In this document: one piece after another, positions 1 to 64,000 of the stretch
Layout of the letters: each line of letters starts with the position of its first letter
How positions within the stretch are numbered: the stretch's first letter is position 1
From: Minisyncoccia bacterium
GTDB taxonomy: Bacteria > Patescibacteriota > Minisyncoccia > Phycocordibacterales > DATDWN01
Assembly: GCA_049296855.1 (NCBI GenBank)
Contig: JBAQTF010000012.1
Location: forward strand, 1,939-65,938
Direction of reading: 5' to 3'
DNA length: 64,000 nucleotides
The notes under the pieces: generated by a model
Seen by the model: only the letters and a program-made list of their open reading frames with translations
Databases searched by the model: none
Told to the model about the DNA's origin: nothing
Made by a program: the position numbers and the translations under genes

Positions 1-366
1 AGTACCACATACTGCAATTTCTGGGTAACTATCCATAAACTTTACCTGTTCCTCCAGTCGTGTAGATAAACTAATATCATCACTATCCATACGTGCTACA
101 TATTCTCCCTGTGCTTTACTTAGACCGAGATTTAGACAGTACGTGTGCCCCATATTCTTTTCATTTTTTATGAATTTAATACGTGGATCAGCATACGATT
201 TTATAATATACGGGCTTTTATCCGTTGATCCATCATCAATGATTATAAACTCAAAATTAGGGTAAGTTTGGCCCAAAATGCTATCCATTGACTCTTGAAG
301 GTATTTTTCACTGTTATAACAGGCCATCAAGACCGTAATTCTCGGTTTTTCTATAGTTTTGTCCAT
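1..366 (-). CDS. Glycosyltransferase family 2, N-terminal portion; gene runs off the window start
   Basis: Manual reverse-strand translation from the ATG at 366 gives MDKTIEKPRITVLMACYNSEKYLQESMDSILGQTYPNFEFIIIDDGSTDKS...ARMDSDDISLSTRLEEQVKFMDSYPEIAVCGT. These are typical GT2 DxD/DSDD motifs. The frame stays open to position 1. Confidence 0.8.
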   Translation of the reverse strand, partial: MDKTIEKPRITVLMACYNSEKYLQESMDSILGQTYPNFEFIIIDDGSTDKSPYIIKSYADPRIKFIKNEKNMGHTYCLNLGLSKAQGEYVARMDSDDISLSTRLEEQVKFMDSYPEIAVCGT

Positions 367-1202
367 GCTAGGGGGATTATATCACTTTTGTCATTTTCGG
401 TGCCTGTGAACCATTTTTGAGGCGAAATCACTACTTTTTTAGGATTACTATTAAGCCAAGCCCCCCACCAGCTAAATGTACTGTTTGCAATAATATTGTG
501 TTTACAAAGACTCATCAGTATAAGTTCTTCGTAGTCTGGAATTATAGTATCAGAAACGAAAATAATCGGATATTTTTTAGGGAAGTTCTCTTTTACCCAT
601 TCTATATCGTCGGAGAATACAAAAAACGTAGTTTTGGGAAATTTTTCATCAATTTTGATCATCCCATTTTCGTAGTATGAAATTGGTAAAATCCCATGTT
701 TATCAGAGATTTTTTTTATGGATACATAATCTCCACGTCGAATATGTATGCTTGTTGAATTTGGTAAAGAAATAATTTGCTTCATAACTTCTTGAGAGGC
801 TTTCCCTAATGGTCTTTTTAGCTTGAAATCATTTCTAATCGTATTTTCATTAGCTTTAAAATATTTTTCGTTGTTCCAGTGACCAATGAAATATCCATTA
901 TTTTGTGACAGAATATTTGGGTCAAAAGCAGATGATTTTTCTATAATTTTCTTGCTCTTTAAACCAAGTTTATTTAGGACTTTTTGAAAAGGGGAGTTGT
1001 AGGAAGCAACCTCTTTGTCTGATGCTTCTTCCAATTCCATTACAAAATTATTTATTCTTAGAGATCTTTGACTTTGGTTAGCCTTTTCTAAGTACGACGA
1101 ATCTATTTTTAAACTAGTTTTATGAATCAATGATAAATTACGCCCCAATGCATATTGAAACATTTGATTACCCAGACCGCCCTCTAATTTTATTATGATC
1201 AT
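351..1202 (-). CDS. Alpha-1,2-fucosyltransferase (GT11 family)
   Basis: The protein has the GGLGNQMFQYA, HIRRGDYV and IANSTFSWWGAWL motifs of FutC-like GT11 enzymes. The ORF-track start at 1229 is a TTG. The ATG at 1202 forms a TAATG stop/start overlap with the upstream gene and restores the typical MIIIKLEGGLGNQ N-terminus. Confidence 0.85.
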   Translation of the reverse strand: MIIIKLEGGLGNQMFQYALGRNLSLIHKTSLKIDSSYLEKANQSQRSLRINNFVMELEEASDKEVASYNSPFQKVLNKLGLKSKKIIEKSSAFDPNILSQNNGYFIGHWNNEKYFKANENTIRNDFKLKRPLGKASQEVMKQIISLPNSTSIHIRRGDYVSIKKISDKHGILPISYYENGMIKIDEKFPKTTFFVFSDDIEWVKENFPKKYPIIFVSDTIIPDYEELILMSLCKHNIIANSTFSWWGAWLNSNPKKVVISPQKWFTGTENDKSDIIPLAWTKL

Positions 1203-2848
1203 TAATTGACTATCCAATAACTCAGACAAGCTTTATTTGTAACTGGATTATTGCTCGATTTTATAGTGAAACTTGTACCGGATGTTCTGGCGTTTATAAC
1301 ATAATTTCGTCCTGTGCCTGTATTGCAAGTAATACCAAGTCTTGTGCCAAGAGATGAGTCTTCCATAATAAATATCTGACTATTAGCTGTTACTGCAGTC
1401 GTGTTAACTACTAGAGTACTACCTCCTGTCGGCATAGCAACACTACCAGCTGGAGCAGAGCCACAAGTAGAAGGCGTTGTAGTAGAATTACAATTTGAAA
1501 CTGTACCTAAGTTTGTGATATTTAACAGTCCTTTCACTGTAGTTGTAGCATTTGTCCGTCCAATGTTAATTGATGTTGCTGTTGTTGAACCAAAAGAAAG
1601 AAGTCCTGCAGAATCTGTATCAAAGCCTAATCCATTCGCTAGAACATTTATGAAATTTCCGAAGATGTCACCATTTACATGAAGAGTTGCTGTGGGCGTA
1701 CTTGTTGCGATTCCAACCTTACTATTTATTATCATGTTTTGGCCAGAACGACCGAATGTCATAGTTGTTGCATTCATTGTGCCAAAATTTAGTATTCCAC
1801 TTGTCACAGAATCAAACAGTGATCCAACTGGCATAAAGAAATTTCCAGAAGTAAGCATAGTATCTGAACCGTCGTCAGAAAGAAGAGCATTACCTATAGT
1901 TGTACTTGCTGTAAACTTTACCAGTCTGTTAATTATTCCTGAACCTGTTATTGATTGATTACTACTTGTATAACTTATTATTACTATTCCTGATCCACCT
2001 GATCCACCAGTATTAGTGTTGCCACCTCCACCTCCACCTCCAGTATTTGGATCTCCATTACCAGGAGTTGAACCACTGTCACTTCCATTTCCTCCACCTC
2101 CTATTCCACCTGAACCGGGTGTAATAGCATCTGTCGCGCCACCCCCTCCGCCAGCATAAGTTACATTAGTTCCAGAAATTGAATTTGCGAGGCCAGCTCC
2201 TCCGTCACTTCCATCTGTATGTCCACCAGCCAGATCTTCTCCTGCTGTAGAAGCACCTCCACCCCCCGCACCTCCATTTCCTGACCCACCCCATATTTGA
2301 TTACCCCCTCTATTTCCTTGTCCTCCATTTCCTGACCCACCATTTGAATCATCTCCAAGCCCAGCCGCGCCACCACCAGAACCACCATCTGCGCCAGTAG
2401 CTGTCGTTGTAGAAAAACTTGAGCCACCTCCTCCACCACCTGTAGAAGTAATAGTACTAAATATTGAATCACCCCCATTAGTTCCTTTACTTGTATATAC
2501 TGTTGCACCACCTCCACCACTGCCAACTGTTACAGAATACGACTGACTTGTAATACTAAAATTAGAATCATATTGATAACCACCCGCACCACCTCCACCA
2601 CCATTATATTGATTAGTTGTACCTCCTCCACCACCACCTCCACCAGCTACAACAAGAGCTTGAACAGTACCCCCACCAGTACCAGTGCAATCTAAAGTTC
2701 CACTGGTTGTAAAAGTGTGAATTGTATTTCCACCCGATTGGATAATAGTTCCTCCAGTACAATCTGATGAGAATGCAAAAACAGTTAAAGGAGAGGCTGT
2801 CAAAGTGATTGCTAAGAATAATGATAAGAATGTTACGATTTTTTTCAT
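1202..2848 (-). CDS. Glycine-rich secreted protein (signal peptide, long Gly/Ser/Thr low-complexity region, structured C-terminal domain)
   Basis: N-terminal signal peptide MKKIVTFLSLFLAITLTASPLTVFA. Poly-Gly tracts include GGGGGGGG and GSGNGGQGNRGGN. The C-terminal roughly 200 aa are non-repetitive. No family recognised. Confidence 0.6.
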   Translation of the reverse strand: MKKIVTFLSLFLAITLTASPLTVFAFSSDCTGGTIIQSGGNTIHTFTTSGTLDCTGTGGGTVQALVVAGGGGGGGGTTNQYNGGGGGAGGYQYDSNFSITSQSYSVTVGSGGGGATVYTSKGTNGGDSIFSTITSTGGGGGGSSFSTTTATGADGGSGGGAAGLGDDSNGGSGNGGQGNRGGNQIWGGSGNGGAGGGGASTAGEDLAGGHTDGSDGGAGLANSISGTNVTYAGGGGGATDAITPGSGGIGGGGNGSDSGSTPGNGDPNTGGGGGGGNTNTGGSGGSGIVIISYTSSNQSITGSGIINRLVKFTASTTIGNALLSDDGSDTMLTSGNFFMPVGSLFDSVTSGILNFGTMNATTMTFGRSGQNMIINSKVGIATSTPTATLHVNGDIFGNFINVLANGLGFDTDSAGLLSFGSTTATSINIGRTNATTTVKGLLNITNLGTVSNCNSTTTPSTCGSAPAGSVAMPTGGSTLVVNTTAVTANSQIFIMEDSSLGTRLGITCNTGTGRNYVINARTSGTSFTIKSSNNPVTNKACLSYWIVN

Positions 2849-2941
2849 AAATTATTGATTAGTAAAGATCATTATTAAATATATACAAACAAATTATATA
2901 TCATATATATGATTATGCCTATGTAGTTAAGAACTAAATTA

Positions 2942-3619
2942 TCAATTTTGTTTCCATAACTCCCAAATAAATTCATATTGATAAACAGGATTGTGAGAAT
3001 TTTTCAGTTTATCTTTGATTTCTTGCATTTCCTTTTTTGCTTCTGGAAAGAAATTATGGAACTGAACAAGAACATAGTTAATATTTTTCATATATCCATA
3101 GTCAATGAGTCTGTTTAATAGAGCATACTCTCCACCTTCAATATTTATTTTAATCAAGTCAATCTTCCGTATATTGTTTTGCTTAATGTATTCAATTACA
3201 TCAACTAATTTAATATCAATTTTCTCTTCACTAATTTTTTTTATTGTTGATGAGCCGTCTCCACCTACACTTATTTTTTTAGTCTCAGTTTTGTCAGATA
3301 AGCCGAATTTATTTACTTTTATTTTTTTATTTTTTTCGAACCTGTGCTGTATTTCTACAGAAAAATTTGGTACTGGCTCAAATATATGGATGTTTGAATT
3401 ATACTTTCCATAAATATTACTTGCCCACTGTCCTTCATATCCTCCAACATCAAAAACTACCGAATTTTCATCAAGAAAAGATAATTTATTTGTGGAATCA
3501 CCGATGTCTTTTCTGAATAATGTTTTCTGGTCTCCAAAGGGGGATATATAAACTTTGTTACTAACATAATTAAATAGACTACCGATTTTTGAGAGTATTT
3601 TACTTAGCGAATTTCTCAT
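2942..3619 (-). CDS. FkbM-family methyltransferase
   Basis: VFDVGGYEGQW ... IKINIEGGEY motifs typical of the FkbM methyltransferase family. Confidence 0.7.
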   Translation of the reverse strand: MRNSLSKILSKIGSLFNYVSNKVYISPFGDQKTLFRKDIGDSTNKLSFLDENSVVFDVGGYEGQWASNIYGKYNSNIHIFEPVPNFSVEIQHRFEKNKKIKVNKFGLSDKTETKKISVGGDGSSTIKKISEEKIDIKLVDVIEYIKQNNIRKIDLIKINIEGGEYALLNRLIDYGYMKNINYVLVQFHNFFPEAKKEMQEIKDKLKNSHNPVYQYEFIWELWKQN

Positions 3620-3622
3620 GAT

Positions 3623-4540
3623 TTATTTTATTAGTTTTCTTAAAAAAGCTTTAATTTTATATACAATTTTACTATTTTTTTCGAGCTTAATTATTCTACT
3701 CGTATTCTCAGAAATTTTTTCACCTCTTAATCTAATCGGTTTAGTTTTTAAATTATCAAACCATGTAAATCTTCCTTCCTTACTGAGCATATAGTCAATA
3801 TCCTCATCAATAATTTTATCTAGGAACGGCATAACTGCTATTAAGGCTGACATAGTCACATTTCCCTTTTTGTTTTCTCTTACCCAATGTGAATTAATTC
3901 CTGCTCTATGTAGGTAGTATGTATTTTCTAGAGTAATCATTTTTGAGCCACTAAATAGTTGTCTAATTCCAAATGTCCAAGAATCCAATGTTTGGTTAAC
4001 AATTGTCGGCTCAAAATATGTTCCTGCTTTTTTCCAGCTTGATTTGGTAAATAGATAATTTCCAGTAGGACAAGGAGTGATATGTCCTGCCAAACAATTC
4101 TGTGCGGTTATCTCCTTTTGGAATAACCATTTTTGTGTAATATTATTTATATCGTTCTTAAAGAACCATAATTCACTAAAGGCAACAGCATCAGCATTAT
4201 TTAGAAGTAAATACTCTTTAAGTTTTTTAATGCTTCCTGAAATAAGGATATTATCTGAATCTAGTGTAAAAAGTAAATCATTTTTTGAAATCTGTATGGC
4301 AGTGTTTCTCCCAGCTGCTGCTGTGCCTTTATTGATTTGATGTCTAAAAGAGATAACTTGAGAGTACTTCTTCTTTAGCCTTGTAATTATTTTTGAAGTA
4401 TCATCAGTCGACGCATCATCTACTATGATAACTTCATCACCATCCTCAAAATTCCCATTAAAAATTGAGTCAACAGATTCTTCTATTGTATCGTCACAGT
4501 TATAAGCAGGAATAATAAAACTTATGTTTGATTTATTCAT
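3623..4540 (-). CDS. Glycosyltransferase family 2
   Basis: N-terminus ISFIIPAYNCDDTIEESVDSI...VIIVDDASTDDT...LDSDN is a GT2 Rossmann-like fold with DxD. Confidence 0.8.
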   Translation of the reverse strand: MNKSNISFIIPAYNCDDTIEESVDSIFNGNFEDGDEVIIVDDASTDDTSKIITRLKKKYSQVISFRHQINKGTAAAGRNTAIQISKNDLLFTLDSDNILISGSIKKLKEYLLLNNADAVAFSELWFFKNDINNITQKWLFQKEITAQNCLAGHITPCPTGNYLFTKSSWKKAGTYFEPTIVNQTLDSWTFGIRQLFSGSKMITLENTYYLHRAGINSHWVRENKKGNVTMSALIAVMPFLDKIIDEDIDYMLSKEGRFTWFDNLKTKPIRLRGEKISENTSRIIKLEKNSKIVYKIKAFLRKLIK

Positions 4541-5453
4541 TTTTTTTAAATACCACTATAATACTATGTCCAATGATATGTTCAGAAATGGATGATATCC
4601 CCAAAAAAGCAAGACGATTAGCCATATTTTTTAGTATAAAAGAAAAAGGTCCAAGCTTTTCATTTAATTTTTTCTCAACCACTTTTTCAGCGATTTCGTT
4701 CGCAAATCCCAGATGATATTTTTGTAGGGGTTCAAGATAAATTGATTCTAGCTTCATATTGAAATTATACTGTAATTTAATTAGTGAGTTCATATTCCAC
4801 ATGCCCATATGATGTGGGGGCATATTTAAAGTTGCATCATTTGATTTCATTATTAAGCAGTCATTGTTCGGGATACTTATAACCATTTTACCTCCGGGTT
4901 TTAGGACTGATAAAGAAGAATTGATGAAATTTTTTATATCGTATACATGCTCCATTACCTGAAAAGAACAAACCGTATCGTAGTAGTTTTTTTTATTTTT
5001 AGAAAACTGCTCTATTGTTTCAGGGTAGACAGACAGATCTTTTTCTTTACACTCTTTTACTGCATCAGAGTTTAATTCCAGTCCTTCAACTACTGCTCCA
5101 TTTTCTTTCATTTTTTTAATAAAAGTTCCCCGAGCGCAACCGATCTCTAAGACTTTGTCATTTTTTTTCACTAAGCCGTAAGCTATTTCATGCTCCCATT
5201 TCCAATCCATATAGTACCAAGGGAATTTCTCTAGTTTTTGATAGAAAGAGTCATCACCGGAAATATTTAAAGGATAATAAAATCTGTATCCAGTATCTAG
5301 ACACTTGTATATAGAGACAATTTTTATATTTTTAAAAAACTTTGAAACGTCCATATCCAGCTCTTTTTTATAGCGTTCGATTATGTACGAAGAGGGGATT
5401 TCTCTTTCAGGAACGACATTATTTGATCCTGTAACTGGACTTTTTATTTCCAT
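4533..5453 (-). CDS. Class I SAM-dependent methyltransferase
   Basis: VLEIGCARGTF ... LKPGGKMVISIPN motifs. Confidence 0.7.
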   Translation of the reverse strand: MEIKSPVTGSNNVVPEREIPSSYIIERYKKELDMDVSKFFKNIKIVSIYKCLDTGYRFYYPLNISGDDSFYQKLEKFPWYYMDWKWEHEIAYGLVKKNDKVLEIGCARGTFIKKMKENGAVVEGLELNSDAVKECKEKDLSVYPETIEQFSKNKKNYYDTVCSFQVMEHVYDIKNFINSSLSVLKPGGKMVISIPNNDCLIMKSNDATLNMPPHHMGMWNMNSLIKLQYNFNMKLESIYLEPLQKYHLGFANEIAEKVVEKKLNEKLGPFSFILKNMANRLAFLGISSISEHIIGHSIIVVFKKNE

Positions 5454-6325
5454 ATTTTTTTTATGACATTAGCTCCATTTTTTATAGGCAACTCAAACGA
5501 TTTTGGTGTAATTTTTATTATCTTTTCTAAAGTAAGAGTTCGAATTTTCCCACCGAAAACATGACGATAAGTGTAAAAGTCAGCCAAAACATCCCTTTTA
5601 ATTTTCTTTGGGTGTACTAATGGGAAGACCATTTTGTGAGATTTCATATTAGAAAACTCCGTAATCTCTGTTGTGTGAGTTGCATCTTCTCCAGATCCGA
5701 TATTTGAGACCAGGTTTACATTCGGGATAACGGCGAGCCCACCTCGTCTTTTAACTGAATTGAGCCATTGTTTATCCCAGATGTGTTTTCTTTGTTCAGG
5801 ACTTATCATATTATGGTCATAGTATTTCCAAGCTCTCGCCCATGTTGCCCAACCCCAATTATGAGTATATTCTGAAAAATAGTAAGAACCATTTCCTCTT
5901 TTTTTACCATCTTGAAAATTATTTCCACTTATGTGCATTATTTTCGGATTATCTTTATACTTTTCCAAAAGTTCCTGACAGAAATAGTAAAAGCTAGGGT
6001 GGGGAAGGCAATCATCGTCCATTATAATACCTCGATCTACGTGCTCAAACATCCATTTTATTCCTGTAACAGATCCTGTTCCACAACCTAAATTTTCTTT
6101 TTGAAACAACGTTTTGACTTTGCAAGGCCAATCGACTCTATTTGCTATTTCTCGAGCCTTTTCGCATTTTGCAACATCATCTGGCCTGTCTTTTCTTGGA
6201 CCGTCAGCACAGATAAAAAATTGTTTTGGTTTCATTTTCCTCACCACCTCAAAAGATTTGTCAGATATTTCTGGACGGTTAAAAATCATAAGAAGTATTG
6301 GTGTATCGAGTTGTTTATTGTCCAT
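5444..6325 (-). CDS. Nucleotide-diphospho-sugar transferase (HlpA / GNT-I-like glycosyltransferase)
   Basis: PILLMIFNRPE...FICADGPR...DDDCLPHPSFYYFC pattern seen in HlpA-like GT-A glycosyltransferases. Confidence 0.55.
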   Translation of the reverse strand: MDNKQLDTPILLMIFNRPEISDKSFEVVRKMKPKQFFICADGPRKDRPDDVAKCEKAREIANRVDWPCKVKTLFQKENLGCGTGSVTGIKWMFEHVDRGIIMDDDCLPHPSFYYFCQELLEKYKDNPKIMHISGNNFQDGKKRGNGSYYFSEYTHNWGWATWARAWKYYDHNMISPEQRKHIWDKQWLNSVKRRGGLAVIPNVNLVSNIGSGEDATHTTEITEFSNMKSHKMVFPLVHPKKIKRDVLADFYTYRHVFGGKIRTLTLEKIIKITPKSFELPIKNGANVIKKIWK

Positions 6326-6339
6326 AGTTCCTAATAAGA

Positions 6340-8370
6340 CTATGCTAAATAGTGTTTAATTTCAAGCTCAATTTCTTTTGCTATTTTTACACTATTTACA
6401 ATCTTACCGCCTAGAATTGACCAGCATCCAAAACCATAGTATGTCGTATCAGATGGTCTAGCATCATCGTGTTCTCTATAGGCATTTACTGCTCTATGAA
6501 CGTATCTAACATCAACGATTTCTGCCTTTTCTAAGATAGGTATCCATTCTTTACTTTTATTTAGTGTTTCTTTTATCATTGTCTTTGTTCTTTTTCGGCC
6601 ATGGGGGATTCCATTTTTGGGGACATATCTTTCTAGCATTGACTCTTTTATATGGACAAGAGTAAAAAGACCATCTTTACTTGTTGGTACCAGATTTGTA
6701 AACGGTCCGTCCATAATAGCGATAGATATTTTAGGTAGAGGTAATTTAACTATGAGTGTTTCTACAAGGTCAATACGGACAGGTTTTATAGGGAAATCAA
6801 ACCAATGAGAAAATTTATTGTGTCTTGCATATGTAGCGTTTATAACATAATCAAACTCTTTTGAGTTTTTGTTACCTTTTGAGTCGATAAATGTTAAGAC
6901 TTTCTTTCCATCAGGGTTGATTTTTCCAGAAACAACCTCAGAATTAAATTTTATTTTAAGATTGTGTGATTTTTGTATGCGTGCTTCTACAAGTTTCTTT
7001 AAGCGATCATAGTTATATATTGGCTCAAATGTTTTTAAAGATAATGATATTTTATTTCGATTTAAGAATTTTTCATTCGGATATTCTATTGTAAAAGGCA
7101 GATTGTGTTTACGACAGAATTTAAGATAGTCCTCTGGGGTTGTTTTTGACTTTGATTTTGCGACAGAATAATAAGTAGGGAATTCATAGACAATAGCCTC
7201 ACTATATAGATCTTCAAAAGCTTCTATAGCTTCACGGATATCCTCCACTGTTTTATCGCTCCTCGGATAGTGATATCCCCAGTGATGGCGATATTGATTG
7301 ATATAAGAGGCTTCAAGCATGATATCTTGGTTTTTTTCAAAGACGGTAACATCAGTGAATTTGGCCAATTCTAATGCACAATTTATTCCAAAAATTCCAC
7401 TACCTATAACAGCCACTTTTGGTTTCGCTAGATTAACAACATTTTTCTCCTTTGATTCTATTTCTTCTGCAATAGAGACGATACGTGTTCCTACGTCTAA
7501 ATCTGGGTATTTAACCTTTTTTCCTTTCAATAATTTTAAAAATACCACCAGTTCTTCTTCGAGAGGTGATTTTTCAGAAGTGCATTTTACTATCTTTACA
7601 GAACCGCTTTCTAAATTTTTGATCGAAATTATATTTTCTAGAAAGTCACATTTTATTTCCTTTTTGGAGAATATAAAATCTATTGTCCGAATTTTTTTAT
7701 CACCAGACCACCCAAGTTTAAATGTGGCATGTTTATTTTTAGCGTATTTTACCTCTACCGTTCGAGTTCTTTTAGATATTTTTGTAGAGATAGTTCCCGG
7801 ACTCATTCCAATAATAAAATCTACTATATCGAATAGGTGAAGTAGTTCAAAGGCTATAGGTCTTCCGTTGTCAGTATCTTTCTGGTTGGTAAAACTACCA
7901 TTTATGATGACAGGTTCTTTTTTGAATGGTTCTAGTATAGACCTAAGCTTTTTTATAGAAGGGTTATATCTAAAAATATGTCCAACCATAAAAGTTCTTC
8001 GATATTTCTTAGCTTCTGTAGTTATTCTCTTTGCTTCCAGGGTGTTCATCGCTAGAGGTTTTTCGATAAACACATCAGTCACAGGTAAGCATTTCATAGC
8101 AATTTCGTAATGAGTCTCAGGAGGCGTTACAATATCAACTGCATCTACACTTTTGAGTACGTCGTCTGTTATTTTAGTCCACACTTTTACATTATATTTT
8201 TTAGTTATATTTTTCTGCGACTCTTGAGATTTAACTACGACTCCAAATACAGAAATTACCCCTTTTTTCTCCAAAGAAAGAAGAGTTTCAAGATGTTTTT
8301 CTCCAAATCGTCCAGCTCCGATGAGTAGAATTGACGGTCTTTTATTCTTTTTTTTCTCAGTGAGTTTCAT
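6340..8370 (-). CDS. Fusion oxidoreductase: N-terminal Gfo/Idh/MocA NAD(P)-binding domain plus C-terminal FAD/NAD(P)-binding oxidoreductase domain
   Basis: N-terminus ILLIGAGRFGEKHLETL is a Gfo/Idh/MocA Rossmann fold. A second dinucleotide-binding motif VAVIGSGIFGINCALELAK occurs near residue 320. Confidence 0.6.
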   Translation of the reverse strand: MKLTEKKKNKRPSILLIGAGRFGEKHLETLLSLEKKGVISVFGVVVKSQESQKNITKKYNVKVWTKITDDVLKSVDAVDIVTPPETHYEIAMKCLPVTDVFIEKPLAMNTLEAKRITTEAKKYRRTFMVGHIFRYNPSIKKLRSILEPFKKEPVIINGSFTNQKDTDNGRPIAFELLHLFDIVDFIIGMSPGTISTKISKRTRTVEVKYAKNKHATFKLGWSGDKKIRTIDFIFSKKEIKCDFLENIISIKNLESGSVKIVKCTSEKSPLEEELVVFLKLLKGKKVKYPDLDVGTRIVSIAEEIESKEKNVVNLAKPKVAVIGSGIFGINCALELAKFTDVTVFEKNQDIMLEASYINQYRHHWGYHYPRSDKTVEDIREAIEAFEDLYSEAIVYEFPTYYSVAKSKSKTTPEDYLKFCRKHNLPFTIEYPNEKFLNRNKISLSLKTFEPIYNYDRLKKLVEARIQKSHNLKIKFNSEVVSGKINPDGKKVLTFIDSKGNKNSKEFDYVINATYARHNKFSHWFDFPIKPVRIDLVETLIVKLPLPKISIAIMDGPFTNLVPTSKDGLFTLVHIKESMLERYVPKNGIPHGRKRTKTMIKETLNKSKEWIPILEKAEIVDVRYVHRAVNAYREHDDARPSDTTYYGFGCWSILGGKIVNSVKIAKEIELEIKHYLA

Positions 8371-9196
8371 TGAATATACTGTCGCTTTTTAGCTCTGGAT
8401 AGTCAAGTGGGGTGTTTGAGCAAATGATTCCGTTCGGACGTCCTGTCCTGTTATTTATTCGATAATAAAAGAAAATTTTATCCCATTTTATTTTTCCCGA
8501 ATTAAATAGTTTTTTAATATCACTCAAATAATCATGATTTTTCATTGCCTCCATCAATATTACGTATTTTTTCGACATTGCAAAAAGATTTTCTAGTGCT
8601 ATTAGGTGTAATTCATCTGTACGAATGTGCATTATTACTGCTTGAGTATAGGTCAGATCGCATTGTTCGAAAGGGAGTTTGGTAAAAAGTGTGGTTGCAT
8701 CAGACTGTGATATATTATTTTTTAAATGGGGATATGTCTTCTCTAGACTTTTTAGTTGTTTGTCTGAGAGGTCTATGCCACAGATTCTTTTGTTTGGAAG
8801 TAATACAGAAAGATTATGAAGGTGCATACCTGTTCCGCACCCCATCTCAAAAATAGAATCTGGATTCAGTTGAAGTATAGTTTCGTATAAAAATTCATGA
8901 GATTCATGGAGGGGTTTGATTTCTTGGTTGTTTTTAATTAATTTCCCATTCTTAAGAACGTAATCGTTCTTTTTTAGTGATTGAGTGTAGTATTTTGATA
9001 CTTTCTTTAGTTCACCTAAGTAGTGAAGATGATAAAGTGTCCAGTCAAACATGTCTTTGTCATTATTCTTTGGATTGGAAAAGTGGAGTTTTACAGCAAC
9101 TTTTCTTATAGATTTTAAAAAATGATACCCGAATATCTCAATGTTCGGATAATACTCATCTTTATTTGTAATAAATTTTTTTATTTTCTTCAGCAT
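8357..9196 (-). CDS. Class I SAM-dependent methyltransferase
   Basis: EMGCGTGMHLHNL motif. Confidence 0.65.
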   Translation of the reverse strand: MLKKIKKFITNKDEYYPNIEIFGYHFLKSIRKVAVKLHFSNPKNNDKDMFDWTLYHLHYLGELKKVSKYYTQSLKKNDYVLKNGKLIKNNQEIKPLHESHEFLYETILQLNPDSIFEMGCGTGMHLHNLSVLLPNKRICGIDLSDKQLKSLEKTYPHLKNNISQSDATTLFTKLPFEQCDLTYTQAVIMHIRTDELHLIALENLFAMSKKYVILMEAMKNHDYLSDIKKLFNSGKIKWDKIFFYYRINNRTGRPNGIICSNTPLDYPELKSDSIFNETH

Positions 9197-9197
9197 A

Positions 9198-10295
9198 CTA
9201 TATGATGTGTTTTAGTTTTAAGATTTCTATAACACGATTGCAAAAACTTTTTGGAAGGAATTGAATATATTTATCACTTGTCAGGTAGCGTTTACCAGCG
9301 AGGATGTATTTATTGTACTCGCCCTCTTTCATCTTAATAAGGTATTTTGCTAATTCTGTATTATTATTGAATTTTCGGCGGTCAATAAATGTATCAGAAT
9401 CAATATAGTCTGTTATATTTGGAGCGCCCCAATATACAGGAACTGTCCCGGCTTGAAGTGAGTCAAATATTTTCTCTGTTATATATCCATTTGTTCCAGA
9501 TAGATTTTCGTAACAAATATTGAATTTGTATTTTGATAATGTTTCTATCTTGTCTTTTGAATGCCCACGGTATGTTTTATATTTTTTTATAAACCAAGGA
9601 AATATTCTTTGCAATCTAGTGATAGGTATGTTCCACCTTACTCCATATAGATCAAAATTGTCAGGGAAGTTCGAGTCAAAATATTCAATAGATTTTCTTC
9701 TTTCTGAGTATAACTCATTTTTCTCTCTCGAGTACTTATTAAAAGATATATTCACTAACAGTTTTTTTTGACTAAACGGAACAACTGTTCCTAATGGTTT
9801 ACGGTCTGGTATAGGTAGACGAAATTTGAAGAACTTTTTATTGTCCACCAATTCATCATTCCAGGTCAAGATAGTGGAAAATTTATCGTGTAATGATTTT
9901 ACGTAGTTGTATGGTTTAACTGATTTACCTTCCCATAAAACCAAAACCATTTTATCCTTTAATCCGTGGTGGAGGCATTCCTGATATAACTTTCTTTTTG
10001 GCTCAGGTTTTTTCTTTAAAGTTTCTTTTCGCAGAAAGGGAATATTACTTAATGGGTATTTTAGTTTCTCGCCCAAACTACTTCCGTCCATGAAAATCAC
10101 ACAGGTGCAGTTATCCAGACTATTTTGATCAATAGTTTTAAAGGTGTATCCAAGTTCTAAAAACCTGTCTCTTAAGAATTTCCACGGATCATTCATGTTG
10201 TTTATGTCATCCTTGAACATGGCATTATTCGCCAGAGCGGGGCTATCAAAGTTTATGAATATATCTTTCATGTTTTTATAAAGGTTTCCAAACAA
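9198..10295 (-). CDS. Alpha-1,3(/4)-fucosyltransferase (GT10 family)
   Basis: YKFNICYENLSGTNGYITEKIFDSLQAGTVPVYWGAPN matches the GT10 FucT signature (compare Helicobacter FutA/B, YKFNLCFENS...YVTEK...IPIYWG). Confidence 0.85.
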   Translation of the reverse strand: MFGNLYKNMKDIFINFDSPALANNAMFKDDINNMNDPWKFLRDRFLELGYTFKTIDQNSLDNCTCVIFMDGSSLGEKLKYPLSNIPFLRKETLKKKPEPKRKLYQECLHHGLKDKMVLVLWEGKSVKPYNYVKSLHDKFSTILTWNDELVDNKKFFKFRLPIPDRKPLGTVVPFSQKKLLVNISFNKYSREKNELYSERRKSIEYFDSNFPDNFDLYGVRWNIPITRLQRIFPWFIKKYKTYRGHSKDKIETLSKYKFNICYENLSGTNGYITEKIFDSLQAGTVPVYWGAPNITDYIDSDTFIDRRKFNNNTELAKYLIKMKEGEYNKYILAGKRYLTSDKYIQFLPKSFCNRVIEILKLKHII

Positions 10296-11211
10296 TTAGT
10301 GAATGACCATCTACAAACATACTACCAGAGTTAGTTCTTTTTGCCTCTATTATTTTCACACTGCCTTTTGATTCTAGTTCTCTGAGATAATTTAAAAAAC
10401 CATTTATGTATTTTCTCTTTTTGAAATATTCTATTGATAGGTAATCCGGTAGTCTGTTTGGGTCTAGAATTTCGGCTATCGGTTCAATATTGACGACCAC
10501 TTCTGGTTTGTTTTTCAAAATATAGTCAACGAATTTTTTATAATCTTCACCAGTTTGTTCCAGAGAAGCAAAAGTAAATACTGCTGATTTTGGTGCGATT
10601 TTGAAACTAGAATCTGGATTGAAGTAGTCAAATTTTTTACCAAAAAGTTTTTTATCTCCGAGATTTTTTGCAATCTGCTCTATTCCTTTCTGACTTGATT
10701 CTACCCAGTCCATTCCCCAGATAGTTGCCGCTCTGTTTATTTCACGCATTTTTAAGAGGTTATGTCCTGGTCCACAGCCAAATTCATAGAGATTTTCATA
10801 TTTTCGGAAGTATTTGTCTAAAACATAGTACGTGAGTGTATTTACAATATTTATCTCAAAATCTTTTGAAACCGCTTTTACGAACTCTCCATTGATTCTC
10901 AGGATGTCGTATTTTCCGTAGTATTTTGGAATAAGAAATTTCTCATCCATATTTTCTTTGTATGCGTCCGCGTTTTCTTTCCAACCTTTTTGCCATTGTT
11001 CAAGCCTATGTTTTCCTGAAAAAGGGATTGAATCATCCAGTAAGACAGAGATTATTTTAAGTATTACTTCGTCTCTTTCTTTTGTGCTCAGAGTATTATA
11101 TTTTAGTTTATAACTTTTTATTTTTTTTGCGAGAAAAGGTGAAACTTTGTCATTTATCATTTTCTCATAGTCTTTTTCATTTATACTCTTTTGCATATTA
11201 TTTAGTTTCAA
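10276..11211 (-). CDS. Class I SAM-dependent methyltransferase
   Basis: YEFGCGPGHNLLKM motif. Confidence 0.65.
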   Translation of the reverse strand: MKLNNMQKSINEKDYEKMINDKVSPFLAKKIKSYKLKYNTLSTKERDEVILKIISVLLDDSIPFSGKHRLEQWQKGWKENADAYKENMDEKFLIPKYYGKYDILRINGEFVKAVSKDFEINIVNTLTYYVLDKYFRKYENLYEFGCGPGHNLLKMREINRAATIWGMDWVESSQKGIEQIAKNLGDKKLFGKKFDYFNPDSSFKIAPKSAVFTFASLEQTGEDYKKFVDYILKNKPEVVVNIEPIAEILDPNRLPDYLSIEYFKKRKYINGFLNYLRELESKGSVKIIEAKRTNSGSMFVDGHSLIVWKPL

Positions 11212-12247
11212 GTGGCCCAGGTTCTTGTCTGGTTAGTTTTTTCCACAGATCTAAAGACATATTAAGTATTCCGACGAAATTATTCTTTTCTATCTCCACC
11301 AAGTTTTCGCTTAGCCATTTTTCTATCGTCTTTATCGTATTTTCTAGACTATATTTTGGTTTCCAATTAAAGTCTTTTTCAAACGCTTTTGATGTAATTT
11401 GTAAATTACGAAGGTCTCCTAAGTCTCCCATCTGACCAATTTTGCATTTCACAACTTTTTGTATAGCCTCGCCGAATTGTTCTTTTGAAAGATTGTGACT
11501 GCCTATATTATATATAAGTTTTGGCCACCTATCTTTAGACATAATAGAAAAGTAACCACTTGTCATGTCTCTCACATCTATAGCTGCTCTATAGGCATTT
11601 AATTCAGATATTCTGATTAGACCTTGAGCTACAGCACAGTATGTAAAGTGATTTGGTAATAATTCGATTCTCATCCTAGGAGCAACACCGCAAACCGTTG
11701 CTGGACGGAGCATAATGATTTTAAATTTTGGATTTTTCTTAACTTTAGTTTTTATGTATTTCTCCATCTCTAATTTATATTTGCAGTAGTTATCCGTTGG
11801 TTCTGGTAGGGGAGCCTTCTCATCTAAAAGTTTCATTTCTTTTTGATTACCATAAAGACTTGATGTCGAGTTGTATATGATGGGGACTTTTAACTTTTCC
11901 GCCAGGTCAATAACTTTTTTTGAAGATTCATAGTTTAAATCTTTTGTGTAGTTTGGGTTATGATTTGCCGCCCAAACAGAAGAAAGCTCAGCAAAGTGAA
12001 AAATAAAATCCGGTTTAAAATCAACAATAGATTTTTTAAGAAGTTCTATGTTTCTAGTGTCTCCAATAACGTAACTTAGTTTTGTTTTAACTTTTTTCTC
12101 TTCCCCGATTTCCTTTAATATTTTTTTGTAATCCTGTTCGTAAATAAGTGAGTCATACAGGCAAACATCAAAGTCTTTTTTTAGCGCTTCTTTTGCTAAT
12201 TGTGAACCAAGGTAACCCAATCCTCCTGTAATAAAGATTTTTTGCAT
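11198..12247 (-). CDS. NAD-dependent epimerase/dehydratase (SDR family)
   Basis: N-terminus IFITGGLGYLGSQLAKE is a Rossmann fold. Extended SDR. Confidence 0.75.
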   Translation of the reverse strand: MQKIFITGGLGYLGSQLAKEALKKDFDVCLYDSLIYEQDYKKILKEIGEEKKVKTKLSYVIGDTRNIELLKKSIVDFKPDFIFHFAELSSVWAANHNPNYTKDLNYESSKKVIDLAEKLKVPIIYNSTSSLYGNQKEMKLLDEKAPLPEPTDNYCKYKLEMEKYIKTKVKKNPKFKIIMLRPATVCGVAPRMRIELLPNHFTYCAVAQGLIRISELNAYRAAIDVRDMTSGYFSIMSKDRWPKLIYNIGSHNLSKEQFGEAIQKVVKCKIGQMGDLGDLRNLQITSKAFEKDFNWKPKYSLENTIKTIEKWLSENLVEIEKNNFVGILNMSLDLWKKLTRQEPGPLETK

Positions 12248-12296
12248 TTCCTTAAGTTATCATAATTTTAACCTTGTGTCCAAAACTTTTTATACG

Positions 12297-12325
12297 TAAA
12301 AAAGCGTGGGACTTGCGTCCCACGC
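12297..12325 (-). terminator. Intrinsic terminator at the 3' end of the GC-rich HD gene
   Basis: On the minus strand: GCGTGGGAC-GCAA-GTCCCACGC followed by TTTTTT. It sits 26 nt downstream of the HD gene stop. Confidence 0.75.
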
Positions 12326-12350
12326 CTAATCTGTTTCCGATTGTTCGCCT

Positions 12351-13049
12351 CTACTCTTCCGGGAAGGGGTAAAGTCCGACGCTTTGCATCTCCTCGACGC
12401 ACCGCGACATGAAGTCGCGATAGTAGTCGAAGTATGGCTTACCCATCTCCTTGGCTTTCGGGAGGCGCAACATGTCCTCCCACTCAAGGTTGAACCAGAT
12501 CGCGTCGTAACACGACTGGATATTTCGGAACGTCGTTTGCGGATGTTTCCTACCGAGGTATTTCGGGATGCATGCCGGAATGTTGGGTCGGTGTTGTCCA
12601 CCCCGAATGAGGTTGAGTGCTCCCATGTTCGACAATCGATCTGCATCCTTGAGGGTCACTGTGACAGGGTTGTCCGCGTCACTGTTGCGCATTGAATGCT
12701 CCATCAATGCTTCACGCATGAACATGAGCTCGTCGTTTCTGAACTCCCCAACAGGCAGTAGCCCAAAGTATCGGTCCAACACTTCGCTTGTTTCACTGCC
12801 GAAGTGACGGTCGGTCGAGTGCATGAGTCCAACGACCCAGGTCATCTCGCCGACTCGCGGGGTTTCCGCGATGAGTGCGCTGGTCTGAGCGACCCGAAGG
12901 TCGTGGTCCCAGCCGTGCCCCATGGTTGTCTTTCCTGACGCGACGATGTCCTCGTGAGTCTTCTTCACCGCATCGTATAGAGCTTTGTATTTCGCTCTCA
13001 TTACCACGAATGTGTTGTACAGATACTGCTTTTTAGTCTCTGTTGCCAT
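12351..13049 (-). CDS. HD-domain protein (predicted metal-dependent phosphohydrolase), encoded in a GC-rich island
   Basis: H...HD...H...D pattern (GHGWDHDLRV, GLMHSTDRH, LKDADRL). Local GC is about 55-60% against about 35% in flanking genes. Purine-rich Shine-Dalgarno sequence AAAGGGGGG upstream. Confidence 0.7.
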   Translation of the reverse strand: MATETKKQYLYNTFVVMRAKYKALYDAVKKTHEDIVASGKTTMGHGWDHDLRVAQTSALIAETPRVGEMTWVVGLMHSTDRHFGSETSEVLDRYFGLLPVGEFRNDELMFMREALMEHSMRNSDADNPVTVTLKDADRLSNMGALNLIRGGQHRPNIPACIPKYLGRKHPQTTFRNIQSCYDAIWFNLEWEDMLRLPKAKEMGKPYFDYYRDFMSRCVEEMQSVGLYPFPEE

Positions 13050-13132
13050 CTCGACCCCCCTTTGAAAAAGGTTTTTACCTAGGAAAAGTTCTGTCTGGAC
13101 TCTATCACATTATTATAAAAAAGTCAAATATA

Positions 13133-14143
13133 TTATTTATACAACACTTTCTGCCACTCAATAGTTTTCTTTACCCCAACTTCTAGAGAAACGAAATCTT
13201 TTTTACCAAATTCGTTTTTAACTTTATCCAAATTTAAACTAACGTCTTCTGGTGCTCCAACCAGAGCTTGTTTTTCAGATTTAGGAATATTCACAGGCAC
13301 TTTTAAGTTTTTTCCAATAAGTTTAGCTAAATCAGCAATTGTCGTTCTGGAAATTCCTCCAACGTTATAGATATTGTCTTTTCCTTCTAAAAGTATTTTC
13401 CACATCATCCAGACTGCATCAGTAATATAACAGTATGTGCGGAGAGCCGAGCCGTCGTCCATCATGTTTATTTTCTTCTCTGTTAGAGCGCGGCCGATAA
13501 AAGAATTTAAAACACGCTTATCGTCTTTTTTTGTTCCGGGACCATAAGCTAAAGAAAGCCGCACAGATTTCGCATCTACTCCACTACTACGGAGGGTGGA
13601 GACAATAGCTTCACCACAGCGTTTGGCTTCTATGTAACATGAGCGTGGATGGTCTGTGTTTGTTGTACCGATTTCTGTCTCTTTGAAAGGTGGTTTCGAG
13701 AGTCCACTGTAGACTTCGCTTGTGCTCATGAATAAAAACTTTCCGCTATTATTTAATTTATCAAATAATTTCAAAGTGACAGCCGTGTTCATCTTTATGG
13801 TTTTTAGAGGGTTTTCCATAAATTTCCCTGGCTGACCATATCCTCCCGCATGAATAATAATGTCGGCTTTTGGTAATTTATTTACAAAATCATCATCGCA
13901 TAAGTCTCCCCCTATTACAGTAGCGTTTGCACCCTTAGATATTTCTTCCCAGTATTTTTCTGGTTTACTTTGGCAAACAGCATAAACTTTTACTCCGGTT
14001 TTTAAGAGTCCAGCTAGAAGATATGTTCCGACGAGTCCAGATGCTCCAGTAATCAAAACATTTTTGTTTTTTAATTGTGAAAAATCCACTCCTTTGATTG
14101 AACTTTTTGCGTCATCTATTATTATTTGGGCTAATTTATCCAT
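13133..14143 (-). CDS. NAD-dependent epimerase/dehydratase (SDR family)
   Basis: VLITGASGLVGTYLLAGLL Rossmann motif. Confidence 0.75.
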   Translation of the reverse strand: MDKLAQIIIDDAKSSIKGVDFSQLKNKNVLITGASGLVGTYLLAGLLKTGVKVYAVCQSKPEKYWEEISKGANATVIGGDLCDDDFVNKLPKADIIIHAGGYGQPGKFMENPLKTIKMNTAVTLKLFDKLNNSGKFLFMSTSEVYSGLSKPPFKETEIGTTNTDHPRSCYIEAKRCGEAIVSTLRSSGVDAKSVRLSLAYGPGTKKDDKRVLNSFIGRALTEKKINMMDDGSALRTYCYITDAVWMMWKILLEGKDNIYNVGGISRTTIADLAKLIGKNLKVPVNIPKSEKQALVGAPEDVSLNLDKVKNEFGKKDFVSLEVGVKKTIEWQKVLYK

Positions 14144-15017
14144 TGATTAGTTTCTTTAGTTTTTTATTTATTGCGTTAGGTGTCATTCCTAAATCCTTGT
14201 CGTGTTCTTCTGCTTTACCATATTTTGTCAGAAATCTTTTAGGCATACCAGCATGAACGATTTCAATAGCTTTTCCGGGAAAAGTATTTATCACGTCGGT
14301 GTCTAGTGCTCCTTCATAATAAGGTTCGCATATCAATATTTTATTTCCAGCGAGATTATTTTTTAGTGTCTTCGAGTCAAAAGGGAACAAGGTCGTGTAG
14401 TAAAGTATCGTTACATCTTCTTTTTCTGTCGCCTCTAGGACGGTTTTCAGCATTGGGCCAACAGCTATGACAGTAGCTTTTTTACCTTTTTTCACAACAT
14501 TCGCTTTACCGAATTTAACTTTTTTACTGTTTTCGTTCCCTCTCTCACTCAAACGAAAATAGGTTGGATTACCATCGGCGTAAGATTGTTTAAAAAGAGT
14601 GTCAAATTCCTCTGCTGTTCCCGGGACGATGATTTCCATTCCTGGGATATTTTTTAATATCGCAATGTCAGACGGACAGTGATGCGTTGCGCCAAGTGCT
14701 GCATAGTCATATGATGCACCGACACTGACAAAGTTTCCTCCGAGTTTCTGAAAAGCAAAATCTACTTTAATTTGCTCTAGTCCTCGTTCAACTATAAATG
14801 GGGTAATAGTGTGAACAACTGGTATTAAATTTGTTTTGGCCAGTCCTGCAGCTAGACTGATTGTTGCTTGTTCTAAGATCCCAATGTTATAAACTCGGGT
14901 GGGGTGTTTAGCGAAAGCATTTCTGAATCCAAATACACCAATATCTCCAAGTATCAAAACGAGTTTTTTGTCTTTATCTAGCACCTTCTCTAAAGTTTTT
15001 ACGAATTGTTTTCTCAT
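14136..15017 (-). CDS. Transketolase, C-terminal (pyrimidine-binding) subunit
   Basis: Transketolase Pyr domain and C-terminal domain. The gene is split from the upstream TPP-binding subunit. Confidence 0.75.
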   Translation of the reverse strand: MRKQFVKTLEKVLDKDKKLVLILGDIGVFGFRNAFAKHPTRVYNIGILEQATISLAAGLAKTNLIPVVHTITPFIVERGLEQIKVDFAFQKLGGNFVSVGASYDYAALGATHHCPSDIAILKNIPGMEIIVPGTAEEFDTLFKQSYADGNPTYFRLSERGNENSKKVKFGKANVVKKGKKATVIAVGPMLKTVLEATEKEDVTILYYTTLFPFDSKTLKNNLAGNKILICEPYYEGALDTDVINTFPGKAIEIVHAGMPKRFLTKYGKAEEHDKDLGMTPNAINKKLKKLING

Positions 15018-15030
15018 TATGTCTTTATAT

Positions 15031-15807
15031 CTAACTACTCAGTTCTTTCACAAGATTCTCGTACTCTTCTTTTGTTGGTGCTTTGTGGTGCCAAGCAGGA
15101 TTACCTTCCATAGTTTTACTTCCATAGCCTTTTATAGTTTCAGCTATTATGGCCAGTGGTTGTCCTATGTGAGGAGTTTTCAGTGCTTGATAAATCTCCT
15201 CTTGATTGTGACCACTAACTTTAATCACAACCCAATCAAATGACTTAAACTTTGATGCGATGTCACTCACAGACACAGCTCGGTCTGTCGAGTGGTTGTG
15301 ATCAACTATACAGATTAAGTTGTCTAATTTGTGATGACTGGCTAAAAGTGCTCCCTCCCAGACTGTACCCTCGTTACTTTCACCGTCGCCTATTATTGCA
15401 TAGACATTCGCTTTGTTTAGAGTGATTCGCATCCCTATAGCCATACCTACAGCAGTAGGGAAGCCATGACCAAGTGATCCAGTAGAAACTTCAACCCCAG
15501 GAACTTTTAGTGAATCTGGATGTCCACCAAGAATCCCTTCGAATTTTCCAAACGATTTCAAATGTTTTTTATGAAAAAATCCTTTGTCTGCGAGAATAGC
15601 ATACAAACCAAGAGAACCATGACCTTTGCTCAAAACGAATCTATCCCTTTTTGGATCGATTGGATTTTTCGGATTAAATTTTAAAACCTTGTCATATAGT
15701 ACGACCAATATATCCAAAATAGAAAAAGCACTAGGAATATGACCTTCTCCAGAGTTGTATGAAGCTTCAACTATTGAAATCTTTAGTTGGTTTATTCTAT
15801 CTTTCAT
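15031..15807 (-). CDS. Transketolase, N-terminal (thiamine-diphosphate-binding) subunit
   Basis: GHIPSAFS...GSLGHGFPTAVGMA...GDGESNEG is the TPP-binding transketolase signature. Confidence 0.8.
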   Translation of the reverse strand: MKDRINQLKISIVEASYNSGEGHIPSAFSILDILVVLYDKVLKFNPKNPIDPKRDRFVLSKGHGSLGLYAILADKGFFHKKHLKSFGKFEGILGGHPDSLKVPGVEVSTGSLGHGFPTAVGMAIGMRITLNKANVYAIIGDGESNEGTVWEGALLASHHKLDNLICIVDHNHSTDRAVSVSDIASKFKSFDWVVIKVSGHNQEEIYQALKTPHIGQPLAIIAETIKGYGSKTMEGNPAWHHKAPTKEEYENLVKELSS

Positions 15808-15812
15808 ATTTT

Positions 15813-17084
15813 CTATGAAATTTTTTCTGTTTTGTAATCCAATATGTTAGATACCTTACCCCAATATGCATCACCTTGTACAGGTTGTCTTGAGTTATTT
15901 TCGTTTGTTATTTCAATACTGATATCTTTTACTGTATCAACGCTACCTCTACCATCACTCAAATGTTTTAACCCAATATTTAGGAAAAGTACTCCGATTT
16001 GGAATAAATATGCTGGTATTTCAACACGAGTCCTGTATTTACCAGGTTCATAGTTCCTGTATCTACCTTCAATATCTCCTTCAGTAGAAAATAAAAGTAA
16101 TTCTCCTTGATAAAAGAAATATAAGAAAAGAAGTTTTTTTTCAAGTGGTTTACGTACTTCATAGTCAATCTCAATGGAGAATTTTTCTCCGATGGGTATT
16201 TGTGCTTGAGGTTTACCATCTTGACTTAAAATAGTTACTTTTTTAATTTGGCCTTCCAAAGTTTCTTTAGCCGGGTATTCTACGATTGAATTTAAAGTTC
16301 TTTCTACGTTAAGGTAGTAGTTCACTACTTCTGAGGTCTCGCCAAATTTAATCAACTCACCGTGTTTAAGCAAGATTGTCTTTGTACACAATCTTTCTAT
16401 AGCATCCAGATTGTGACTAACGAATATAATAGTTCTACCACCAGCCTTAGTAATATCGTCCATTTTCCCTAAACATTTTTTCTGAAATTCTGCGTCACCA
16501 ACAGCTAAAACCTCGTCGACAATTAAAATATCTGGTTCCATATGAGCTGCGACAGAGAAAGCAAGACGGACATACATTCCACTAGAATAATATTTAACTG
16601 GAGTATCAAGGAACTTTCTGACGCCAGAAAACTCGACTATTTCTTCAAACTTACCCGCCACTTCTTTTTTGGTCATTCCAAGAATAGCGCCGTTAAGAAA
16701 AATGTTTTCTCTTCCAGTTAATTCTGGATGGAAACCAGTGCCGACTTCAAGTAGTGAACCAACACGCCCACGGATTTTTATTTCTCCTGTGGTTGGTGGT
16801 GTGATTTGAGATAAAATTTTAAGTAAAGTAGATTTACCTGCACCATTTGGGCCTATAACTCCTATAATTTCTCCTTTTTTAATTGTAAGATTTAAACCTT
16901 TTACCGCCCAAAACTCTTCCTTTTTTTCAAATCCTATAATTGATATAGCTTTAACTTTCAGGAATTTTAATGGGGATTTTAGTATTGTCATTATGACATC
17001 TCGCAAGGCAACATAACCGCCACGCTCCCGTGTGATATCGTATTTTTTTCCTAAGTTTTTTATTTCAATTACATTGCCTTTCAT
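15813..17084 (-). CDS. ABC transporter ATP-binding protein, polysaccharide export (Wzt/TagH-like) with C-terminal extension
   Basis: Walker A motif GPNGAGKSTLLKIL plus ABC signature. There is a roughly 170-aa C-terminal extra domain, as in Wzt. Confidence 0.8.
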   Translation of the reverse strand: MKGNVIEIKNLGKKYDITRERGGYVALRDVIMTILKSPLKFLKVKAISIIGFEKKEEFWAVKGLNLTIKKGEIIGVIGPNGAGKSTLLKILSQITPPTTGEIKIRGRVGSLLEVGTGFHPELTGRENIFLNGAILGMTKKEVAGKFEEIVEFSGVRKFLDTPVKYYSSGMYVRLAFSVAAHMEPDILIVDEVLAVGDAEFQKKCLGKMDDITKAGGRTIIFVSHNLDAIERLCTKTILLKHGELIKFGETSEVVNYYLNVERTLNSIVEYPAKETLEGQIKKVTILSQDGKPQAQIPIGEKFSIEIDYEVRKPLEKKLLFLYFFYQGELLLFSTEGDIEGRYRNYEPGKYRTRVEIPAYLFQIGVLFLNIGLKHLSDGRGSVDTVKDISIEITNENNSRQPVQGDAYWGKVSNILDYKTEKIS

Positions 17085-17101
17085 ATTTTTCTTTAATATT
17101 T

Positions 17102-17998
17102 TTACAGGACATCAGCAAAATATCTCTCAGTCTTTTTAAAAACATATACACCAAAGATCATTAACACAGTTGTACCAGCAAGAGAAATTGATATAAGAAT
17201 CCAATTTATAGGAGCTGTCCCTAGGATGGCCGCTCGGGCACTTTGTATCACCCCCATCATTGGGTTAAGAGCTAAAATCCAAGAATATTTTCCCGCGATA
17301 CTTGCTGGATAAATAACTGGAGTTAAAAACATTAATATTTGAATAAAAAATGGCAAAACATATCGAACATCTCTGTATTTTACATTGATTGCTGATAAGA
17401 ATAATCCACTACCAACAGATGCCATAAAAGTAATTATTAATAGAAGGGGTAGAATCAATAGACCAGATAGGTGAGGAACATATCCATAATAAAACATAAG
17501 TCCGATTAGAATAATGGTAGCAACAGCAAAATCAATTAACTTTGTGATTACCGAGGAAACTGGCAAAATCAGTCTAGGAAAATATACTTTAGTTATTATG
17601 GCCTGGTTACTTGTTAGTGCACTACTAGTATCTCCAAGAGCACTGGAGAAAAATTGCCAAAACAGAAGACCGACATAAACAAAAATAGGATAGGGGACCC
17701 CATCCGATGGCATTTTAGCTAGGCCTCCGAAAAACACAGAAAAAACCACCATTGTTATAAAGGGTTGGAAGATAGCCCAAGCAACACCTATAAATGTTTG
17801 TTTATATCGTACTTTAAGATCTCTCCATGTAAAAAAATATAGGAGCTCTTTATAACGCCAAATTTCTCGGAAATCCTCTAGACTGAAGGTTTTCTTAGGT
17901 TTTATGACAGTTTCTCTAAGGGTATTGGGTTGAGTCATATTTTGAGCAGTATAACAGAAAAACCACTTTTTTTCTATTTTTTCTAAAAGTAGAATCAA
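17102..17998 (-). CDS. ABC-2 type polysaccharide exporter permease (Wzm/TagG-like)
   Basis: Six predicted TM helices and an ABC-2 family pattern. The true start may be the internal MTQPNTL. Confidence 0.75.
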   Translation of the reverse strand: MILLLEKIEKKWFFCYTAQNMTQPNTLRETVIKPKKTFSLEDFREIWRYKELLYFFTWRDLKVRYKQTFIGVAWAIFQPFITMVVFSVFFGGLAKMPSDGVPYPIFVYVGLLFWQFFSSALGDTSSALTSNQAIITKVYFPRLILPVSSVITKLIDFAVATIILIGLMFYYGYVPHLSGLLILPLLLIITFMASVGSGLFLSAINVKYRDVRYVLPFFIQILMFLTPVIYPASIAGKYSWILALNPMMGVIQSARAAILGTAPINWILISISLAGTTVLMIFGVYVFKKTERYFADVL

Positions 17999-18960
17999 TT
18001 CAAATTTTTTGAATGATTATTGATATACCAGTTAATTGTCTTCCTTAATCCTGTTTCAAAGTCTATTTTTGAGACAAATCCAAACTCTTTTTTAGCTTTA
18101 CTTACATCAAGTTTTCGTCTTGGCTGACCATCTGGTTTCGTCTTGTCCCAAACTACTTTTCCATTAAACCCCACAATTTTTGAAATAATTTTTACCAAAT
18201 CTTTTATTTTTATTTCAAAATTACTCCCAATATTTATTGGACGAGAGTCATTATGTTTTATGGTTGCTAGAACGATAGCTCTCGCTGCATCATCTACATA
18301 TAAAAATTCTCGACTGGCTTTTCCTGTGCCCCACACAACGACTTCAGATTTATTTTGTCCCTTTGCTTCGACAAAGCGTTTAATCAGAGCTGGTATTACA
18401 TGTGAATGATCGGGATGAAAATTGTCTCCAGGTCCATAAAGGTTTACACATACTGGATTTATACCATTAAAGCCATATTGTTGTCTGTATGCTTCTAACT
18501 GAACAACGAGCATTTTTTTCGCCAATCCATAAGGAGCGTTGGTTTCTTCTGGATAACCTATCCAAATGTCTTCTTCTCTAAATGGTATTCTAATCGGTAT
18601 TTTGGGGTAAGCGCAAACGGTTCCAACTTGAACAAATTTTTTCACCTTTGCTTTTCGAGCTTCTTCTATCAAATGGATTCCCATCACTGCATTATCATAA
18701 AACAATGTCCCAGGAAATTTTTTATTGAAACCAATACCTCCAACTGTCGCCGCCAAATGGATGATAATATCTTTTTCTTTCACTGCTTTTTCACAATTTT
18801 TTTGAATTCTCAAATCTAGTTCTTTACTTCGCGGACGAAAAATATTTTTTTCTTTTGCTCCATTACGAATCAATTCATTAAAAACAGTTTGACCAAGAAA
18901 GCCGTGACCACCAGTTAGTAGTATTTTTGAGTTTTTTAAATCTATTTCATCTTTTTTCAT
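17995..18960 (-). CDS. fcl: GDP-L-fucose synthase (GDP-4-keto-6-deoxy-D-mannose 3,5-epimerase-4-reductase)
   Basis: [12 protein letters not shown]...HLAATVGGI...GTVCAYPK motifs of Fcl/WcaG. Confidence 0.85.
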
Positions 18961-19990
18961 CTTTTTCTTTTTCTAGATCAGCTTCAGTCATTATTTTTAC
19001 TAATTCTTTAAATTTGACTTTAGGTTTCCATCCAAGATTTTTTCGAGCTTTGCTATAGTCTCCTAGCAATAAATCTACTTCAGCTGGACGAAAATACAAT
19101 GGATCAATCTCCACGATAATTTTTCCTGTTTTTTTATCTATGCCTTTTTCTTTTACACCCTTTCCCTTCCATATAATATCCATGCCCAATATTTTTGCAG
19201 ACTCTTCGACGAACTCTCTTACAGAGTGGGTTTCATTTGTTGCTAATATATAGTCTCCAGGTTTTTTTGCTTGAAGCATAAGCCACATACCATAAACGTA
19301 ATCTTTTGCGTAACCCCAATCTCTTTTTGCATCGAGATTCCCTAAATATAATTTTTCGTCAATACCTAACTTTACCCTAGATAAACCCCTTGTAATTTTT
19401 CTGGTGACAAATGTTTCTCCACGTCTAGGAGATTCATGATTAAACAAGATTCCGTTTACTGCAAACATGTTGTAACTTTCTCTGTAGTTTTTTGTTATCC
19501 AATATGCGTAAACTTTTGCTACTCCATATGGTGAGCGTGGATGGAACATGCTAGTTTCCTTGAGTGGTATCTCTGCCGCTTGACCAAACATTTCACTCGA
19601 AGAAGCTTGGTAGAATCTTGTTTTGTCCAATCCAACTTGTCTCATAGTATCAAGAATTCTAAGAGTCCCAAGTCCCGTAACACCTCCTGTATATTCTGGA
19701 AGATCAAAACTAACTTTAACATGGCTTTGGGCTCCAAGATGATAGATTTCGTCCGGTTTAACTTTTGCAAGTATTCTAGTGAGGCTATTCCCATCAGATA
19801 AGTCTCCGTAATGGAGATGTAGTCGACTTCTCCTCTCGTGCGGGTCTTTATATATGTGGTTTATTCTAGCAGTGTTAAAAGAACTAGATCGACGAATAAT
19901 ACCATGTACCTCGTAACCTTTGTCTAAAAGTAATTCAGTCAGATAAGAGCCATCTTGACCAGTGATACCTGTAATTAAGGCTTTTTTCAT
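18947..19990 (-). CDS. gmd: GDP-mannose 4,6-dehydratase
   Basis: N-terminus [43 protein letters not shown] is highly characteristic of Gmd. Confidence 0.9.
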
Positions 19991-20075
19991 AATGTAGGGA
20001 ATAATAGCAGATTAGCCTATTTTTTTCTAGCCTAATTTTTATTTTTACTAGCGTTTAAAAACTTGATTTGGTATA

Positions 20076-22259
20076 GTGTCTATCATGAATTTAAAAAATA
20101 TTTTTAAGTATGCAGTAATTGGGGGTTTGTTTCTAACTCCGTTCATAGCTTTCATTGTGCCTAGTGCGATGTTTTTTCCTTTCATATCTGGAAAGGGATT
20201 TACTTTTAGGATTTTATCAGAGATTCTATTCGGTTTATTCGTTATCCTGGCTTTTATAGATGTGGAGTATAGACCAAAACTTTCTTGGATCACCAAAGCC
20301 GTTTTGAGTTTTGTTTTTATAATGTTAATTGCTGATCTTCTAGGGGTTAATCCTTACAAGAGTCTTTGGAGTAATTATGAACGAATGGAAGGTTTTGTTT
20401 TACTGATTCACCTAGCTATGTATTATATAGTGCTGTCTTCGGTGTTAAAAACTAAATCACTTTGGAACTATTTTTTCAATACCTCAATTCTGGCAAGTGT
20501 TCTCATGTCTATATACGGAGTCTTCCAACTTTTAGGTAAGGCTACTATTAACCAAGGAGGTGTTCGAGTTGATGCCACTTTTGGTAACGCTTCTTATCTG
20601 GCTATATATCTTGTTTTTCATATTTTTCTCTGTTTGTATTTATTAGTGGATGAATCTTGTAAAAAATGGTTGAAATGGACTTATGGAGTAATTATTTTAT
20701 TAGAGACTGTTATATTGTATTTTACTGCTACCAGAGGTGCTATTCTCGGTCTTATCGGAGGACTACTTCTCACAGGACTACTTCTTGCATGGAAGGAAAG
20801 AGAAAATAAAACATTGCGAAAGGTTGCTTTTGGAGTTGTTGGGGGAGTAGCAGTTTTCATTTTTGGATTTATTCTTCTACGCAACACATCAGTTGTTCAA
20901 AGTAGCCCAGTTTTGTCTAGATTTTCAAATCTTGGGTTTTCGGAGTTTAAAACTCAAGGAAGATATTTTGTTTGGCCAATGGCTATATCGGGTATAAAAG
21001 AGCATCCGATACTTGGTTGGGGACAGGAAAATTTTAACTTCGTTTTTAATAAATACTACAATCCTGGAATTTTTGGTCAGGAAGAGTGGTTTGATCGAAC
21101 ACATGATTTAGTGTTGGATTGGCTTATTGCTGGAGGTATTTTAGGATTTATTTTTTACGTCGGGATTTATGTCGCTCTGTTCTATTATATATGGAGAAGG
21201 AAGAATGTCATGAAAATCTCTGAAAAGGGAATTCTAACTGGAATGGTTTTGGCTTACGTCTTCCATAATCTATTCGTTTTCGATAACCTTATCAGCTATA
21301 TAATATTTTTCTCTATTATTTCTTATGTACATTGGTATAGTACTGCGGATAATAAGACAGTAGGTAATTATTACACAAAAACGTTTTCTGATGAAGTCAC
21401 AAATTATGTTATTTTACCTATCGTGACAGTTCTCACTATTGGTATGGTCTACTTTGTGAATATTCCTGCTTTAAGTGCAAATCAAACTCTTATACAGGCT
21501 ATTTCTCCACAAAAAGAAGGAGTAGAAAAAAACCTGAGCTTATTTAACCAAACTTTCAGTTATGACTCATTTGGTTCAACAGAAGCAATCGAACAGTTAG
21601 TTACAGTGACAAATCAAATTATGTCGTCACAGTTTCCCGCTGAAATAAAACAAAAATTCATTGATTTAACAAAAAAGAAAATTGAAGAAAAAGTAGCTCA
21701 AGTACCAAAAGACGCTCGCTACCTAGTTTTTGCTGGTAGTTTTTTCAATCGTCTTGGACAATATGATGAAGCAATAAAATATTTGGAACGTGCTTTGGTT
21801 GAATCACCAAAGAAGCAAACAATTTATTTTGAGTTGGGTACTTCTTATATGGTTAAAGGCGATTATAAAAAAATGATGGAGTTATTTAAGACAGCATATG
21901 ACTTTAAGCCAGGAGCTCAGGATGCACAGGTGATGTACGCAGTTGGCGCGATTTATGCAAAAGACAACACAGTTTTAACTGAACTCTTGCCAAAAATAAA
22001 TCAAGAAGTAGTGATCTCTGATAATAGATTTTTAAAAGCATATGCTGATACCGGTAGTTATAACTCTGTTATAACCATTCTTTCTCTTAGATTACAAAAA
22101 GATCCGACGAACACTCAAAATAAACTATCTCTCGCCTCTACGTATGCCACAATAGGTCAGAAACAAAAGGCTATAGATATTCTTCGTGAGATGATTGCTG
22201 CCGATCCGAAATTCAAAGACCAAGGCGAACAATATATAAAGGAGGTGGAAAAGAGTTAA
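20076..22259 (+). CDS. Polytopic membrane protein of the O-antigen ligase/polymerase (Wzy_C-like) family with C-terminal TPR repeats
   Basis: About 12 TM helices, with a large loop FVWPMAISGIKEHPILGWGQENF typical of the O-antigen ligase family. C-terminal TPR-like repeats. Confidence 0.6.
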   Translation: MSIMNLKNIFKYAVIGGLFLTPFIAFIVPSAMFFPFISGKGFTFRILSEILFGLFVILAFIDVEYRPKLSWITKAVLSFVFIMLIADLLGVNPYKSLWSNYERMEGFVLLIHLAMYYIVLSSVLKTKSLWNYFFNTSILASVLMSIYGVFQLLGKATINQGGVRVDATFGNASYLAIYLVFHIFLCLYLLVDESCKKWLKWTYGVIILLETVILYFTATRGAILGLIGGLLLTGLLLAWKERENKTLRKVAFGVVGGVAVFIFGFILLRNTSVVQSSPVLSRFSNLGFSEFKTQGRYFVWPMAISGIKEHPILGWGQENFNFVFNKYYNPGIFGQEEWFDRTHDLVLDWLIAGGILGFIFYVGIYVALFYYIWRRKNVMKISEKGILTGMVLAYVFHNLFVFDNLISYIIFFSIISYVHWYSTADNKTVGNYYTKTFSDEVTNYVILPIVTVLTIGMVYFVNIPALSANQTLIQAISPQKEGVEKNLSLFNQTFSYDSFGSTEAIEQLVTVTNQIMSSQFPAEIKQKFIDLTKKKIEEKVAQVPKDARYLVFAGSFFNRLGQYDEAIKYLERALVESPKKQTIYFELGTSYMVKGDYKKMMELFKTAYDFKPGAQDAQVMYAVGAIYAKDNTVLTELLPKINQEVVISDNRFLKAYADTGSYNSVITILSLRLQKDPTNTQNKLSLASTYATIGQKQKAIDILREMIAADPKFKDQGEQYIKEVEKS

Positions 22260-22261
22260 TT

Positions 22262-22384
22262 TGCATTAACTCTGTATATGTGGTACCATATGTGCGTGAG
22301 TGCGCAATGCAGGACGGCTCAGCTGGAATGCAGGTAAGCTCACGAACGAATGTATTACAAGGCCGCCTTCGGGCGGTTTTGTAT
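22262..22384 (+). ncRNA. Candidate structured small RNA or structured 3' UTR ending in a rho-independent terminator
   Basis: A locally GC-rich segment in an AT-rich gap. Duplicated AATGCAGG motifs at 22306-22313 and 22327-22334. Terminal hairpin GCCGCC-UUCG-GGCGG followed by UUUU at 22361-22384. Confidence 0.4.
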
Positions 22385-22572
22385 AAAAACTTCCAGATTT
22401 GGCCAATCTCACCGTCTAAAATTCTCACAAAATTCTCACTGTACGACTTGTACGCCTCGGATTCTGATTCGAATTCTATACGCGACCTTGTCTAAAATCT
22501 GAAAGTTTTTGTAGTTTTCCATATCATTGAGATTTTTTCACATATTAAGTATTATTAATACAATCTTTTGTT

Positions 22573-22643
22573 CCGATAGATGGTTAGCGGTTCGCACTCA
22601 CGTATACATTCGTTGGAGTAAGCCATCGCTAACCATCTATCGG
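22573..22643. repeat. Perfect 17-bp inverted repeat (CCGATAGATGGTTAGCG / CGCTAACCATCTATCGG) enclosing a 37-nt GC-rich loop
   Basis: Read directly from the sequence. Loop segments at 22593-22602 and 22604-22614 are exact reverse complements of 22295-22304 and 22345-22355. Confidence 0.7.
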
Positions 22644-22929
22644 CGCAATTCTCAGTAATAAAAAATTTAAATTTTATTGAACACATTTTTTTGGAGGCTC
22701 TCGGACTGTGACGGTGTAAGAGTGGGTAAAATTTTCTCAAAAAATTTATACGTGCTCAAAAAAATAAATGTTGAGAAAAAATTTAAATTTTAAAAAGTTA
22801 TCCACACTTTTCTCAAAAAAATATTTATTTTATTCTTTTCTGTACTATAATCAATCTAGGTCGCAATAACCAATTTAAAAATAATTTTAATTTAATTATT
22901 TATCACAGAATAATTAACTAATAAACATT

Positions 22930-22992
22930 ATGGCAAAAAAGAAAAAAGCAAAGAAAGCAAAAAAAGCAAAGAAAACAAAGAAACGAGCATAG
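22930..22992 (+). CDS. Possible 20-aa lysine-rich micro-ORF (MAKKKKAKKAKKAKKTKKRA)
   Basis: ATG...TAG ORF over an (AAAGCAAAGAA)n-like simple repeat. No ribosome-binding site, though host genes generally lack one. Confidence 0.2.
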   Translation: MAKKKKAKKAKKAKKTKKRA

Positions 22993-23068
22993 TCTCACTT
23001 TGTTTCGAAAAAATCACAATAAAATTATTGGTTGATTTCAAAAATCTATTTAATATAGGTTTTTGTTT

Positions 23069-23082
23069 TTTTATGCTATAAT
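23069..23082 (+). promoter_or_regulatory. Extended -10 promoter (TGcTATAAT) for secA
   Basis: TGCTATAAT lies 14 nt upstream of the proposed secA ATG at 23096. Confidence 0.45.
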
Positions 23083-23095
23083 CCTGTTTATATTT

Positions 23096-25618
23096 ATGTC
23101 GATTTTTTCTTCATTATTTGGTTCTGAATCTGGTAAAATTTTGAAAGAAATAGAACCTATAGTTTCAAAAATAAACTCTCTAGAGAGCGGCATTTCTTCG
23201 TTATCTGACGAAGAATTAAAAGGGAAGACAATTGAGTTCAAAAAACGTTTAGCAGAAGATGAAACACTAGATTCGATTTTACCAGAAGCGTTTGCAGTTG
23301 TGAGGGAAGCTTCGAAAAGATGTCACAATGAACGTCATTTTGATGTTCAACTTATGGGGGCAATTTTATTACATCGAGGAAGTATTTCTGAAATGAGAAC
23401 TGGGGAAGGTAAAACTCTTGTCGCTACTTTACCAGCATACCTCAATAGTTTAACAGGGCTTGGTGTTCACATTGTTACTGTTAACGACTATCTTTCAAAA
23501 CGTGATGCGGTTTGGATGGGAGAGATTTATTCTTTTTTAGGAGTTTCAGTTGGTGTCATAAATCATGAAGAGTCATTTATATATGATCCGACGCATACGA
23601 AAGAATATGAGCAACTGGATAAAAAAAGAGATGAGGTAGGTTCGTTTAAAGTTGTAAACGAATTTCTTCGATCTGTAACGCGCCGTGAGGCATACCATGC
23701 TGATATTACTTATGGTACGAACAATGAGTTTGGCTTTGATTATTTGAGAGACAATATTGAATATGAGGAAGCTAGGTTGCGACAACGCGAACCAAACTAC
23801 GCTATTGTTGACGAGATTGACTCCATTTTGATTGACGAGGCCAGAACTCCGCTTATTATTTCTGCACCTACGACTGATTCTGACGAGTTGTACGTAAAAT
23901 TTGCTGAAATATCCAAGAAACTAGAAAAAGGTGAGCATTATACGATAGATGAGAAATTTAGAACGATTGCTTTAACTGATTCTGGAATAAGTTATGCCGA
24001 GGAGATACTTAATGTTGGGAATATTTATACGGAAAAAGGTATAAAATACGTCCATCATCTAGAAACGGCGATAAGAGCGACTGCTTTATTTAGTAAAGAT
24101 AAAGATTACGTCGTAAAAGACGGTGAAATCATTATCGTCGACGAGTTTACTGGACGACTCCAGCCTGGACGAAGGTGGTCAGAGGGTCTACATCAGGCAA
24201 TCGAAGCAAAAGAGCATGTACCAATCCAAAAAGAATCAAAAACATTTGCTTCAATCACTTTCCAAAACTATTTTAGACTTTATAAAAAACTTGCCGGTAT
24301 GACTGGTACTGCAGCCACGTCATCTGAGGAGTTTTACAAGGTTTATGGTCTGCATGTGATTTCTATTCCAACAAATAAACCTATAAATCGTAAAGATCAC
24401 AACGATCTTATTTTCCAAACCGAAGTCGGTAAATTTAAAGCTATAGCAAAAGAAGTCAAAGAGCGTCATAAAAATGGACAGCCTGTGCTTATTGGTACGG
24501 TTTCAATCGAGAAGAATGAAATGCTTTCAGAATTTTTACGTACAGAAGGTATTCCACATGAAATTCTTAACGCAAAAAATCACGGAAGGGAAGGTGAGAT
24601 AATTGCTCAAGCAGGAAGGGTTGGTGCAGTAACTATCGCAACAAACATGGCTGGTCGTGGAGTGGATGTAAGGCTCGGGGGTAATCCTGGAACGAAAGAG
24701 TTGTACGAAGAGGTAAAATCTCGAGGAGGTTTGTTTGTTTTAGGCACGGAGCGTCATGATGCACGCAGGATAGACAATCAGCTCCGAGGTAGATCTGGAA
24801 GACAGGGCGATCCAGGTGGGACTCAGTTTTTCGTTTCTCTTGATGATCATCTGATGCGAGTCTTTGGAGGGGATTCTATTAAAAACATGATGGGTAAACT
24901 CGGTATAAAAGAGGATGAACCTATTGAGAATCGCCTTATTACTAAATCCCTGGAAAGCGCACAGGAAAAAATAGAAGGATTTAATTTTGACGCCAGAAAA
25001 CATGTCTTAGAGTTCGACGACGTTTTGAATTATCAGAGAAAAATATTCTATGGAAGGAGACGAGATGTGTTGTTGGGTGATGATAGTGTTTTGAAGGCTT
25101 ATATAGAAGAATTATTAACTGAAAGTAATGATTCTGAAAGGGCAAAAATTCAAGATAGACTCTCTAAGTCTGATAAAGATTATCTGGAAACTCTTCGTCG
25201 AGTAATACTACAAGCTATGGATATGTACTGGGTCGAACATTTGGAAGTAATGGATTACATGAGAGCTTCTGTAAATCTACGTGCTTATGGCCAGAGGGAT
25301 CCATTGGTTGAATATAAACGTGAAGGGTTAAAGTTGTTTAAAAACATGGAAATGTCTATCGGACAGGAGATTTTGAAACTTATTCCTCAAGTACAATCAG
25401 GAGCATTGTATGTTGATGCACCGGTTAAACTGACTCTAGGTATGCAAGATTCTGAAAAGATAAATGCAGGAGCTCCTAAAAGTATTGTAGTGGATCGTAC
25501 TGCGGGTGGAGAGAAAATGGGTAGAAACGATCCATGTTTCTGTGGTTCTGGTAAAAAATACAAGAAATGTGGAGAGATTAATAGCGAAGAGCATCAAAAA
25601 ATGATGCAAAGTAAGTAA
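23096..25618 (+). CDS. secA: Preprotein translocase ATPase SecA
   Basis: SecA DEAD-motor motifs and a C-terminal zinc-binding CFCGSGKKYKKC tail. The ORF-track start at 23063 is a TTG upstream of the putative promoter. The ATG at 23096 is preferred. Confidence 0.9.
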   Translation: MSIFSSLFGSESGKILKEIEPIVSKINSLESGISSLSDEELKGKTIEFKKRLAEDETLDSILPEAFAVVREASKRCHNERHFDVQLMGAILLHRGSISEMRTGEGKTLVATLPAYLNSLTGLGVHIVTVNDYLSKRDAVWMGEIYSFLGVSVGVINHEESFIYDPTHTKEYEQLDKKRDEVGSFKVVNEFLRSVTRREAYHADITYGTNNEFGFDYLRDNIEYEEARLRQREPNYAIVDEIDSILIDEARTPLIISAPTTDSDELYVKFAEISKKLEKGEHYTIDEKFRTIALTDSGISYAEEILNVGNIYTEKGIKYVHHLETAIRATALFSKDKDYVVKDGEIIIVDEFTGRLQPGRRWSEGLHQAIEAKEHVPIQKESKTFASITFQNYFRLYKKLAGMTGTAATSSEEFYKVYGLHVISIPTNKPINRKDHNDLIFQTEVGKFKAIAKEVKERHKNGQPVLIGTVSIEKNEMLSEFLRTEGIPHEILNAKNHGREGEIIAQAGRVGAVTIATNMAGRGVDVRLGGNPGTKELYEEVKSRGGLFVLGTERHDARRIDNQLRGRSGRQGDPGGTQFFVSLDDHLMRVFGGDSIKNMMGKLGIKEDEPIENRLITKSLESAQEKIEGFNFDARKHVLEFDDVLNYQRKIFYGRRRDVLLGDDSVLKAYIEELLTESNDSERAKIQDRLSKSDKDYLETLRRVILQAMDMYWVEHLEVMDYMRASVNLRAYGQRDPLVEYKREGLKLFKNMEMSIGQEILKLIPQVQSGALYVDAPVKLTLGMQDSEKINAGAPKSIVVDRTAGGEKMGRNDPCFCGSGKKYKKCGEINSEEHQKMMQSK

Positions 25619-25656
25619 TTTATGATATTATCTTCGTTATATAATCTTTTAAACAA

Positions 25657-26040
25657 ATGAAAAAATATCTTTATATTATCGCGATTTTAATAGTAATATC
25701 TGGTGTTGTTTGGTTAATAATGACTCCTGGTAAACCAGGTAAATTGGATGCTTTTGCTCAGTGTATAAAGGACAAAGGAGCGATATTTTATGGCGCTTTC
25801 TGGTGTCCACATTGTCAGGCACAAAAGGCTCGTTTTGGTAAATCTGCTAAATTACTTCCATATGTAGAGTGCTCGACTCCAGACGGTAAAGATCAACTAC
25901 AGGTTTGTAAGGATTTGAGCATAAATACTTATCCGACATGGTATTTTGCAAGTAGTACTTCCGACAAGAAAGATGTCGTTACTGGAGAAATAGAGCTAGT
26001 AGATCTAGCTCTAAAAACAAGCTGTCCTTTGGTACAATAA
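25657..26040 (+). CDS. Membrane-anchored thioredoxin-fold protein (DsbA-like, CPHC active site)
   Basis: N-terminal TM segment followed by FYGAFWCPHCQAQK ... YPTWYF. Confidence 0.65.
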   Translation: MKKYLYIIAILIVISGVVWLIMTPGKPGKLDAFAQCIKDKGAIFYGAFWCPHCQAQKARFGKSAKLLPYVECSTPDGKDQLQVCKDLSINTYPTWYFASSTSDKKDVVTGEIELVDLALKTSCPLVQ

Positions 26041-26052
26041 GACCGTAATAGT

Positions 26053-26616
26053 ATGACGTCTTTTATTCAAACAAACACCACTTATATTATTGGATTTTTA
26101 ACTTTAATATCCAATATTATTTTTGTCGTAGTTTTGATGATTATTCTTATTCATGCAGATTCTCGAAAACATCTGTATAATTTTGTGCACAAATATATTT
26201 TGGAGCTACTCTTTTGGGGTATTTTGTCAGCTGTAGTCGGAAGTTTGATTTACTCAGACATTGTTGGTTTTCCACCATGTGATTTATGTTGGTATCAGAG
26301 AATATGCATGTATCCACAACTGATAATAGTGTTAATGGCTATGTATAAAAAAGACAAGACAGTAATCGACTATCTCGTTCCGTTTTCTGTTATCGGTGCA
26401 ATTATTGCTTTATATCAATCATTTATCCAATGGGGATTTTCTTTCGGTCTAACAGGAGGTTGTGTTGCTCTTGGTGGTGAATGTGCAAAGGTCTACTTTA
26501 CCGAGTATTCCTATATCACCATACCTTTTATGTCTTTCACAGTCTTTGTCTATATCATAACTCTTAAATTAGTCTATTATCATAAAGATTGGAAATTAAA
26601 AAATGGGAGAGAATAA
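26053..26616 (+). CDS. Disulfide bond formation protein B (DsbB/BdbC family)
   Basis: Four TM helices. PPCDLCWYQRICMYP matches the BdbC/DsbB signature. Confidence 0.75.
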   Translation: MTSFIQTNTTYIIGFLTLISNIIFVVVLMIILIHADSRKHLYNFVHKYILELLFWGILSAVVGSLIYSDIVGFPPCDLCWYQRICMYPQLIIVLMAMYKKDKTVIDYLVPFSVIGAIIALYQSFIQWGFSFGLTGGCVALGGECAKVYFTEYSYITIPFMSFTVFVYIITLKLVYYHKDWKLKNGRE

Positions 26617-27502
26617 AGTAAAAATCGTAACTCATAATGCTAATTTCCACGCAGATGATATTTTTGCTGTCGCTACACTTTCTTTGGTTTTAGAAAATGA
26701 AGAAAAGGAATTTTCTATAACTCGTTCTCGTGATATGGATGTGATAGAAAAAGGTGATTACGTTGTAGACGTTGGTGGTATCCACGATCCAAATACTAAC
26801 CGTTTCGACCATCATCAGGAAGGCGGAGCGGGAAAAAGGGATAATACAGTTCCGTATGCTTCCTTCGGATTAGTTTGGAAGAAGTTTGGGGAAAAGCTTT
26901 GTGGAAGTTCTGAAATTTCTCAAAAAATTGATCAAATTCTTATACAGTGGATTGATGCCACAGACAATGGTGTTCAAGTTGTTGAAACAAAGATTCCTGG
27001 TATTTATCCTTATGACATCGGTCTTTTCTTCAATGCTTTTACCCCGGACTGGAAAGAAGGCAAGGATAATATTGATAGTGTTTTTATGGAAACAGTTTCA
27101 ATAGCCAAGGTGGTTTTAGGGAGAGAAATATTAAAAAGAAAAAATTTATTCGAAGCTTCTAGTATTGTTGAAGAGATATACAAGAATAGCGTTGATAAGA
27201 GGCTTGTTATTTTCGATAGGTATTATCCATCAACGGAATTTTTAGCCAAATTCCCAGAGCCACTTTTTACAGTTTTTCCCAGAGATGATGGCACTTGGGC
27301 TATTAAAGTAATAAGAAATGATGACCATTCATTTGTTTCGCGTAAAAATCTACCAGAAAGTTGGGCAGGTAAGGTTGGAGTAGAATTAGAAAAGGCAACT
27401 GAAGTCCCGGGTTCAGTTTTCTGTCATTCCGGTAGATTTATGGTTGTAGCTAAAACAAAAGAAGCAATACTCAAATTAGCTGAGATAGCTTTAAATTCTT
27501 AG
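26603..27502 (+). CDS. MYG1/UPF0160 family metal-dependent hydrolase
   Basis: THNANFHADD...VDVGG...DHHQ motifs. Confidence 0.7.
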   Translation: MGENKVKIVTHNANFHADDIFAVATLSLVLENEEKEFSITRSRDMDVIEKGDYVVDVGGIHDPNTNRFDHHQEGGAGKRDNTVPYASFGLVWKKFGEKLCGSSEISQKIDQILIQWIDATDNGVQVVETKIPGIYPYDIGLFFNAFTPDWKEGKDNIDSVFMETVSIAKVVLGREILKRKNLFEASSIVEEIYKNSVDKRLVIFDRYYPSTEFLAKFPEPLFTVFPRDDGTWAIKVIRNDDHSFVSRKNLPESWAGKVGVELEKATEVPGSVFCHSGRFMVVAKTKEAILKLAEIALNS

Positions 27503-27617
27503 CTAAAGAGGCCTGGGAGATACAGGAGAATCATACTGATAATCATTAGCACAGATATAACTGTCCAAATCATCTGAAAAGTTTTTTTGTTCTTTTTCTG
27601 GAATAGCATACTATTTA

Positions 27618-28016
27618 TTGTGTATAATGAATATAATGCTTGATTTTCACCAAAAACGCAAGGTTCGTAGTGTAATGTATCATCGAGTTACAGTTGTCAT
27701 ACTTTCTGTAATTACTTTGATTGTGCTACATTCTACTTGGCTTGTTTATAATAAGAAAATAGAAAGTGCTGAGATGAAAGATGTTGCACTACGGGGTGTT
27801 GAAGAACTCCGGATACGGGATAGTGATCTACTGGCTAAAATCGATAGGTTGAGTACTACTCCTGGGGTGGAAGAAGAGGTTAGGTCAAAGTTTAGTGTTG
27901 CGAAAGATGGAGAAAATGCGGTTGTTATAGTTGAGGATGAGGAGACAAAGGTTTCGACTACAAGTCAAAAGATTAGTTTTTGGACAAAACTAAAGAACTT
28001 TTTTATTAATAATTAA
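27618..28016 (+). CDS. Septum formation initiator family protein (FtsB/DivIC-like)
   Basis: TM helix, coiled coil, then PGVEEEVRSKFSVAKDGENAVVIV. The true start may be the internal MYHRV. Confidence 0.5.
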   Translation: MCIMNIMLDFHQKRKVRSVMYHRVTVVILSVITLIVLHSTWLVYNKKIESAEMKDVALRGVEELRIRDSDLLAKIDRLSTTPGVEEEVRSKFSVAKDGENAVVIVEDEETKVSTTSQKISFWTKLKNFFINN

Positions 28017-28095
28017 AGACACTTGTTGCTTGTGGATTTTTCAGATATACTATTTGGACATTAAATATTTGTAATTATTAATTAGTCATGAAAAA

Positions 28096-28359
28096 ATGAA
28101 AAAAGTCACAATATACTCAACACCGACATGTCACTTCTGCAATATGGCGAAGGACTACTTCAAACTAAACAATGTGGAGTTCGAGGCTTTTGATGTGGCT
28201 TCTGATGCGAATAAGAGAAAAGAAATGATGGAAAAGTCAGGACAGCTCGGTGTGCCAGTAATACTTATTGATGATAGTATAGTTATTGGATTTAACAAAC
28301 CCAAACTAGCTCAACTGCTCGGCATACCCAACACTCCAAACACAACTCAAGTGGTTTAG
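28096..28359 (+). CDS. Glutaredoxin-like protein
   Basis: VTIYSTPTCHFCNMAKDYF...GVPVILIDD is a thioredoxin fold with a CxxC motif. Confidence 0.65.
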   Translation: MKKVTIYSTPTCHFCNMAKDYFKLNNVEFEAFDVASDANKRKEMMEKSGQLGVPVILIDDSIVIGFNKPKLAQLLGIPNTPNTTQVV

Positions 28360-28364
28360 GTTTT

Positions 28365-28436
28365 GCCGGCGTAGTTCAATGGATAGAACAGTCCCGTCCT
28401 AAGGGATAGATGCACGTTCGATTCGTACCGCTGGCA
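28365..28436 (+). tRNA. tRNA-Arg (anticodon CCT)
   Basis: Cloverleaf folded by hand. Acceptor stem GCCGGCG/CGCTGGC, anticodon loop GU-CCU-AA, T-loop GTTCGATTC. No CCA end encoded. Confidence 0.8.
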
Positions 28437-28493
28437 CAAAAAATAGTGAAACGATTAATTTTGATTTTTCATTGATTTTGCTATACTATACTC

Positions 28494-28751
28494 ATGTCAC
28501 CAGAGGAAAAAGAGCTCTTTAAACGAAGTATCGAACTCGCAGAACAAAATAACGCTATATTACTCTATATGCAGAGGTCTATGCGCTGGGCTCATGTTAT
28601 GAGCATCCTGTACTGGGTGTTTATAATAGGCTCTGCAGTTGGTGCATATTATCTGATACAGCCATACGTAGAAGCAATAGGTGGTAAATTCAATGGTGCA
28701 ACTAGTAATTTAAACGGGATTCTTGATGGAATTAAAGGTTTGGCTCAGTAG
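28494..28751 (+). CDS. Hypothetical small membrane protein
   Basis: 85-aa ORF between two tRNAs with one predicted TM helix. No family recognised. Confidence 0.4.
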   Translation: MSPEEKELFKRSIELAEQNNAILLYMQRSMRWAHVMSILYWVFIIGSAVGAYYLIQPYVEAIGGKFNGATSNLNGILDGIKGLAQ

Positions 28752-28760
28752 TTAGATCAT

Positions 28761-28836
28761 GCCTAGGTAACTCAGTTGGTAGAGTGCTTCCCTGAAGAGG
28801 AAGAAGTCGCCAGTTCAAATCTGGCCCTAGGCACCA
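28761..28836 (+). tRNA. tRNA-Phe (anticodon GAA), CCA end encoded
   Basis: Acceptor stem GCCTAGG/CCTAGGC, anticodon loop CU-GAA-GA, T-loop GTTCAAATC, 3' CCA present. Confidence 0.85.
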
Positions 28837-28840
28837 AATC

Positions 28841-28869
28841 AAAAAATCACTCAATTGAGTGATTTTTTG
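28841..28869. terminator. Bidirectional intrinsic terminator
   Basis: AAAAA-ATCACTCAATTGAGTGAT-TTTTTT is a perfect 18-nt palindrome flanked by A and T runs. It lies between tRNA-Phe (+) and the Hsp20 gene (-). Confidence 0.75.
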
Positions 28870-28876
28870 GTTTTTT

Positions 28877-29338
28877 CTAACCTTTTACTCGTAGGCGAGT
28901 CTGTCGGTTTTTATCTAACTTAGGCATTCGGATAATAAGTAATCCGTGTTTTTCTATTGCTTCTGATTCTTCAACGTCTACTTCAGCAGGGAGCATAATA
29001 ATTCTCGAGAACGAGCCCCAATAAAGTTCTTGATGAAAATAATCATCTTCTTTGACAAATTTTTCTGTCTCACGTTTACCTTTTATAGTAACCATATCGC
29101 GGGTTATGGCGATATCTAAATCTTCTGGTTTTACACCAGCGACCATACTTTTTATAATTATTTCAGTTGGAGTTTGGTACATGTCTACAGTCAGCTGACC
29201 CTCTTCGTCATTTTCCTCATATAGGTCTGGACTAACGCTGTCCTTACTCGGCAGTTTACTCGCCACCTCTTCTGTGCCAGTGTCGTCGATCCGTACACTG
29301 CCCGTTAGTTTTTCAAAGAATGATCTAGTATCTTTCAT
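28877..29338 (-). CDS. Hsp20/alpha-crystallin family small heat-shock protein
   Basis: Alpha-crystallin domain pattern ...VDMYQT...ITRDMVTIKGKRE...GLLIIRMPK. Confidence 0.75.
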   Translation of the reverse strand: MKDTRSFFEKLTGSVRIDDTGTEEVASKLPSKDSVSPDLYEENDEEGQLTVDMYQTPTEIIIKSMVAGVKPEDLDIAITRDMVTIKGKRETEKFVKEDDYFHQELYWGSFSRIIMLPAEVDVEESEAIEKHGLLIIRMPKLDKNRQTRLRVKG

Positions 29339-29353
29339 ATGTTATTTTAAAAA

Positions 29354-30076
29354 TTAATTTTGAGAACTATTATAGACTTTCATTTTATTAAGGTGTTTTA
29401 CTTTCTCAAACAACAGTAGTAGTGCGATGATTCCAATCCATACTGCTCCGAATACAAAGAAAATATTTCCCTCGGCACGGTTAATTATAAATAAATTGAA
29501 CGAAGTATGCAATACTATAGCAATGATAAGTCCGGATAGTATGTACAGTCTTCTTTCGGCGAGTGGTTTGTAAAAGGAAAGTCCCATACATATACCGATA
29601 GTTGCTGATGATATGGTATGTAGTAAACTAGCTCCTATAAATCGTAGATTACTGCTGATGATTGTTTCAAATATGTTTCCGTTGTGTATTGAGGGTATGA
29701 GAAATAGAGCATTTTCCAAAGTTACGAATCCTAACGCAGAGACTATAAGGTATATTATATCGTCTACAGGTTCGTTCGTTACCTTGTTTTTTAAGGCAAT
29801 AAAGTAAACAAAGACGAATTTTGACACTTCTTCAATAGTTGCCCATAGGGTAAAAGACAGTACTTCTTGGTTTTTTATGTAATGGTAAACGAGTTCCTGA
29901 AGTTTTAATGAAACAAGTACAGCCAACATCCCACCTAGGAAAGATAGAGTGAGCATTTTTGCAGGTTCAGGGTGAGAATCTTCTTTTAACCAAAACCACA
30001 TCCAGACAAGAGCTGGTATAAGACCAAGAAGAAAGGCAAGAATAAATGGATATTCTTCTAAAAATGTTAAGAACAT
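29354..30076 (-). CDS. PrsW-family intramembrane metalloprotease
   Basis: Polytopic membrane protein with the EEVSKF (EExxK) and LLHTISSA (FxxxH-type) motifs. Confidence 0.65.
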   Translation of the reverse strand: MFLTFLEEYPFILAFLLGLIPALVWMWFWLKEDSHPEPAKMLTLSFLGGMLAVLVSLKLQELVYHYIKNQEVLSFTLWATIEEVSKFVFVYFIALKNKVTNEPVDDIIYLIVSALGFVTLENALFLIPSIHNGNIFETIISSNLRFIGASLLHTISSATIGICMGLSFYKPLAERRLYILSGLIIAIVLHTSFNLFIINRAEGNIFFVFGAVWIGIIALLLLFEKVKHLNKMKVYNSSQN

Positions 30077-30093
30077 ATGTTACTCTTATTTTA

Positions 30094-32232
30094 TCACGGT
30101 TTCGGCCACTTTGTTACCATGAGGAACTCAGGTGAATCTTTGTTGGAGATATTTGACCAAATTTCTTCTGTTATGAAAGGCATAAATGGGTGGAGTAGCT
30201 TCAGGCAAGTTTCCAGTATATGATTTAAGGTATATTGTGCTGATTTGACTGTATTCTCATCACTGCTTTTTAGTTTTTCTTTCGATTCTTCTATTATTTT
30301 GTCAGCAAAAGTGTGCCAGACATAGTGATAAATCTTCTCGGCAGCTAAGTAGAATCTATAACTATCCATATCTTTTGTAATATCTGTCGTAAGTTCATTA
30401 AGATTGGAGATACTGACTGAATCAATTTCTGTCAGCTTATCTGGTTTCTGCCTATCCCAGTTTTCTGAGACAGATAAAACAAATCGAGTAATGTTCCAGA
30501 TTTTATTCGCAAAAAGCTTATAGGCTTTTATCCTATCTTCTGATAAAGCCAGGGAAGTACCAGGTGTGTTTCCTATCACTAAACCCATCCTAAAAGCATC
30601 AGTACCAAATTTTTCAGTTAGCACCATTGGATCAATTACATTTCCTTTACTTTTACTCATTTTCAATCCTTTTTTATCCAAGACGAGTCCATGGAGGTAT
30701 ACTGCTTTAAAAGGAATCTCTCCAGTCATATATACACCTAACATAATCATCCTTGTGACCCAAAAAAATATGATCTCTCCTGCAGTCTCCATGATGTCGG
30801 TTGGGTAGAATGTTTTGAAATCTTTTGAATCAGGATATCCCAACGTCGCAAACGGCCACTGACTGGATGAAAACCATGTGTCAAAAGTATCTTGGTCTTG
30901 AACGACACCACTTCCACATTTTTCGCATTTTGATATTTTGTCCTCCAAATCAACCATGCCGTGACCACATTTAGTACAAATTTTGGCTGGAATTGGTATT
31001 CCCCAAACGATTTGTCTAGATATATTCCAGTCCATTATGTTTTGTAACCAATGCATGGTTATTTTTTTGTAATGTTCAGGTATGTATTTTACTTCATCAT
31101 TCTCTATTTTTTCTAAAGCTTTTAGAGCCAGAGGTTTCATTTTAACAAACCACTGGTTTCTTATTTGAGGTTCTATTATAGTCCCACATTTATAGCATGT
31201 ACGAACAATATGTTTATAATTTTCATCAACTTTTTCGACTAAACCTTTACTTCGGAGTTTTTCTATTATCAGAGGTCTAGCTTTTTTCCAATATTGACCA
31301 GCAAATTCTCCGGCAATTGGCAGAAGTTTTCCATTGTCATCAATAATCTGCTCTTTATCTAGGTTGTGCCTCTCTGCTATTTCAAAGTCAGTAGTATCAT
31401 GCCATGGAGTAATAGTCATTACTCCAGTACCAAATTCCATATCAATCGCTTTGTCCTTTATAATGGTCGCCTCAATCGGTCCATTTATCCATTCAAGTTT
31501 TATTTTCTGGCCATCTTTATAGTCAATATATCTTTTATCGTCTGGATGCATCACTACATACTTGTCACCAAATTTTGTTTCTGGTCTGGAAGTGGCGATA
31601 ATGAATGGTCCGTACTTTAAATAATAAAAACTATCAATTTTTTCTTCATCCTCAATTTCAAGGTCTGAGAAAGAAGTTTGGTGTTTTGTACACCAACTAA
31701 CGATTCTATTTCCTCTGTATATCAATTTATCATCAGATAGTTTTTTGAATGTTTGATATACAGTTTCCACGATATTTGAGTCCAGAGTAAATTTTTCACG
31801 AGACCAATCACAGGATGCCCCCATTTTTCTTATTTGTGATTTTATATTTAAAGAATTATTCAAGGTGAAATCAAAAATTTCTTTATATAGTTGTTTTGGT
31901 TCAATTTCAAACCTTGTCCGACCTTCCTTTTCTAGTTTTTTTTCATAAACAACTTGAGTTTCAAATCCAGCATGATCTAATCCAGGAAGCCATAAAGTTT
32001 TGAATCCCTGCATTCTTTTATAGCGAATCATAATGTCTTCAATAGTCATGACTAGACCGTGTCCGGCGTGTAGGGAACCGTTAGCATTAGTTGGGGGCAT
32101 GATTAATGTAAATGGTATTGCATTTGGGTCAGTATTTTTATCAGGATTAAAAAAACCACTTTCTTCCCAAAGTTTATAGATCTTATCTTCGGTTTCTAAA
32201 GGTTTATATGGGGACAAGAATATCTCTTTCAT
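30094..32232 (-). CDS. valS: Valine--tRNA ligase (compact form)
   Basis: Class I synthetase motifs PPTNANGSLHAGHG and KMSKSKGN. DTFDTWFSSSQWPFATLGYPD is typical of ValRS. Confidence 0.8.
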   Translation of the reverse strand: MKEIFLSPYKPLETEDKIYKLWEESGFFNPDKNTDPNAIPFTLIMPPTNANGSLHAGHGLVMTIEDIMIRYKRMQGFKTLWLPGLDHAGFETQVVYEKKLEKEGRTRFEIEPKQLYKEIFDFTLNNSLNIKSQIRKMGASCDWSREKFTLDSNIVETVYQTFKKLSDDKLIYRGNRIVSWCTKHQTSFSDLEIEDEEKIDSFYYLKYGPFIIATSRPETKFGDKYVVMHPDDKRYIDYKDGQKIKLEWINGPIEATIIKDKAIDMEFGTGVMTITPWHDTTDFEIAERHNLDKEQIIDDNGKLLPIAGEFAGQYWKKARPLIIEKLRSKGLVEKVDENYKHIVRTCYKCGTIIEPQIRNQWFVKMKPLALKALEKIENDEVKYIPEHYKKITMHWLQNIMDWNISRQIVWGIPIPAKICTKCGHGMVDLEDKISKCEKCGSGVVQDQDTFDTWFSSSQWPFATLGYPDSKDFKTFYPTDIMETAGEIIFFWVTRMIMLGVYMTGEIPFKAVYLHGLVLDKKGLKMSKSKGNVIDPMVLTEKFGTDAFRMGLVIGNTPGTSLALSEDRIKAYKLFANKIWNITRFVLSVSENWDRQKPDKLTEIDSVSISNLNELTTDITKDMDSYRFYLAAEKIYHYVWHTFADKIIEESKEKLKSSDENTVKSAQYTLNHILETCLKLLHPFMPFITEEIWSNISNKDSPEFLMVTKWPKP

Positions 32233-32481
32233 TTGTACAGATTATCATATTATAGCTATAAACGGTAGATAATCAGTATTAAGTGTAATTAGTAGTTAAT
32301 TTAGCGGGATCTCTTGTCTCTTATAGCGTGTGGTAGGTGTCCTTTATATGTAAATTATAAACTACTTTGGGTTTTGAAGGTATATTAGAATATAAAAGAC
32401 ATAAATTTAATTATAAAGGACATTAGTACTGAAATTGGCCTAAAATAAGGTTTGTTTAAATTTGTTACTAATTAAAGTATA

Positions 32482-32510
32482 TTGACAACATATGAAAGAG
32501 GGAGTATACA
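32482..32510 (+). promoter_or_regulatory. Sigma70-type promoter TTGACA-N17-TATACA for the surface-protein gene
   Basis: Read directly from the sequence. It overlaps the first ATG at 32492, which argues for the downstream start at 32534. Confidence 0.5.
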
Positions 32511-32533
32511 TTTGTCTAATTGTGAACAGAATC

Positions 32534-34807
32534 ATGAATAAAAAATCTCATTTCTCGTTTTTAAATATAATAGGAAAAACAGCAGTTTTTGTCTTAATTT
32601 TCCTCTACATTTTTAATGTTACAGTTGTCTTTGCTAACGGAGATTCTCATTCTGAGAGAGTTCACGATGAATCTTCATATGAGAGTGAACCAAATCATGA
32701 TAATCATGATGAACACTCAAATCCATGCGGTGGGGAAGAAAATGGTCACACAAATACAGCGCCTGTCATAACTCTTTTAGGAAGTAATCCTGTAACAATA
32801 ACTGTCGGAGCTATCTACACTGATCTAGGTGCAACAGCACAAGATACTGAAGATGGAGATATTACGGCAAACATTACTGCGACTAGTACAGTCAACACTA
32901 TGATTGTTGGGATTTACTCGATAACTTACAATGTTACTGATTCAGGAAATCTTTCTGCAACACCAGTTGTAAGAACAGTAAATGTGATTTTATCCATTCC
33001 TAGTATTAACAATCCTCCAGTCATAACTTTGGTTGGGAGTACTCCTATGATTTTTAATATCGGAGCTTCTTTTATTGATCCAGGGGCAACAGCTATAGAT
33101 ATTGAAGATGGAAATATTACGGCAAACATAACTTCAACGAGTACGGTTAATACACTTGCCGTTGGTACTTATTCAATCGAGTACGGTGTTACAGATTCAG
33201 GAGGTCTTAGAGCTACAACGACAAGAGCAGTGATTGTCAACCCTATTCCAGAATGTGCCTTTCCACAAATAAACTCTTTTTTGGCTACAAGTACGACAGT
33301 TGGACAAACATTTAGTTATACACTCACTGCGACGACTAGTTTTGCAACGACAACCTCAATCGTTTTCAATGTTGCGACAACTAGTCTTCCATCCGGACTT
33401 TCCTTTTCTACAACAACTAATGTAATAACCGGCACCTCAACACAAGTTGGAGTTTTCAATATCAACATAACAGTTACTAACAGCTGTGGTCAAGACTCAA
33501 GGACATTTGTTCTAACAGTTAACGATGTTGTTCCAGATGGTGATGGAGGAAATGGTGGTGGAAATCCTTCTCCAAGTTCTAATATTGCCGTTACGAAAAC
33601 TGTAGATAAACCTACAGCAAGTGTAGGGGATACTGTTACATACAGTATTTCTGTAGTTAATAATGGTCCAGATAATGCCACCGGGGTATCTATAAAGGAC
33701 ATTTTACCAAACAGTTTGGATTTTGTTTCAGCATCTTCCTCGATTGGAACATATAGTACAACAACTAGTACTTGGACTGTTGGTGATTTAGCCAATGGAT
33801 CATCAACAGCGTTGATACTCGTATCGACTATACACGCAGGTTTTGAAGGACAAAAAATAACTAACACTGCAACTGCATCTTCGACACAATCAGACACTGA
33901 CTCATCTAACAACATTACAAATGCAGATGTTAATGTTAACCCTGTAATTTCTACAGCTTGTACTTCAAACTGTGGGGGAGGATCATCTGGAGGAAATGGT
34001 GGTGGAGGAGGCGGAGGAGGCAACGGACCAATCGTTGGTTCATATGGAATTGTAAATAGTTCTAACGGAAGCGGTTCACAAATAGGGGCTTCTACTGTAA
34101 AAGGTTGTTACTATTTATTTGATTATCTTCGTGCTGATTTTAAAAACAATCCTATTGAAGTAACAAAGCTACAAGTTTTCTTACGAGACTTGGAAGGTTT
34201 CAAGGACATAAAAATTACTGGAGTGTATGACGAACAAACTATTGTTGCAGTGGATGCTTTTCAGGCGAGATATGCCTCTGATATTTTGACTCCATGGGGT
34301 CATGATAAACCTACTGGTTACACATATATTCTTACAAAGAAAAAAGTAAACGAAATATATTGCAAGACTGCTTTCCCCATAACACCTCTACAGCAAACGG
34401 AAATAGATAACTATAGAGATTTCTTACTTGGACTAAAAGACGCTGGTATTGTTCTTCCTAAAACAAACAGTCAAGAAATTGATAAAACTAATTCTACAGG
34501 ACCAGTTCCGGTTGAGCTAACTCCCGAGATTCCAAATAGTGTAGTAGGTAAAAAATCGACGACAAATACTGAACAGGGAACTCTTTCTAGTATTTCAACC
34601 ACAACTAAAAATATTATATCTAATTTTACTGCAAATGTGATTGGAGCAGGAAAGAACATTGCAGGTTTTTATAGTAACACAGGACTTACAGGTTGGATTA
34701 ATCTCCTTCTTATCGCTACTACTTTAGTTGTTACTTATCTTTGGTATCGAGAGAGGAGAAGAAATAAGAAATTAGAAATTATTAATAAAGAAATTGATTT
34801 AAGTTAA
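32534..34807 (+). CDS. Cell-surface protein: signal/TM segment, two tandem Ig-like (DUF5011-type) repeats, DUF11-type domain, Gly-rich linker, C-terminal TM anchor
   Basis: Two roughly 90-aa tandem repeats begin (N)APVITLLGSNPVTITVGA...DGDITANITATSTVNT and (N)PPVITLVGSTPMIFNIGA...DGNITANITSTSTVNT. DUF11-like TKTVDKPTASVGDTVTYSISVVNNGPDNATGV. C-terminal hydrophobic helix followed by RERRRNKK. Confidence 0.65.
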   Translation: MNKKSHFSFLNIIGKTAVFVLIFLYIFNVTVVFANGDSHSERVHDESSYESEPNHDNHDEHSNPCGGEENGHTNTAPVITLLGSNPVTITVGAIYTDLGATAQDTEDGDITANITATSTVNTMIVGIYSITYNVTDSGNLSATPVVRTVNVILSIPSINNPPVITLVGSTPMIFNIGASFIDPGATAIDIEDGNITANITSTSTVNTLAVGTYSIEYGVTDSGGLRATTTRAVIVNPIPECAFPQINSFLATSTTVGQTFSYTLTATTSFATTTSIVFNVATTSLPSGLSFSTTTNVITGTSTQVGVFNINITVTNSCGQDSRTFVLTVNDVVPDGDGGNGGGNPSPSSNIAVTKTVDKPTASVGDTVTYSISVVNNGPDNATGVSIKDILPNSLDFVSASSSIGTYSTTTSTWTVGDLANGSSTALILVSTIHAGFEGQKITNTATASSTQSDTDSSNNITNADVNVNPVISTACTSNCGGGSSGGNGGGGGGGGNGPIVGSYGIVNSSNGSGSQIGASTVKGCYYLFDYLRADFKNNPIEVTKLQVFLRDLEGFKDIKITGVYDEQTIVAVDAFQARYASDILTPWGHDKPTGYTYILTKKKVNEIYCKTAFPITPLQQTEIDNYRDFLLGLKDAGIVLPKTNSQEIDKTNSTGPVPVELTPEIPNSVVGKKSTTNTEQGTLSSISTTTKNIISNFTANVIGAGKNIAGFYSNTGLTGWINLLLIATTLVVTYLWYRERRRNKKLEIINKEIDLS

Positions 34808-34880
34808 AAAAGAAAGAACCAACGTTATGTTAGTTCTTTCTTTTTTTGTACTTCCTTTACTATTCTACAACACTTCAGCT

Positions 34881-36080
34881 TTATTTCAACGTTGCTATCC
34901 CCAGTTTTATGTTTCCTTTCGCTATTATCTGCTTTTTTAGAGAAAGTAGCTCTGGATATAGGTTAATATTGAGATAAGTAGCACAAGCTATCATCAGAGC
35001 GTTGTCAGTGGAGAGTTCTTTTGTCGGTATTTTTACCACTAAACCATTATATTTATTTTCGAGCTTCATAAATATCTCTCGGATTTTTTTATTTGCAATG
35101 ACTCCTCCTGCGACTATTAAAGTTTTTGCGCTAGAATTGTTTAAAGCCAACTCCATTTTATTTAACAGGACTTCAACTACAGCATCTTCGAACTCTCTTG
35201 CGATATCAGATTTGTCTGTGACTGATAACACTCCATTTTTTTCTACAAAGTTATCTCGTATGTAGTACAGTACTGCAGTTTTTAGTCCAGAAAATGAAAA
35301 GTTTAGATTGTTGGAATAAATCATTGGTCGTGGTAGTTTTGCTACAGGAACCAGTTTTTCTATCCGTGCTTTTTCCGCTAACTTAGAAACCTCTGGTCCA
35401 CCAGGGTAGGGGAGCTCTAACATTCGAGCCACTTTATCAAACGCTTCTCCCACAGCATCATCCAAAGTTTCTCCTATAACGGAGTATTTACCCCAACTTT
35501 CTATCTCTACTATTTCTGTGTGACCACCAGATATAAGTAATGCTAGAGCGGGGAATTTTACTTTTCGGTTGTCTGAGTTTTCAATTAGTATCGAAGCAAT
35601 GTGTCCTTCCATATGGTTTGTGCCGATGACAGGAATGTTCCAAAGTTTTCCAAGAGCCTCTGCAAAACTTATTCCGACCCACAAAGCTGGTTCTAATCCC
35701 GGACCAGAAGTAACAGCAATAACATCAATATCGGGTTTCTCTATATTTTCAAATATTTTTCTAAAACCCAAGTACAAACCTTCTTCTCGTTCTAATATTT
35801 TTTCTAGTTCACTCCATATTTTTTCAGAGTGTTTAGTTTTTGATTCATTAAAAAGTGATGCATCAGTCAGAGCCTTTTTCAAAATAGGTGAAAGGTTTTT
35901 TGCATGTTCACGTTTAGCCAGCATGGGGAAAACCCCACCGTATTCTTTGTGTATGGCTATTTGTGAAAATAGTGCATTTCCTAGTACAATAAAAGTTGGA
36001 TTTTCCGATCCTCCAGTAGCTTCCACAATACTCACTGCTGTCTCATCACAAGATGTTTCTATACTTAAAATTTTCATCAT
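34881..36080 (-). CDS. tsaD: tRNA N6-adenosine threonylcarbamoyltransferase TsaD (Kae1/YgjD family) with internal insertion
   Basis: MKILSIETSCDETAVSIV...GTNHMEGHI...LISGGHTE motifs. At 399 aa it is about 45 aa longer than typical TsaD because of an insertion after residue 60. Confidence 0.8.
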   Translation of the reverse strand: MMKILSIETSCDETAVSIVEATGGSENPTFIVLGNALFSQIAIHKEYGGVFPMLAKREHAKNLSPILKKALTDASLFNESKTKHSEKIWSELEKILEREEGLYLGFRKIFENIEKPDIDVIAVTSGPGLEPALWVGISFAEALGKLWNIPVIGTNHMEGHIASILIENSDNRKVKFPALALLISGGHTEIVEIESWGKYSVIGETLDDAVGEAFDKVARMLELPYPGGPEVSKLAEKARIEKLVPVAKLPRPMIYSNNLNFSFSGLKTAVLYYIRDNFVEKNGVLSVTDKSDIAREFEDAVVEVLLNKMELALNNSSAKTLIVAGGVIANKKIREIFMKLENKYNGLVVKIPTKELSTDNALMIACATYLNINLYPELLSLKKQIIAKGNIKLGIATLK

Positions 36081-36081
36081 G

Positions 36082-36154
36082 TGCGCGATAGAGGGCTCGA
36101 ACCTCTGACCTTCTCAACGTCAATGAGACGCTCTACCAACTGAGCTAACCGCGC
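36082..36154 (-). tRNA. tRNA-Val (anticodon GAC)
   Basis: The reverse complement folds as a cloverleaf. Acceptor stem GCGCGGT/ATCGCGC, anticodon loop TT-GAC-GT, T-loop GGTTCGAGC. It lies immediately upstream of tsaD. Confidence 0.8.
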
Positions 36155-36226
36155 AATATTTAACTTCATAAAACTAACATATTTTTGCTTTTTAGACAAA
36201 AAATGCTATAGTTTTCTTGTTAATTT

Positions 36227-36298
36227 GGCCCTATCGTCTAACGGTTAGGACACGGCCTTTTCAAGGCTTAAATCCGGGTTCGATTCCCGGTAGGGTCA
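36227..36298 (+). tRNA. tRNA-Glu (anticodon TTC)
   Basis: Acceptor stem GGCCCTA/TAGGGTC, anticodon loop TT-TTC-AA, T-arm CCGGGTTCGATTCCCGG. Confidence 0.8.
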
Positions 36299-36312
36299 CA
36301 ATTTGAAACTGA

Positions 36313-36660
36313 ATGAGAAAATTAACCAATTCATTTTTATCTGCGTTTCAAGGTCTTCTTACTACGTGGAAAGAAGAGAGAAACTTTCGTATCGAAATTA
36401 TCGCTTCTATTTTTGTTACTGTGTGTGTGATTTATTATGAATTTTCTTTTGTTGAGTCAGTTTTTTGCGTCATCGCGATTACTTTTGTCCTTTGTGCAGA
36501 AATAATAAATACAGCTATTGAAGATTTATGTAATAAAATCGAATCAAATCACGATCCAATGATAGGAAAGATAAAAGATATTTCAAGTGCTTTTGTTTTA
36601 GTCAGTGCAAGTGGTGCTTTGATTGTGGGTTTACTAGTTTTTTATAATCATTTTTTCTAA
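36313..36660 (+). CDS. Diacylglycerol kinase (DgkA) family protein / undecaprenol kinase-like
   Basis: Small three-TM protein with EIINTAIEDLCNKI...KDISSAFVLVSASGALIVG DgkA motifs. Confidence 0.65.
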   Translation: MRKLTNSFLSAFQGLLTTWKEERNFRIEIIASIFVTVCVIYYEFSFVESVFCVIAITFVLCAEIINTAIEDLCNKIESNHDPMIGKIKDISSAFVLVSASGALIVGLLVFYNHFF

Positions 36661-36666
36661 TTTTAA

Positions 36667-37368
36667 ATGAAGTATTCGGAAGTTATTTTGGCAATGCAGA
36701 AAAAGTCGAGTCCAAAAAAAGCCAAAGCTTCTGCATGGTTTTTTAAAACAGGTAAGGGGCAATATGGTGAAGGTGATATTTTTATTGGTCTGACCGTTCC
36801 AGAACAAAGAATTATTGCAAAAAAATTCAGTGATTTACCTGTAAACGAAATAGAGAAACTTTTAAAGTCAAAAATCCACGAGCATAGATTTACAGCTCTG
36901 ATTATTCTCGATTTACTTTATCAAAAAAGCGATAAAAAGATTCGGTCAAAAATTGTCGATTTTTATCTATCTCATACAAAATATATAAATAACTGGGACT
37001 TAGTTGACACTTCCGCTAGTTATATATTAGGAGAACATTTATTCAAGAAAAAAAGAGAAATCTTGTATAAGTTAGCAAGATCAAAAAATTTGTGGGAGAG
37101 AAGAATCGCTATTATTTCCACAGGTTATTTTATATCCAAAAATGATTTCAAAGACACGATAGAGATTTCGAAGTTATTGCTCTCCGACAAACAGGACTTG
37201 ATTCACAAAGCTGTTGGCTGGATGCTTCGTGAAGTGGGGAAGAGAGATGAAAAAGTTCTGGTAAAATTTCTCGACAATTTTATAAAGAAGATGTCACGAA
37301 CTACTTTGCGCTATGCAATAGAAAGATTTCCCAAAAAGAAAAGATTATATTATTTAAATATTAAATAA
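36667..37368 (+). CDS. DNA alkylation repair protein (AlkD-like HEAT-repeat glycosylase family)
   Basis: ASAWFFKTGKGQYGEGDIFIGLTVPEQR...NNWDLVDTSA...LWERRIAI...AVGWMLREVGKRD pattern. Confidence 0.65.
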   Translation: MKYSEVILAMQKKSSPKKAKASAWFFKTGKGQYGEGDIFIGLTVPEQRIIAKKFSDLPVNEIEKLLKSKIHEHRFTALIILDLLYQKSDKKIRSKIVDFYLSHTKYINNWDLVDTSASYILGEHLFKKKREILYKLARSKNLWERRIAIISTGYFISKNDFKDTIEISKLLLSDKQDLIHKAVGWMLREVGKRDEKVLVKFLDNFIKKMSRTTLRYAIERFPKKKRLYYLNIK

Positions 37369-37376
37369 TATAAAAA

Positions 37377-37414
37377 GGGCTGGGTACGTTGTTTGGAAAC
37401 GTACGAACCAGCCC
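37377..37414 (-). terminator. Hairpin terminator at the 3' end of GC-island 2 (minus-strand orientation)
   Basis: GGGCTGGGTACGT...ACGTACGAACCAGCCC stem (7+6 bp), followed on the minus strand by TTTTT. Confidence 0.6.
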
Positions 37415-37434
37415 TTGTGGTGGACGACGCTCGG

Positions 37435-37656
37435 TCATGACGCCTTCCTCTCCTGCGTTTTGTGACGAATGATGAGGCGCGCAACCTCAGTCACCATTTC
37501 TGACTTCTCGGGTTCTTTGATGAACCCCGCGGATTCGACCGCTGCATTCAAGATCTTGTTGTATCTTGGAGCAAAGAGTCGACCCTCAGTGGTCAGGACT
37601 TTTTCACATTCCCTGATCACTTTCAAAGCGATTTCACCAGCGTTCAAAATAATCAC
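37435..37656 (-). CDS. Small hypothetical protein (about 70 aa) in GC-island 2
   Basis: GC-rich ORF with an AGGAGGTG Shine-Dalgarno sequence. The track start at 37656 is a GTG that overlaps that sequence. A TTG at 37647 gives 8-nt spacing. No family recognised. Confidence 0.45.
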   Translation of the reverse strand: MIILNAGEIALKVIRECEKVLTTEGRLFAPRYNKILNAAVESAGFIKEPEKSEMVTEVARLIIRHKTQERKAS

Positions 37657-37720
37657 CTCCTTTTACTCTGGCTAGAGTTTACCATTCTAAATTTTTTTGT
37701 AAAGAGCTTATAAAAAGGAA

Positions 37721-37743
37721 GGCTCGTCGTATTACGACGAGCC
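37721..37743 (-). terminator. Perfect 10-bp hairpin between the two island-2 genes (possible internal terminator/attenuator)
   Basis: GGCTCGTCGT-ATT-ACGACGAGCC, followed on the minus strand by TTCCTTTTTAT. A second small hairpin CCTAGC-GATG-GCTAGG is adjacent. Confidence 0.5.
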
Positions 37744-37759
37744 TTTGACCTAGCGATGG

Positions 37760-37966
37760 CTAGGTAACTTCTTGTTCAGGGCCCTTGCGAGAAGCATTTC
37801 TCCTCGCGTTTGCTGCCCGAGAGAGGGTTGACATCGCCTGGTATACGTTTTCGTTTCTCCCAGCGTATCTCTTTACTACCTCGAGCATGAGGTTCCTATA
37901 GTCTCTGTCTGGGTACCTTTGACGCAAGTCTCGGAGCTCGTTCAACATCCGGTCTGTAATGACCAT
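37760..37966 (-). CDS. Small hypothetical protein (68 aa) in GC-island 2
   Basis: ATG start preceded by AAGGAGGG at 6-nt spacing. GC-rich. No family recognised. Arg-rich C-terminus. Confidence 0.5.
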   Translation of the reverse strand: MVITDRMLNELRDLRQRYPDRDYRNLMLEVVKRYAGRNENVYQAMSTLSRAANARRNASRKGPEQEVT

Positions 37967-37991
37967 AGCGGAGCCCTCCTTCTAGGGAATA

Positions 37992-38021
37992 ATTATACTA
38001 CATTAACAGGGCTTTTGTCAA
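37992..38021 (-). promoter_or_regulatory. Consensus sigma70 promoter TTGACA-N18-TATAAT driving the island-2 genes
   Basis: Minus-strand TTGACA at 38021-38016 and TATAAT at 37997-37992, about 25 nt upstream of the ribosome-binding site. Confidence 0.6.
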
Positions 38022-38056
38022 CTACTTAATCCACAGGCAATTCACATCTTATCCCA

Positions 38057-38512
38057 CTATTTCAATAGCTCATCAACTATACTTTTTACTATATCTCCAT
38101 CAGCTTTACCTTTCAGTTCCTTCATAAGTATGCCTATAAGCTGACCTGCTTTTGATTTGTCAGTTACTCCCAACTCTTCCATTTTTGCTTTTGCAATTTT
38201 CATTACTTCTCCGCGGGGCATCTGGGTTGGTAGGTAAGTTTCAAGTATCACAAGTTCAGTCCTTTCACTTTCAGCAAGTTCTGGTCGTCCACCTTTCGTA
38301 AATTGATCAATAGAATCTTTTCTTTGTTTTACCGCTCGTCGAATTACATTCAAAACTTCTTCATCAGTTAGTTCATCAGTCGGCATCTTTTTCATCGCCA
38401 CGAGTTCGTTTGTGAAGGCAGAAACGAGTCCTCGGACGACTCCAAGTTTTACAGCATCTTTTGCTTTCATAGCTTCCTTCATTTGATCTCTAATTTGTGT
38501 TTGTAGTGACAT
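38057..38512 (-). CDS. GatB/YqeY domain-containing protein
   Basis: Full-length YqeY-like pattern: MSLQTQIRDQMKEAMKAKD...LGVVRGLVSAF... Confidence 0.75.
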   Translation of the reverse strand: MSLQTQIRDQMKEAMKAKDAVKLGVVRGLVSAFTNELVAMKKMPTDELTDEEVLNVIRRAVKQRKDSIDQFTKGGRPELAESERTELVILETYLPTQMPRGEVMKIAKAKMEELGVTDKSKAGQLIGILMKELKGKADGDIVKSIVDELLK

Positions 38513-38572
38513 ATTTATTTTTGTTATTTTGCTATATTATCATGATTTTAAGATTTTTGGTAGAATGTTCAT

Positions 38573-39628
38573 ATGGATATAACTATAGTTCTAAGTATTC
38601 TTGGTGCATTTATTATAGGTGCCGTTTTAGTTTATTTCTTGCGTCCAAAATCTGGAAGTGACGAAACGGGACTTAATTTGATCTTACAGCAAATAAATGA
38701 GCTCAATCGTGTAATGGATTCTAAAATAGGTGAGAGTACTCGTTCCATGAATGAGTCTGTACGGAGTCAGTTGGGTGAGTCAGCAAACCTAATACGTGAA
38801 GTGACAAAAGGACTTACGAAACTGGATGAGACGAATCGTCAGGTAGTTTCTTTTGCAGATCAACTTCAAAATCTTCAAGATATTTTGAAAAATCCAAAAC
38901 AAAGAGGGATTTTGGGTGAGTATTATCTCGAAACGCTTCTAAAAAATGTCCTCGCGCCAAGTCAGTATCAAATGCAATATGCTTTTAAAAATGGTGAGAT
39001 TGTGGATGCTGTTGTCTTTGTAAAAGACAAAATTATTCCTGTTGATTCAAAGTTTTCTCTTGAGAATTACAACCGCATGATTGAGACGAGTGACGCAACC
39101 GAAAAAATCCGCCTCGAAAGACTTTTTGTAAATGACTTGAAGCTTCGTATCACAGAAGCAGCAAAATACATCAGACCAGAAGAAGGGACTATGGAGTTTG
39201 CTTTCATGTTTATTCCTCATGAAGCTATTTATTATGATCTTTTAATAAACAAAATAGGTGCGCAAATGGGAAACACAGCGGAGGACACTGAAAATCTTAT
39301 TCAACGAGCAGCAGGAAAATACAAAGTTATTATTGTTTCCCCGACGTCATTTCTAGCGTATCTCCAAACGGTTCTTCAAGGTCTTAAAGCAATGCAGATA
39401 GAAGAAAAAACGAAAGAAATTCAAAAAAATGTTTCAAACCTTATGACACATCTAAAAAGTTACGAGGAATATCATAATAAACTCGGTTCATCACTCAGTA
39501 CGGTTGTAAACCACTACAACAACGGAAGCAAAGAGTTCAAAAAAATTGATAAAGACATGATTCGCATTACAGGGGAATCAAATGGTTTTGAATCAGTTTT
39601 AATAGATAAGCCAGAGAATGAGGAATAA
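38573..39628 (+). CDS. rmuC: DNA recombination protein RmuC
   Basis: N-terminal TM segment, coiled coil, and C-terminal RmuC nuclease-like domain (GEYYLETLL...VDAVVFVKDKIIPVDSKF). Confidence 0.75.
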   Translation: MDITIVLSILGAFIIGAVLVYFLRPKSGSDETGLNLILQQINELNRVMDSKIGESTRSMNESVRSQLGESANLIREVTKGLTKLDETNRQVVSFADQLQNLQDILKNPKQRGILGEYYLETLLKNVLAPSQYQMQYAFKNGEIVDAVVFVKDKIIPVDSKFSLENYNRMIETSDATEKIRLERLFVNDLKLRITEAAKYIRPEEGTMEFAFMFIPHEAIYYDLLINKIGAQMGNTAEDTENLIQRAAGKYKVIIVSPTSFLAYLQTVLQGLKAMQIEEKTKEIQKNVSNLMTHLKSYEEYHNKLGSSLSTVVNHYNNGSKEFKKIDKDMIRITGESNGFESVLIDKPENEE

Positions 39629-39683
39629 TTATAAATGGCTAAATACTTGCAATTTTTGGGATTTTTGGTAGGATAGTTGGACT

Positions 39684-40001
39684 ATGGAATTCGCAGTAAT
39701 AGCTACAGGTGGAAAACAATACAAAGTCTCAAAAGGGACTATTTTAAAAATTGAAAAAATCAAAGGTGATTTTAAGGTGGGAGACAAGATTGTCTTTGAT
39801 AAAGTTCTGCTCGTAGAAGCGGGTTCTGACACTACAATAGGCACCCCCTACATAACCAAAGCTTCTGTTGAATCAACACTTGAGGAAGTTGGACGAAACA
39901 AGACAGTTGAAGTGGTAAAATACAAACAAAAATCTCGATATTATAAAAAGAATGGGCATAGACAACCTTGGTTCAAAGTGAGGATTAGTGGTATCAAATA
40001 A
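39684..40001 (+). CDS. rplU: 50S ribosomal protein L21
   Basis: MEFAVIATGGKQYKVSKGTILKIEKI... bL21 signature. Confidence 0.9.
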   Translation: MEFAVIATGGKQYKVSKGTILKIEKIKGDFKVGDKIVFDKVLLVEAGSDTTIGTPYITKASVESTLEEVGRNKTVEVVKYKQKSRYYKKNGHRQPWFKVRISGIK

Positions 40002-40019
40002 CAGCTCAAGTCTTACATC

Positions 40020-40649
40020 TTATTGTCTATTTTTCAAGGCATTTTTTATAGTGTCTGAGTCAGAGTATTCGAGTTCAGTTCCAGTTGAGAGTCCGCGGCC
40101 AAGAGTTGAGATTTTTATATTATTTTTGTCAGCAGGAGGTTTTAAAATCTGGGATAGATATGAGAGAGTATTTTCGCCCTCAGGATTGTAATTCAAGGCG
40201 ATAATAATCTCCTCTAAACCATTCTTCGTTTTTTTCTCAACTTGAGAGATCAGATCTTTTTGACGGATCCTTTTTTCTGGGGTTTTTTCAAGTATAGGAA
40301 CTGTTCCACCGAGAATAAAGTAGTATCCGTTATAAAATCTCGTTTTCTCTATATTTTCAAAATCTACATCATGAGAGACAATCATAAGCAGATTACTGTC
40401 ACGATTGCTGTCGCGGCAAATAGGACAGGTCGTTGTGGTTGCGTTTGGGAAAAATCTGAAACATGTGTCGCATGAGTGAACTGTCGAACGAACATCACTT
40501 ATAAGTTTCGCTAAATCATTTGCATACGACGGATTTCTGTTAAGTAAAAAATAAACAAACCTTTTTGCCTGGCGCGGTCCGATTCCCGGAAACTCCTTAA
40601 AGAGTTCTATCAATTTCTGCGTATTGTCCATAGTTTTATACTCATCCAT
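40020..40649 (-). CDS. recR: Recombination protein RecR
   Basis: N-terminal HhH, C4 zinc finger (CDTC...CPIC), Toprim domain. Confidence 0.85.
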   Translation of the reverse strand: MDEYKTMDNTQKLIELFKEFPGIGPRQAKRFVYFLLNRNPSYANDLAKLISDVRSTVHSCDTCFRFFPNATTTTCPICRDSNRDSNLLMIVSHDVDFENIEKTRFYNGYYFILGGTVPILEKTPEKRIRQKDLISQVEKKTKNGLEEIIIALNYNPEGENTLSYLSQILKPPADKNNIKISTLGRGLSTGTELEYSDSDTIKNALKNRQ

Positions 40650-40687
40650 TTTAGCAAATATCTATGATGATAAGAAGTTTTTTGGAT

Positions 40688-40716
40688 TTGACACGTTAGG
40701 TATTCGTTGTTAGTTT
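40688..40716 (+). promoter_or_regulatory. Promoter TTGACA-N17-TAGTTT for the island-3 gene
   Basis: Read directly from the sequence. It is followed by the Shine-Dalgarno sequence AAGGAGG at 40726-40732. Confidence 0.45.
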
Positions 40717-40739
40717 GTGTTGAGAAAAGGAGGTTGTAC

Positions 40740-41201
40740 ATGGGACATCCGAATCTGTCGGACGGGTTGAATAGATTGATTGATGCCACAGATATACCTG
40801 GAGCTACTTTGGAACTTCGAGAAGTCAAGGTCGGCCAGATCATCAAGGTCGTTTTCGGTGACGAGGGAAAGAAAACTTCTCTCACAATTCGCATCGACAA
40901 GCCAGCTGGTAAAGGGTGGGGTGAGGATTCAGCACTCGGGACCATTCTCGCAGTTGAACTTCAACCAGACAAAGTGGAGTCATTTCGGAAAGTTGATCTT
41001 CCTATTCCACCTATTGGTGAGAAATGTGCGCTTTTCTGTGCTTGTACACGAAACCCTGGGGCTCCATTTGGTATGACGATGTTACACGTTCATCATCTTA
41101 CCAAAGGGAGGCACTTCAGTTGGACAACCCGTCCAAATACCAACAATGAAATCGGGTGGCTTTTTCCAGAAACAGTCTCTGGCTGGTCAGTGCATGGCTA
41201 G
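40740..41201 (+). CDS. Hypothetical protein (153 aa) in GC-island 3
   Basis: ATG at 40740 with a perfect AAGGAGG Shine-Dalgarno sequence at 7-nt spacing. GC about 48-50%. No family recognised (contains CALFCAC...HVHH). Confidence 0.55.
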   Translation: MGHPNLSDGLNRLIDATDIPGATLELREVKVGQIIKVVFGDEGKKTSLTIRIDKPAGKGWGEDSALGTILAVELQPDKVESFRKVDLPIPPIGEKCALFCACTRNPGAPFGMTMLHVHHLTKGRHFSWTTRPNTNNEIGWLFPETVSGWSVHG

Positions 41202-41218
41202 TACGAGACGCGCGAATT

Positions 41219-41274
41219 GGTCGGAGGAATTGGCCTCCGACCATGAGGCACACTTAGTGTGCTTTTTTGTTTTT
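41219..41274 (+). terminator. Tandem hairpins terminating the island-3 gene
   Basis: GGTCGGAGG-AATTGG-CCTCCGACC, then GCACAC-TTA-GTGTGC followed by TTTTTTGTTTTT. Confidence 0.7.
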
Positions 41275-42655
41275 AAAACGAGTTAAAATCTTTGTCGGCG
41301 TGTTGTTTATCTATACTCTGAAAAGTAGCTTTCTTTTCGTTGAAAAATAGTTCCACTTTTCCGGTCTCACCATTTCTATGTTTTTCAATTAAAATTTCTG
41401 CGATGTTTGTCTTTTCTGCTTCTTCTTTGTATTTATCTTCACGGTGGATGAACATTACTACATCTGCATCCTGTTCGATTGATCCAGAATCTCGAAGGTC
41501 AGATAGGCGAGGACGACCACCACGGGCTTCAACAGCTCGAGATAGCTGTGATAGAGCTAGGACAGGGACATCGAGTTCACGAGCCAGGTTTTTTAAAGCA
41601 TGAGATATTTCTGTAGTTTGCTGTACTAGGTTGTCGTTTTTGGTTTGTGTTGGGACCATCAGTTGTAAGTAGTCCACAACAATAAGTCCGAGACCTTTTT
41701 CACTTTTCAGACGACGGGCGATTGAGCGCATCTTCAAAATATTATTTCCGGGTTGGTCGTCGATATAAATAGGTGCCTTACTTAGCTTATCAAGTGAGCT
41801 TTTGATTGCGTCAAAGTCACCTTGACGAGAAAGTTTTCCTGTTCGTAGTTTCCAAGCGTCAACGTTTGATTGTGCAGCGAGCATACGATCAACCAATTGT
41901 TGGGAAGACATTTCTAGAGAGAAAATACCGACAGGAATATTATGGTTGACAGCAGCCTGACGAGCAATATCGAGGGCTAGGGAAGTCTTTCCTGTACTAG
42001 GTCTTCCAGCAAGTATAATTAAATCTGATTTTTGTAAACCAGAAAGTTTGTTATCAATGTCCGTAAATCCAGTCGGTATTCCTCGCATACCATTACCGTC
42101 TGTGTGTAGTCTATCAAGCCTTTCCCACGCTTCAGCCAGTTCATCTTTGATAGGAACGAATTTATGTGAAGTGTTGAAGTTAGTAACATCAAAAAGTTTT
42201 TTCTCAGCATTATCAAGCATTTCTTCGAGTTCTTTATTTTCATCATAACCAATTTGAGAAATGTGATCTGAGGCCTCTATGAGACGCCTCATCATGTGTT
42301 TTTTTTGGACGATAAGAGCATAGTACCCGATGTTTGAAGAAGAAGGAACAATATTTACAATCTCTGTTAGATAGGTATTGCCTCCGACTTGGTCAAGCCA
42401 GCCTTTCTCTGACAATCTCGAAGAAACAGAGAGTAAATCAATCGGTGAACGCTTTGTAAAAAGTTCCATCATCGTTTCATAAATGATGTGATGTTTTTCG
42501 GAATAAAAAGAATCATGAGCAACTATTTCTGTAATATCATAAAGTGCTTCTGGACGAAGCATTATAGAACCAAGTAGCGCCATCTCTGCCTCCAAGTTTT
42601 GTGGAGGTATTCGCATTCTATTCTGTACCATCTGAGTTATTACAGTTTGAACCAT
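41273..42655 (-). CDS. dnaB: Replicative DNA helicase DnaB
   Basis: DnaB N-terminal domain plus RecA-like domain with Walker A motif GRPSTGKTSLALD. Confidence 0.9.
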   Translation of the reverse strand: MVQTVITQMVQNRMRIPPQNLEAEMALLGSIMLRPEALYDITEIVAHDSFYSEKHHIIYETMMELFTKRSPIDLLSVSSRLSEKGWLDQVGGNTYLTEIVNIVPSSSNIGYYALIVQKKHMMRRLIEASDHISQIGYDENKELEEMLDNAEKKLFDVTNFNTSHKFVPIKDELAEAWERLDRLHTDGNGMRGIPTGFTDIDNKLSGLQKSDLIILAGRPSTGKTSLALDIARQAAVNHNIPVGIFSLEMSSQQLVDRMLAAQSNVDAWKLRTGKLSRQGDFDAIKSSLDKLSKAPIYIDDQPGNNILKMRSIARRLKSEKGLGLIVVDYLQLMVPTQTKNDNLVQQTTEISHALKNLARELDVPVLALSQLSRAVEARGGRPRLSDLRDSGSIEQDADVVMFIHREDKYKEEAEKTNIAEILIEKHRNGETGKVELFFNEKKATFQSIDKQHADKDFNSF

Positions 42656-42725
42656 ATAAAGATATTACCACACAGAGGTTTTTTGCGTCATTCTGTAAAG
42701 TGGGGAATGTGTGGGAAAGCTGTGA

Positions 42726-44075
42726 CTAACGAGGGGTGACCAACGTGCCCAAAGGAGTATCCTTCACCTTAAAGCCAAAAGACTCGATTTTCTCTCGAAT
42801 TTCGTCACTTTTTGTGAAATTTTTATTATTTCTAGCTTCATCTCGCTCTTTTATGAGATTTTTAACGTTTTCTGGAATTTCAAACTCTACTTTTTCATTA
42901 AGTTTTAAGCCAAGTACTCGGTCAAAATCTAGCACTAGTTCTTTTCTAGTTCCTTCTCCCAGTTCCTCATCTCTTAGGACTTGCCAGACTAAAGCCAAGG
43001 TTTTCGGCATATCCAAATCATTATTTATACCATCTTCAAATTCAGTTTTATATTTTTCCGCCAAACTTTGACCCAATTTTCCATCTCCTAGACTTTGAAA
43101 TTTTTCTCGCAGTCTTCGTAGTGCAGTCTCACTACCCTCAAGTGCTTCCCAAGTGAAGTTTAAAAGAGTTGAATAGTGTGAACCTAAAACAAAATATCGA
43201 TATGCTAGAGGACTAATTTTTTTATTTTTAATATCTTTCAGAGTAAAAACATTTCCAAGAGATTTGGACATTTTTTTCCCGTCGATAGTAATAAATCCTC
43301 CGTGAATCCAATAATGTACAAAAAGTTTTCCAGTTACTGCTTCTGACTGAGCAATCTCATTTGTATGGTGGGGAAATATAAGGTCAGACCCACCAGTGTG
43401 TATGTCCAGAGTTTCTCCCAAATTAGTCATGGACATTGCAGAACACTCAATGTGCCAACCAGGCCTACCTTTTCCGAACGGTGCGTCGTAAACTACATTA
43501 CCATCTTCCGGTGTGTAGAATTTCCACAATGAAAAATCTCTCGGATTGGTCTTGTCATAATCGTCGTTTACAATACGTTCTTTCGTAGTGTTTTCTAAAT
43601 TAAGATTTGCTAGTTTCCCGTATCCTTTTGATTTTCCAATATCAAAATAAATACCATCAGAGCTTTTGTATGCAGTCCCGTTCATTAACATTTTCTCAAT
43701 CAGAGAAATCATATCCGCTATACTCTCTGTTGCTCTTGGAGTTTTGTTTGCATTTTTGATATTTAATGATTTCAAATCTTCAAAAAACAAATCCTCGTAT
43801 TTTCTAGTCAGACTCTTCAAATCAATTTTTTCTTCCTGACTCCGCCTTATAGTTTTGTCATCAACATCCGTGATGTTCGTCACACTGTTTACTTTATATT
43901 TATTGTATTCAAACATCCTTCTCAATATGTCAGATAGAATAAACGTGCGAAAATTTCCTATATGAGCATAGTCATAGACTGTTGGTCCACAGTTGTACAT
44001 GCTAACTTGCCCCTCTATCAAAGGTACGAATTTCTCCTTATTCCCTGACATCGTGTTGTGTAAGTAAATATCCAT
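42726..44075 (-). CDS. cysS: Cysteine--tRNA ligase
   Basis: MYNCGPTVYDYAHIGN (HIGH-like motif) and KMSKSLGN. Confidence 0.9.
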   Translation of the reverse strand: MDIYLHNTMSGNKEKFVPLIEGQVSMYNCGPTVYDYAHIGNFRTFILSDILRRMFEYNKYKVNSVTNITDVDDKTIRRSQEEKIDLKSLTRKYEDLFFEDLKSLNIKNANKTPRATESIADMISLIEKMLMNGTAYKSSDGIYFDIGKSKGYGKLANLNLENTTKERIVNDDYDKTNPRDFSLWKFYTPEDGNVVYDAPFGKGRPGWHIECSAMSMTNLGETLDIHTGGSDLIFPHHTNEIAQSEAVTGKLFVHYWIHGGFITIDGKKMSKSLGNVFTLKDIKNKKISPLAYRYFVLGSHYSTLLNFTWEALEGSETALRRLREKFQSLGDGKLGQSLAEKYKTEFEDGINNDLDMPKTLALVWQVLRDEELGEGTRKELVLDFDRVLGLKLNEKVEFEIPENVKNLIKERDEARNNKNFTKSDEIREKIESFGFKVKDTPLGTLVTPR

Positions 44076-44087
44076 GTGTGTCGCGAT

Positions 44088-45008
44088 TTACAGCCACTTT
44101 TTGTGTTTTGCGTATGAAATAGATATAAGTGCTGATATTAGCATTATACAAATAACAACCCAGAAGGCGTTTGAGTCTTTGATTATAGGCATACCCTCCG
44201 TACGCATTGCAAATATAACAGCAATAAGATTTAAAGGTAAAACAATTGAACCAACAACAGTTAGGTTTTTAACAGTTTCGTTTTGTTTCGATGTTAATAA
44301 TGAATTGTTAGTATCACGTAGTTCATGTAAAACTTCCAAATTGGATTTTATCGTAGTATTTATTTTTAGATAATCAATGATGATAGTTTCGACTTCGTAC
44401 CCGAAGTTTGATCCAAATATTTCTTCACCTCTGTGTCTGAGGGACTCAAGTATTTCATAATGAAGATCAGTTATCCTTTTAAAATCCAAAAGAGTTCTAG
44501 TAACCTCGGAAATTGATATAACCATTTCTTTCTCTTTCCCATGAAAGATTTGACTAGTGATTTCCTCTGTTGTGTCTTCTATTGATTCAAGTTCTTCGAA
44601 AAGCGAAGCATAAAGATCACGCAACATGTTAATAAATATAAAGTGAGTATGTTTGTGTTTACGGTCGCCGTTTTTATCTAATATCTCGTCAACTTCAATG
44701 TCTTTTGCAAATTTATGCAGTGCATCTATGGTGTCATATCTTGCTGTGATGATAGTGTCTTTTCCAATAATAAAATCTACCTCCTGACTTTTACCTTCAA
44801 CATGTGTGTGCTTCCGAACAGGGAAGTGAAGGATACAATATATGTATTGATCGTGGAATTCAATACGTGGTTTTGGATTTTCCGAATTTAGTTCTTTTGC
44901 TACAAAAGGATGGATATTGTATTTATTCATCATCTCGTGGATTTCTTCTGTGGTACCGCGATCAATATCAATCCACGTTTCGCTATTGTATTTGTACGTG
45001 TTAATCAT
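44088..45008 (-). CDS. CorA-family divalent-cation transporter (variant GMN region)
   Basis: Cytoplasmic N-domain plus two C-terminal TM helices. LTVVGSIVLPLNLIAVIFAMRTEGMPI aligns with CorA LT..S.IFLPLTFIAGIYGMNF, but the GMN motif reads AMR. Confidence 0.55.
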   Translation of the reverse strand: MINTYKYNSETWIDIDRGTTEEIHEMMNKYNIHPFVAKELNSENPKPRIEFHDQYIYCILHFPVRKHTHVEGKSQEVDFIIGKDTIITARYDTIDALHKFAKDIEVDEILDKNGDRKHKHTHFIFINMLRDLYASLFEELESIEDTTEEITSQIFHGKEKEMVISISEVTRTLLDFKRITDLHYEILESLRHRGEEIFGSNFGYEVETIIIDYLKINTTIKSNLEVLHELRDTNNSLLTSKQNETVKNLTVVGSIVLPLNLIAVIFAMRTEGMPIIKDSNAFWVVICIMLISALISISYAKHKKWL

Positions 45009-45073
45009 TTGGTTATATTATATCTGAATACTAATTTGACCACAATATAATTTCTTGCGATAATTAAACATCA

Positions 45074-46303
45074 ATGGGTAATAACTTCTTTAAATACCGT
45101 ACCTACGTCCTAATATCCCTCCTTGTTCTCGGAGGTGTATTTTTTTCTGGCTATTATTTTGGGAAGAGCAACAGTTCTGACCAAGATAAAGTTTTTACAT
45201 TAATAAATAAAACTGCTACTACGACTGGGGAGGTGGACTTTTCTCCGTTCTGGAAAGCATGGAATGTTATTGATGATAAATATGTTCCGTCAAGCACCAC
45301 AGCAAAAGAAATAAGTAGCCAAACACGAGTTTACGGTGCTATCGAAGGAATGGTCAAATCTCTTGGAGATCCGTACACTATTTTTTTTCCACCAGTTGAG
45401 TCAAAAAGTTTTAGTGAAGAAATAAAAGGTCAGATAGAGGGTGTTGGTATGGAAGTTGATATTCGAGAGGGGGTTCTGACTGTTATTGCTCCGGTCAAAG
45501 ATACACCGGCATACAGAGCTGGTATAAAATCTGGTGATAAGATTTTTAAGATTGGTAGTAAATCTACTGAGAATCTAAATACACAAGAAGCCATAGCTCT
45601 TATTCGTGGTCCTAAGGGGACTTCGGTCACTCTTACAATATTTAGAAAAGATATAAAGGAGCCATTTGAGTTAAGTATGATTCGTGACGTTATAAATATT
45701 CCTACCGTTGATACTGAAACAAAAGGTGATGTGTTTATCATACATTTGTATAGTTTCTCTTCCATTTCTCCAAACCTTTTCCGTAACGCTCTTCGGGAGT
45801 TTGTTGAATCCGGTAAATATAAAATGATTATTGATCTGCGGGGTAATCCTGGCGGTTACCTCGAGGCTGCACAAGATATGGCTTCATGGTTTCTACCTAC
45901 TGGTAAAGTGGTTGTTAGTGAGGATTTTCGAGATAAAAGTAAAAACGAAATTTTCCGAAGCAAAGGTTACAACATTTTCAATGATAAACTTAAACTCGTA
46001 GTCCTTATTGATGGTGGTTCAGCAAGTGCTTCAGAAATTTTGGCTGGAGCTTTGCATGACCACGGAGTAGCAACTCTTGTTGGTGTTCAGTCGTTTGGTA
46101 AGGGTTCTGTGCAGGAACTCATTGATATTACTTATGATACATCACTCAAAGTAACTGTCGCAAAATGGTTAACTCCAAATGGAATTTCAATCTCTCATCA
46201 AGGACTAACCCCAGATATTATTGTAAAACTTGATGAGGAGAAGTTTAAAAAAGATAGGACAGATACACAAATGTTGAAGGCATTGGAGATTCTTTCAAAA
46301 TAG
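45074..46303 (+). CDS. S41-family C-terminal processing peptidase (CtpA-like) with PDZ domain
   Basis: PDZ (GDKIFKIGSKST) and catalytic GNPGGYL...SASASEILAGAL. Confidence 0.85.
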   Translation: MGNNFFKYRTYVLISLLVLGGVFFSGYYFGKSNSSDQDKVFTLINKTATTTGEVDFSPFWKAWNVIDDKYVPSSTTAKEISSQTRVYGAIEGMVKSLGDPYTIFFPPVESKSFSEEIKGQIEGVGMEVDIREGVLTVIAPVKDTPAYRAGIKSGDKIFKIGSKSTENLNTQEAIALIRGPKGTSVTLTIFRKDIKEPFELSMIRDVINIPTVDTETKGDVFIIHLYSFSSISPNLFRNALREFVESGKYKMIIDLRGNPGGYLEAAQDMASWFLPTGKVVVSEDFRDKSKNEIFRSKGYNIFNDKLKLVVLIDGGSASASEILAGALHDHGVATLVGVQSFGKGSVQELIDITYDTSLKVTVAKWLTPNGISISHQGLTPDIIVKLDEEKFKKDRTDTQMLKALEILSK

Positions 46304-46307
46304 GTTA

Positions 46308-46346
46308 GTCGGGTGAGTATCTCCAGTCTGGAGACACTCACCCGAC
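46308..46346 (+). terminator. GC-rich hairpin downstream of ctpA
   Basis: GTCGGGTGAGT...ACTCACCCGAC is an 11-bp stem with an internal CTCCAG-TC-TGGAG mini-palindrome. No clean U-tract follows. Confidence 0.45.
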
Positions 46347-46375
46347 CCCCACAAATTTTGTGTTAAGATATAAAT

Positions 46376-46819
46376 ATGAAAATAATATTACTTAAAGATA
46401 TTGCTAAGGTTGGACGAAAGTATGATATAAAAGATGTCGCTGAAGGTTTCGCTTTAAACATGCTTATCCCACGTGGAGTAGCACAGATTGCGACACCGGG
46501 AGCCATAAAGAAAGTCGAGGAGATGAAATCTCGTGACATGACAGATAGAAAAATCCAGGAGGAGCTTTTGTTGAAAAATCTTGAGGTCATAAAAAATCTG
46601 AAAATAAATCTCAAAGAAAAAGCTAGTGATAAGGGTCACTTGTTTGCCGGAATTACAAAAGAAATGCTTGTTTCGGAAATTTTAAAGTCAACCAGACTGA
46701 ATCTTGATCCAGAATCAATTAAGTTAGCTAAGCCAATAAAAGAAGTTGGGGAACATTTCATTGCTGTTGAAGCCTTAGGTAAAAAAGCAGAATTTACTCT
46801 CAAAATCGAAGCAGAATAA
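46376..46819 (+). CDS. rplI: 50S ribosomal protein L9
   Basis: MKIILLKDIAKVGRKYDIKDVAEGFALNMLIPRGVA is the bL9 N-domain. Confidence 0.9.
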   Translation: MKIILLKDIAKVGRKYDIKDVAEGFALNMLIPRGVAQIATPGAIKKVEEMKSRDMTDRKIQEELLLKNLEVIKNLKINLKEKASDKGHLFAGITKEMLVSEILKSTRLNLDPESIKLAKPIKEVGEHFIAVEALGKKAEFTLKIEAE

Positions 46820-46820
46820 A

Positions 46821-46866
46821 ACACCCAACACAAACTCTTCCCGGAGGTTTGTTTTGTGTTGGGTGT
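46821..46866 (-). terminator. Hairpin terminator (14-bp stem) at the 3' end of the island-4 gene
   Basis: ACACCCAACACAAA ... TTTGTGTTGGGTGT. On the minus strand it is followed by TTTTATT. It overlaps the rplI 3' flank. Confidence 0.6.
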
Positions 46867-47066
46867 CACGTTCTTGCTTTTAGGTGAGATGGGGTTGAGA
46901 GTTCTCGAAGTCTTCGACATTTCTCACAACCCTTGTCCGTCGGTTCACCCGGGCAAGGTTTTCCGTGAGGACAGTTGTGTTTTATGGCATTTGTCCCGTG
47001 GCTTTTTGTGTTGCGGACTTGAGATCCGCAACCCAAACATGTGACGTAGGTCTCAGGTCTTCCCAT
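46866..47066 (-). CDS. Small Cys-rich zinc-ribbon-like protein (66 aa) in GC-island 4
   Basis: MGRPETYVTCLGCGS...HNCPHGKPC...KGCEKCRR carries two CxxC pairs plus C/H residues. The ATG is preceded by AAGGAG at 7-nt spacing. GC-rich. Confidence 0.5.
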   Translation of the reverse strand: MGRPETYVTCLGCGSQVRNTKSHGTNAIKHNCPHGKPCPGEPTDKGCEKCRRLRELSTPSHLKART

Positions 47067-47090
47067 GGCTGATCTCCTTTTCTCAAAACA

Positions 47091-47112
47091 AAATAGCACT
47101 GAAGTGCTATTT
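47091..47112 (-). terminator. Terminator hairpin downstream of rpmA
   Basis: AAATAGCAC-TGAA-GTGCTATTT. On the minus strand it is followed by a T-rich tract. Confidence 0.6.
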
Positions 47113-47137
47113 TGTAAAATCATGATTCCAATTATTT

Positions 47138-47410
47138 CTAAACTACATTTATTACTTTTTTGATGCCTACTTTATTATCGAAATGCATTTTTCTTTTTAT
47201 TCCAAATTTTACTGTTCCGGAAGTCAGTGCAAATAGAGTATGATCTTTTCCCATAGATACGTTTTTCCCAGCGAGTGTCTCAGTGCCTCTTTGTCGTATA
47301 AGGATTGAGCCAGCCTGCGCCAAATCTCCCTCGGTAATTTTAACCCCGAGGTATTTTGGATTTGAATCCCGACCGTTTTTAGTTGTTCCTGCGGACTTTT
47401 TATGTGCCAT
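47138..47410 (-). CDS. rpmA: 50S ribosomal protein L27
   Basis: [24 protein letters not shown] is the bL27 signature. Confidence 0.9.
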
Positions 47411-47448
47411 CTGGTTTTATATATAGAATCTGTTAATATCCCACTAAT

Positions 47449-47850
47449 ATGATTAGTTATACGAGTATAAAGGAAACCTTGGAAAAAATCAAGCCTTTTT
47501 ATAGTCTTATTTTGGTGGTTATTACGGCGAGTATTTTCTTTGCTTTAGGACGACTTTATAACTTAGAGCGACAAAAAACTCCTATAAAGATCGAGTATTC
47601 TAACGCTATTCAAACCAGTACTGTGGTTTCAGCTGTTTCGACAACCAGTAGCTCCAACTCATTGGTTAATGTTCCAATTCAGGTAACCGACGGTCCTGTT
47701 ATCGGCTCAAAAAGTGGTAAAAAGTACTATTTCCCATGGTGTGGAACGGTGAAAAGAATCCTTCTGCAAAACCAAGTCTATTTTGCAACAATCGCTGAGG
47801 CTCGTAAGGCCGGTTTTGTTCCTGGTGGAAACTGTAAAGGTCTGAAATAA
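47449..47850 (+). CDS. Hypothetical membrane-anchored protein with conserved C-terminal motif (YFPWCG...AGFVPGGNC)
   Basis: N-terminal TM helix and an S/T-rich linker. The C-terminal motif is loosely reminiscent of Ada-type F-x-P-x-C...AGF-x-P-C metal-binding motifs. Confidence 0.4.
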   Translation: MISYTSIKETLEKIKPFYSLILVVITASIFFALGRLYNLERQKTPIKIEYSNAIQTSTVVSAVSTTSSSNSLVNVPIQVTDGPVIGSKSGKKYYFPWCGTVKRILLQNQVYFATIAEARKAGFVPGGNCKGLK

Positions 47851-47871
47851 TTTTCCATTTCTGTTTGTTTT

Positions 47872-49491
47872 TTGTTAAAAATATGTTATAAACAATGTAT
47901 GAAGTATTCCACAATCATTACCTACGCAAAAACTTTTTTTACTAAAAAAAGGATTATTTGGACAGTTGTTATTGCTATTATTTTGTTTGCAGTGTGGTTC
48001 TTTTTTATTAGAAAATCTGGAGTCAGTAATATACAAACTGCCATAGTTAAACGACAAGATGTAGAGAAGACGGTTCTTACCACTGGTCAGGTTGTTAGCG
48101 CAACAGATCTTAGTTTGAGCTTTCAGACGAGCGGATTTGTTCGAAGAATAAACGTAAAAGAGGGAGATGTTGTAAAGACTGGCCAGGTTTTAGCGGTTTT
48201 GGATCAAGGCGTATCTTCCGCTACGCTTGAAAGTGCAAAGGGGACTCTGGCACAAGCTGAGGCAAATTATGAAAAAATACGTTCCGCTGCAACAGCACAA
48301 GATGTTGCAGTAAGTCAGACGGCTGTAGGCTCAGCTGAGATCAGTTTGGAAAATGCCAAACAAGATTTGATTCATGAACTTTCTAATGCATATAGCGACG
48401 CGAATACAGCTGTTTTGTCTTACACAAATATTTTATTTTTAAATTCACAGTCTGGTTCACCCCAGTTTAGTGTTTCTGGAACTGTTCAGACAAATTCACA
48501 AGCCGTAATTAATGCAAACTCTGATCGTTTGGCTATTAACACACTTCTACCTTCTTGGCAGAACGAAATAGCAAATATTAACACTAATGATTTAGATAAA
48601 GTCATAAATGATTCTTTAAAAAATCTTTATACTGTTAGTAATTATCTAAACAACATTGTCAACCTACTGACGACATATACTCAAATATCATCCGGAGGTA
48701 GCCAAACTACTCTAACTACTTATGCGACAGGAGTAGCCACAGCAAAGGCGACAGTAGATGGATTAATAACTTCTATAATTAGCTATAGACAAGCGGTGAA
48801 AAGTGCTGGAGCAGCTCTTTCTCAAGCGCAAGCATCATTAAGTTTTAAACAATCCCCAGCAAGACCTGAGGATATTAACATTGCCCTCGCCCAAGTCCTC
48901 TCAGCGGAAGGACAAGTGCACTCAGCAGAGTCAACACTGAACAACACAGTAATCACAGCTCCGGCAAACGGTACAATCACTCTAGTTGACATTAAACTCG
49001 GAGAACTTGCTACTGCCGGAAAAGAAGTATTCAAACTTCTTGACGTCGGTTCACTTCATACAGAGGCCGATGTTAGTGAAGCTGACATCGCCTCTGTGGT
49101 TGTCGGCCAGACAATAGATAATACTTTTGATGCACTAGGACCAGATAAACATTTTCAGAGCAAAGTTCTGGTAATTAACCCAGCATCAACTGTTGTCTCA
49201 GGTGTAGTGAATTATAAAGTTACAGGAAGTTTAGAAAATATTAAAGATATAAAACCTGGCATGACGGCAAATATGACTATTCTTGTTAATAAAAAAACAG
49301 ATATTCTCGTCGCACCATCTGGAGCAATAATGAACAAAGATGGAAAGAGATTTGTTAGGGTTATAGACGACATAAAGAAAAAGACATATCACGAGGTGGA
49401 AATAAAAACAGATTTAGAAGGTGACGGTGGACTTGTAGAAATAGTTTCGGGTTTGAGAGAGGGGCAGGAGATAGTGACTTACATAAAATAG
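47872..49491 (+). CDS. Efflux transporter periplasmic adaptor (HlyD/MacA-like membrane fusion protein)
   Basis: TM anchor, biotinyl/lipoyl-like hairpin (VKEGDVVKTGQVLAVLD), long coiled coil and beta-barrel domains. The start may be the internal MKYSTII at 47899. Confidence 0.75.
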   Translation: MLKICYKQCMKYSTIITYAKTFFTKKRIIWTVVIAIILFAVWFFFIRKSGVSNIQTAIVKRQDVEKTVLTTGQVVSATDLSLSFQTSGFVRRINVKEGDVVKTGQVLAVLDQGVSSATLESAKGTLAQAEANYEKIRSAATAQDVAVSQTAVGSAEISLENAKQDLIHELSNAYSDANTAVLSYTNILFLNSQSGSPQFSVSGTVQTNSQAVINANSDRLAINTLLPSWQNEIANINTNDLDKVINDSLKNLYTVSNYLNNIVNLLTTYTQISSGGSQTTLTTYATGVATAKATVDGLITSIISYRQAVKSAGAALSQAQASLSFKQSPARPEDINIALAQVLSAEGQVHSAESTLNNTVITAPANGTITLVDIKLGELATAGKEVFKLLDVGSLHTEADVSEADIASVVVGQTIDNTFDALGPDKHFQSKVLVINPASTVVSGVVNYKVTGSLENIKDIKPGMTANMTILVNKKTDILVAPSGAIMNKDGKRFVRVIDDIKKKTYHEVEIKTDLEGDGGLVEIVSGLREGQEIVTYIK

Positions 49492-49507
49492 TAGAGAAGT
49501 AACTCTT

Positions 49508-50224
49508 ATGCTACTCATTCATACTGAAAATCTAAAAAAAGACTACTTAAATGAAGGAGTTACAACTCCGGTTTTACACGGTGTAAATTTTGATATGGAA
49601 AAAGGTGAGTTCGTTGCGATTATGGGACCGTCTGGCTCTGGTAAATCAACTTTGATGCATATTCTGGGTTTTCTCGACCGATCGACTGGAGGCACTTATG
49701 AATTTGAAGGAGTTGACACAAAAAATTTCAGTAAGGATTATCTAGCTGAACTTCGTAACGAACGGATTGGTTTTGTTTTCCAGTCGTTCAATCTTCTTCC
49801 ACGTACTACAGTTCTCGATAATGTTAAATTACCTCTTATATATAGTAAAAAGAAAAACCATGATGACTTAGCAAAGAAAGCCCTATCTGATGTTGGACTA
49901 TCACATCGTTTGGATTTTTATACAAACCAGATTTCTGGTGGAGAGAAACAACGTGTGGCTATCGCTCGAGCATTGGTTTGTGATCCAGCAGTCATATTTG
50001 CTGATGAACCGACAGGAAATCTCGACTCCAAATCTGGTAATGCAGTTCTCGGTATTTTACAGGAGTTAAATAATAAAGGTCACACTATTATTCTAGTTAC
50101 TCACGAAATGGACACAGCCAACCACGCAAAAAGAATTATTCGCATTAAAGACGGAATGATTGTTGGAGACGAAAAAATAAAAAATAGGACTATTGCGTCT
50201 ACTGACGGAGATTTGAGGAAATAG
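49508..50224 (+). CDS. ABC transporter ATP-binding protein (MacB/LolD-like)
   Basis: Walker A motif [10 protein letters not shown], signature [15 protein letters not shown], Walker B motif [11 protein letters not shown]. Confidence 0.9.
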
Positions 50225-50252
50225 GATTAATCCCGTTAGAGTTAATAAAGTT

Positions 50253-50513
50253 ATGTTTTACACATATATATTAAAAAGCAATAAAAATGGTAGATTATAT
50301 ACTGGTAGTACAAATGATTTACGGAAACGTCTTAAGCTCCATAATGACGGTAAGTCGAATTATACAAAAAAACATACACCGTATGAACTTATATATTATG
50401 AAGCTTGTTTAAATGATCATGATGCTAGAGTAAAAGAGATATATTTGAAAAGTGGTATGGGTAAGAGGTATATTAATAATCGCTTGAAGAGTTTCCTAAC
50501 TCTAACGGGATGA
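50253..50513 (+). CDS. GIY-YIG nuclease-domain protein (UPF0213/YhbQ-like)
   Basis: FYTYILKS...GRLYTGSTNDLRKRLKLHN shows the GIY..YIG motifs plus the conserved Arg. An 86-aa stand-alone domain. Confidence 0.75.
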   Translation: MFYTYILKSNKNGRLYTGSTNDLRKRLKLHNDGKSNYTKKHTPYELIYYEACLNDHDARVKEIYLKSGMGKRYINNRLKSFLTLTG

Positions 50514-51793
50514 ATTTTATTTCAACTATAAGAATGACTGTCCGCAATTTACTTGCAAGAAAAGGCAGGTCGTTTTTGACCATGCTCGGAATTGTTATAG
50601 GTGTAGCAGGTGTGATTATTATTATTTCTCTCGGTGCTGGTGCGCAGAGTCTTGTTCTTGGTCAAATCAACAAACTCGGGAGCAATCTTCTCAGTGTCCA
50701 ACCAGGAAAAAGTGATACAAACGGACCACCAGCTCAAGCTTTTGGTGTTATCGTTACGACACTAATAAACGAAGATGCTATTGCTATACGTAACTCATCT
50801 GGGGCTCAACACATCATAGCTGTGAACGCAAACGTTCGTGGTACAGCAACAGTCACATGGCAAAACAGAACAATTGATACAAATTTTCTAGGCACAGATT
50901 CTGGATATGAAGATGGAGTTAATTTTACAATCAGAGAAGGTCAATTCATGGACAAGCCAAGTTTGGATGGTGGAGCAAATGTTGTGGTACTAGGTTCGAC
51001 AGTTGCTGACCTGCTTTTTAAAGACTCTGGTGTTAATCCGATTGGTCAAGTTATAAAAGTAAAAAGTGCTGCACTCTCTAACTCATCCTCAAAATCTTTA
51101 GGGGTACCTCTTCGAGTTATGGGAGTCATTGACCCTCGTGGCAGTGCTTTTTTCCAAGATCAAGATGATCAGATATTTATTCCACTTTCGATTGGGCAGG
51201 GCCAACTTCTCGGTATTCATTACTTGCAGATGATTGGAATAAAAGTTGACTCAGCCGACAACGTACAGCAAACCATAGACGATATCACAACTATTTTGAG
51301 ACAAAGACATCATATTGTGAGTGATAGTGATATTGATTTTACCGTACGCAATCAAGCAACAGCCGCTGGGATTTTGACAACAATCACAAACGCTCTGAGT
51401 CTGTTTCTAACTTCGATGGCTGCAGTCGCACTTGTTGTTGGAGGTATTGGTATTTTAAACATCATGTTAGTTACTGTTGCTGAAAGAACTCGTGAAATCG
51501 GTTTACGTAAAGCAGTCGGGGCAACAAATGGAAATATCATGAAACAGTTTTTACTTGAAGCAGGAACTCTGACATCAATTGGTGGAGTTATCGGTATTGT
51601 TGTTGGAGTATTTCTCTCATATCTCATGGCCCTTCTTATGAGGTATCTTGGATATGATTGGGATTTTGTAATTTCAATTACGTCAGTCGTTCTTGCAATA
51701 GGAGTTTCAATTTTGACAGGAGTAATATTTGGACTTTACCCATCATGGAAAGCCAGCAAATTAAATCCAATAGATGCACTTCGATATGAATAG
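50510..51793 (+). CDS. ABC transporter permease (FtsX/MacB-like, large periplasmic domain)
   Basis: N-terminal TM helix, periplasmic domain and C-terminal 3-TM FtsX domain (GIGILNIMLVTVAERTREIGLRKAVGA). Confidence 0.85.
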   Translation: MNFISTIRMTVRNLLARKGRSFLTMLGIVIGVAGVIIIISLGAGAQSLVLGQINKLGSNLLSVQPGKSDTNGPPAQAFGVIVTTLINEDAIAIRNSSGAQHIIAVNANVRGTATVTWQNRTIDTNFLGTDSGYEDGVNFTIREGQFMDKPSLDGGANVVVLGSTVADLLFKDSGVNPIGQVIKVKSAALSNSSSKSLGVPLRVMGVIDPRGSAFFQDQDDQIFIPLSIGQGQLLGIHYLQMIGIKVDSADNVQQTIDDITTILRQRHHIVSDSDIDFTVRNQATAAGILTTITNALSLFLTSMAAVALVVGGIGILNIMLVTVAERTREIGLRKAVGATNGNIMKQFLLEAGTLTSIGGVIGIVVGVFLSYLMALLMRYLGYDWDFVISITSVVLAIGVSILTGVIFGLYPSWKASKLNPIDALRYE

Positions 51794-51798
51794 AAAAT

Positions 51799-53043
51799 AT
51801 GCTTAAGCTAATAAAACAATCAATCAAAGCTCTCTCTGCGAATAAAGCTCGTACCTTACTTACCATGCTCGGTATTGTCATAGGTATTGCAACTGTAGTT
51901 ATGGTTCTCTCGGCTGGTGCAGGTTTCCGAAGTCTTATTGATTCGCAAATAGCGACGCTAGGGAGTAACACTCTTTTTATTCAAGTGCGCATTCCACCAA
52001 CAACTAAAAATCGTGCAGCTAACTCCCAAGGTCCAGGAGCTGCTTTTTCTGGTGTTACAATATCAAGTTTTAAACAGCGAGATTTAGACGATATAAAAAA
52101 ACTAGAAAACGTCGTGGGGGCGTATGGAATTGTCTCTGGACAAGCATCGGCTAGTTATAGAGCAAATAAAAAAACAGCTATTTATTATGGAGCGGGTGCA
52201 GAAAGATTTAGTATTGATAAAACAAAACTGTCTTCTGGAAGGTTCTACTCACAAAGTGAAGATAACTCAGGTAGCCAAGTCGTTATTTTGGGAAGTAAAA
52301 TAGCTACCGATTTATTTGGTCAAGACGACCCGATTGGTAAGCTTCTTCGTATCGGCACATTGAACTTTCAAGTTATTGGTATACATGAACCACAAGGAGC
52401 AATAGGTGAAAACGATAATTTATTGTTTATTCCACTTATCACCGCACAGAAAAAACTATTAGGTGTAGACTATTTTTCGATTGGGGTCGTTGCTTTACAA
52501 GATATAAATGCTGGAGATAGTACAGCCGAGCAGATAAAAATACTAATGCGTAGTAACCACTCTATTACAAATCCTGACAAAGATGATTTTACTGTTAAAA
52601 CTCAAGCTGAGGCACTTGAAACATTCAACACAATTTTCAGTGGCTTAACATATTTGCTTATCGCAATCGCAGCTATTTCTCTAGTTGTTGGGGGAGTTGG
52701 AATTATGAATATTATGTATGTTGTTGTTACAGAACGTACTGCCGAAATAGGTTTGAAAAAAGCAGTTGGTGCAAAAGAATCTGATATTTTAAATGAATTT
52801 TTGCTTGAAGCCATTCTAGTCACTGTTTTCGGGGGTATTATAGGTATCGTTTTCGGCTCATTACTTGGTTACATCGTTTCACTTATTGCTGCTTCACAAA
52901 ACTTAGCTTGGACTTTCATAGTCCCGATTTACGCAATGGTTTTGGCGTTTGGAGTTTCGGCAGCTATTGGTATTTTCTTTGGAGTTTTTCCAGCTCGTTC
53001 GGCTTCGAAAATGGATCCTATCGAAGCATTGAGGTATGAATAA
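51799..53043 (+). CDS. ABC transporter permease (FtsX/MacB-like), paralogue
   Basis: Same architecture as the preceding permease (GVGIMNIMYVVVTERTAEIGLKKAVGA). Confidence 0.85.
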   Translation: MLKLIKQSIKALSANKARTLLTMLGIVIGIATVVMVLSAGAGFRSLIDSQIATLGSNTLFIQVRIPPTTKNRAANSQGPGAAFSGVTISSFKQRDLDDIKKLENVVGAYGIVSGQASASYRANKKTAIYYGAGAERFSIDKTKLSSGRFYSQSEDNSGSQVVILGSKIATDLFGQDDPIGKLLRIGTLNFQVIGIHEPQGAIGENDNLLFIPLITAQKKLLGVDYFSIGVVALQDINAGDSTAEQIKILMRSNHSITNPDKDDFTVKTQAEALETFNTIFSGLTYLLIAIAAISLVVGGVGIMNIMYVVVTERTAEIGLKKAVGAKESDILNEFLLEAILVTVFGGIIGIVFGSLLGYIVSLIAASQNLAWTFIVPIYAMVLAFGVSAAIGIFFGVFPARSASKMDPIEALRYE

Positions 53044-53051
53044 AAAAGAGA

Positions 53052-53069
53052 CCACCCGGTTAAGGGTGG
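53052..53069. terminator. Hairpin CCACCC-GGTTAA-GGGTGG shared by the permease operon (+) and the island-5 gene (-)
   Basis: A-run upstream and T-rich downstream on the plus strand. T-run on the minus strand. It overlaps the last codons of the island-5 ORF. Confidence 0.6.
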
Positions 53070-53335
53070 CCTTTGTCTGATGGTTTTTTAAACCACTTGC
53101 TATTGGTGCGAAGATCTTCCACGACCGCCGAGTCCATTCCGAGCAGTTCGTAGGCGGTTCGTGCTTCTGCGTCCCCGATCTCTTTTTTTGTCCAACAGTA
53201 GTCGATTGCTCCTAGAACACAAGCTTGAGCCGATCTGAGCCGACCTTCTTCAAGGAAGATGTCTACACAGAGTTTACCTTCCTCGTTGAGGTATACCTCG
53301 GCCAGCTGTTTAATGGTCGCTTTATCTGCATTCAT
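53060..53335 (-). CDS. Hypothetical protein (91 aa) in GC-island 5
   Basis: ATG preceded by GGAGGTG. GC about 50%. No family recognised (LCVDIFLEEGRLRSAQACVLGAIDYCW). Confidence 0.5.
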   Translation of the reverse strand: MNADKATIKQLAEVYLNEEGKLCVDIFLEEGRLRSAQACVLGAIDYCWTKKEIGDAEARTAYELLGMDSAVVEDLRTNSKWFKKPSDKGHP

Positions 53336-53353
53336 AAACCCACCTCCATTAGT

Positions 53354-53382
53354 GTTATATCTTATATTAACATGATTGTCAA
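53354..53382 (-). promoter_or_regulatory. Near-consensus promoter TTGACA-N17-TATAAC for the island-5 gene
   Basis: Minus-strand TTGACA at 53382-53377 and TATAAC at 53359-53354, about 20 nt upstream of the ribosome-binding site. Confidence 0.55.
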
Positions 53383-53424
53383 ATACAGCTAAACATTTTA
53401 GTAGTTTTGTGATATGTTTTCATT

Positions 53425-54333
53425 ATGAACCAAGAGAGTATACAGCATACAATCATACTTTTTTATAAATACGTAGAAATAGATAACCCAGAAAAGCTGA
53501 GAGATAGACAGCGTTCTCTGTGTGAAAAACTCGGACTAAAAGGACGGGTGATTGTTGCAAAAGAGGGAATTAACGCGACACTCGAAGGGACGACAAAGAA
53601 CATAAATGAATATCTAAAAGAATATCTTTCCGATTTGCGATTTTCAGATACTCACATAAAGAAAAGTACTGGTGATGGAGATTCATTCCCAAGACTTTCT
53701 GTCAAAGTGCGAAAAGAAATAGTCACTCTTGGTTTGGAAGATGATATCAATCCAAATGAAATCACAGGAAAACATCTCAAACCTGAGGAGTTGAAACAGT
53801 GGTATAAGTCCGGCAAAGATTTTGTCATCGTTGATATGAGAAATGATTATGAGTTCAAAGTCGGTCGCTTTAAAAATTCAATAATGCCGAGATTGCAGAA
53901 TTTTAGAGATGTCCCAAAAGCTCTAGGAGACGTTGAAAAACTTCGTGACAAAACCGTCCTAACTGTTTGTACGGGCGGAGTACGTTGCGAAAAAGCTTCA
54001 GGACTTCTTGTTCGAGAAGGATTTAAAGATGTTTACCAGCTCGACGGTGGTATTGTCAGCTATATGGAAAAATTTCCAGCACAAGAGTTCCAAGGTTCTC
54101 TCTACGTTTTTGACAAAAGAATCATCATGGATTTTGATTCTGTTAATAATCTTGGAGATAAACACGTCGTAATAGGGAAGTGTGACAAGTGTGGATTATC
54201 GAACGAACGATATGTAAACTGCAAACGACCAGAGTGTAACAAACACTTCATCTGTTGCGAATCTTGTTCTGAACCCGACGGTCGTTCCTTCTGCTCCATT
54301 GAGTGTCGCGAAAAAATGATGATAACTTCATAA
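53425..54333 (+). CDS. trhO: tRNA uridine(34) hydroxylase / rhodanese-domain protein TrhO (YceA, UPF0176)
   Basis: UPF0176 N-domain, rhodanese domain with CTGGVRCEKAS, and a Cys-rich C-terminal tail. Confidence 0.75.
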   Translation: MNQESIQHTIILFYKYVEIDNPEKLRDRQRSLCEKLGLKGRVIVAKEGINATLEGTTKNINEYLKEYLSDLRFSDTHIKKSTGDGDSFPRLSVKVRKEIVTLGLEDDINPNEITGKHLKPEELKQWYKSGKDFVIVDMRNDYEFKVGRFKNSIMPRLQNFRDVPKALGDVEKLRDKTVLTVCTGGVRCEKASGLLVREGFKDVYQLDGGIVSYMEKFPAQEFQGSLYVFDKRIIMDFDSVNNLGDKHVVIGKCDKCGLSNERYVNCKRPECNKHFICCESCSEPDGRSFCSIECREKMMITS

Positions 54334-54358
54334 GCATGATCTTTCATATAAAATTTAC

Positions 54359-54850
54359 ATGCAAATAAAATCACAATTCACAGACCCTGATGGGAAAACC
54401 GCCTACGTGACGTATCAAGACGCAGATTCCTTTGACCATCTTTTAGATAAGAAAGTTACCCAAGCATATGGAGTTTGTCTGCTTAATGATAAAATAGTCA
54501 TTGTCTATAGTGGAAAAAGAAAGCATTGGATTTTGCCAGGCGGAAGTATCGAAGAAGGAGAAACATTTGAAGATTGTTTAAAACGGGAGATTAAAGAGGA
54601 ATCAAATATGAAAGTAATTTCTTTTACACCGATCGGTTATCAAGAGGTGCATTTTGACGGAAGAATATTCAATCAACTTCGTTACGTTTGTATAGTAGAA
54701 CCATACGGAGATTTTGTCTCAGACCCTGATGGAAGTATAACAGAAATAAAATTTATTGATCATAAGGACTACAGACAATATTTTGACTGGGGTGATATCG
54801 GTGAAAGAATCATAAAAAGAGCGTTGGAAATTAAGGATAGGGATAAATGA
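54359..54850 (+). CDS. NUDIX hydrolase
   Basis: Nudix box GGSIEEGETFEDCLKREIKEESN. Confidence 0.8.
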   Translation: MQIKSQFTDPDGKTAYVTYQDADSFDHLLDKKVTQAYGVCLLNDKIVIVYSGKRKHWILPGGSIEEGETFEDCLKREIKEESNMKVISFTPIGYQEVHFDGRIFNQLRYVCIVEPYGDFVSDPDGSITEIKFIDHKDYRQYFDWGDIGERIIKRALEIKDRDK

Positions 54851-54884
54851 TAAAAGCATATTTATTTTTTAATATAAATAAATT

Positions 54885-56201
54885 TTAAAATATTCTGTGA
54901 ATAAACTTTATATCTTTTGGGTCAATAAGGTTTTTAGGTAAATCATTTATTTCATGCCATTTCCATTCTTTGAATTTATCATGCTCTATTAATTTAGGCT
55001 CTTCATTAATTTCACACTGAATAAAATAAACTTTATCTCCACTTTTCACCCCATCTTTCTGACCAATCACTCTTAAAAAGTTAACATTACTGACACCTAT
55101 TTCCTCAAGTATTTCGCGTTTAATTGATTCAATCATAGTTTCACCTTCAATTGCGCGACCACCAGGGTATGTCCATACAGGAGCTCCTTTTCTATATTCA
55201 CGTAAGCCCATAAGTATTTTATTATCTTTTTTGATAAGAGCAAAAAAACAAAGTTGATCATAATTAATTTTAAATTTTGAAATGAGATATTTTATGTTTA
55301 GTTGGTTCGAAAGCATTTCTATACTGGGCAATCTATCTGGTCTTTTTCTCTCATAACCGTAGAGTGTTCCGAATTTAGATTGTAAGATACCAATATAATA
55401 TTTCAAACTAGTTTTAAAAAGGTTTGCTGTTTTGTGAGAATCATTGAAATTAAGGAAGATTTTTCCACTCTGGTTGTCTATGTTTTCATTGTAAAAGATG
55501 TCCGTCCAATTTTTCATATAGGCTCTTTTATGCACCCCTTTTTCATTACTGTTTTTCTGTCTAACGTTCATTGTCGCAAAATGAAAATGTTCGACAAACG
55601 CAGTTTTACAATCAATAATTATATAATTAGAATCCCATAATTTGAGAGATAAATTTCCGTCACCATAATAAAATGGGTATTTATCTTCTTCGCAGAATCC
55701 TATGTCAATAAGAGCTGATTTTAAATACATGCCGTGGTTGATTGATAGCTTATGTCCCAAAGTTTGACGAACATAGTACATTTTCTCGTGTGGGAGATTT
55801 CTCCAATAAAATGCTATTCCACCAATTTTTTTACCAGAATTTATCTGATTTTCAAACAAATAATAAGCATTCATTATTGATTCAGGAACTATAAGGCAAT
55901 CATCGGAAATCATGACCACATATTTACCATGGGTTGCTTGAAAAGCGATATTCATATAGTATCCCCAGTTTCTTTTTTCTATTTCCACCCCTTTCCACAA
56001 ACCATTATTATGTTGAATTATAGTGATAATATCTTTTTGAGAAGTCAGCCAAGAGATACTTCCGTCACTAGATCCGCCATCAATCACGATGATTTCGTAC
56101 GGTAGTGATATACCATTTTCTCGTAAGGTTTTTATCGTTTTTTTAAGGAATGGTTTTCTATTATAACTCCCTAAAATGATGGAAATTATTGGCTTAGACA
56201 T
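54885..56201 (-). CDS. Bifunctional protein: N-terminal GT2 glycosyltransferase fused to C-terminal NUDIX hydrolase domain
   Basis: N-terminus ISIILGSYNRKPFLKKTI...VIDGGSSDGS (GT2). C-terminus PGGRAIEGETMIESIKREILEEIGV (Nudix box). Confidence 0.7.
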   Translation of the reverse strand: MSKPIISIILGSYNRKPFLKKTIKTLRENGISLPYEIIVIDGGSSDGSISWLTSQKDIITIIQHNNGLWKGVEIEKRNWGYYMNIAFQATHGKYVVMISDDCLIVPESIMNAYYLFENQINSGKKIGGIAFYWRNLPHEKMYYVRQTLGHKLSINHGMYLKSALIDIGFCEEDKYPFYYGDGNLSLKLWDSNYIIIDCKTAFVEHFHFATMNVRQKNSNEKGVHKRAYMKNWTDIFYNENIDNQSGKIFLNFNDSHKTANLFKTSLKYYIGILQSKFGTLYGYERKRPDRLPSIEMLSNQLNIKYLISKFKINYDQLCFFALIKKDNKILMGLREYRKGAPVWTYPGGRAIEGETMIESIKREILEEIGVSNVNFLRVIGQKDGVKSGDKVYFIQCEINEEPKLIEHDKFKEWKWHEINDLPKNLIDPKDIKFIHRIF

Positions 56202-56293
56202 AAGTTTTATATTAGGGCAAGAATTGTACCACTATAACACGATATTGATATTTTTCAATATCTGTTGTATTCTATTATTAGAAAGGGGGTCCT

Positions 56294-57106
56294 ATGAGAC
56301 TCATTGAAAAATTAGATACTTGTAGGTGTTCTCCTGATGAAGTTGTCGTGCTAGTTCGCCACGGCGTTGATCTTCCTGTTCTTTCTAAAGAACTTAATCA
56401 ACCTCTCACTGAGGAAACAAAATCCGATATAAGGATTCTCGGAGGTGAGATGATCGAGCTCTGTGGAAGACTTGCAGTTAAGAACGTTTACATTTGTCAT
56501 AGTAATCGTCTTAGAGCAATTCAGACAGGAATAATTATGACAGAAGCATTTCATTCTGCGAATATTCCTGTAGAGATAGTTGAGGCCGTTGGGATTCGAG
56601 AAATTTATCAAGGGGATTTTCTTATCAAAGATCATTCACAAGGATCTGAGTATAAGCCACTTGTAGATGCATGGCGGGTGTGGCAACGAAAACTTGATGA
56701 ATCTGAACTACTCTATAGATTCGGGGATCCAATCCTAGATGAGGATGGAAAAGCTCAACATCCTGAATTAACGGGTTGGTTTAAAGAATTTGGTGAGCAT
56801 CAAGGAGAATTCTCTCTACGTCTATATCTGCTGTTGAAAGAAATGTTTGATGATAATAAGGAACACCTACAAATTATCATCGGACATCAAGCCTCTTCAT
56901 CTAGGATTCAGCGAATCTTTGATGCTGTATCTAAGATACAGAGTCCTGACGAGTTCGTACCTGGTGAATTTGTTAGATTTATAGAAAAAAGAGGTTCACG
57001 AATACCTATCGATCCAGCATGTGGAGTGGTTCTAAAAAAGCCAGATCGAGGTCTTGTCACGCGGGTACTTCAAAAGGAGATTGACTATCTAAAAAGCATT
57101 GTATAG
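56294..57106 (+). CDS. Histidine phosphatase superfamily protein (phosphoglycerate-mutase-like)
   Basis: VVLVRHGV (RHG catalytic motif) ... IIGHQAS. Confidence 0.65.
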   Translation: MRLIEKLDTCRCSPDEVVVLVRHGVDLPVLSKELNQPLTEETKSDIRILGGEMIELCGRLAVKNVYICHSNRLRAIQTGIIMTEAFHSANIPVEIVEAVGIREIYQGDFLIKDHSQGSEYKPLVDAWRVWQRKLDESELLYRFGDPILDEDGKAQHPELTGWFKEFGEHQGEFSLRLYLLLKEMFDDNKEHLQIIIGHQASSSRIQRIFDAVSKIQSPDEFVPGEFVRFIEKRGSRIPIDPACGVVLKKPDRGLVTRVLQKEIDYLKSIV

Positions 57107-57128
57107 GGTCCCGTGTAAAAGCGGGACT
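57107..57128 (+). terminator. Hairpin GGTCCCG-TGTAAAAG-CGGGACT downstream of the phosphatase gene
   Basis: Read directly from the sequence. It overlaps the TTG-initiated 5' extension of the next ORF, which argues for that ORF starting at 57150. Confidence 0.5.
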
Positions 57129-57149
57129 CTATTTGTTATACTTAAAACC

Positions 57150-57674
57150 ATGGAACAATACAGACTTACAGAAATAAAAGAAAAAGATGGAGTTAAGGTT
57201 ACCTATATCTGGCACCCAGGAGTAATACCCGAAGGTATTCCTGTACAACAAGTTTACGGTTTTTGTAACACTGTAGATAATCTCGTCGTACTTGTTCGCG
57301 AAAAAGGAGATGACAGGTTTACTCCACCTGGCGGTGGTACAGAAAAAAATGAAACTGCTCTAGAGACTTTATACAGGGAATTTAATGAGGAAGTCCAATT
57401 CATTCCAGAAGACGTCAAGTTATTGGGTTCATTAGAGGTAATAAACCCTGGGGCTGAAGATGAAATTCAAAAACATAATTTACAGGTTAGATTTGTTTGT
57501 AGAATTGGAAAAATGGAAAACTTTATTCCATTGCATGATAATGAAACTGAGCAAAGAATCTTTATCTATTATAAGGATCTTCCTGAATACATAGGATTTA
57601 TAAAAAAATACAGTAGCGGCATGATTCAGTACAATATGTATTGTGATTATGTTGATGGCAAAATTGACCTATGA
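57150..57674 (+). CDS. NUDIX hydrolase
   Basis: Nudix box PGGGTEKNETALETLYREFNEEV. Start moved to the first ATG (MEQYRL). The track start at 57099 is a TTG inside the hairpin. Confidence 0.7.
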   Translation: MEQYRLTEIKEKDGVKVTYIWHPGVIPEGIPVQQVYGFCNTVDNLVVLVREKGDDRFTPPGGGTEKNETALETLYREFNEEVQFIPEDVKLLGSLEVINPGAEDEIQKHNLQVRFVCRIGKMENFIPLHDNETEQRIFIYYKDLPEYIGFIKKYSSGMIQYNMYCDYVDGKIDL

Positions 57675-58804
57675 AAATAGCTATTATTCAGCCACGTACG
57701 CCGTATCACGTAGCAGGGTCTGAGAAAGTATCGACAAAACATGCTGAGTTTCTCTCTAAACTTGGTCATCAGATATATTACTATACTTCGGTTGTAAAAA
57801 ATAAAGGCGAAACTTTTTTATTCAAAGAATTTATTGCTAAAAAATTACCGAATGTACATATTATAAGGTCGGATATTTCAGGATATATTGAGGGTTTATA
57901 TGATACTGTACCAGACAGTGATCATGTACGTTGGGTCACTGAATCCCTTGCGTTTAGTGAGAATATATACAATAGGCTTAAAGATAATAAGCCAGATGTT
58001 ATTCTTACTTATTATCTTCCAGATAGCTTGTTTAAGCCAACAGGTATTCCGAATGTAATCTATCTTTCTGGTTATCCTTCGAAGAAAATTTTATGGTATC
58101 AAGCGTTTATAAAATTTTGTCATGCAACTATTTCAATAAGTTCTATTGTTTCAGAAAAATGGAAAGAAGAAATTAGCCAGGTTACTTTAAATTATTCTTT
58201 GGGTACTGGTGTCGATCATCCAATTTATAAAGAAGATATTTTACCGAAAGCAAAGTCTAACTTAGTTTATGTCGGTAGGCTTATAGAAAGGAAGGGGGTC
58301 TTAACGCTATTAGAAGCTTTTATTAAAATTTTAGAAAACAATCATGACATACATCTTTGGATTGTCGGAGAGGGGGAATTTATAGATAGACTGAATCAGA
58401 TAATTATAAAGAATAATCTTAAGGATAAAATTACTCTTACTGGATTAGTAAAAAATCCATATGATTACTTTAAGATGGCTGATATTTGCGTTTTTCCTTC
58501 GCACAGAGGTGATGGTTTAATGGGGACGGTTTTGGAATCTATGGCGTCTGGCAAGCCAGTCATTTCTACAATCGAAAGTGGAAGTGAGGATGTAATTATA
58601 AATGGGGAAAATGGAGTCCTTGTGGAGCCGGAGAATATTGTAGAATTGGTAGATGCAATAGTCAATCTACTCCACGATAAACCTAAAAGAATAAGTATGG
58701 GTGAAAAAGCTAAGAAATTTATTATCGAAAATGTAATTTGGGAAAAAAATTGTAAGAAACTTGAAGGGATTCTTGAAGATGTGGTAAGAAAAACGACAAG
58801 ATAG
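57671..58804 (+). CDS. Glycosyltransferase family 4
   Basis: GT-B C-terminal domain with VGEGEF...FPSHRGDGLMGTVLESMASGKPVI. Confidence 0.8.
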   Translation: MKIAIIQPRTPYHVAGSEKVSTKHAEFLSKLGHQIYYYTSVVKNKGETFLFKEFIAKKLPNVHIIRSDISGYIEGLYDTVPDSDHVRWVTESLAFSENIYNRLKDNKPDVILTYYLPDSLFKPTGIPNVIYLSGYPSKKILWYQAFIKFCHATISISSIVSEKWKEEISQVTLNYSLGTGVDHPIYKEDILPKAKSNLVYVGRLIERKGVLTLLEAFIKILENNHDIHLWIVGEGEFIDRLNQIIIKNNLKDKITLTGLVKNPYDYFKMADICVFPSHRGDGLMGTVLESMASGKPVISTIESGSEDVIINGENGVLVEPENIVELVDAIVNLLHDKPKRISMGEKAKKFIIENVIWEKNCKKLEGILEDVVRKTTR

Positions 58805-58854
58805 TTTTTGTTAATTCCGGAAAGGCTATATTTTAATACTCGCTTTTTATTTTC

Positions 58855-58950
58855 ATCTGTTGCGAATCCTGTTCTGAATCAGATGGTAAATCTTTTTGTG
58901 GTGTTGAGTGTAAAGAAAAAATTGAAAAACTTGTCTCTGTGGATAACTAA
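58855..58950 (+). pseudogene. Remnant of a second trhO-like gene (C-terminal about 31 codons only)
   Basis: It translates to ICCESCSESDGKSFCGVECKEKIEKLVSVDN*, against the TrhO tail ICCESCSEPDGRSFCSIECREKMMITS* at 54250-54333. Nucleotide identity is high over the first roughly 45 nt. No upstream ORF or start. Confidence 0.6.
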
Positions 58951-59053
58951 CCTCCATTTTCTTTCATTATAAATTCTTTTGCCGTACAATAAAATTACAC
59001 AGAGAATTTCTGTAAATTTATTCCAAAGATAATTTAAAATAATTCTAAATAAA

Positions 59054-59665
59054 ATGAAAGAAGTAAATAAAATTCAAACAGAAAAAACAGTGCAAAAAGG
59101 AGAAGATTTAAAAGTTGAAGAAGAAGAAGGTCCCGCACGTAACCTAATTGGTAACAGAATTCCAAAGGATTATTTCTGGACTTCTGGACAGGGTGAAAGT
59201 GATATTGCCATTCACGCTGGTTCTTACCATTTAGCACTTCGTCAGGCGGGTATAGAGATGTGCAACATAATGAGTTACTCATCTATAATGCCGGAAATAG
59301 CTAAACAGGTCTATAGACCAAAAAACCTGATTCATGGCTCTGTAATGGAGAGTATTATTGCTGTTGCGGACGCTGGGAAAGGTGAGAGAGCTACGGCTGG
59401 AATAATCTACGGCTGGTTGCATGACAAAGAGACTGGTCAGAGGCACGGCGGACTTGTTTGTGAATATAATGGTAATGACAAAGAAGTCCATGCCCGTGAA
59501 CAACTCAAGCTTAGTCTAAACGAGCTTTACACAAATGGTTATAACGACAAATATGACTTAAAAAATCTGAAAATGACCACACGTAGTTTTGTCCCAAAGA
59601 AAAAACATGGTACAGCGTTAGTTGCTATTTGTTTTTTGAATTACGTTTACCCAATTATTGGCTAG
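59054..59665 (+). CDS. pdaD: Pyruvoyl-dependent arginine decarboxylase (PdaD/AaxB family)
   Basis: IPKDYFWTSGQGESD...SYSSIMP region matches the PdaD family, including the Ser in the cleavage/pyruvoyl-forming motif. Confidence 0.65.
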   Translation: MKEVNKIQTEKTVQKGEDLKVEEEEGPARNLIGNRIPKDYFWTSGQGESDIAIHAGSYHLALRQAGIEMCNIMSYSSIMPEIAKQVYRPKNLIHGSVMESIIAVADAGKGERATAGIIYGWLHDKETGQRHGGLVCEYNGNDKEVHAREQLKLSLNELYTNGYNDKYDLKNLKMTTRSFVPKKKHGTALVAICFLNYVYPIIG

Positions 59666-59754
59666 TGGTGGGAATCTCCTGATGGCCATCTTGAAGAAAA
59701 TGAGGATGTAGAGCAGACTCTTTTTCGGAAGACGTTAGTGATATAATACTCGAC

Positions 59755-60681
59755 ATGACTGTCTCAGTTTTTCTTATCGCAATAGGGGCACCATTTTTGT
59801 GGGCTCTTGTTAATCATGCAGACAAATTTCTTATTGATAAATTTTTTGGGACAAAAGTCGGTGGTGGAGTCGGTGGTTTAATGATTTTTTCTACCCTTTT
59901 TTCTGTTTTTTTGTTACCAATTATAATTTGGATGGACCCCAATATTTTTGATATCACAGTGACTGGGGCTTTAATCCTCATGTCTGCTGGTGCTATTAAT
60001 GCGATTTCAATTTTATTGTATCTTTATGCGCTTAATGAAGGTGAGGCTACTGTTGTGGTGCCGTTCATGCAACTTATTCCAGTCTTCTCTTTTATTTTTG
60101 GCTATTATTTGTTGGGGGAAACTGTAACTTGGATGCAAGTAGTTGGGGGAATGATTATAATTCTTGGATCAGGTTTTCTTGCACTGGGTGGAATATATAA
60201 AGGACAGAAATTGTATTTTAAGACAAAAATTGTCGTTCTTATGACATTACATAGTATTGGATTTGGTTTGTATGGTATTTTATTTAAATTGATTAGTATA
60301 AAAGAAGGTTTTTGGTCGGGAGCTTTTTGGGAAGCAATAGGTCTGATACTTACTGGGTGTATTTTGTTTTGCATACCATCTTATCGCAATGATTTTCTCC
60401 GGATTATTAGAGGAAATTCAAAGACTATTATTGGAATTAATCTAATTAGTGAACTGTTTACTATATTAGGCAATTGGTTAACTGCTTTTGCGAGTCTTAT
60501 GTCTAAAGTAGTTCTTGTGACTCTAATAGCTGGATTCCAACCAGTTTTTGTTCTCGTACTTGGAGTTTTGACTACAATGTTTTTTCCATATATTATGGAA
60601 GAAGATATTTCCAGAAGAGCTTTAACCCAAAAAATATTTGCAGTCGTCCTAATTGGAATCGGTACTTATCTACTTTATTGA
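59755..60681 (+). CDS. EamA/DMT-family transporter
   Basis: Ten TM helices with a duplicated EamA-like organisation. Confidence 0.7.
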   Translation: MTVSVFLIAIGAPFLWALVNHADKFLIDKFFGTKVGGGVGGLMIFSTLFSVFLLPIIIWMDPNIFDITVTGALILMSAGAINAISILLYLYALNEGEATVVVPFMQLIPVFSFIFGYYLLGETVTWMQVVGGMIIILGSGFLALGGIYKGQKLYFKTKIVVLMTLHSIGFGLYGILFKLISIKEGFWSGAFWEAIGLILTGCILFCIPSYRNDFLRIIRGNSKTIIGINLISELFTILGNWLTAFASLMSKVVLVTLIAGFQPVFVLVLGVLTTMFFPYIMEEDISRRALTQKIFAVVLIGIGTYLLY

Positions 60682-60706
60682 CCTTAATTTTGGTATAATA
60701 GATGGT

Positions 60707-61039
60707 ATGTTAAAAGGCAAGTTACCTAATTTAAATACTATTTTGACCATCCTATTTTTCGTTTCTTTCGTCATGGCAATTGGTGCTAGTTACTATAAGT
60801 ATTACTATACAAAAAACTACGACTATTTAGTTGAGGCAAAATGTGATCCTGAAGCCGAGAAATGTAATTTTAGGGATTGTGAAAATAGTCCAGATGACTG
60901 TCCACCAAATGGTCTGTCGTACTATAAAGAGTATTATGTTAAGGCTTATGATTTTCCAAAATGTTCCGATAACTCCTGTGAAAAAGAATGCACGAACGGA
61001 ACAATACAGTGTGAGCTTATTCCACCGATAGAGAACTAG
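60707..61039 (+). CDS. Hypothetical small Cys-rich membrane-anchored protein
   Basis: One TM helix followed by a Cys-rich ectodomain (8 Cys). The start is chosen at the internal Met MLKGKLPN. The track start at 60653 overlaps the EamA gene. Confidence 0.4.
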   Translation: MLKGKLPNLNTILTILFFVSFVMAIGASYYKYYYTKNYDYLVEAKCDPEAEKCNFRDCENSPDDCPPNGLSYYKEYYVKAYDFPKCSDNSCEKECTNGTIQCELIPPIEN

Positions 61040-61058
61040 TTAGTTTATAAATACACAA

Positions 61059-61898
61059 ATGCTGAAAGATATTGATATAGATGAACTGGTGAAAGATAGA
61101 AAGGCTTTTAATAAGTTTGTTTATACACCGTTTGATGAAGCAATAAAAGAGATTGGTAAAAGAAAATCAGATAAATCAATTCATGACCTTAATTTTGTTC
61201 CAGGAATATTAAAAAAAGCTCCAAGGGCCATAATGTTTAGACAACTTGTCACTCCAAATTATGAAATAAGTAGATTTGTCAGTATATCAGAACTTTGTGG
61301 TCTAGAGCCGTTATTTTTTGAATACTATAATGACAAGTTTACATCAAATAATGTGTGGAAACATTCTTTGGGTAAGATGTTTTTTTGTAAAGGGAGGAGT
61401 AAGGATGGTCAGGCGAGAGTTGAAACTTTAAATGTAATTGATTTTAATAGGTCAAATGGAAAAAGTATTTCGTCTGTAAAAACTTTATGGGGGCAATCTC
61501 TTGTCAATTTTCATCACGAGTTATTTATAAGAAGGTTTAAGAATTTTAAAGATATTTTCTTTGATGCATCTAATTGGTTTCATGATAATGGTGGTAATGC
61601 ATCAGGATATTATAAGCAATTTCTGTCTCTATTTATAAAAGATGCAATACTTTTTGATAATTTTCTTTTGGATGATAAAGAGCTAACCTTTACCAAAGAA
61701 GTATTTTTGCTTGCATTTATATCTATAATTAAAGAAACGGGGGTAAAGCCTCTCATTGTTGCTTTAGAGCCTACAGAAATAGAAGAAGATAGATTCTGGA
61801 TGTGTCATCCATATGAAGATATAAAGTTTGTTCATTATAAACTATCAAGTATACCTAATAAAATCTGGATAAAGTTGAAGGAATTGTTTATACTTTAG
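61059..61898 (+). CDS. Hypothetical protein
   Basis: 279-aa ORF. No family recognised. Confidence 0.45.
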   Translation: MLKDIDIDELVKDRKAFNKFVYTPFDEAIKEIGKRKSDKSIHDLNFVPGILKKAPRAIMFRQLVTPNYEISRFVSISELCGLEPLFFEYYNDKFTSNNVWKHSLGKMFFCKGRSKDGQARVETLNVIDFNRSNGKSISSVKTLWGQSLVNFHHELFIRRFKNFKDIFFDASNWFHDNGGNASGYYKQFLSLFIKDAILFDNFLLDDKELTFTKEVFLLAFISIIKETGVKPLIVALEPTEIEEDRFWMCHPYEDIKFVHYKLSSIPNKIWIKLKELFIL

Positions 61899-61901
61899 TG
61901 T

Positions 61902-63527
61902 ATGGATATAAACACCTGTCTGGAGACCACGCTTCCATATCATACTATTGCCTATTATTCTCATTTGATACCAGTATTCATCACAGTTATACTGAGTGTT
62001 TTTGCATTAGTTAAATCAAGATATTCATTATTATCTAAAATATTTTCCTTGTTTACATTTGGTTTCTGTTTATGGCTTATCGGGGACGTAGTTCTTTGGA
62101 CACAGAATGATTATAATCTCATTAACTTCTTATGGGCACCGTTAGACTATATAAATATACTATTTTATATTCTAGGCACATATTTTTTTATGGTGGTTGT
62201 GAATGAGAGAGATATTTCAGTTTGGCAAAAGATCGGTTTCATATCTTTGACTTTACCGGCCTGGTGGATAACCATAACTAACCAATCTATAACAGCTTTT
62301 AATCAACCTGTTTGTGAGGCTTTCAATAACGAATTTTTGACTCAGTATAAATTAGGAGTTGAGATATTTGTTGTTGTTTTTATAATCGTCTTTGCAATTA
62401 TGAGATGGAGACAATCTCTTAGAGATAAAAGAAAACAAATCATTATTGTCTCAACTGCTCTTATACTGTTTTTTGGGGTTTTCAGTGTGACAGAATACAT
62501 ATCAAGTCAGACAGGTGTTTATGAGATAAATCTTTATAGTTTATTTGTATTGCCGGTATTTCTTTTCATGATGATATATTCCATCGCGAACTTAAAGGTC
62601 TTTAATCTCCGGTTGATAGGGACCCAACTAATTGTTTACGTCATGATCATTATGGTCGGATCACAGTTTTTCTTTCTTGAGAATACGACGAATCAAATCC
62701 TGACTATTTTAACTTTTGTCCTATCACTTTCTTTTGGAGTCCTCCTTATTAGAGATGGAAAAAAGGAGATAGAGCAACGAGAACGAATCGAAAAACTTGC
62801 AGTGAGTTTGGATCAGACAAATGTGAAGTTAAAAGAGGCTAATCTGGGTCAGGCGAACTTGATGCATTTTATGAATCACCAGGTGAAGGGGAGACTCGGT
62901 ATTGCTAAAAATATTTTTGCGGAGCTTTTGACGACTGACTATGGCATTATACCAGCGGAGGCAAAACCTTTGGTTGAGAAAGGACTGGAGGAGGTTAATC
63001 TCGGTGTAAACTACGTTCAGAGTATTTTGAGAGGTGCTTCGGCTGAGAGTGGGGTATTGCCGTATGATATGAGACCGATGGATTTCAAGACTGATGTGGA
63101 AGGAGTAGTGGAGAGTCAAAAACTTCGTGCTGAGAATAAAGGTCTAAAGTTTATGTTCACTGTCGATTCTGGTGATTATAAAATGAAAGGTGACGCGATG
63201 CTTCTCGGTGAAGCTGTAAAAAATCTTATCGATAACTCAATAAATTATACGCCGTATGGAGGCATTGATGTTAGTTTGAAAAATACAGGAAAATTTATGC
63301 AGTTAATAGTAAAAGATACTGGGATAGGTATTACAAACGAAGATAAACCAAAACTTTTCAAATCCGGTGGTCGCGGAACAGACTCAATCAAAACCAATGT
63401 GGATTCCACAGGTTATGGACTGGTCTTCGTCAAAAAAGTTATAGAAGCTCACAAAGGTACTGTCTCCGTCGACTCGGAAGGTAAGGGTAAAGGTTCTACA
63501 TTTACTATTGATTTACCAAAAAATTAG
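61902..63527 (+). CDS. Sensor histidine kinase with N-terminal polytopic (about 7 TM) sensor domain
   Basis: Multiple TM helices, coiled coil, an H-box-like HFMNHQVKGRLG, and a C-terminal HATPase_c (GYGLVFVKKVIEAHKGTVSV...GKGSTFTIDLP). Confidence 0.75.
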   Translation: MDINTCLETTLPYHTIAYYSHLIPVFITVILSVFALVKSRYSLLSKIFSLFTFGFCLWLIGDVVLWTQNDYNLINFLWAPLDYINILFYILGTYFFMVVVNERDISVWQKIGFISLTLPAWWITITNQSITAFNQPVCEAFNNEFLTQYKLGVEIFVVVFIIVFAIMRWRQSLRDKRKQIIIVSTALILFFGVFSVTEYISSQTGVYEINLYSLFVLPVFLFMMIYSIANLKVFNLRLIGTQLIVYVMIIMVGSQFFFLENTTNQILTILTFVLSLSFGVLLIRDGKKEIEQRERIEKLAVSLDQTNVKLKEANLGQANLMHFMNHQVKGRLGIAKNIFAELLTTDYGIIPAEAKPLVEKGLEEVNLGVNYVQSILRGASAESGVLPYDMRPMDFKTDVEGVVESQKLRAENKGLKFMFTVDSGDYKMKGDAMLLGEAVKNLIDNSINYTPYGGIDVSLKNTGKFMQLIVKDTGIGITNEDKPKLFKSGGRGTDSIKTNVDSTGYGLVFVKKVIEAHKGTVSVDSEGKGKGSTFTIDLPKN

Positions 63528-63551
63528 AAAAATGATCACGTAACATAATTA

Positions 63552-63583
63552 ACATTCCAACATTCTGCAGAATGTTGGAATGT
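63552..63583. repeat. Perfect 32-bp palindrome ACATTCCAACATTCTGCAGAATGTTGGAATGT
   Basis: Read directly from the sequence. It lies 25 bp downstream of the histidine-kinase stop and 47 bp upstream of the next gene. Confidence 0.8.
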
Positions 63584-63629
63584 CTTATGTGTGGTATGGT
63601 TTTAGTTATGGTTTTTAACTTATAAATAT

Positions 63630-64000
63630 ATGGCGCAGGAAAATGTTTGGGATAGGGAGTATAGGAAATCAAAACTTTTAACAAAGGATAATAAGCCACA
63701 GGCAGATGTGGTGCGTTTTGTGAAATACTTAAAAAAAGAAGGGTGTGTTAATTTGCTGGGCACGACCATGCTTGATCTCGGTTCTGGGATAGGAAGAAAC
63801 AGTTTTTATTTTGCAGAGCAGGGGAGTCAGGTTATCGGATTTGAGATTTCTAAAACCGCAAACGAAATAGCTCAAAAAAACTTAAACCAAGCAAATATGT
63901 CAAGGATTCTCCTAACCGATTCTTCAAGGTCGAACCTTGAAGAAGGATACAACACGTCAAGGATTCCCCTTGACATTAAGTATGTAAAACGAAGTATCGG
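63630..64000 (+). CDS. Class I SAM-dependent methyltransferase (N-terminal part; runs off the window end)
   Basis: Manual translation gives MAQENVWDREYRKS...TMLDLGSGIGRNSFYFAEQGSQVIGFEIS, a SAM-binding motif I. No stop before 64000. Confidence 0.6.
   Translation, partial: MAQENVWDREYRKSKLLTKDNKPQADVVRFVKYLKKEGCVNLLGTTMLDLGSGIGRNSFYFAEQGSQVIGFEISKTANEIAQKNLNQANMSRILLTDSSRSNLEEGYNTSRIPLDIKYVKRSI

What the first reader, a model, noticed from the sequence alone, without database searches (positions are those of the whole stretch)
22262..22643. Two GC-rich structured non-coding elements with reciprocal complementarity in the 800 bp gap upstream of secA
Element A (22262-22384) carries duplicated AATGCAGG motifs and ends in a UUCG-tetraloop terminator. 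Element B (22573-22643) is a perfect 17-bp inverted repeat with a 37-nt loop.

Two adjacent loop segments of B (22593-22602 CGCACTCACG and 22604-22614 ATACATTCGTT) are exact reverse complements of two separated segments of A (22295-22304 and 22345-22355). Two 10-11-nt matches are far beyond chance in 64 kb.

This suggests one of three things: an sRNA/antisense pair with a kissing-type RNA-RNA interaction, a type I/III TA-like RNA module, or degenerate terminal inverted repeats of a decayed small mobile element.
Basis: seen in the sequence. Interest (0 to 1): 0.6.

Follow-up and report, generated by a model that had tools for sequence, protein, structure and literature searches.

The report
Co-evolving small-RNA gene pair upstream of secA
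Two neighbouring non-coding genes in an uncultivated (Patescibacteria) bacterium appear to make small RNAs that bind each other at two sites; 13 related genomes keep this fit through matching mutations, and no RNA family in Rfam matches either one.

Summary
The 17-bp inverted repeat of B and both exact reverse-complement matches between A and B's loop are at the stated coordinates, and shuffling never reproduced two such matches.

Comparative data settle what kind of thing this is. Thirteen independent loci from Zambryskibacteria-like Patescibacteria (SecA identity down to 64%) carry one A and one B. Six syntenic relatives lack both.

- **Gene A:** it has a conserved promoter (TTGCAT-N17-TGnTATGAT) that places the start at GUGRGUGCG, a conserved hairpin, a CA-rich stretch and a terminator.
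- **Gene B:** it has its own promoter and a 22-bp stem (97% paired, 13 of 22 pairs with compensatory changes). The stem presents a loop complementary to A's 5' end and to A's CA-rich stretch.
- **Pairing between them:** the two helices are 96% paired across loci, with double compensatory changes at 3 pairs. The core has 14 G·U wobbles and no A·C.
- **Orientation:** in two loci gene A is inverted relative to B, yet the RNA-level complementarity is kept.

This rules out decayed transposon ends and a single-transcript structure. I found no conserved ORF and no tandem repeats, so a type I or type III toxin-antitoxin module is not supported.

Best reading: a dedicated pair of trans-acting small RNAs that bind and antagonise each other. 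The function and any other targets are unknown. Rfam, phage and plasmid searches found nothing.

The parts
22261..22289 (+). Promoter of gene A: -35 TTGCAT (22261-22266), 17-nt spacer, extended -10 TGgTACCAT (22281-22289).
   Evidence: The same architecture is found in all 13 loci: TTGC[AGT]T (TTGTGT in L029), N17, then TGnTATGAT, TATAAT or TACAAT, with 6-7 nt to GTGRGTG. This is a prediction from sequence. There are no transcript data.
22296..22304 (+). Y, the predicted 5'-terminal 9 nt of RNA A (GUGAGUGCG). It pairs with B at 22593-22601.
   Evidence: The match is exact in the window. Across 13 loci, pairs 1-8 are paired in 13 of 13, with 7 G·U wobbles and no A·C.
22308..22332 (+). H1, the conserved internal hairpin of A: UGCA-GGA-CGGC-UCA-GCUG-GAA-UGCA.
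   Evidence: RNAalifold and pair counts on alignment A2 give 8 pairs, 100% paired, 3 with changes on both sides. In L020 and L029 it is replaced by a shorter hairpin.
22338..22343 (+). Anti-Y (GCUCAC). In free A it pairs with the first 6 nt of Y.
   Evidence: Seen in the MFE fold. An equivalent helix in the relatives is 83% paired, in a slightly different register. The support is weak.
22345..22355 (+). X, a CA-rich single-stranded segment of A (AACGAAUGUAU). It pairs with B at 22604-22614.
   Evidence: The match is exact in the window (I12). Across loci the helix is 9-12 bp, with double compensatory changes at 3 pairs: G-C/A-U at two and C-G/A-U at one. Cognate pairs bind better than non-cognate pairs (permutation p about 2.5e-4).
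22357..22382 (+). Intrinsic terminator of A: GGCCGCC-UUCG-GGCGG followed by UUUU.
   Evidence: Seen in the fold. A GC-rich hairpin plus T-run sits at the same place in all 13 A sequences (read). The simple scanner did not call it.
22382..22513 (.). Spacer insert between A and B. It is not part of the pair: 19-nt inverted-repeat ends (22382-22400 / 22495-22513) enclose about 94 nt.
   Evidence: Inverted repeat I3. It is homologous only to the spacer of L022. Most of the other loci have a much shorter A-B gap with nothing like it (one search finds its end motif only in the window's own copies and in L022/L028; gap lengths follow from the coordinates).
22537..22564 (+). Promoter-like site of gene B: TTCACA, 16 nt, TACAAT.
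   Evidence: Promoter scan. In all 13 loci my reading of the upstream sequences finds a -10-like hexamer a few nt, up to about 10, upstream of the base of the stem. This is a prediction only.
22568..22648 (+). RNA B core: long stem P1 (22568-22590 with 22626-22648) closing a 35-nt loop.
   Evidence: Model R1 scores 97.8 bits on the + strand and 40.1 on the - strand. P1 has 22 pairs, 97.3% paired, 13 with compensatory changes. None of 500 shuffles reached this.
22593..22601 (+). Y' (CGCACUCAC) in B's loop, complementary to A's 5' end. It is invariant in all 13 loci.
   Evidence: In free B it can also pair with GUUGGAG (99% paired, one covarying pair G-C:6 / A-U:5).
22604..22615 (+). X' (AUACAUUCGUUG) in B's loop, complementary to A's X. 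Its 5' part varies between lineages and co-varies with A.
22615..22626 (+). GGAG and the small hairpin P2 region of B (GGAGG-UUCG-CUUCC in most relatives; weak in the window).
   Evidence: Read from alignment A1. GGAG is invariant. P2 competes with the top two pairs of P1 and with the intra-loop helix, so it is not resolved.

Best explanation
A and B are two separate small-RNA genes. Their transcripts bind each other, and that mutual binding is the main thing selection maintains.

**RNA A** (about 85-90 nt in the window, 22296 to about 22382) starts at GUGAGUGCG (Y). It carries a conserved hairpin (H1) and then a single-stranded CA-rich stretch (X), and it ends in an intrinsic terminator.

**RNA B** (about 85-125 nt, starting near 22568) is a 22-bp clamp stem. 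Its loop presents Y' and X' side by side.

**Proposed binding pathway (inferred).**
1. In free A, Y is partly closed by an anti-Y segment.
2. In free B, Y' is partly closed by GUUGGAG, which leaves the variable part of X' in an apical loop.
3. A's open X segment first meets that loop.
4. The helix zips into GUUG and frees CUCAC.
5. CUCAC then captures A's 5' end.

**Resulting complex.** It has two helices of 9 and 9-12 bp on one continuous stretch of B. A's 5' terminus lies next to the junction between X and the terminator.

**Proposed consequence (inferred).** Both of A's exposed pairing segments and its 5' end are sequestered, so one RNA titrates or destabilises the other, as in an sRNA and its dedicated antagonist. 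RNase III could cleave the roughly 20-bp composite duplex.

**Shown by sequence comparison:** the gene architecture, the structures, the intermolecular co-variation and the strand assignment.

**Not shown:** transcription, the order of binding steps, which partner is the effector, and any downstream target.
For: - **Occurrence:** thirteen independent loci carry exactly one A and one B. Six syntenic relatives with 79-82% SecA identity lack both.
- **A's promoter:** it is conserved, with a fixed 6-7 nt between the -10 element and GUG, so Y lies at the predicted 5' end.
- **Terminators:** hairpins follow A in all loci and follow B in most.
- **B's stem P1:** 97.3% paired, with 13 of 22 pairs showing compensatory changes.
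- **Intermolecular helices:** 20 pairs, 95.8% paired against 25-50% when the register is slid. Three pairs carry changes on both sides (9 cells). None of 500 shuffles reached the covariation score.
- **Strand assignment:** the core helices contain 14 G·U or U·G cells and no A·C cells. This fits RNA-RNA pairing only for the strands proposed.
- **Inversion:** gene A is on the opposite DNA strand from B in L020 and L026, yet RNA A still complements RNA B.
- **Pair specificity:** cognate A:B pairs bind better than shuffled pairings (p about 2.5e-4).
- **Energetics:** estimated net binding after paying the opening costs is -7 to -15 kcal/mol in 12 of 12 pairs.
- **A dedicated partner:** X changes between lineages and B compensates, which argues for a dedicated partner rather than a hub sRNA with many targets.
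Against: - There are no expression data, so both promoters and both transcripts are predictions.
- The terminator after B is weak or unclear in the window, L006 and L026.
- Only 12-13 sequences are available and they fall into a few clades. The double changes may therefore reflect few independent events, and the shuffle controls overstate significance for related sequences.
- Y' and the flanking UAGCGG/CCGCUA and GUUGGAG are invariant. This points to constraints beyond A binding, such as a protein or a third RNA, that the model does not explain.
- No mRNA target was found within the 64 kb or the fetched loci.
- Standard cofolding cannot represent the loop-mediated complex and returns no interaction, so the energies come from my own additive estimate.
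Confidence: 0.6

Rival explanations
1. A and B are the two pieces of one functional RNA or RNP. They act as a complex rather than one regulating the other. Once A is bound, B's multiloop becomes a four-way junction (P1, the Y helix, the X helix, P2) that could be recognised by a protein or have an activity of its own.
For: - A and B are strictly present together or absent together.
- Several blocks are invariant although A:B pairing does not require them: UAGCGG/CCGCUA at the top of P1, GGU before Y', GGAG, and the ACAGGAUUGC...GCAAUAAUGUA hairpin of A.
- On B, the two helices are separated by only 1-5 nt.
Against: - A's hairpin H1 is missing in L020 and L029 while the pairing is kept, so at least that module is dispensable.
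- No Rfam family resembles either piece.
- No candidate partner protein is consistently adjacent. Beyond the Wzy_C/TPR gene and secA, the neighbours differ between loci.
- The pair is absent from close relatives, so it is not an essential housekeeping RNA.
Confidence: 0.2
2. The pair is an RNA-only addiction or toxin-antitoxin-like module, in the sense of type VIII systems. One RNA is harmful unless the other neutralises it, which would explain the strict co-occurrence and the lineage-specific pairing specificity.
For: - Both genes are present together or absent together, with a patchy distribution among close relatives.
- The specificity segment X/X' diverges and co-varies as the recognition loops of antisense-controlled systems do.
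- There is no protein component.
Against: - There is one copy per locus, at a fixed chromosomal position, and it persists across relatives down to 64% SecA identity. This looks like vertical inheritance with losses, not a selfish mobile module.
- There were no copies in the phage, plasmid or viral collections.
- No toxic mechanism can be read from the sequence.
Confidence: 0.1
3. A and B are parts of a single cis-acting structure in one long transcript: the 3' UTR of the Wzy_C/TPR gene or the 5' leader of secA. Y/Y' and X/X' would then be long-range intramolecular pairings.
For: - In the window and most loci there is no terminator between the Wzy_C/TPR stop codon (22259) and A, so read-through into A is likely.
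- In 11 of the 13 loci A and B are on the same strand.
Against: - A ends in a strong terminator hairpin in every locus.
- B has its own promoter-like site.
- In L020 and L026, A is on the opposite strand from B and from secA.
- In L022 and L025, 3.8-5 kb of other genes separate the Wzy_C/TPR gene from A.
- The A-B spacer ranges from about 40 to about 190 nt and is AT-rich (coordinates; sequences).
Confidence: 0.03
4. The complementarity is a DNA-level relic: terminal inverted repeats of a decayed miniature transposon, a recombination site, or a remnant of a coding duplication.
For: - B is a long perfect palindrome and A/B share inverted 10-11-mers.
- Related genomes have the locus either 'filled' or 'empty'.
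Against: - There is one copy per locus and none elsewhere in the 64 kb at up to 3 mismatches.
- The strict pattern hit once per genome in the genome collection.
- The relative DNA orientation of the repeats flips in two loci while the transcript-level complementarity stays.
- The substitutions are G·U-compatible only at the RNA level.
- Neither element gave a Pfam hit for its ORFs.
Confidence: 0.02

Closest known systems
sRNA with a dedicated antagonist RNA ('anti-sRNA' or sponge), e.g. AgvB against GcvB in EHEC (PMC4104026)
   Same: One small RNA binds the pairing region of another and would block it. Both are short, terminator-ended transcripts. The decoy presents a sequence complementary to the partner's seed.
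   Different: - AgvB mimics the mRNA targets of a hub sRNA, is prophage-encoded and depends on Hfq.
- Here the two genes are chromosomal neighbours.
- The pairing is bipartite (5' end plus an internal segment).
- The pairing sequence itself drifts and co-varies, so no external target set seems to fix it.
- I did not test whether this organism has Hfq.
CJnc190/CJnc180 of Campylobacter jejuni: an sRNA and its antagonist processed by RNase III (PMC8687705)
   Same: This is a two-RNA locus in which one RNA antagonises the other. CJnc190 processing runs through an intramolecular duplex. RNase III acts on the duplexes.
   Different: - CJnc180 and CJnc190 are cis-encoded on opposite strands, so they are fully complementary over the overlap.
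- A and B do not overlap. They are complementary only at two short segments and keep that complementarity whichever DNA strand A lies on.
- RNase III involvement here is only a guess, based on the helix lengths.
Kissing-loop antisense control systems: CopA/CopT of R1, RNA I/RNA II of ColE1, and RNA I/RNA II of the par locus of pAD1 (from my own knowledge, not checked here)
   Same: A structured RNA presents a loop that nucleates binding to a partner. Binding then spreads to a second segment. Recognition sequences diverge between related systems while staying complementary within each pair.
   Different: - Those systems are plasmid-borne and cis- or convergently encoded, and they control replication or a toxin ORF.
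- Here there is no ORF, no plasmid and no overlap.
- The order of the two complementary segments is the same in both RNAs, so the helices cross and place A's 5' end at the helix junction.
Yfr1/Yfr2 small RNAs of marine cyanobacteria (from my own knowledge, not checked here)
   Same: Two conserved small RNAs in streamlined genomes are proposed to bind each other, with one sequestering the other through a conserved single-stranded motif flanked by stems.
   Different: The sequences, structures and phylum are unrelated. The Yfr genes are not an adjacent, strictly co-occurring pair, and Yfr1 has identified mRNA targets.

Membership tests
Any Rfam 15 family | A score at or near a family's gathering threshold | tested here: not met
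   The gathering-threshold scan of the whole window found only 4 tRNAs. The permissive scan of 22150-23150 gave three chance-level hits (16-17 bits against thresholds of 50-130). ARAGORN found no tRNA or tmRNA here.
Type I toxin-antitoxin | A small conserved toxin ORF in the mRNA that the antisense RNA targets | tested here: not met
   There is no conserved reading frame. The AUG in A's X segment is AUA in L021 and L029. In B, the apparent start in P1 is missing in L020 and L026, and the loop linker varies by 1-5 nt, which breaks the frame. Pfam gave no hit for the local ORFs.
Type III toxin-antitoxin (ToxIN-like) | Tandem repeats of an antitoxin RNA unit upstream of a protein endoribonuclease toxin gene | tested here: not met
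   The repeat search found no tandem array in 22200-22700. The flanking genes are a Wzy_C/TPR protein and SecA.
Type VIII (RNA toxin with RNA antitoxin) | Both components are RNAs and one is growth-inhibitory | not testable with these tools
   Both components appear non-coding (see above), but toxicity cannot be assessed from sequence. No CRISPR-like repeat is present in the gap, as a CreA-type antitoxin would need.
MITE or decayed transposon ends | Several dispersed copies, with terminal inverted repeats in a fixed inverted DNA orientation | tested here: not met
   It is single-copy in the window and in every locus. The strict pattern gave one hit per genome. Orientation flips in L020 and L026. 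No phage, plasmid or viral copies were found. Complete carrier genomes could not be scanned with the models.
Trans-encoded base-pairing sRNA pair (sRNA plus antagonist) | Two independent transcription units | tested here: inconclusive
   A has a conserved sigma-70-type promoter and terminator in 13 of 13 loci. B has a -10-like element in all 13 and a terminator hairpin in most. No transcript data are available.
Trans-encoded base-pairing sRNA pair (sRNA plus antagonist) | Conserved intermolecular complementarity maintained by compensatory change | tested here: met
   There are 20 pairs, 95.8% paired, 3 with double changes, and G·U wobbles only on the proposed strands. Cognate pairs bind better than non-cognate pairs.
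Trans-encoded base-pairing sRNA pair (sRNA plus antagonist) | An mRNA target whose regulation the antagonist relieves | tested here: inconclusive
   Duplex scans of the 64 kb and motif scans of the fetched loci found nothing above background. Most of each genome was not available.
H/ACA-like guide pocket (considered because two separated guide segments bind one contiguous stretch) | The 5' guide strand pairs with the 3' half of the target and the 3' guide strand with the 5' half, with the upper hairpin at the junction | tested here: not met
   Here A's 5' segment pairs with the 5' half of B's site and A's 3' segment with the 3' half (coordinates). The hairpin therefore bridges the outer ends, and A's 5' end sits at the junction.

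The most novel reading that the evidence does not exclude
The A:B complex may be a two-piece RNA device rather than a regulator and its antagonist. B would act as a splint. It lays A's 5'-triphosphate end next to the nucleotide that follows X, 1-5 nt apart on B, and so closes A into a pseudo-circle within a four-way junction. Such geometry could serve RNA end-joining or circularisation, 5'-end protection or sensing, or recruitment of a dedicated protein. This would be a class of bipartite RNA not yet described, in bacteria with very reduced genomes.
Probability: 0.12. Interest if true: 0.85.

Novelty: new variant of a known kind. Interest (0 to 1): 0.62.

Why it matters
Almost nothing is known about RNA-based regulation in Patescibacteria (CPR). 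These are uncultivated, mostly episymbiotic bacteria with tiny genomes. My literature searches found no paper on base-pairing small RNAs in this group.

The co-variation evidence for RNA-RNA binding here is unusually direct for an uncharacterised pair:
- compensatory changes between two separate genes;
- wobble pairs that fit only one strand choice;
- survival of the complementarity when one gene is inverted.

If the pair is confirmed, it would give two new RNA families. It would also give a clean natural example of a dedicated, co-evolving sRNA pair with a crossed bipartite interface. Its fixed position next to the secA upstream region and an O-antigen-ligase-like gene offers a handle on what it controls. 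The pairing rules can be tested in vitro without cultivating the organism.

Tried and rejected
- **Known RNA families:** the Rfam gathering and permissive scans and ARAGORN found nothing. By eye I also rejected SRP RNA, tmRNA (including two-piece forms), 6S RNA, RNase P RNA, hammerhead or twister ribozymes, the group II intron 5' end (GUGYG), T-arm-like motifs and CsrA-binding GGA hairpins. None of their defining motifs or architectures is present. These are judgements from memory, not tests.
- **Exact-protein look-up with the ORF-list start of the upstream gene:** this failed, and a wrong frame for secA gave an error. Using secA from ATG 23096 worked.
- **RNAcofold of A plus B:** it returned no interaction because it cannot model loop-mediated (pseudoknot-type) complexes. 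I replaced it with constrained folds plus duplex energies.
- **Target search:** scanning the 64 kb with A's seeds and B's loop gave only background-level hits. One weak hit in the 3' coding end of the Wzy_C/TPR gene (near 22176) scored no better than other background hits in that scan, and I saw no equivalent match when I compared that region by eye in three relatives.
- **Similarity to the leader of the K-rich ORF:** a resemblance in L009 to X/X' is not shared by the other loci.
- **Spacer between A and B:** I suspected it holds a decayed gene for a four-helix-bundle ('23S rRNA IVS') protein. The translations are broken in both the window and L022, with no convincing frame. I did not pursue this.
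- **Replication origin idea:** GC skew changes sign near 20 kb, but so does gene orientation. The gap holds only one perfect DnaA box, so the origin idea stays open.
- **Chance hits in the pattern scans:** hits in Gemmatimonadetes contigs, one GC-rich metagenome contig and three viral contigs lie in GC-rich coding sequence, with no hairpin and no A element.
- **Phage and plasmid BLAST:** no match.
- **NCBIfam on the K-rich peptides:** no match.
Full report

- B is a perfect 17-bp inverted repeat (22573-22589 / 22627-22643) with 37 nt between the arms. It extends to 22 nt at 91%.
- Two neighbouring loop segments of B are exact reverse complements of two separated segments of A. B 22593-22602 (CGCACTCACG) matches A 22295-22304. 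B 22604-22614 (ATACATTCGTT) matches A 22345-22355.
- In 200,000 shuffles of the loop, one 10-mer match arose 464 times and two matches never. No other 37-nt window of the 64 kb gave two matches.
- Both elements fold much better than shuffled controls (z = -4.1 for A, -9.3 for B on the + strand).
- The two complementary segments occur in the same 5'-to-3' order in A and in B. They therefore cannot form one ordinary duplex, and the two helices cross.

**Context and source.** The window is contig JBAQUU010000002.1 of MAG GCA_049297715.1, labelled Minisyncoccia bacterium (Patescibacteria/CPR). The gap lies between a Wzy_C (O-antigen-ligase-like) plus TPR membrane protein (20076-22259) and SecA (23096-25618). 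No gene is called in the gap. Rfam 15 finds nothing there at gathering or permissive thresholds, and ARAGORN finds no tRNA or tmRNA.

**Relatives.** I collected loci in three ways:

- fetching the loci of the closest SecA homologues;
- scanning the genome collection for a pattern taken from B's loop;
- scanning the metagenome collection with a relaxed pattern.

Thirteen independent loci carry both elements: the window, L006, L009 (=L010/L019), L016 (=L030), L017 (=L024), L018, L020, L021 (=L023), L022 (=L028), L025 (B cut by the end of the locus), L026, L029 and L036. Hits in GC-rich Gemmatimonadetes, one other metagenome contig and three viral contigs are chance matches inside coding sequence.

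Six syntenic loci with 79-82% SecA identity (L003, L007, L011, L013, L034, L037) have short gaps with neither element. Covariance models built from the alignments find exactly one A and one B in each positive locus. They find none in the empty loci and none elsewhere in the window.

The carriers reach down to 64% SecA identity (L020) and 39% identity of the upstream protein (L029). The pair is therefore old in this lineage and has been lost repeatedly. In L022 and L025, 3.8-5 kb of other genes lie between the Wzy_C/TPR gene and A. The pair therefore stays with the secA side. In L029 it precedes what reads as murB (my reading of the N-terminal translation; not checked against a family library).

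**Two genes, not one element.** Upstream of A, all 13 loci have TTGCAT (or a close variant), a 17-nt spacer and an extended -10 (TGnTATGAT, TATAAT or TACAAT). A constant 6-7 nt follows before GTGRGTG. This places the predicted start at G22296 and makes Y the 5' end of the RNA. A GC-rich hairpin with a T-run follows A in every locus.

B is preceded by a -10-like element just upstream of the base of its stem in all loci. In most loci it is followed by its own terminator hairpin. That terminator is weak or unclear in the window, L006 and L026.

Decisively, in L020 and L026 gene A, with its promoter and terminator, lies on the opposite DNA strand from B. Even so, RNA A as defined by those signals remains complementary to RNA B. 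A DNA-level inverted repeat would not survive that change, but an RNA-RNA interface does.

**Structures.**

- *B's stem P1:* it has 22 pairs that are 97.3% paired across 12 distinct sequences. Thirteen pairs carry changes on both sides. None of 500 shuffles reaches the observed values, and slid registers drop to 34-53% paired.
- *A's internal hairpin H1:* it is 100% paired with some compensatory change. The window's 'duplicated AATGCAGG' is simply its two strands. H1 is replaced by a shorter hairpin in L020 and L029.
- *Free A:* Y can pair with a segment just upstream of X. This is 83% paired with a shifted register in the window, so the support is weak.
- *Free B:* CUCAC(G/A) of Y' can pair with (C/U)GUUGGAG. 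This helix is 99% paired. One pair switches between G-C (6 sequences) and A-U (5 sequences) and the rest are invariant.

**The intermolecular interface.** I placed the four segments in register and counted pairs.

| Helix | Paired cells | Variation |
|---|---|---|
| Y:Y' | Pairs 1-8 paired in 13 of 13 loci | A-to-G at position 4 in six loci and C-to-U at position 8 in one, all giving G·U or U·G |
| X:X' core | Core positions paired in 11-13 of 13 loci | One pair G-C:7, A-U:4, G·U:2; one G-C:9, A-U:2, G·U:2; one C-G:6, A-U:3 |

- Over 20 pairs, 95.8% of cells are paired, against 25-50% in slid registers. No shuffle reaches the observed covariation score.
- The core helices hold 14 G·U or U·G cells and no A·C cell. 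This fits pairing only between the transcripts of the strands proposed.
- Cognate A:B pairs give better X-helix energies than permuted pairings (p about 2.5e-4).
- A rough energy balance (opening cost of both RNAs plus the two duplexes) is favourable in all 12 complete pairs, at -7 to -15 kcal/mol.
- Caveat: the sequences form a few clades, so the number of independent substitution events is small, and the shuffle controls are generous to related sequences.

**Mechanism I consider most likely.** A and B are small RNAs whose main selected property is binding each other.

- A has the layout of a base-pairing sRNA: a 5'-terminal seed, a CA-rich open seed and an intrinsic terminator.
- B is a clamp that displays the complements of both seeds side by side.
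- In free B, the variable part of X' sits in the apical loop while Y' is partly self-paired. In free A, X is single-stranded while Y is partly closed.
- I therefore infer that X meets the B loop first. The helix then extends into GUUG and releases CUCAC, which captures A's 5' end.
- In the complex, A's 5' end lies next to the junction between X and the terminator, 1-5 nt away along B.
- The outcome would be mutual sequestration, and perhaps RNase III cleavage, since P1 and the composite helix are each about two helical turns.
- X drifts and B follows, so the pair looks dedicated rather than part of a large target network.

The architecture, the structures and the co-variation are shown by comparison. 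Transcription, the order of events, the effector role and the biological output are inferred or unknown.

**Rivals.**

- *Two-piece functional RNA or RNP (about 0.2):* this fits the invariant blocks that pairing does not explain (UAGCGG/CCGCUA, GGAG, the H1 sequence).
- *RNA-only toxin-antitoxin-like module (about 0.1):* this fits the strict co-occurrence and patchy distribution. The fixed chromosomal position and absence from mobile-element collections argue for vertical descent.
- *Single cis-acting transcript:* the inverted loci, the terminators and the inserted genes contradict it.
- *Transposon-end or duplication relics:* copy number, orientation flips and RNA-specific wobble contradict them.

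**Comparison with known systems.** The closest functional analogues are sRNA/anti-sRNA pairs such as AgvB-GcvB (PMC4104026) and the CJnc190/CJnc180 pair with RNase III processing (PMC8687705). From my own knowledge, kissing-loop antisense systems and Yfr1/Yfr2 are also close.

The pair differs from all of these in four ways:
- it is trans-encoded but adjacent;
- its two genes strictly co-occur;
- it has no ORF;
- its interface is bipartite, with the segments in the same order in both RNAs.

It is not a member of any Rfam family. It fails the defining features of type I and type III toxin-antitoxin systems, of MITEs and of H/ACA-like pockets (see the membership table). Three literature searches found nothing on base-pairing sRNAs in CPR bacteria.

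**Verdict.** This is a real, conserved and apparently undescribed pair of small-RNA genes. I rate it a new variant of a known kind, with interest 0.62. The score is limited mainly by the lack of any expression data or known output.

Noticed in passing
window 22798-22806 (context 22650-22860); also L003, L006, L007, L009, L011, L013, L017, L018, L020, L021, L022, L026, L036: A perfect DnaA box (TTATCCACA, usually as AAAGTTATCCACACTTTT) sits in a very AT-rich stretch (19-29% GC) just upstream of the promoter of the small K-rich ORF. It is kept in almost every relative, with or without A/B. L006 has a second, inverted box next to it. GC skew changes sign near 20-22 kb, but gene orientation flips there too. 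This may be a DnaA-regulated promoter or lie near the replication origin; that is unresolved.
   Followed up: partly
window 22930-22992 (+); homologous ORFs in L003, L006, L007, L009, L011, L013, L036: A tiny lysine-rich ORF (MAKKKKAKKAKKAKKTKKRA, 15-26 aa in relatives) is conserved between the DnaA box and secA. It has its own TACTATAAT promoter and a conserved AGGTCGGAA leader. In several relatives a terminator-like hairpin follows it before the secA promoter. NCBIfam gives no match. It could be a small basic (ribosome-associated?) protein or a regulatory leader peptide for secA.
   Followed up: partly
window 22382-22513; L022 about 5050-5215 (minus strand): In the window and in L022 only, the spacer between A and B holds an extra insert of about 130 nt. 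It has 19-nt inverted-repeat ends (TATAAAAACTTCCAGATTT / AAATCTGAAAGTTTTTGTA) and an inner hairpin that co-varies (GUAC-GACUU-GUAC against UUUAC-GACAA-GUAAA). It also contains a tandem AAAATTCTCAC repeat (22418-22439). I found no convincing reading frame. It may be a third small structured element or a miniature insertion.
   Followed up: partly
window 22275-22296: In the window only, the -10 region of A's promoter lies inside a near-perfect palindrome (GTATATGTGGTACCATATGTGC). This could be an operator, or a hairpin in read-through transcripts from the upstream gene.
   Followed up: no
window 351-19990 (minus strand) against 20076-27502 (plus strand): Twenty consecutive minus-strand genes end at a GDP-mannose 4,6-dehydratase gene, the only one of them I annotated. 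They diverge at about 20.0 kb from the Wzy_C/TPR-secA-thioredoxin-DsbB block. This point coincides with the minimum of cumulative GC skew.
   Followed up: no
L022 and L025, between the Wzy_C/TPR gene and A: In these two relatives, 3.8-5 kb of additional genes are inserted between the Wzy_C/TPR gene and the A/B pair. This suggests the intergenic region is a hotspot for insertions. I did not examine the inserted genes.
   Followed up: no

What the first reader, a model, noticed from the sequence alone, without database searches (positions are those of the whole stretch)
37369..38021. GC-island 2: two tiny genes driven by a consensus TTGACA-N18-TATAAT promoter with internal and terminal hairpins
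This is a self-contained minus-strand cassette between alkD-like (+) and yqeY (-). It reads, in order, a textbook sigma70 promoter, AAGGAGGG, a 68-aa ORF with an Arg-rich tail, a perfect 10-bp hairpin followed by a T tract, AGGAGGTG, a roughly 70-aa ORF, and a 13-bp-stem terminator.

The two-small-gene layout with an internal attenuator-like hairpin resembles toxin-antitoxin or phage regulatory modules. Neither protein matches a family I recognise.
Basis: seen in the sequence. Interest (0 to 1): 0.7.

Follow-up and report, generated by a model that had tools for sequence, protein, structure and literature searches.

The report
Two orphan mini-genes downstream of yqeY
Two real but uncharacterised ~70-residue protein genes, each with its own promoter and terminator and a codon composition foreign to the host, sit in a chromosomal slot after yqeY that related ultra-small (Patescibacteria) bacteria also fill with strongly promoted, very dissimilar mini-genes; they do not look like a toxin-antitoxin pair.

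Summary
The window's only 12/12 TTGACA-N18-TATAAT promoter is followed by a strong SD, a 68-aa ORF1, a -20.7 kcal/mol terminator, a second extended -10 promoter, a strong SD, a 70-aa ORF2 and a -22.7 kcal/mol terminator.

ORF1 is a real protein gene. Its one homolog among 1.84 billion representatives is 56% identical, with pN 0.29 against a saturated pS of 0.82. That homolog lies on a 669-bp contig with the same layout, but its upstream gene is not yqeY.

ORF2 resembles small proteins found at the same position in relatives (0 of 1000 shuffles reach its profile score).

Both ORFs have GC3 of 0.58, against a host mean of 0.29.

The slot is a clade feature. In 824 kb around yqeY in 80 Paceibacteria-like genomes, 10 of 21 perfect promoters lie within 1 kb downstream of yqeY. 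They drive GC-rich 38-130-aa ORFs that mostly share no detectable similarity.

There are no Pfam, PHROG, PADLOC, NCBIfam, phage or plasmid matches and no flanking repeats. Two separate transcription units and no toxin or antitoxin family argue against a TA module.

Best reading: moron-like autonomous small-protein cassettes in a conserved, fast-turnover slot. ORF1 is a confidently predicted basic three-helix protein that may bind nucleic acid. Biochemical function is unknown.

The parts
38027..38035 (-). TGTGGATTA, an 8/9 match to the DnaA-box consensus TGTGGATAA, 6 nt upstream of the -35 hexamer (CTGTGGAT is 7 nt upstream). Its function is unresolved.
   Evidence: TGTGGAT followed 5-7 nt later by TTGAC occurs 7 times in 880 kb of the window plus relatives' loci, where about 0.5 is expected. 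Six of these are independent. All seven precede a small-gene cassette, six of them downstream of yqeY. Caveat: in some lineages the same bases encode the YqeY C-terminal Val-Asp.
37992..38021 (-). Promoter P1: TTGACA-N18-TATAAT (12/12), with aatgtagTATAAT conserved in the homologous contig L094.
37974..37981 (-). Shine-Dalgarno AAGGAGGG, 7 nt before the ORF1 ATG.
   Evidence: SDs are conserved in the relatives' cassettes.
37760..37966 (-). ORF1: 68 aa, pI 10.2, predicted three-helix protein with the conserved helix-3 motif L-x-RAANAR.
37709..37745 (-). Terminator T1: 12-bp perfect stem, 3-nt loop, then CCUUUUUAUA. The 2-nt offset of the U tract may allow some read-through.
   Evidence: dG -20.7 kcal/mol. 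An equivalent 14-bp terminator follows the homolog in L094.
37676..37703 (-). Promoter P2: TTTACA-16-TAAACT with an upstream TG (extended -10).
   Evidence: L094 has TTTACA ... TGtTATAAT at the same place.
37654..37661 (-). Shine-Dalgarno AGGAGGTG for ORF2. AAAGGAGGTGA is identical in L094.
37435..37647 (-). ORF2: 70 aa from TTG, pI 9.3, predicted three-helix protein. It is a distant member of a small-protein family found in the same slot in relatives L005, L010 and L008, and possibly L011.
   Evidence: 11.0 bits, 0 of 1000 shuffles. AF2 pLDDT is 68.
37366..37416 (-). Terminator T2: 16 bp with a bulge, followed by a U tract that abuts the convergent alkD-like stop codon.
   Evidence: dG -22.7 kcal/mol.

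Best explanation
The island holds two tandem, autonomous transcription units, each built as promoter, strong SD, ~70-codon gene and intrinsic terminator. Both encode real small helical proteins of previously undescribed families. In architecture they are moron-like cassettes: they carry their own promoter and terminator and differ in composition from the neighbouring genes. They occupy a conserved chromosomal slot immediately downstream of yqeY. Many Paceibacteria-like Patescibacteria fill this slot with one to three strongly promoted, GC-rich mini-genes, and its contents turn over or diverge far faster than the flanking housekeeping genes.

Shown:
- The sequence signals are present.
- ORF1 is under protein-level purifying selection.
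- The ORF1-then-ORF2 layout is conserved on a second contig.
- Perfect promoters are enriched in the slot across the clade.
- GC3 is atypical.
- No TA, defence, phage or plasmid families match.

Inferred:
- P1 gives high, probably constitutive, ORF1 expression.
- ORF2 is expressed from its own weaker promoter plus any read-through of T1.
- ORF1 is a basic three-helix protein with an Arg/Asn-rich third helix. It probably acts by binding nucleic acid, as a small regulator or nucleoid- or RNA-associated protein (my confidence in this step alone is about 0.3).
- ORF2 is its functional partner or an independent small effector.
- The high GC3 reflects either import from a GC-richer gene pool or selection or biased conversion that maintains it.
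For: Signals:
- P1 is the only 12/12 promoter in the window, and the SDs and terminators are as described.

ORF1 is coding:
- It has a single homolog, P0007, at 56% identity and E 8e-11, among 1.84 billion representatives.
- Over 57 aligned codons, pN is 0.29 and pS is 0.82. Of 32 identical residues, 18 use different codons. Differences by codon position are 23/14/34.

The pair is conserved:
- L094 carries CTGTGGAT-N7-TTGACA-N18-TATAAT, an SD, the ORF1 homolog and a terminator.
- This is followed by an extended -10, AAAGGAGGTGA and an ORF that begins VDIATKIASRV, compared with ORF2's MNAGEIALKVI.
- The gene upstream in L094 is not yqeY.

ORF2 family:
- Smith-Waterman z is 5.2 against L010a and 3.7 against L005a. 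These rank first and third of about 220 comparisons.
- ORF2 scores 11.0 bits against the L005a+L010a profile, and 0 of 1000 shuffles reach that score. The control proteins ORF1 and the 91-aa orphan are at chance.

The slot:
- 10 of 21 perfect promoters in 824 kb lie within 1 kb downstream of yqeY on its strand. That region is about 5% of the search space, so the binomial P is about 1e-8 (my calculation).
- 25 of 79 loci have an SD-ORF of 30-130 aa starting at +20 to +220 with a promoter of at least 9/12. GC exceeds the locus GC in 23 of 25. Mean GC3 is 0.54 against 0.39 for yqeY.
- The closest relative, L004 (YqeY 79% identical), has a 12/12 promoter with an unrelated 63-aa ORF.

Composition:
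- GC3 is 0.58 in both ORFs against 0.29 +/- 0.066 for host ORFs.
- The L094 homolog keeps GC3 of 0.57 in 0.37-0.41 GC flanks.

Other cassettes:
- At least two other GC3-outlier 'promoter, orphan ORF, terminator' cassettes occur in the same window.

Fold:
- ORF1 has pLDDT 87.5 from a single sequence, with helices at 5-17, 23-34 and 41-60.

The moron definition (own promoter and terminator, GC content different from the surroundings) is taken from PMC3594210.
Against: - No transcription or protein data exist, so promoter strength and termination are inferred from consensus alone.
- The ORF2 model has low confidence (pLDDT 68) and its matches are unspecific.
- ORF2's family link rests on 15-25% identity. 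jackhmmer did not find it.
- Only one other contig shows the pair. It is 669 bp long and ends 10 codons into the second ORF.
- Morons are defined in phage genomes, and nothing phage-like is here.
- A conserved slot with a conserved promoter fits in-situ rapid divergence as well as it fits cassette import. I could not separate the two.
- The deposited genome's gene calls leave this 689-bp stretch empty.
Confidence: 0.55

Rival explanations
1. A type II toxin-antitoxin or abortive-infection pair. ORF1 would be a DNA-binding antitoxin that autoregulates P1, and ORF2 a small helical toxin.
For: - There are two adjacent small genes on one strand, and the first is basic with a possibly HTH-like fold.
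- The pair recurs as a pair on L094 in another genomic context.
- Composition is atypical.
- T1's U tract is offset by 2 nt, so some read-through into ORF2 is conceivable.
Against: - A -20.7 kcal/mol terminator, a 112-nt gap and a separate conserved promoter lie between the genes. Classical type II modules are tight or overlapping operons (established knowledge).
- There are no hits to any Pfam, NCBIfam, PADLOC or PHROG toxin, antitoxin or defence model, even at E up to 10.
- ORF2-like genes in relatives sit beside three other kinds of small gene, in either order: L005a before an 'ICPVDD' protein, L010a before an 'AAGERDDD' protein, and L011b after a 38-aa ORF.
- A 70-aa three-helix protein resembles no known toxin fold.
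Confidence: 0.1
2. In-situ fast-evolving resident host genes. The slot holds ancient orthologous small genes, a core clade-specific function, that have diverged beyond recognition. High GC3 would be maintained by selection on highly expressed short mRNAs or by GC-biased gene conversion. No horizontal transfer is involved.
For: - Slot position and promoter are conserved across genomes whose YqeY is 54-79% identical.
- ORF2 retains weak similarity to the slot proteins of L005, L010 and L008.
- GC3 is elevated in 23 of 25 lineages, whatever the host GC.
- Both ORF1 homologs keep GC3 near 0.58 although synonymous sites are saturated.
- There are no mobile-element hallmarks.
Against: - The ORF1 pair sits next to a different upstream gene in L094.
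- The order and number of small genes differ between close relatives, and several unrelated-looking families occupy the slot.
- About half of the relatives have no such cassette at all.
- L005a and L010a are easily recognisable as homologs of each other (E 1e-36 in the local search). ORF2 is much further from L005a (about 15% identity) although L005 is a closer relative by YqeY (77%). This fits simple orthologous divergence poorly.
- Ribosomal protein genes in the window do not show raised GC3, for example L9 at 0.31. High expression alone therefore does not explain it.
Confidence: 0.25
3. The island encodes structured non-coding RNAs. In an AT-rich genome, GC-rich islands are often RNA genes, and the ORFs would then be incidental.
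For: - GC is 0.44-0.48 in a 0.36 genome.
- Each unit has a strong promoter and terminator.
- Fold z-scores are -4.6 and -3.6.
- The deposited annotation calls no gene here.
Against: - No Rfam family reaches the gathering threshold anywhere in the island, or in the equivalent regions of 12 relatives.
- The excess folding energy, about 23 and 17 kcal/mol, matches the terminator hairpins alone.
- ORF1 shows the signature of a coding sequence: third-position changes dominate and pN is well below pS.
- Consensus SDs at correct spacing precede both ORFs and nearly all slot ORFs in relatives.
Confidence: 0.04
4. A remnant of a prophage or other integrated mobile element: a Cro/CI-like regulatory switch left behind after decay.
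For: - Composition is atypical.
- Each unit has its own promoter and terminator, as morons in prophages do (PMC3594210).
- ORF1's best fold match is a phage Mu transposase DNA-binding subdomain.
Against: - There are no protein relatives in 50,697 phage records, 72,556 plasmids or IMG/VR contigs, and no PHROG hit.
- The BFVD fold search gave no match with E <= 0.001.
- The flanks are housekeeping genes (tsaD, tRNAs, dgkA-like, alkD-like, yqeY, rmuC, rplU).
- No direct or inverted repeats bound the island.
- The same slot is occupied in many relatives.
Confidence: 0.06

Closest known systems
Phage 'morons' (for example the HK97 gene 15 element): independent transcription units inserted between conserved genes
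   Same: Each is a single small gene flanked by its own sigma-70-type promoter and factor-independent terminator. [quoted passage not shown] Each is present between two genes that are adjacent or differently separated in relatives. The cargo is usually of unknown function (definition from PMC3594210; features here).
   Different: The cassettes are not in a phage or prophage. The flanks are core housekeeping genes and no phage homologs exist. The insertion site is a recurrent, promoter-bearing slot conserved across a bacterial clade, which is not part of the moron concept.
Type II toxin-antitoxin modules
   Same: Two adjacent small genes on one strand, the first basic and possibly DNA-binding. 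The two are found together in a second genomic context.
   Different: They are separate transcription units with a strong terminator and a 112-nt spacer. There is no match to any toxin or antitoxin family. Partners in relatives are variable.
Homeodomain-like / Myb-like tri-helical HTH DNA-binding domains (Mu transposase I-beta, GT-1, IS629 OrfA)
   Different: There is no sequence similarity (3-16% identity) and no Pfam or PDB sequence hit. The scores are in the range that any three-helix bundle gives. The loop between helices 2 and 3 is 6 residues, longer than a classical HTH turn.
B. subtilis sda: a small checkpoint protein whose promoter is directly bound by DnaA
   Same: A very small helical protein is expressed from a promoter with a DnaA-box-like sequence just upstream. 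Here it is TGTGGATTA, and perfect TGTGGATAA in three relatives' cassettes. DnaA consensus and sda regulation are taken from PMC8203912.
   Different: There is one box rather than a cluster. There is no sequence similarity to Sda. DnaA boxes are not enriched in the window. In some lineages the motif lies within the yqeY coding end, so it may be a relic rather than a site. DnaA binding was not tested.

Membership tests
Type II toxin-antitoxin module | The two genes form one operon: co-transcribed and closely spaced or overlapping. | tested here: not met
   A 112-nt gap contains a -20.7 kcal/mol terminator and a second promoter, which is conserved in L094. Sequence-level inference only; no RNA data.
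Type II toxin-antitoxin module | At least one partner belongs to a recognised toxin or antitoxin family or fold. | tested here: not met
Type II toxin-antitoxin module | The toxin inhibits growth, and the antitoxin neutralises it by direct binding. | not testable with these tools
   This needs expression assays. Co-folding of the two chains was not available.
Phage moron | An autonomous unit with its own promoter and its own terminator around the gene. | tested here: met
   P1 with T1 and P2 with T2.
Phage moron | Nucleotide composition differs from the flanking genes. | tested here: met
   GC3 is 0.58 against 0.29 +/- 0.066, more than 4 sd.
Phage moron | The unit resides in a phage or prophage genome. 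| tested here: not met
   The flanks are housekeeping genes. No phage, viral or plasmid relatives were found. It is therefore moron-like, not a moron.
Tri-helical HTH (homeodomain-like / Myb-like) DNA-binding proteins | A three-helix fold with helix 3 as the recognition helix, superposable on known members. | tested here: inconclusive
Tri-helical HTH (homeodomain-like / Myb-like) DNA-binding proteins | Sequence-specific DNA binding. | not testable with these tools
   This needs EMSA or ChIP.
Structured non-coding RNA gene | A match to a known RNA family, or conserved structure beyond the terminators. | tested here: not met
   Rfam was negative. The fold-energy excess is accounted for by the terminators. 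The substitution pattern is that of a coding sequence.
DnaA-regulated promoter | A DnaA box (TTATCCACA / TGTGGATAA) at the promoter. | tested here: inconclusive
   An 8/9 match lies 6 nt upstream of the -35. It recurs in 6 independent cassettes, where about 0.5 is expected. It is a single box, boxes are not enriched in the window, and it may be a relic of the yqeY 3' end.
Integron gene cassette | A promoterless ORF followed by an attC site, with an integrase nearby. | tested here: not met
   Each ORF has its own promoter. The hairpins are short perfect GC stems followed by U tracts, that is, terminators. No integrase is present in the neighbourhood.

The most novel reading that the evidence does not exclude
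Paceibacteria-like Patescibacteria keep a promoter-anchored 'mini-gene slot' after yqeY, and probably others such as recR/dnaB. Strongly expressed, GC-rich small-protein cassettes would be swapped in and out of it, making it a chromosomal counterpart of phage morons and a reservoir of fast-evolving small effectors. Some of these promoters, including P1 here, may be coupled to replication status through a DnaA box. The cassettes would then act as sda-like small checkpoint or stress proteins in organisms with minimal regulatory repertoires.
Probability: 0.2. Interest if true: 0.75.

Novelty: new variant of a known kind. Interest (0 to 1): 0.5.

Why it matters
Patescibacteria (CPR) have tiny genomes, and much of their lineage-specific biology is thought to lie in unannotated small genes. 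Three points follow.

- Two genuine small-protein genes lie in a 689-bp stretch that the deposited genome's gene calls leave empty.
- They belong to a recurrent locus type: a consensus promoter fixed after a housekeeping gene, driving very diverse, compositionally foreign mini-genes. I found no description of this in the literature searches I ran.
- The slot is a concrete, easily searchable handle (yqeY stop followed by TTGACA-N17/18-TATAAT). It could be used to study how reduced genomes gain, express and discard new small proteins, and whether GC3 is kept high by selection, biased gene conversion or continual import.

If ORF1-type proteins turn out to be DNA-binding regulators, or the promoters DnaA-controlled, this would add a regulatory layer to organisms with very few known transcription factors.

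Tried and rejected
- Direct homology for ORF1 and ORF2. Pfam, PHROG, PADLOC and NCBIfam scans found nothing.
- The k-mer-seeded search of 5.8 billion proteins returned only the query proteins themselves.
- An alignment-seeded search for the ORF2 family returned only the five seed sequences. All clusters are singletons.
- jackhmmer over all ORFs of about 180 fetched loci found only the L094 homolog of ORF1.
- ORF1-profile links to slot proteins in L063, L074 and L059 reached P of about 1/300 each. With about 90 tests this is not significant, so I did not claim them.
- Searches of viral contigs, phage records and plasmid records were all negative.
- The metagenome scan with the ORF1 alignment was negative.
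- The metagenome scan with the promoter pattern CTGTGGAT-N6/7-TTGACA-N17/18-TATAAT gave 105 hits. Most were chance matches in unrelated organisms. Only L096/L199 (the same cassette as L010b) and L103 were real cassettes, and they belong to another protein family.
- The non-coding RNA reading was rejected.
- The mobile-element reading found no target-site duplications or terminal inverted repeats.
- The idea that the promoter-upstream region is a decayed copy of the yqeY 3' end was not significant for the window (P 0.4) and only marginal for L094 and L010b (P 0.04-0.09).
- The DnaA-box count in the window is at chance, 19 against 21 expected.
- Fold searches gave only generic three-helix matches.
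- The AFDB50 library was unavailable.
- The ORF2-family alignment was too divergent for a viral-contig scan.
- Two literature searches for CPR small-protein or orphan-gene slots found nothing relevant.
Full report
**Source of the window.** The window is 100% identical to GenBank contig JBAQUU010000002.1 of assembly GCA_049297715.1 and to two Logan contigs. YqeY-based relatives are Patescibacteria MAGs labelled Paceibacterota, Zambryskibacteria, Parcubacteria and similar. The best relative has 79% YqeY identity. The window's mean GC is 0.36.

**The observation.** On the minus strand the sequence reads, in order:
- the yqeY stop codon;
- TGTGGATTA;
- TTGACA-N18-TATAAT (38021-37992);
- AAGGAGGG, then 7 nt, then ATG;
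- ORF1, 68 aa (37966-37760);
- a 7-bp hairpin over the stop codon;
- a perfect 12-bp stem with a 3-nt loop followed by CCUUUUU (37745-37709);
- TTTACA-16-TAAACT preceded by TG (37703-37676);
- AGGAGGTG, with AGGAGG 8 nt before TTG;
- ORF2, 70 aa (37647-37435);
- a 16-bp bulged stem followed by a U tract (37416-37366), which abuts the convergent alkD-like gene.

The promoter is the only 12/12 match in 64 kb. The two terminators have dG of -20.7 and -22.7 kcal/mol, and no shuffle of 200 folds as well. The internal hairpin is a full terminator of 12 bp, not 10. ORF2 has its own promoter. The supported ORF2 start is the TTG, because the GTG of the 73-aa reading lies inside the SD.

**Coding or RNA?** Rfam finds only four tRNAs in the window and nothing in the island. 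It also finds nothing in the corresponding regions of 12 relatives. The transcripts fold better than shuffles (z -4.6 and -3.6), but the excess matches the terminator hairpins.

An exhaustive phmmer search of 1.84 billion representatives found one ORF1 homolog, P0007. It is 64 aa, 56% identical, E 8e-11. Codon comparison over 57 aligned codons gives pN 0.29 against pS 0.82, which is saturated. Of 32 identical residues, 18 use different codons. Differences by codon position are 23/14/34. ORF1 is therefore a protein gene under purifying selection.

**The pair is conserved as a pair.** P0007 lies on a 669-bp ENA contig, L094. Its layout matches the window's:
- CTGTGGAT-N7-TTGACA-N18-TATAAT, with aatgtagTATAAT identical to the window;
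- an SD and the ORF1 homolog;
- a 14-bp terminator;
- TTTACA ... TGtTATAAT;
- AAAGGAGGTGA, identical over 11 nt to the window's SD2 region;
- an ORF starting VDIATKIASRV, where the contig ends. ORF2 starts MNAGEIALKVI.

The ORF upstream in L094 ends ...SIISWQEVN and is not YqeY. Both transcription units, including the intervening terminator and second promoter, are thus conserved in a second organism. Either the genomic context there is different, or the contig is too short to show yqeY further away.

**ORF2 relatives.** Direct searches returned only the query itself. In relatives L005, L010, L008 and L011, however, a ~68-73-aa ORF with a strong SD lies in the same position after yqeY. These ORFs share a three-helix pattern with a central (A/G)G(Y/F)-x-(D/E)P motif.

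| Test | Result |
|---|---|
| Smith-Waterman z, ORF2 vs L010a | 5.2 (rank 1 of about 220) |
| Smith-Waterman z, ORF2 vs L005a | 3.7 (rank 3 of about 220) |
| ORF2 vs L005a+L010a profile | 11.0 bits, 0 of 1000 shuffles reach it |
| L008b vs the same profile | 8 of 1000 shuffles |
| L011b vs the same profile | 48 of 1000 shuffles |
| Control, ORF1 | 574 of 1000 shuffles |
| Control, 91-aa orphan | 810 of 1000 shuffles |

I accept a distant relationship for ORF2, L005a and L010a. L008b is probable and L011b possible. The family is extremely sparse: an alignment-seeded search of 5.8 billion proteins returned only the five seeds, and all are singleton clusters.

**The slot.** I examined 824 kb around yqeY in the 80 relatives plus the window's own copy of the region (locus L002). 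In this sequence, 10 of 21 perfect (12/12) sigma-70 promoters lie within 1 kb downstream of yqeY on its strand. That region is about 5% of the search space, so the binomial P is about 1e-8 by my calculation.

Under strict criteria, 25 of 79 loci carry a cassette there. The criteria were an SD of at least 5 nt, an ORF of 30-130 aa starting at +20 to +220, and a promoter of at least 9/12. Its GC exceeds the locus GC in 23 of 25 cases, by a mean of +9 points. Mean GC3 is 0.54 against 0.39 for yqeY.

Cassettes come singly or in tandems of two or three, each with its own terminator. Their proteins are mostly mutually unrecognisable. Besides the ORF2-like group there are at least two other loose families:
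- basic proteins with PLGPP and a C-terminal (K/R)xAAGE(R)DDD motif;
- proteins ending NEHICPVDD.

The closest relative, L004, has a 12/12 promoter driving an unrelated 63-aa ORF with GC 0.60. Many relatives have no cassette at all.

**Composition.** ORF1 and ORF2 both have GC3 of 0.58. Fifty-seven host ORFs of at least 110 aa average 0.29 with sd 0.066. The excess is therefore not an amino-acid effect. Ribosomal protein genes in the window are not elevated; L9 is 0.31. The L094 homolog keeps GC3 of 0.57 in flanks of 0.37-0.41 GC, although synonymous sites between the two homologs are saturated. Either each was recently imported from a GC-richer pool, or high GC3 is actively maintained.

At least two more GC3-outlier cassettes of the form 'promoter, orphan ORF, terminator' exist in this window. 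They are at 12302-13127 (232 aa, GC3 0.68) and 53049-53382 (91 aa, TTGACA-17-TATAAC).

**Structure and function.** AF2 predicts ORF1 with pLDDT 87.5 from a single sequence. It has three helices at residues 5-17, 23-34 and 41-60. Helix 3 carries the fully conserved L-x-RAANAR motif, and the protein's pI is 10.2.

ORF2 is predicted as three helices with pLDDT 68, and its matches are unspecific.

**Why it is not a TA module or a phage module.**
- No toxin, antitoxin, defence or phage family matches.
- No relatives exist in phage, plasmid or viral collections.
- No bounding repeats are present.
- The two genes are separate transcription units.
- ORF2-like genes have different neighbours in different genomes.

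**Closest concept.** Phage morons are genes with their own promoter and terminator and a deviant GC content, inserted between conserved genes (PMC3594210). Two of the three defining features are met. The third, residence in a phage genome, is not. I therefore call the cassettes moron-like, in a bacterial chromosomal slot.

**An unresolved detail.** TGTGGAT(A/T) lies 5-7 nt upstream of the -35 hexamer in six independent cassettes: the window, L094, L010b, L025, L028 and L030. Only about 0.5 such occurrences are expected. TGTGGATAA is the reverse complement of the DnaA-box consensus TTATCCACA (PMC8203912). It matches perfectly in three cassettes and 8/9 here.

Three caveats apply. There is only one box. 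Boxes are not enriched in the window. In some lineages these bases are simply the Val-Asp codons at the end of yqeY, so the motif could be a relic carried along with the promoter. A direct test of that idea was not significant for the window.

**Verdict.** The TA and phage-regulator interpretation is not supported. The feature consists of two genuine orphan small-protein genes, organised as autonomous cassettes. They sit in a clade-conserved, promoter-anchored, fast-turnover slot. Their biochemical function remains inferred only.

Noticed in passing
window 12302-13127 (-): Another GC-rich autonomous cassette. It has TTGACT-17-TAGAGT with TG, a 232-aa orphan ORF (12351-13049) with GC3 of 0.68 against a host mean of 0.29, no Pfam hit, and an 11-bp terminator at 12327-12302. 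It lies inside a sugar-nucleotide/glycosyltransferase gene cluster.
   Followed up: partly
window 53049-53382 (-): A third cassette of the same design: TTGACA-17-TATAAC, GGAGGTG, a 91-aa orphan ORF (53060-53335, GC3 0.49) and a 9-bp terminator. It has no Pfam hit and no relative in any fetched locus.
   Followed up: partly
window 40707-41201 (+); L084 3001-3264: The spacer between recR and dnaB holds a GC-richer orphan gene (153-164 aa, GC3 0.43). Its only match is a sub-threshold MlaD hit. In the Zambryskibacteria relative the same spacer holds a different 87-aa orphan. This may be a second hypervariable slot.
   Followed up: partly
L010 4171-4386, L012, L019, L030, L034, L035, L046, L054, L073, L083, L103 (region just downstream of yqeY): A loose family of basic, probably disordered 60-75-aa proteins. 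They share a PLGPP motif and a conserved acidic C-terminus, (K/R)xAAGE(R)DDD. All are expressed from near-consensus promoters in the yqeY slot and none hits Pfam.
   Followed up: partly
L005 6874-7083, L009 (yqeY end +59 to +265), L047, L080: A second slot family whose members end in ...(A)NEHI(C/V)P(V/I)D(D).
   Followed up: no
L005, L006, L009, L011, L012: gene convergent on the slot (for example L011 6980-9715): In several relatives the next gene after the slot is a ~911-958-aa P-loop ATPase with GQTGTGKTT and DEFQN motifs, resembling HerA/FtsK or a T4SS coupling protein. It lies between the slot and the alkD-like gene. It is absent from this position in the window.
   Followed up: no
window about 19900-20100: Cumulative GC skew reaches its minimum here. 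Gene orientation also switches, from all-minus (351-19990) to mostly-plus (from 20076). This is a candidate replication origin or terminus. DnaA boxes are not enriched anywhere in the window.
   Followed up: no
window 37369-38056 / L002 10457-11144: The gene list attached to the NCBI assembly shows no gene in this 689-bp stretch. The two proteins are known only from Logan gene calls, so they appear to be unannotated in the deposited genome.
   Followed up: yes
window 37345-37373: A perfect 13-nt AT-only palindrome (TTATATTATTTAA / TTAAATAATATAA) lies at the junction between the alkD-like stop codon and terminator T2.
   Followed up: no
L005 3561-3696 (-): A SAM riboswitch (RF00162, 63.8 bits) lies about 2.3 kb upstream of yqeY in a relative.
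   Followed up: no

What the first reader, a model, noticed from the sequence alone, without database searches (positions are those of the whole stretch)
40688..41274. GC-island 3: orphan 153-aa protein with a perfect AAGGAGG ribosome-binding site and a double-hairpin terminator between recR and dnaB
This is a plus-strand cassette wedged between two minus-strand housekeeping genes. It has a TTGACA -35 box, an AAGGAGG-N7-ATG start, about 48-50% GC, and two consecutive hairpins with a T-run.

The protein is unrecognised. It contains CALFCACTRNPGAPFG and a HVHH cluster, which could be metal-binding.
Basis: seen in the sequence. Interest (0 to 1): 0.65.

Follow-up and report, generated by a model that had tools for sequence, protein, structure and literature searches.

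The report
Rare accessory gene in CPR bacterium
A self-contained, probably horizontally acquired gene sits between recR and dnaB of a Patescibacteria (CPR) genome; it encodes a 153-residue all-beta protein from a very rare, uncharacterised family with one invariant cysteine, so it is real and accessory, but it is not a true orphan and there is no support for a Cys/His metal cluster.

Summary
Window 40740-41201 (+) is a 153-codon gene with TTGACA (40688), AAGGAGG (40727; spacer 6, not 7) and 47.8% GC, against 35.9 +/- 4% for the window's genes. Two hairpins plus a T-run abut the dnaB stop codon.

It is a real gene but not an orphan. An exhaustive HMMER search finds 30 other cluster representatives (27-46% identity). 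Every context examined looks Patescibacteria-like, and the neighbourhoods are unrelated.

There is no significant Pfam, NCBIfam, PHROGs, PADLOC or PDB match. A confident AlphaFold model (pLDDT 90) is all-beta and matches nothing in PDB or BFVD by Foldseek.

Only Cys102, in G-[AS]-C-T-[KR]-N-P, is invariant. Cys96, Cys100 and the HVHH histidines are not conserved, so a Cys/His metal cluster is unsupported.

None of 79 related dnaB loci carries the gene. Of the 71 with an adjacent dnaB-recR junction, most have under 200 bp there. Sixteen carry other, unrelated inserts; eight relatives have GC-rich antisense gene-terminator units like this one. The window's other GC islands are built the same way.

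Best reading: a horizontally acquired, self-contained ("moron-like") accessory gene for a rare beta-protein seen only in CPR-like contexts, with a thiol-centred site. The biochemical function is inferred only.

The parts
40688..40693 (+). -35-like hexamer TTGACA of the cassette promoter. It overlaps, as the near-palindrome TTGACAC, the -35-like GTGTCA of a minus-strand promoter-like site that faces recR.
   Evidence: Sequence; pattern search; minus-strand site GTGTCA-16-TATCAT at 40694->40667.
40711..40716 (+). Weak -10-like hexamer TAGTTT, 17 nt after the -35.
   Evidence: Sequence. It matches only 3 of 6 and was not called by the consensus scan. Inferred.
40727..40733 (+). Shine-Dalgarno AAGGAGG, 6 nt before the ATG.
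40740..41201 (+). CDS of 153 aa (16.7 kDa, pI 7.0), a member of a rare protein family seen only in Patescibacteria-like contexts.
   Evidence: The codon-usage score is positive only in this frame: +0.20 against -0.17 to -0.61 in the other five. AlphaFold pLDDT is 89.7.
41037..41072 (+). Codons 100-111, the family's signature hairpin loop G-[AS]-C-T-[KR]-N-P-x-A-P-x-G (here C-A-C-T-R-N-P-G-A-P-F-G). The invariant Cys102 codon is 41043-41045.
   Evidence: Alignments A1/A2 and the per-column counts.
41218..41243 (+). Terminator hairpin 1 (10-bp GC-rich stem, 6-nt loop).
41245..41274 (+). Terminator hairpin 2 (9 pairs, 3-nt loop) plus the T-run TTTTTTGTTTTT. The T-run overlaps the dnaB stop codon (41273-41275).
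40020..40631 (-). recR, the left flank. The start at M7 (40631) agrees with the MAG annotation and with the relatives; an upstream ATG at 40649 is also possible.
41273..42655 (-). dnaB replicative helicase, the right flank.

Best explanation
The locus is a strain- or lineage-specific accessory gene. It was most likely acquired horizontally as a self-contained expression unit (promoter, strong ribosome-binding site, ORF, own double-hairpin terminator). It was inserted antisense into the otherwise short dnaB-recR junction of a Zambryskibacteria-like Patescibacteria chromosome.

Its product is a soluble cytoplasmic 16.7-kDa all-beta protein (10 strands, 2 short helices). It belongs to a very rare family seen only in Patescibacteria-like contexts, some of whose members carry an extra C-terminal domain.

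The functional centre is most likely the single invariant cysteine (C102). It sits at the end of a beta-strand, in the hairpin motif G-[AS]-C-T-[KR]-N-P-x-A-P-x-G. I infer a reactive thiol there: a catalytic nucleophile or a covalent or redox acceptor site.

Shown: the gene is real, the family exists, the gene is absent from relatives at this junction, its composition is atypical, and the cassette anatomy is as described.

Inferred: horizontal acquisition (confidence about 0.8), actual expression from these signals, and the thiol-based mechanism (about 0.4). The cellular role (stress, conflict or host interaction) is unknown.
For: Real gene:
- 30 other cluster representatives at 27-46% identity, E down to 4e-32, with a conserved motif pattern.
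- Codon-usage score is positive only in the ORF's frame.
- AlphaFold with the 39-sequence alignment gives pLDDT 89.7 and pTM 0.81; the single-sequence run gave pLDDT 41.

Accessory:
- No hit (tblastn E<=1e-3) in any of 79 related dnaB loci (DnaB 53-88% identical). In 71 of them recR lies directly downstream of dnaB. The median aligned gap is 86 bp, against about 640 bp here.
- Family members sit in unrelated neighbourhoods with no recurrent partner gene.

Foreign composition:
- GC is 47.8% against 35.9 +/- 4%.
- Amino-acid content explains about half of the excess (42.6% expected).
- The rest is synonymous: GC3 is 0.425 against 0.287 expected.

Cassette anatomy:
-.
- Similar antisense, GC-rich, terminator-bounded units, most with a Shine-Dalgarno-like site and three with a TTGACT-17-TATAAT promoter, occupy the same junction in eight relatives. 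They encode proteins with no detectable similarity to this one.
- The window's other GC islands are built the same way.

Thiol site:
- C102 is the only invariant residue of 39 sequences whose mean column identity is 20%.
- It is flanked by small residues (G100 31/39; A/S/G101 39/39) and by T103, K/R104, N105 and P106.

Background: HGT islands and single transferred genes, mostly Patescibacteria-to-Patescibacteria, are documented (PMC12455944).
Against: - There is no direct evidence of transcription or translation.
- No donor, integrase, transposase or convincing target-site duplication was found. The only flanking direct repeat is 14 of 18 T-rich bases at 40678/41263, which is plausibly chance.
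- The -10 element is weak, and the motif counts alone are not above chance.
- GC3 is only about 2 sd above the host mean. The gene could therefore be an older resident that was lost elsewhere.
- The closest available relatives are only genus-level (DnaB <=88%), so the gain is not dated.
- The junction is not a unique hot spot. The neighbouring cysS-dnaB and recR-L21 junctions are just as variable in this clade.
- The role of C102 is inferred from conservation alone. No partner His or acidic residue is invariant.
Confidence: 0.6

Rival explanations
1. Non-enzymatic binding module. The protein is a small beta-barrel-type adaptor that binds a ligand, peptide or nucleic acid, and C102 is a buried or ligand-contacting residue rather than a catalytic nucleophile. 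The extra C-terminal domain in long forms would add a second binding surface.
For: - All-beta architecture with no conserved His, Asp or Glu to partner the Cys.
- About 9 members add a ~70-aa C-terminal domain after a helical linker, typical of modular binders.
- The weak Foldseek noise hits are mostly small-barrel readers such as Spindlin/Tudor and PilZ.
Against: - A purely structural Cys is rarely the single invariant residue of a family at 20% mean column identity.
- No fold match reaches significance: best E is 0.2 and TM is below 0.3.
- No internal repeat or relation to the C-terminal domain was detected.
Confidence: 0.3
2. Conflict-system cargo: a phage-derived moron, or a single-gene anti-phage or anti-defence factor, left in the chromosome by a mobile element.
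For: - Moron-like anatomy and deviating composition.
- Patchy distribution and variable neighbourhoods.
- The junction also hosts selfish-looking genes in relatives, namely PDDEXK_3/GxxExxY proteins.
- The best BFVD hit is an uncharacterised phage protein, though weak: E 0.05, TM 0.36/0.45.
Against: - No phage, integrase or transposase gene within +/-10 kb.
- No homologue in IMG/VR, INPHARED phages or PLSDB plasmids.
- No PHROGs or PADLOC match below E 0.03, and each match comes from a single member.
- No partner gene.
Confidence: 0.15
3. One reading: a metal-binding protein that uses the CALFCAC cysteines and the HVHH histidines.
For: - The window protein has three Cys within seven residues and three His within four, on adjacent predicted strands.
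- C96 is kept in 24/39, and H116/H118 in about half of the members.
Against: - Only C102 is invariant. C100 is Gly in 31/39. H119 is kept in 12/38. Many members have no His at 116-119.
- One Cys cannot build a mononuclear site unless it bridges subunits.
- No sequence-profile match to any PDB chain.
Confidence: 0.08
4. An ordinary conserved lineage gene at its ancestral position, or no gene at all (a chance ORF in a GC-rich non-coding RNA).
For: GC-rich islands in AT-rich genomes are often structured RNAs; the region has strong hairpins.
Against: - The gene is absent from all 79 related loci.
- Homologues share 27-46% protein identity.
- The coding signal is frame-specific.
- No Rfam match even at E<=10, apart from noise.
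- The hairpins lie downstream of the stop codon.
Confidence: 0.02

Closest known systems
Phage 'morons' (self-contained promoter-gene-terminator units with deviating base composition inserted between two genes; concept from Hendrix and colleagues, cited from my own knowledge)
   Same: The unit has its own sigma70-like promoter, a strong ribosome-binding site, a single ORF and a factor-independent terminator. Its GC content differs from its neighbours, it is wedged between two genes, and it is absent from relatives.
   Different: It lies in a bacterial chromosome between housekeeping genes, not in a prophage. No phage genes are nearby, and no homologue occurs in any phage or viral collection searched.
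Horizontally transferred genes and small genomic islets between core genes in Patescibacteria (PMC12455944)
   Same: A single accessory gene with atypical composition, flanked by conserved core genes. All family contexts examined look Patescibacteria-like, which fits mostly within-CPR exchange.
   Different: - This is a one-gene unit of about 590 bp, far below the size usually called an island.
- No mobility genes are present.
- Similar antisense GC-rich cassettes recur at the same junction in eight relatives, with proteins that show no detectable similarity to this one.
MlaD/MCE domain (PF02470), the only Pfam model with any signal
   Same: Residues 20-56 give a weak alignment to profile positions 17-53: a beta-hairpin pattern with hydrophobic alternation and a Gly.
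   Different: The score of 18.4 bits is below the 25.1-bit gathering cut-off. Only 3 of 39 members hit. There is no signal peptide or TM helix, and no MCE structure appears among the Foldseek hits. It is not a member.
Small all-beta cysteine enzymes (sortases; YkuD L,D-transpeptidases). A resemblance recalled from memory.
   Same: An all-beta protein of about 150 residues with one essential-looking Cys preceded by small residues, and a conserved Arg/Lys about 20 residues downstream (R/K124 in 38/39).
   Different: No conserved His upstream of the Cys. There is no sequence-profile hit to any PDB chain and no significant Foldseek hit to any PDB structure. Both of these families have solved structures, by my recollection.

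Membership tests
Any curated protein family (Pfam-A, NCBIfam, PHROGs, PADLOC) | Score at or above the family's threshold for the window protein or its homologues | tested here: not met
   - Pfam: only MlaD, at 18.4 bits against a 25.1-bit cut-off.
- NCBIfam: none for P0001, and only noise at E>=0.007 for other members.
- PHROGs and PADLOC: single-member hits at E>=0.03.
MlaD/MCE domain | Gathering-level match to PF02470 and an MCE beta-barrel fold | tested here: not met
   The match is sub-threshold and present in only 3 of 39 members. No MCE structure appears among the 50 best Foldseek PDB hits listed.
Known protein folds in PDB / BFVD | Significant structural match of the confident model (pLDDT 89.7) | tested here: not met
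   - Foldseek PDB: best E 0.21, TM <=0.28.
- BFVD: best E 0.052, TM 0.36/0.45, to an uncharacterised phage protein.
   C102 is 39/39. The others are C96 24/39, C100 3/39, H116 19/38, H118 20/38 and H119 12/38.
Phage moron | Own promoter and own factor-independent terminator flanking a single ORF | tested here: met
   TTGACA-17-TAGTTT (weak -10), AAGGAGG, and a double hairpin plus T-run. These are sequence motifs only; transcription was not measured.
Phage moron | Base composition different from the flanking genes | tested here: met
   47.8% GC against 35.9 +/- 4%. GC3 is 0.425 against 0.287 expected from the host's codon usage.
Phage moron | Located inside a phage or prophage genome | tested here: not met
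   All neighbours within +/-10 kb are housekeeping genes. No homologue in IMG/VR or INPHARED.
Integron gene cassette | Promoterless ORF bounded by an attC recombination site, with attC-like sequence shared between cassettes and an integrase nearby | tested here: not met
   The cassette has its own promoter-like site. No sequence is shared between the window's insert and the inserts of relatives. No integrase lies within +/-10 kb.
Toxin-antitoxin or multi-gene defence system | A conserved partner gene adjacent in different genomes | tested here: not met
   An all-vs-all comparison of neighbours across 8 family loci finds no recurrent partner outside the two closely related loci L004 and L006.
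Conserved core gene of the lineage | Present at the same position in related genomes | tested here: not met
   0 of 79 related dnaB loci carry it, including the 71 that keep the dnaB-recR junction.

The most novel reading that the evidence does not exclude
The 153-aa protein founds a new fold and enzyme class, seen so far only in CPR-like contexts, built around a single reactive cysteine (for example a self-processing or covalent-adduct-forming beta-barrel). It also travels as one example of a class of integrase-free, GC-rich, antisense promoter-gene-terminator mini-cassettes. These populate junctions between core genes in Zambryskibacteria-like genomes: three more in this window, and eight at the same junction in relatives. 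That would imply a cassette-exchange mechanism, perhaps natural transformation plus recombination in the flanking core genes, and a shared pool of small accessory proteins for these episymbionts.
Probability: 0.2. Interest if true: 0.65.

Novelty: new variant of a known kind. Interest (0 to 1): 0.4.

Why it matters
CPR/Patescibacteria genomes are tiny, and a large share of their genes are uncharacterised.

This locus gives a clean, well-delimited example of how such genomes gain small accessory functions. One-gene, self-expressing units are dropped between conserved housekeeping genes, recurrently at the same junctions.

It also defines a new, very rare protein family with a confident predicted structure that matches nothing solved, and with a single invariant cysteine. 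That makes it an easy target for biochemistry (mass spectrometry, thiol probes, a C102 mutant).

If the mini-cassette pattern generalises, it would be a simple marker for the flexible gene pool of uncultivated episymbionts.

If not, this is an ordinary hypothetical accessory gene.

Tried and rejected
1. Family and structure databases for the window protein and all 39 family members: Pfam, NCBIfam, PHROGs, PADLOC, and PDB by sequence and by profile. Nothing significant.

2. The word-indexed homologue search found only the protein itself, and few members with the profile. The family came only from the exhaustive HMMER search.

3. Single-sequence AlphaFold was useless (pLDDT 41). The alignment-based run was good.

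5. The C-terminal extension domain of the long forms has no homologues outside the family and no Pfam or PDB match.

6. An internal-duplication test (N half against C half against the extension, by hhalign) was negative.

7. Non-coding RNA reading: no Rfam match at gathering score or at E<=10. Rejected on coding evidence.

8. Phage or plasmid origin: IMG/VR (twice), INPHARED and PLSDB all negative. The JGI metagenome scans added only two fragments.

9. Co-occurrence with the window's other island proteins, or with any recurrent neighbour: none.

10. Shared boundaries, attC-like or repeat sequences between this insert and the inserts in relatives: none. Only a weak 14-of-18 T-rich flanking repeat was found.

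11. The idea that dnaB-recR is a special hot spot was rejected. The neighbouring junctions are equally variable.

12. A functional link to dnaB or recR (for example a helicase loader) was rejected, because the slot is empty in most relatives and is filled by unrelated proteins in others.

Full report
**What is there**

The window comes from a Minisyncoccia (Patescibacteria/CPR) MAG, GCA_049297715.1, contig JBAQUU010000002.1.

Between recR (40020-40631, minus strand) and dnaB (41273-42655, minus strand) lies a plus-strand ORF. It runs from ATG 40740 to TAG 41201 and encodes 153 aa.

Upstream signals:
- TTGACA at 40688-40693.
- A weak -10, TAGTTT, after a 17-nt spacer.
- AAGGAGG at 40727-40733, 6 nt before the ATG.

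Downstream are two perfect hairpins, 41218-41243 and 41245-41265, then TTTTTTGTTTTT. That T-run overlaps the dnaB stop codon. The 90-nt stretch folds with z = -3.6, and none of 200 shuffles folds as well.

The ORF is 47.8% GC. Forty-five long ORFs of the window average 35.9% (sd 4.0).

The same sequence, including both junctions, occurs 100% identical in two independently assembled read sets. It is therefore not a mis-assembly.

Counted alone, TTGACA-type promoters and AAGGAGG are not more frequent in the window than in shuffles. It is their position that is informative: 3 of the 7 AAGGAGG sites and both promoter-type sites precede GC-island ORFs.

**Is it a gene?**

Yes, on three lines of evidence.
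- The codon-usage log-odds score is positive only in the ORF's frame: +0.20, against host genes at 0.26 +/- 0.07 and the other five frames at -0.17 to -0.61.
- An exhaustive HMMER search of 1.84 billion cluster representatives found 31 proteins with E<=1e-3 and 24 with E<=1e-10. Identities run from 27 to 46% over essentially the whole length.
- With a 39-sequence alignment, AlphaFold gives pLDDT 89.7 and pTM 0.81, compared with pLDDT 41 from the single sequence. This shows real co-evolutionary signal.

No Rfam family matches the region.

So the protein is not an orphan. It belongs to a very small family, and the word-indexed search had missed it.

**The protein family**

Most members are 138-169 aa. 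About nine are 257-328 aa; these add a helical linker and a ~70-aa C-terminal domain.

The conserved features:
- An N-terminal M-x-H-P-N-L-S-P-x-L-N peptide.
- L-D-L-R-x-V-x-x-G.
- K-P-A-G.
- The signature G-[AS]-C-T-[KR]-N-P-x-A-P-x-G-x-T-M-L.
- G-[RK]-x-L-x-W.

Only C102 is invariant (39/39). R/K124 is 38/39 and G111 is 35/38.

C96 is 24/39 and C100 is 3/39 (the column is Gly in 31). H116, H118 and H119 are 19, 20 and 12 of 38.

The model is all-beta with two short helices:
- Strands: 23-25, 34-39, 46-54, 65-73, 95-104, 112-117, 119-121, 125-130, 138-141, 146-152.
- Helices: 8-16 and 76-84.
- C102 lies near the end of strand 95-104, just before the N-P-x-A-P-x-G loop.

There is no signal peptide or TM segment visible in the sequence.

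What does not match:
- Pfam, NCBIfam, PHROGs, PADLOC and PDB (sequence and profile) give nothing significant. The one Pfam signal, MlaD, is sub-threshold and present in 3 of 39 members.
- Foldseek finds nothing in PDB (best E 0.2, TM <0.3). In BFVD it finds only a weak hit to an uncharacterised phage protein.
- The C-terminal domain of the long forms has no relatives outside the family.
- The two halves of the protein are not detectably related to each other.

**Accessory or core?**

Using DnaB as the probe, 79 species-level genomes of the same clade were fetched. Many are labelled Zambryskibacteria, and DnaB identity is 53-88%.

- In 71 of them recR lies directly downstream of dnaB, as here. 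The wider order cysS-dnaB-recR-L21-rmuC-yqeY is widely kept.
- None of the 79 loci contains a homologue of the 153-aa protein (tblastn E<=1e-3).
- The median dnaB-recR gap is 86 bp. Fifty-three of 71 are <=200 bp, against about 640 bp in the window.

The gene is therefore an insertion relative to the common state, or a very widely lost gene.

Family members elsewhere sit in quite different, CPR-like housekeeping neighbourhoods:
- after FtsH, next to a VTT/DedA gene;
- after dnaE;
- between mnmA and alaS;
- in a glycosyltransferase region of a Falkowbacteria MAG;
- among hypothetical genes.

There is no recurrent neighbour, except between two closely related contigs.

No homologue exists in IMG/VR, INPHARED phages or PLSDB plasmids. 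No integrase, transposase or phage gene lies within 10 kb.

**Composition**

Applying the host's synonymous codon usage to this amino-acid sequence predicts 42.6% GC. About half of the excess therefore comes from the Gly/Pro/Thr/Ala-rich protein.

The other half is synonymous: GC3 is 0.425 against 0.287 expected.

In other hosts the family gene is also usually above background. The excess is +12 points in L010, +2 to +5 in five others, and -3 in one.

This fits a moderately ameliorated foreign gene. It does not prove it.

**A recurring type of unit**

Sixteen relatives have more than 350 bp in the same junction, and the contents differ.

Eight relatives carry GC-rich inserts on the strand opposite to dnaB/recR. 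These are L019, L022, L024, L027, L029, L036, L047 and L091, whose gap is 295 bp. Gap GC is 43-53% against 38-41% for the locus.
- They have GC-rich hairpin terminators that end a few bases from the dnaB stop. Two hairpins in a row are visible in L022, L024 and L047.
- A Shine-Dalgarno-like site was seen in six of them (not in L022 or L047).
- A TTGACT-17-TATAAT promoter precedes the L022, L024 and L047 genes.
- This is essentially the anatomy of the finding.
- They encode at least two kinds of protein with no detectable similarity to the window's family: a 142-159-aa protein with an N-terminal hydrophobic (TM-like) segment, and small basic 58-103-aa proteins.

Four relatives carry a low-GC, co-directional PDDEXK_3 (GxxExxY-type) gene.

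Others carry further ORFs.

No sequence is shared between the window's insert and any of these.

Inside the window, the other GC islands have the same build:
- 12351-13049 (minus): 232 aa, 54% GC, GC3 0.69.
- 37760-37966 (minus): 68 aa, behind a perfect TTGACA-18-TATAAT and AAGGAGG.
- 37435-37647 (minus): 70 aa, behind AAGGAGG.
- Each ends in a GC-rich hairpin plus a T-run.

The junction is not uniquely hot. cysS-dnaB and recR-L21 are equally or more variable in the clade. The pattern is rather that junctions between core genes in these genomes are commonly occupied by small, self-contained accessory units.

HGT islands and single transferred genes, mostly within Patescibacteria, have been reported (PMC12455944).

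**How it most likely works**

Shown: a real, rare gene, seen only in CPR-like contexts, with its own expression signals, absent from relatives at this site, and atypical in composition.

Inferred, at about 0.8: it was acquired horizontally as a unit. Because it is antisense and carries a terminator, it splits what in relatives with 3-20-bp gaps is probably a dnaB-recR co-transcript. A minus-strand promoter-like site (GTGTCA-16-TATCAT, 40694->40667) faces recR from the same AT-rich 108-bp spacer.

Inferred, at about 0.4: the product acts through C102 as a reactive thiol. The reasons are:
- it is the sole invariant residue of a divergent family;
- it is preceded by obligatory small residues;
- it is followed by T-[KR]-N-P at a hairpin.

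Whether it is a nucleophile, a self-processing site or a covalent or redox acceptor cannot be decided here.

The main rival is a non-catalytic binding barrel (about 0.3). A phage-defence or moron origin is possible but has no positive support (about 0.15). The Cys/His metal-cluster idea is unlikely (about 0.08).

**Comparison and novelty**

In anatomy, the closest known thing is the phage moron. It meets three defining features: own promoter, own terminator and deviating composition. It fails the fourth, since it is not in a phage.

As a genomic event it is an ordinary single-gene HGT islet.

The protein itself belongs to no described family and matches no fold by the tools available.

I rate it a new variant of a known kind. 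It is of moderate interest, mainly for two reasons: the recurrent mini-cassette pattern, and a cleanly defined, structurally confident, uncharacterised family with one invariant cysteine.

Noticed in passing
window 37370-38057 (minus strand): This GC island holds two unannotated mini-genes.
- A 68-aa ORF (37966->37760) sits behind a perfect TTGACA-18-TATAAT (38021->37992) and AAGGAGG (37981->37975), and is followed by a 12-bp-stem terminator (37745->37719).
- A 70-aa ORF with a TTG start (37647->37435) sits behind TTTACA-16-TAAACT and AAGGAGG (37662->37656), and is also followed by a hairpin and T-run.

No gene is called here in the listing. GC3 is 0.59 against about 0.28 expected. There is no Pfam hit, and no homologue in any fetched locus.
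   Followed up: partly
window 12351-13049 (minus strand): This is the strongest GC island of the window: a 232-aa ORF at 54% GC (GC3 0.685 against 0.32 expected). It has its own promoter-like site, an AGGGGGG ribosome-binding site and a hairpin terminator. The protein carries a GHGWDHD motif reminiscent of HD-domain hydrolases, but it has no Pfam match at E<=0.1 and no homologue in the fetched loci.
   Followed up: partly
L019, L022, L024, L027, L029, L036, L047, L091 (dnaB-recR gaps; coordinates): Eight related genomes carry GC-rich, antisense small-gene units with hairpin terminators at the very same junction. Most have a Shine-Dalgarno-like site, and three have a TTGACT-17-TATAAT promoter. 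They encode proteins with no detectable similarity to the window's family: a 142-159-aa protein with an N-terminal hydrophobic (TM-like) segment in L022/L024/L047, and small basic 58-103-aa proteins in the others.
   Followed up: partly
L030, L035, L064, L084 (dnaB-recR gaps): Four relatives instead carry a low-GC (24-31%), co-directional 125-126-aa PDDEXK_3 (GxxExxY-type) nuclease-fold gene at this junction (Pfam E 1.4e-21 for the L030 copy). L053/L081 and L065 carry further ORFs that were not characterised.
   Followed up: partly
L015-L093, junctions cysS-dnaB and recR-L21: The neighbouring core-gene junctions are as variable as dnaB-recR. Gaps over 350 bp occur in 17 of 55 (cysS-dnaB) and 33 of 55 (recR-L21) loci. 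Small insertions between conserved genes therefore look like a general trait of this clade.
   Followed up: no
window 40678-40695 and 41263-41280: An imperfect T-rich direct repeat (14 of 18 identical; TTTTTTGGATTTGACACG / TTTTTTGTTTTTAAAACG) brackets the cassette almost exactly, from the -35 to the end of the terminator. It could be a target duplication, but it is short and AT-rich, so chance is likely.
   Followed up: no
window 50253-50513 (L001 19514-19774): A free-standing 86-aa GIY-YIG domain gene lies between an ABC ATPase gene and a MacB/FtsX permease gene. It may be another small selfish or accessory insert.
   Followed up: no
L012 4730-5542; L006 3105-3635: The called start of family member P0021 (257 aa) is probably too far downstream. 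The ORF extends to a 270-aa form identical to P0039, which restores the conserved MGHRNLS N-terminus. In L006, an upstream in-frame ATG would give 176 aa instead of the called 146.
   Followed up: partly
window 1202-2848 (minus strand): A 549-aa ORF has unusual codon-position composition (GC2 0.61, GC3 0.18). This suggests a low-complexity Gly/Ala/Pro/Ser/Thr-rich protein, and it accounts for the 42% GC bump at 2-3 kb.
   Followed up: no
L006 4477-4950: A LAGLIDADG homing-endonuclease-type gene is inserted between the VTT-domain gene and the UPF0102 gene in one of the two syntenic loci that carry distant family members. It is absent from the other (L004).
   Followed up: no
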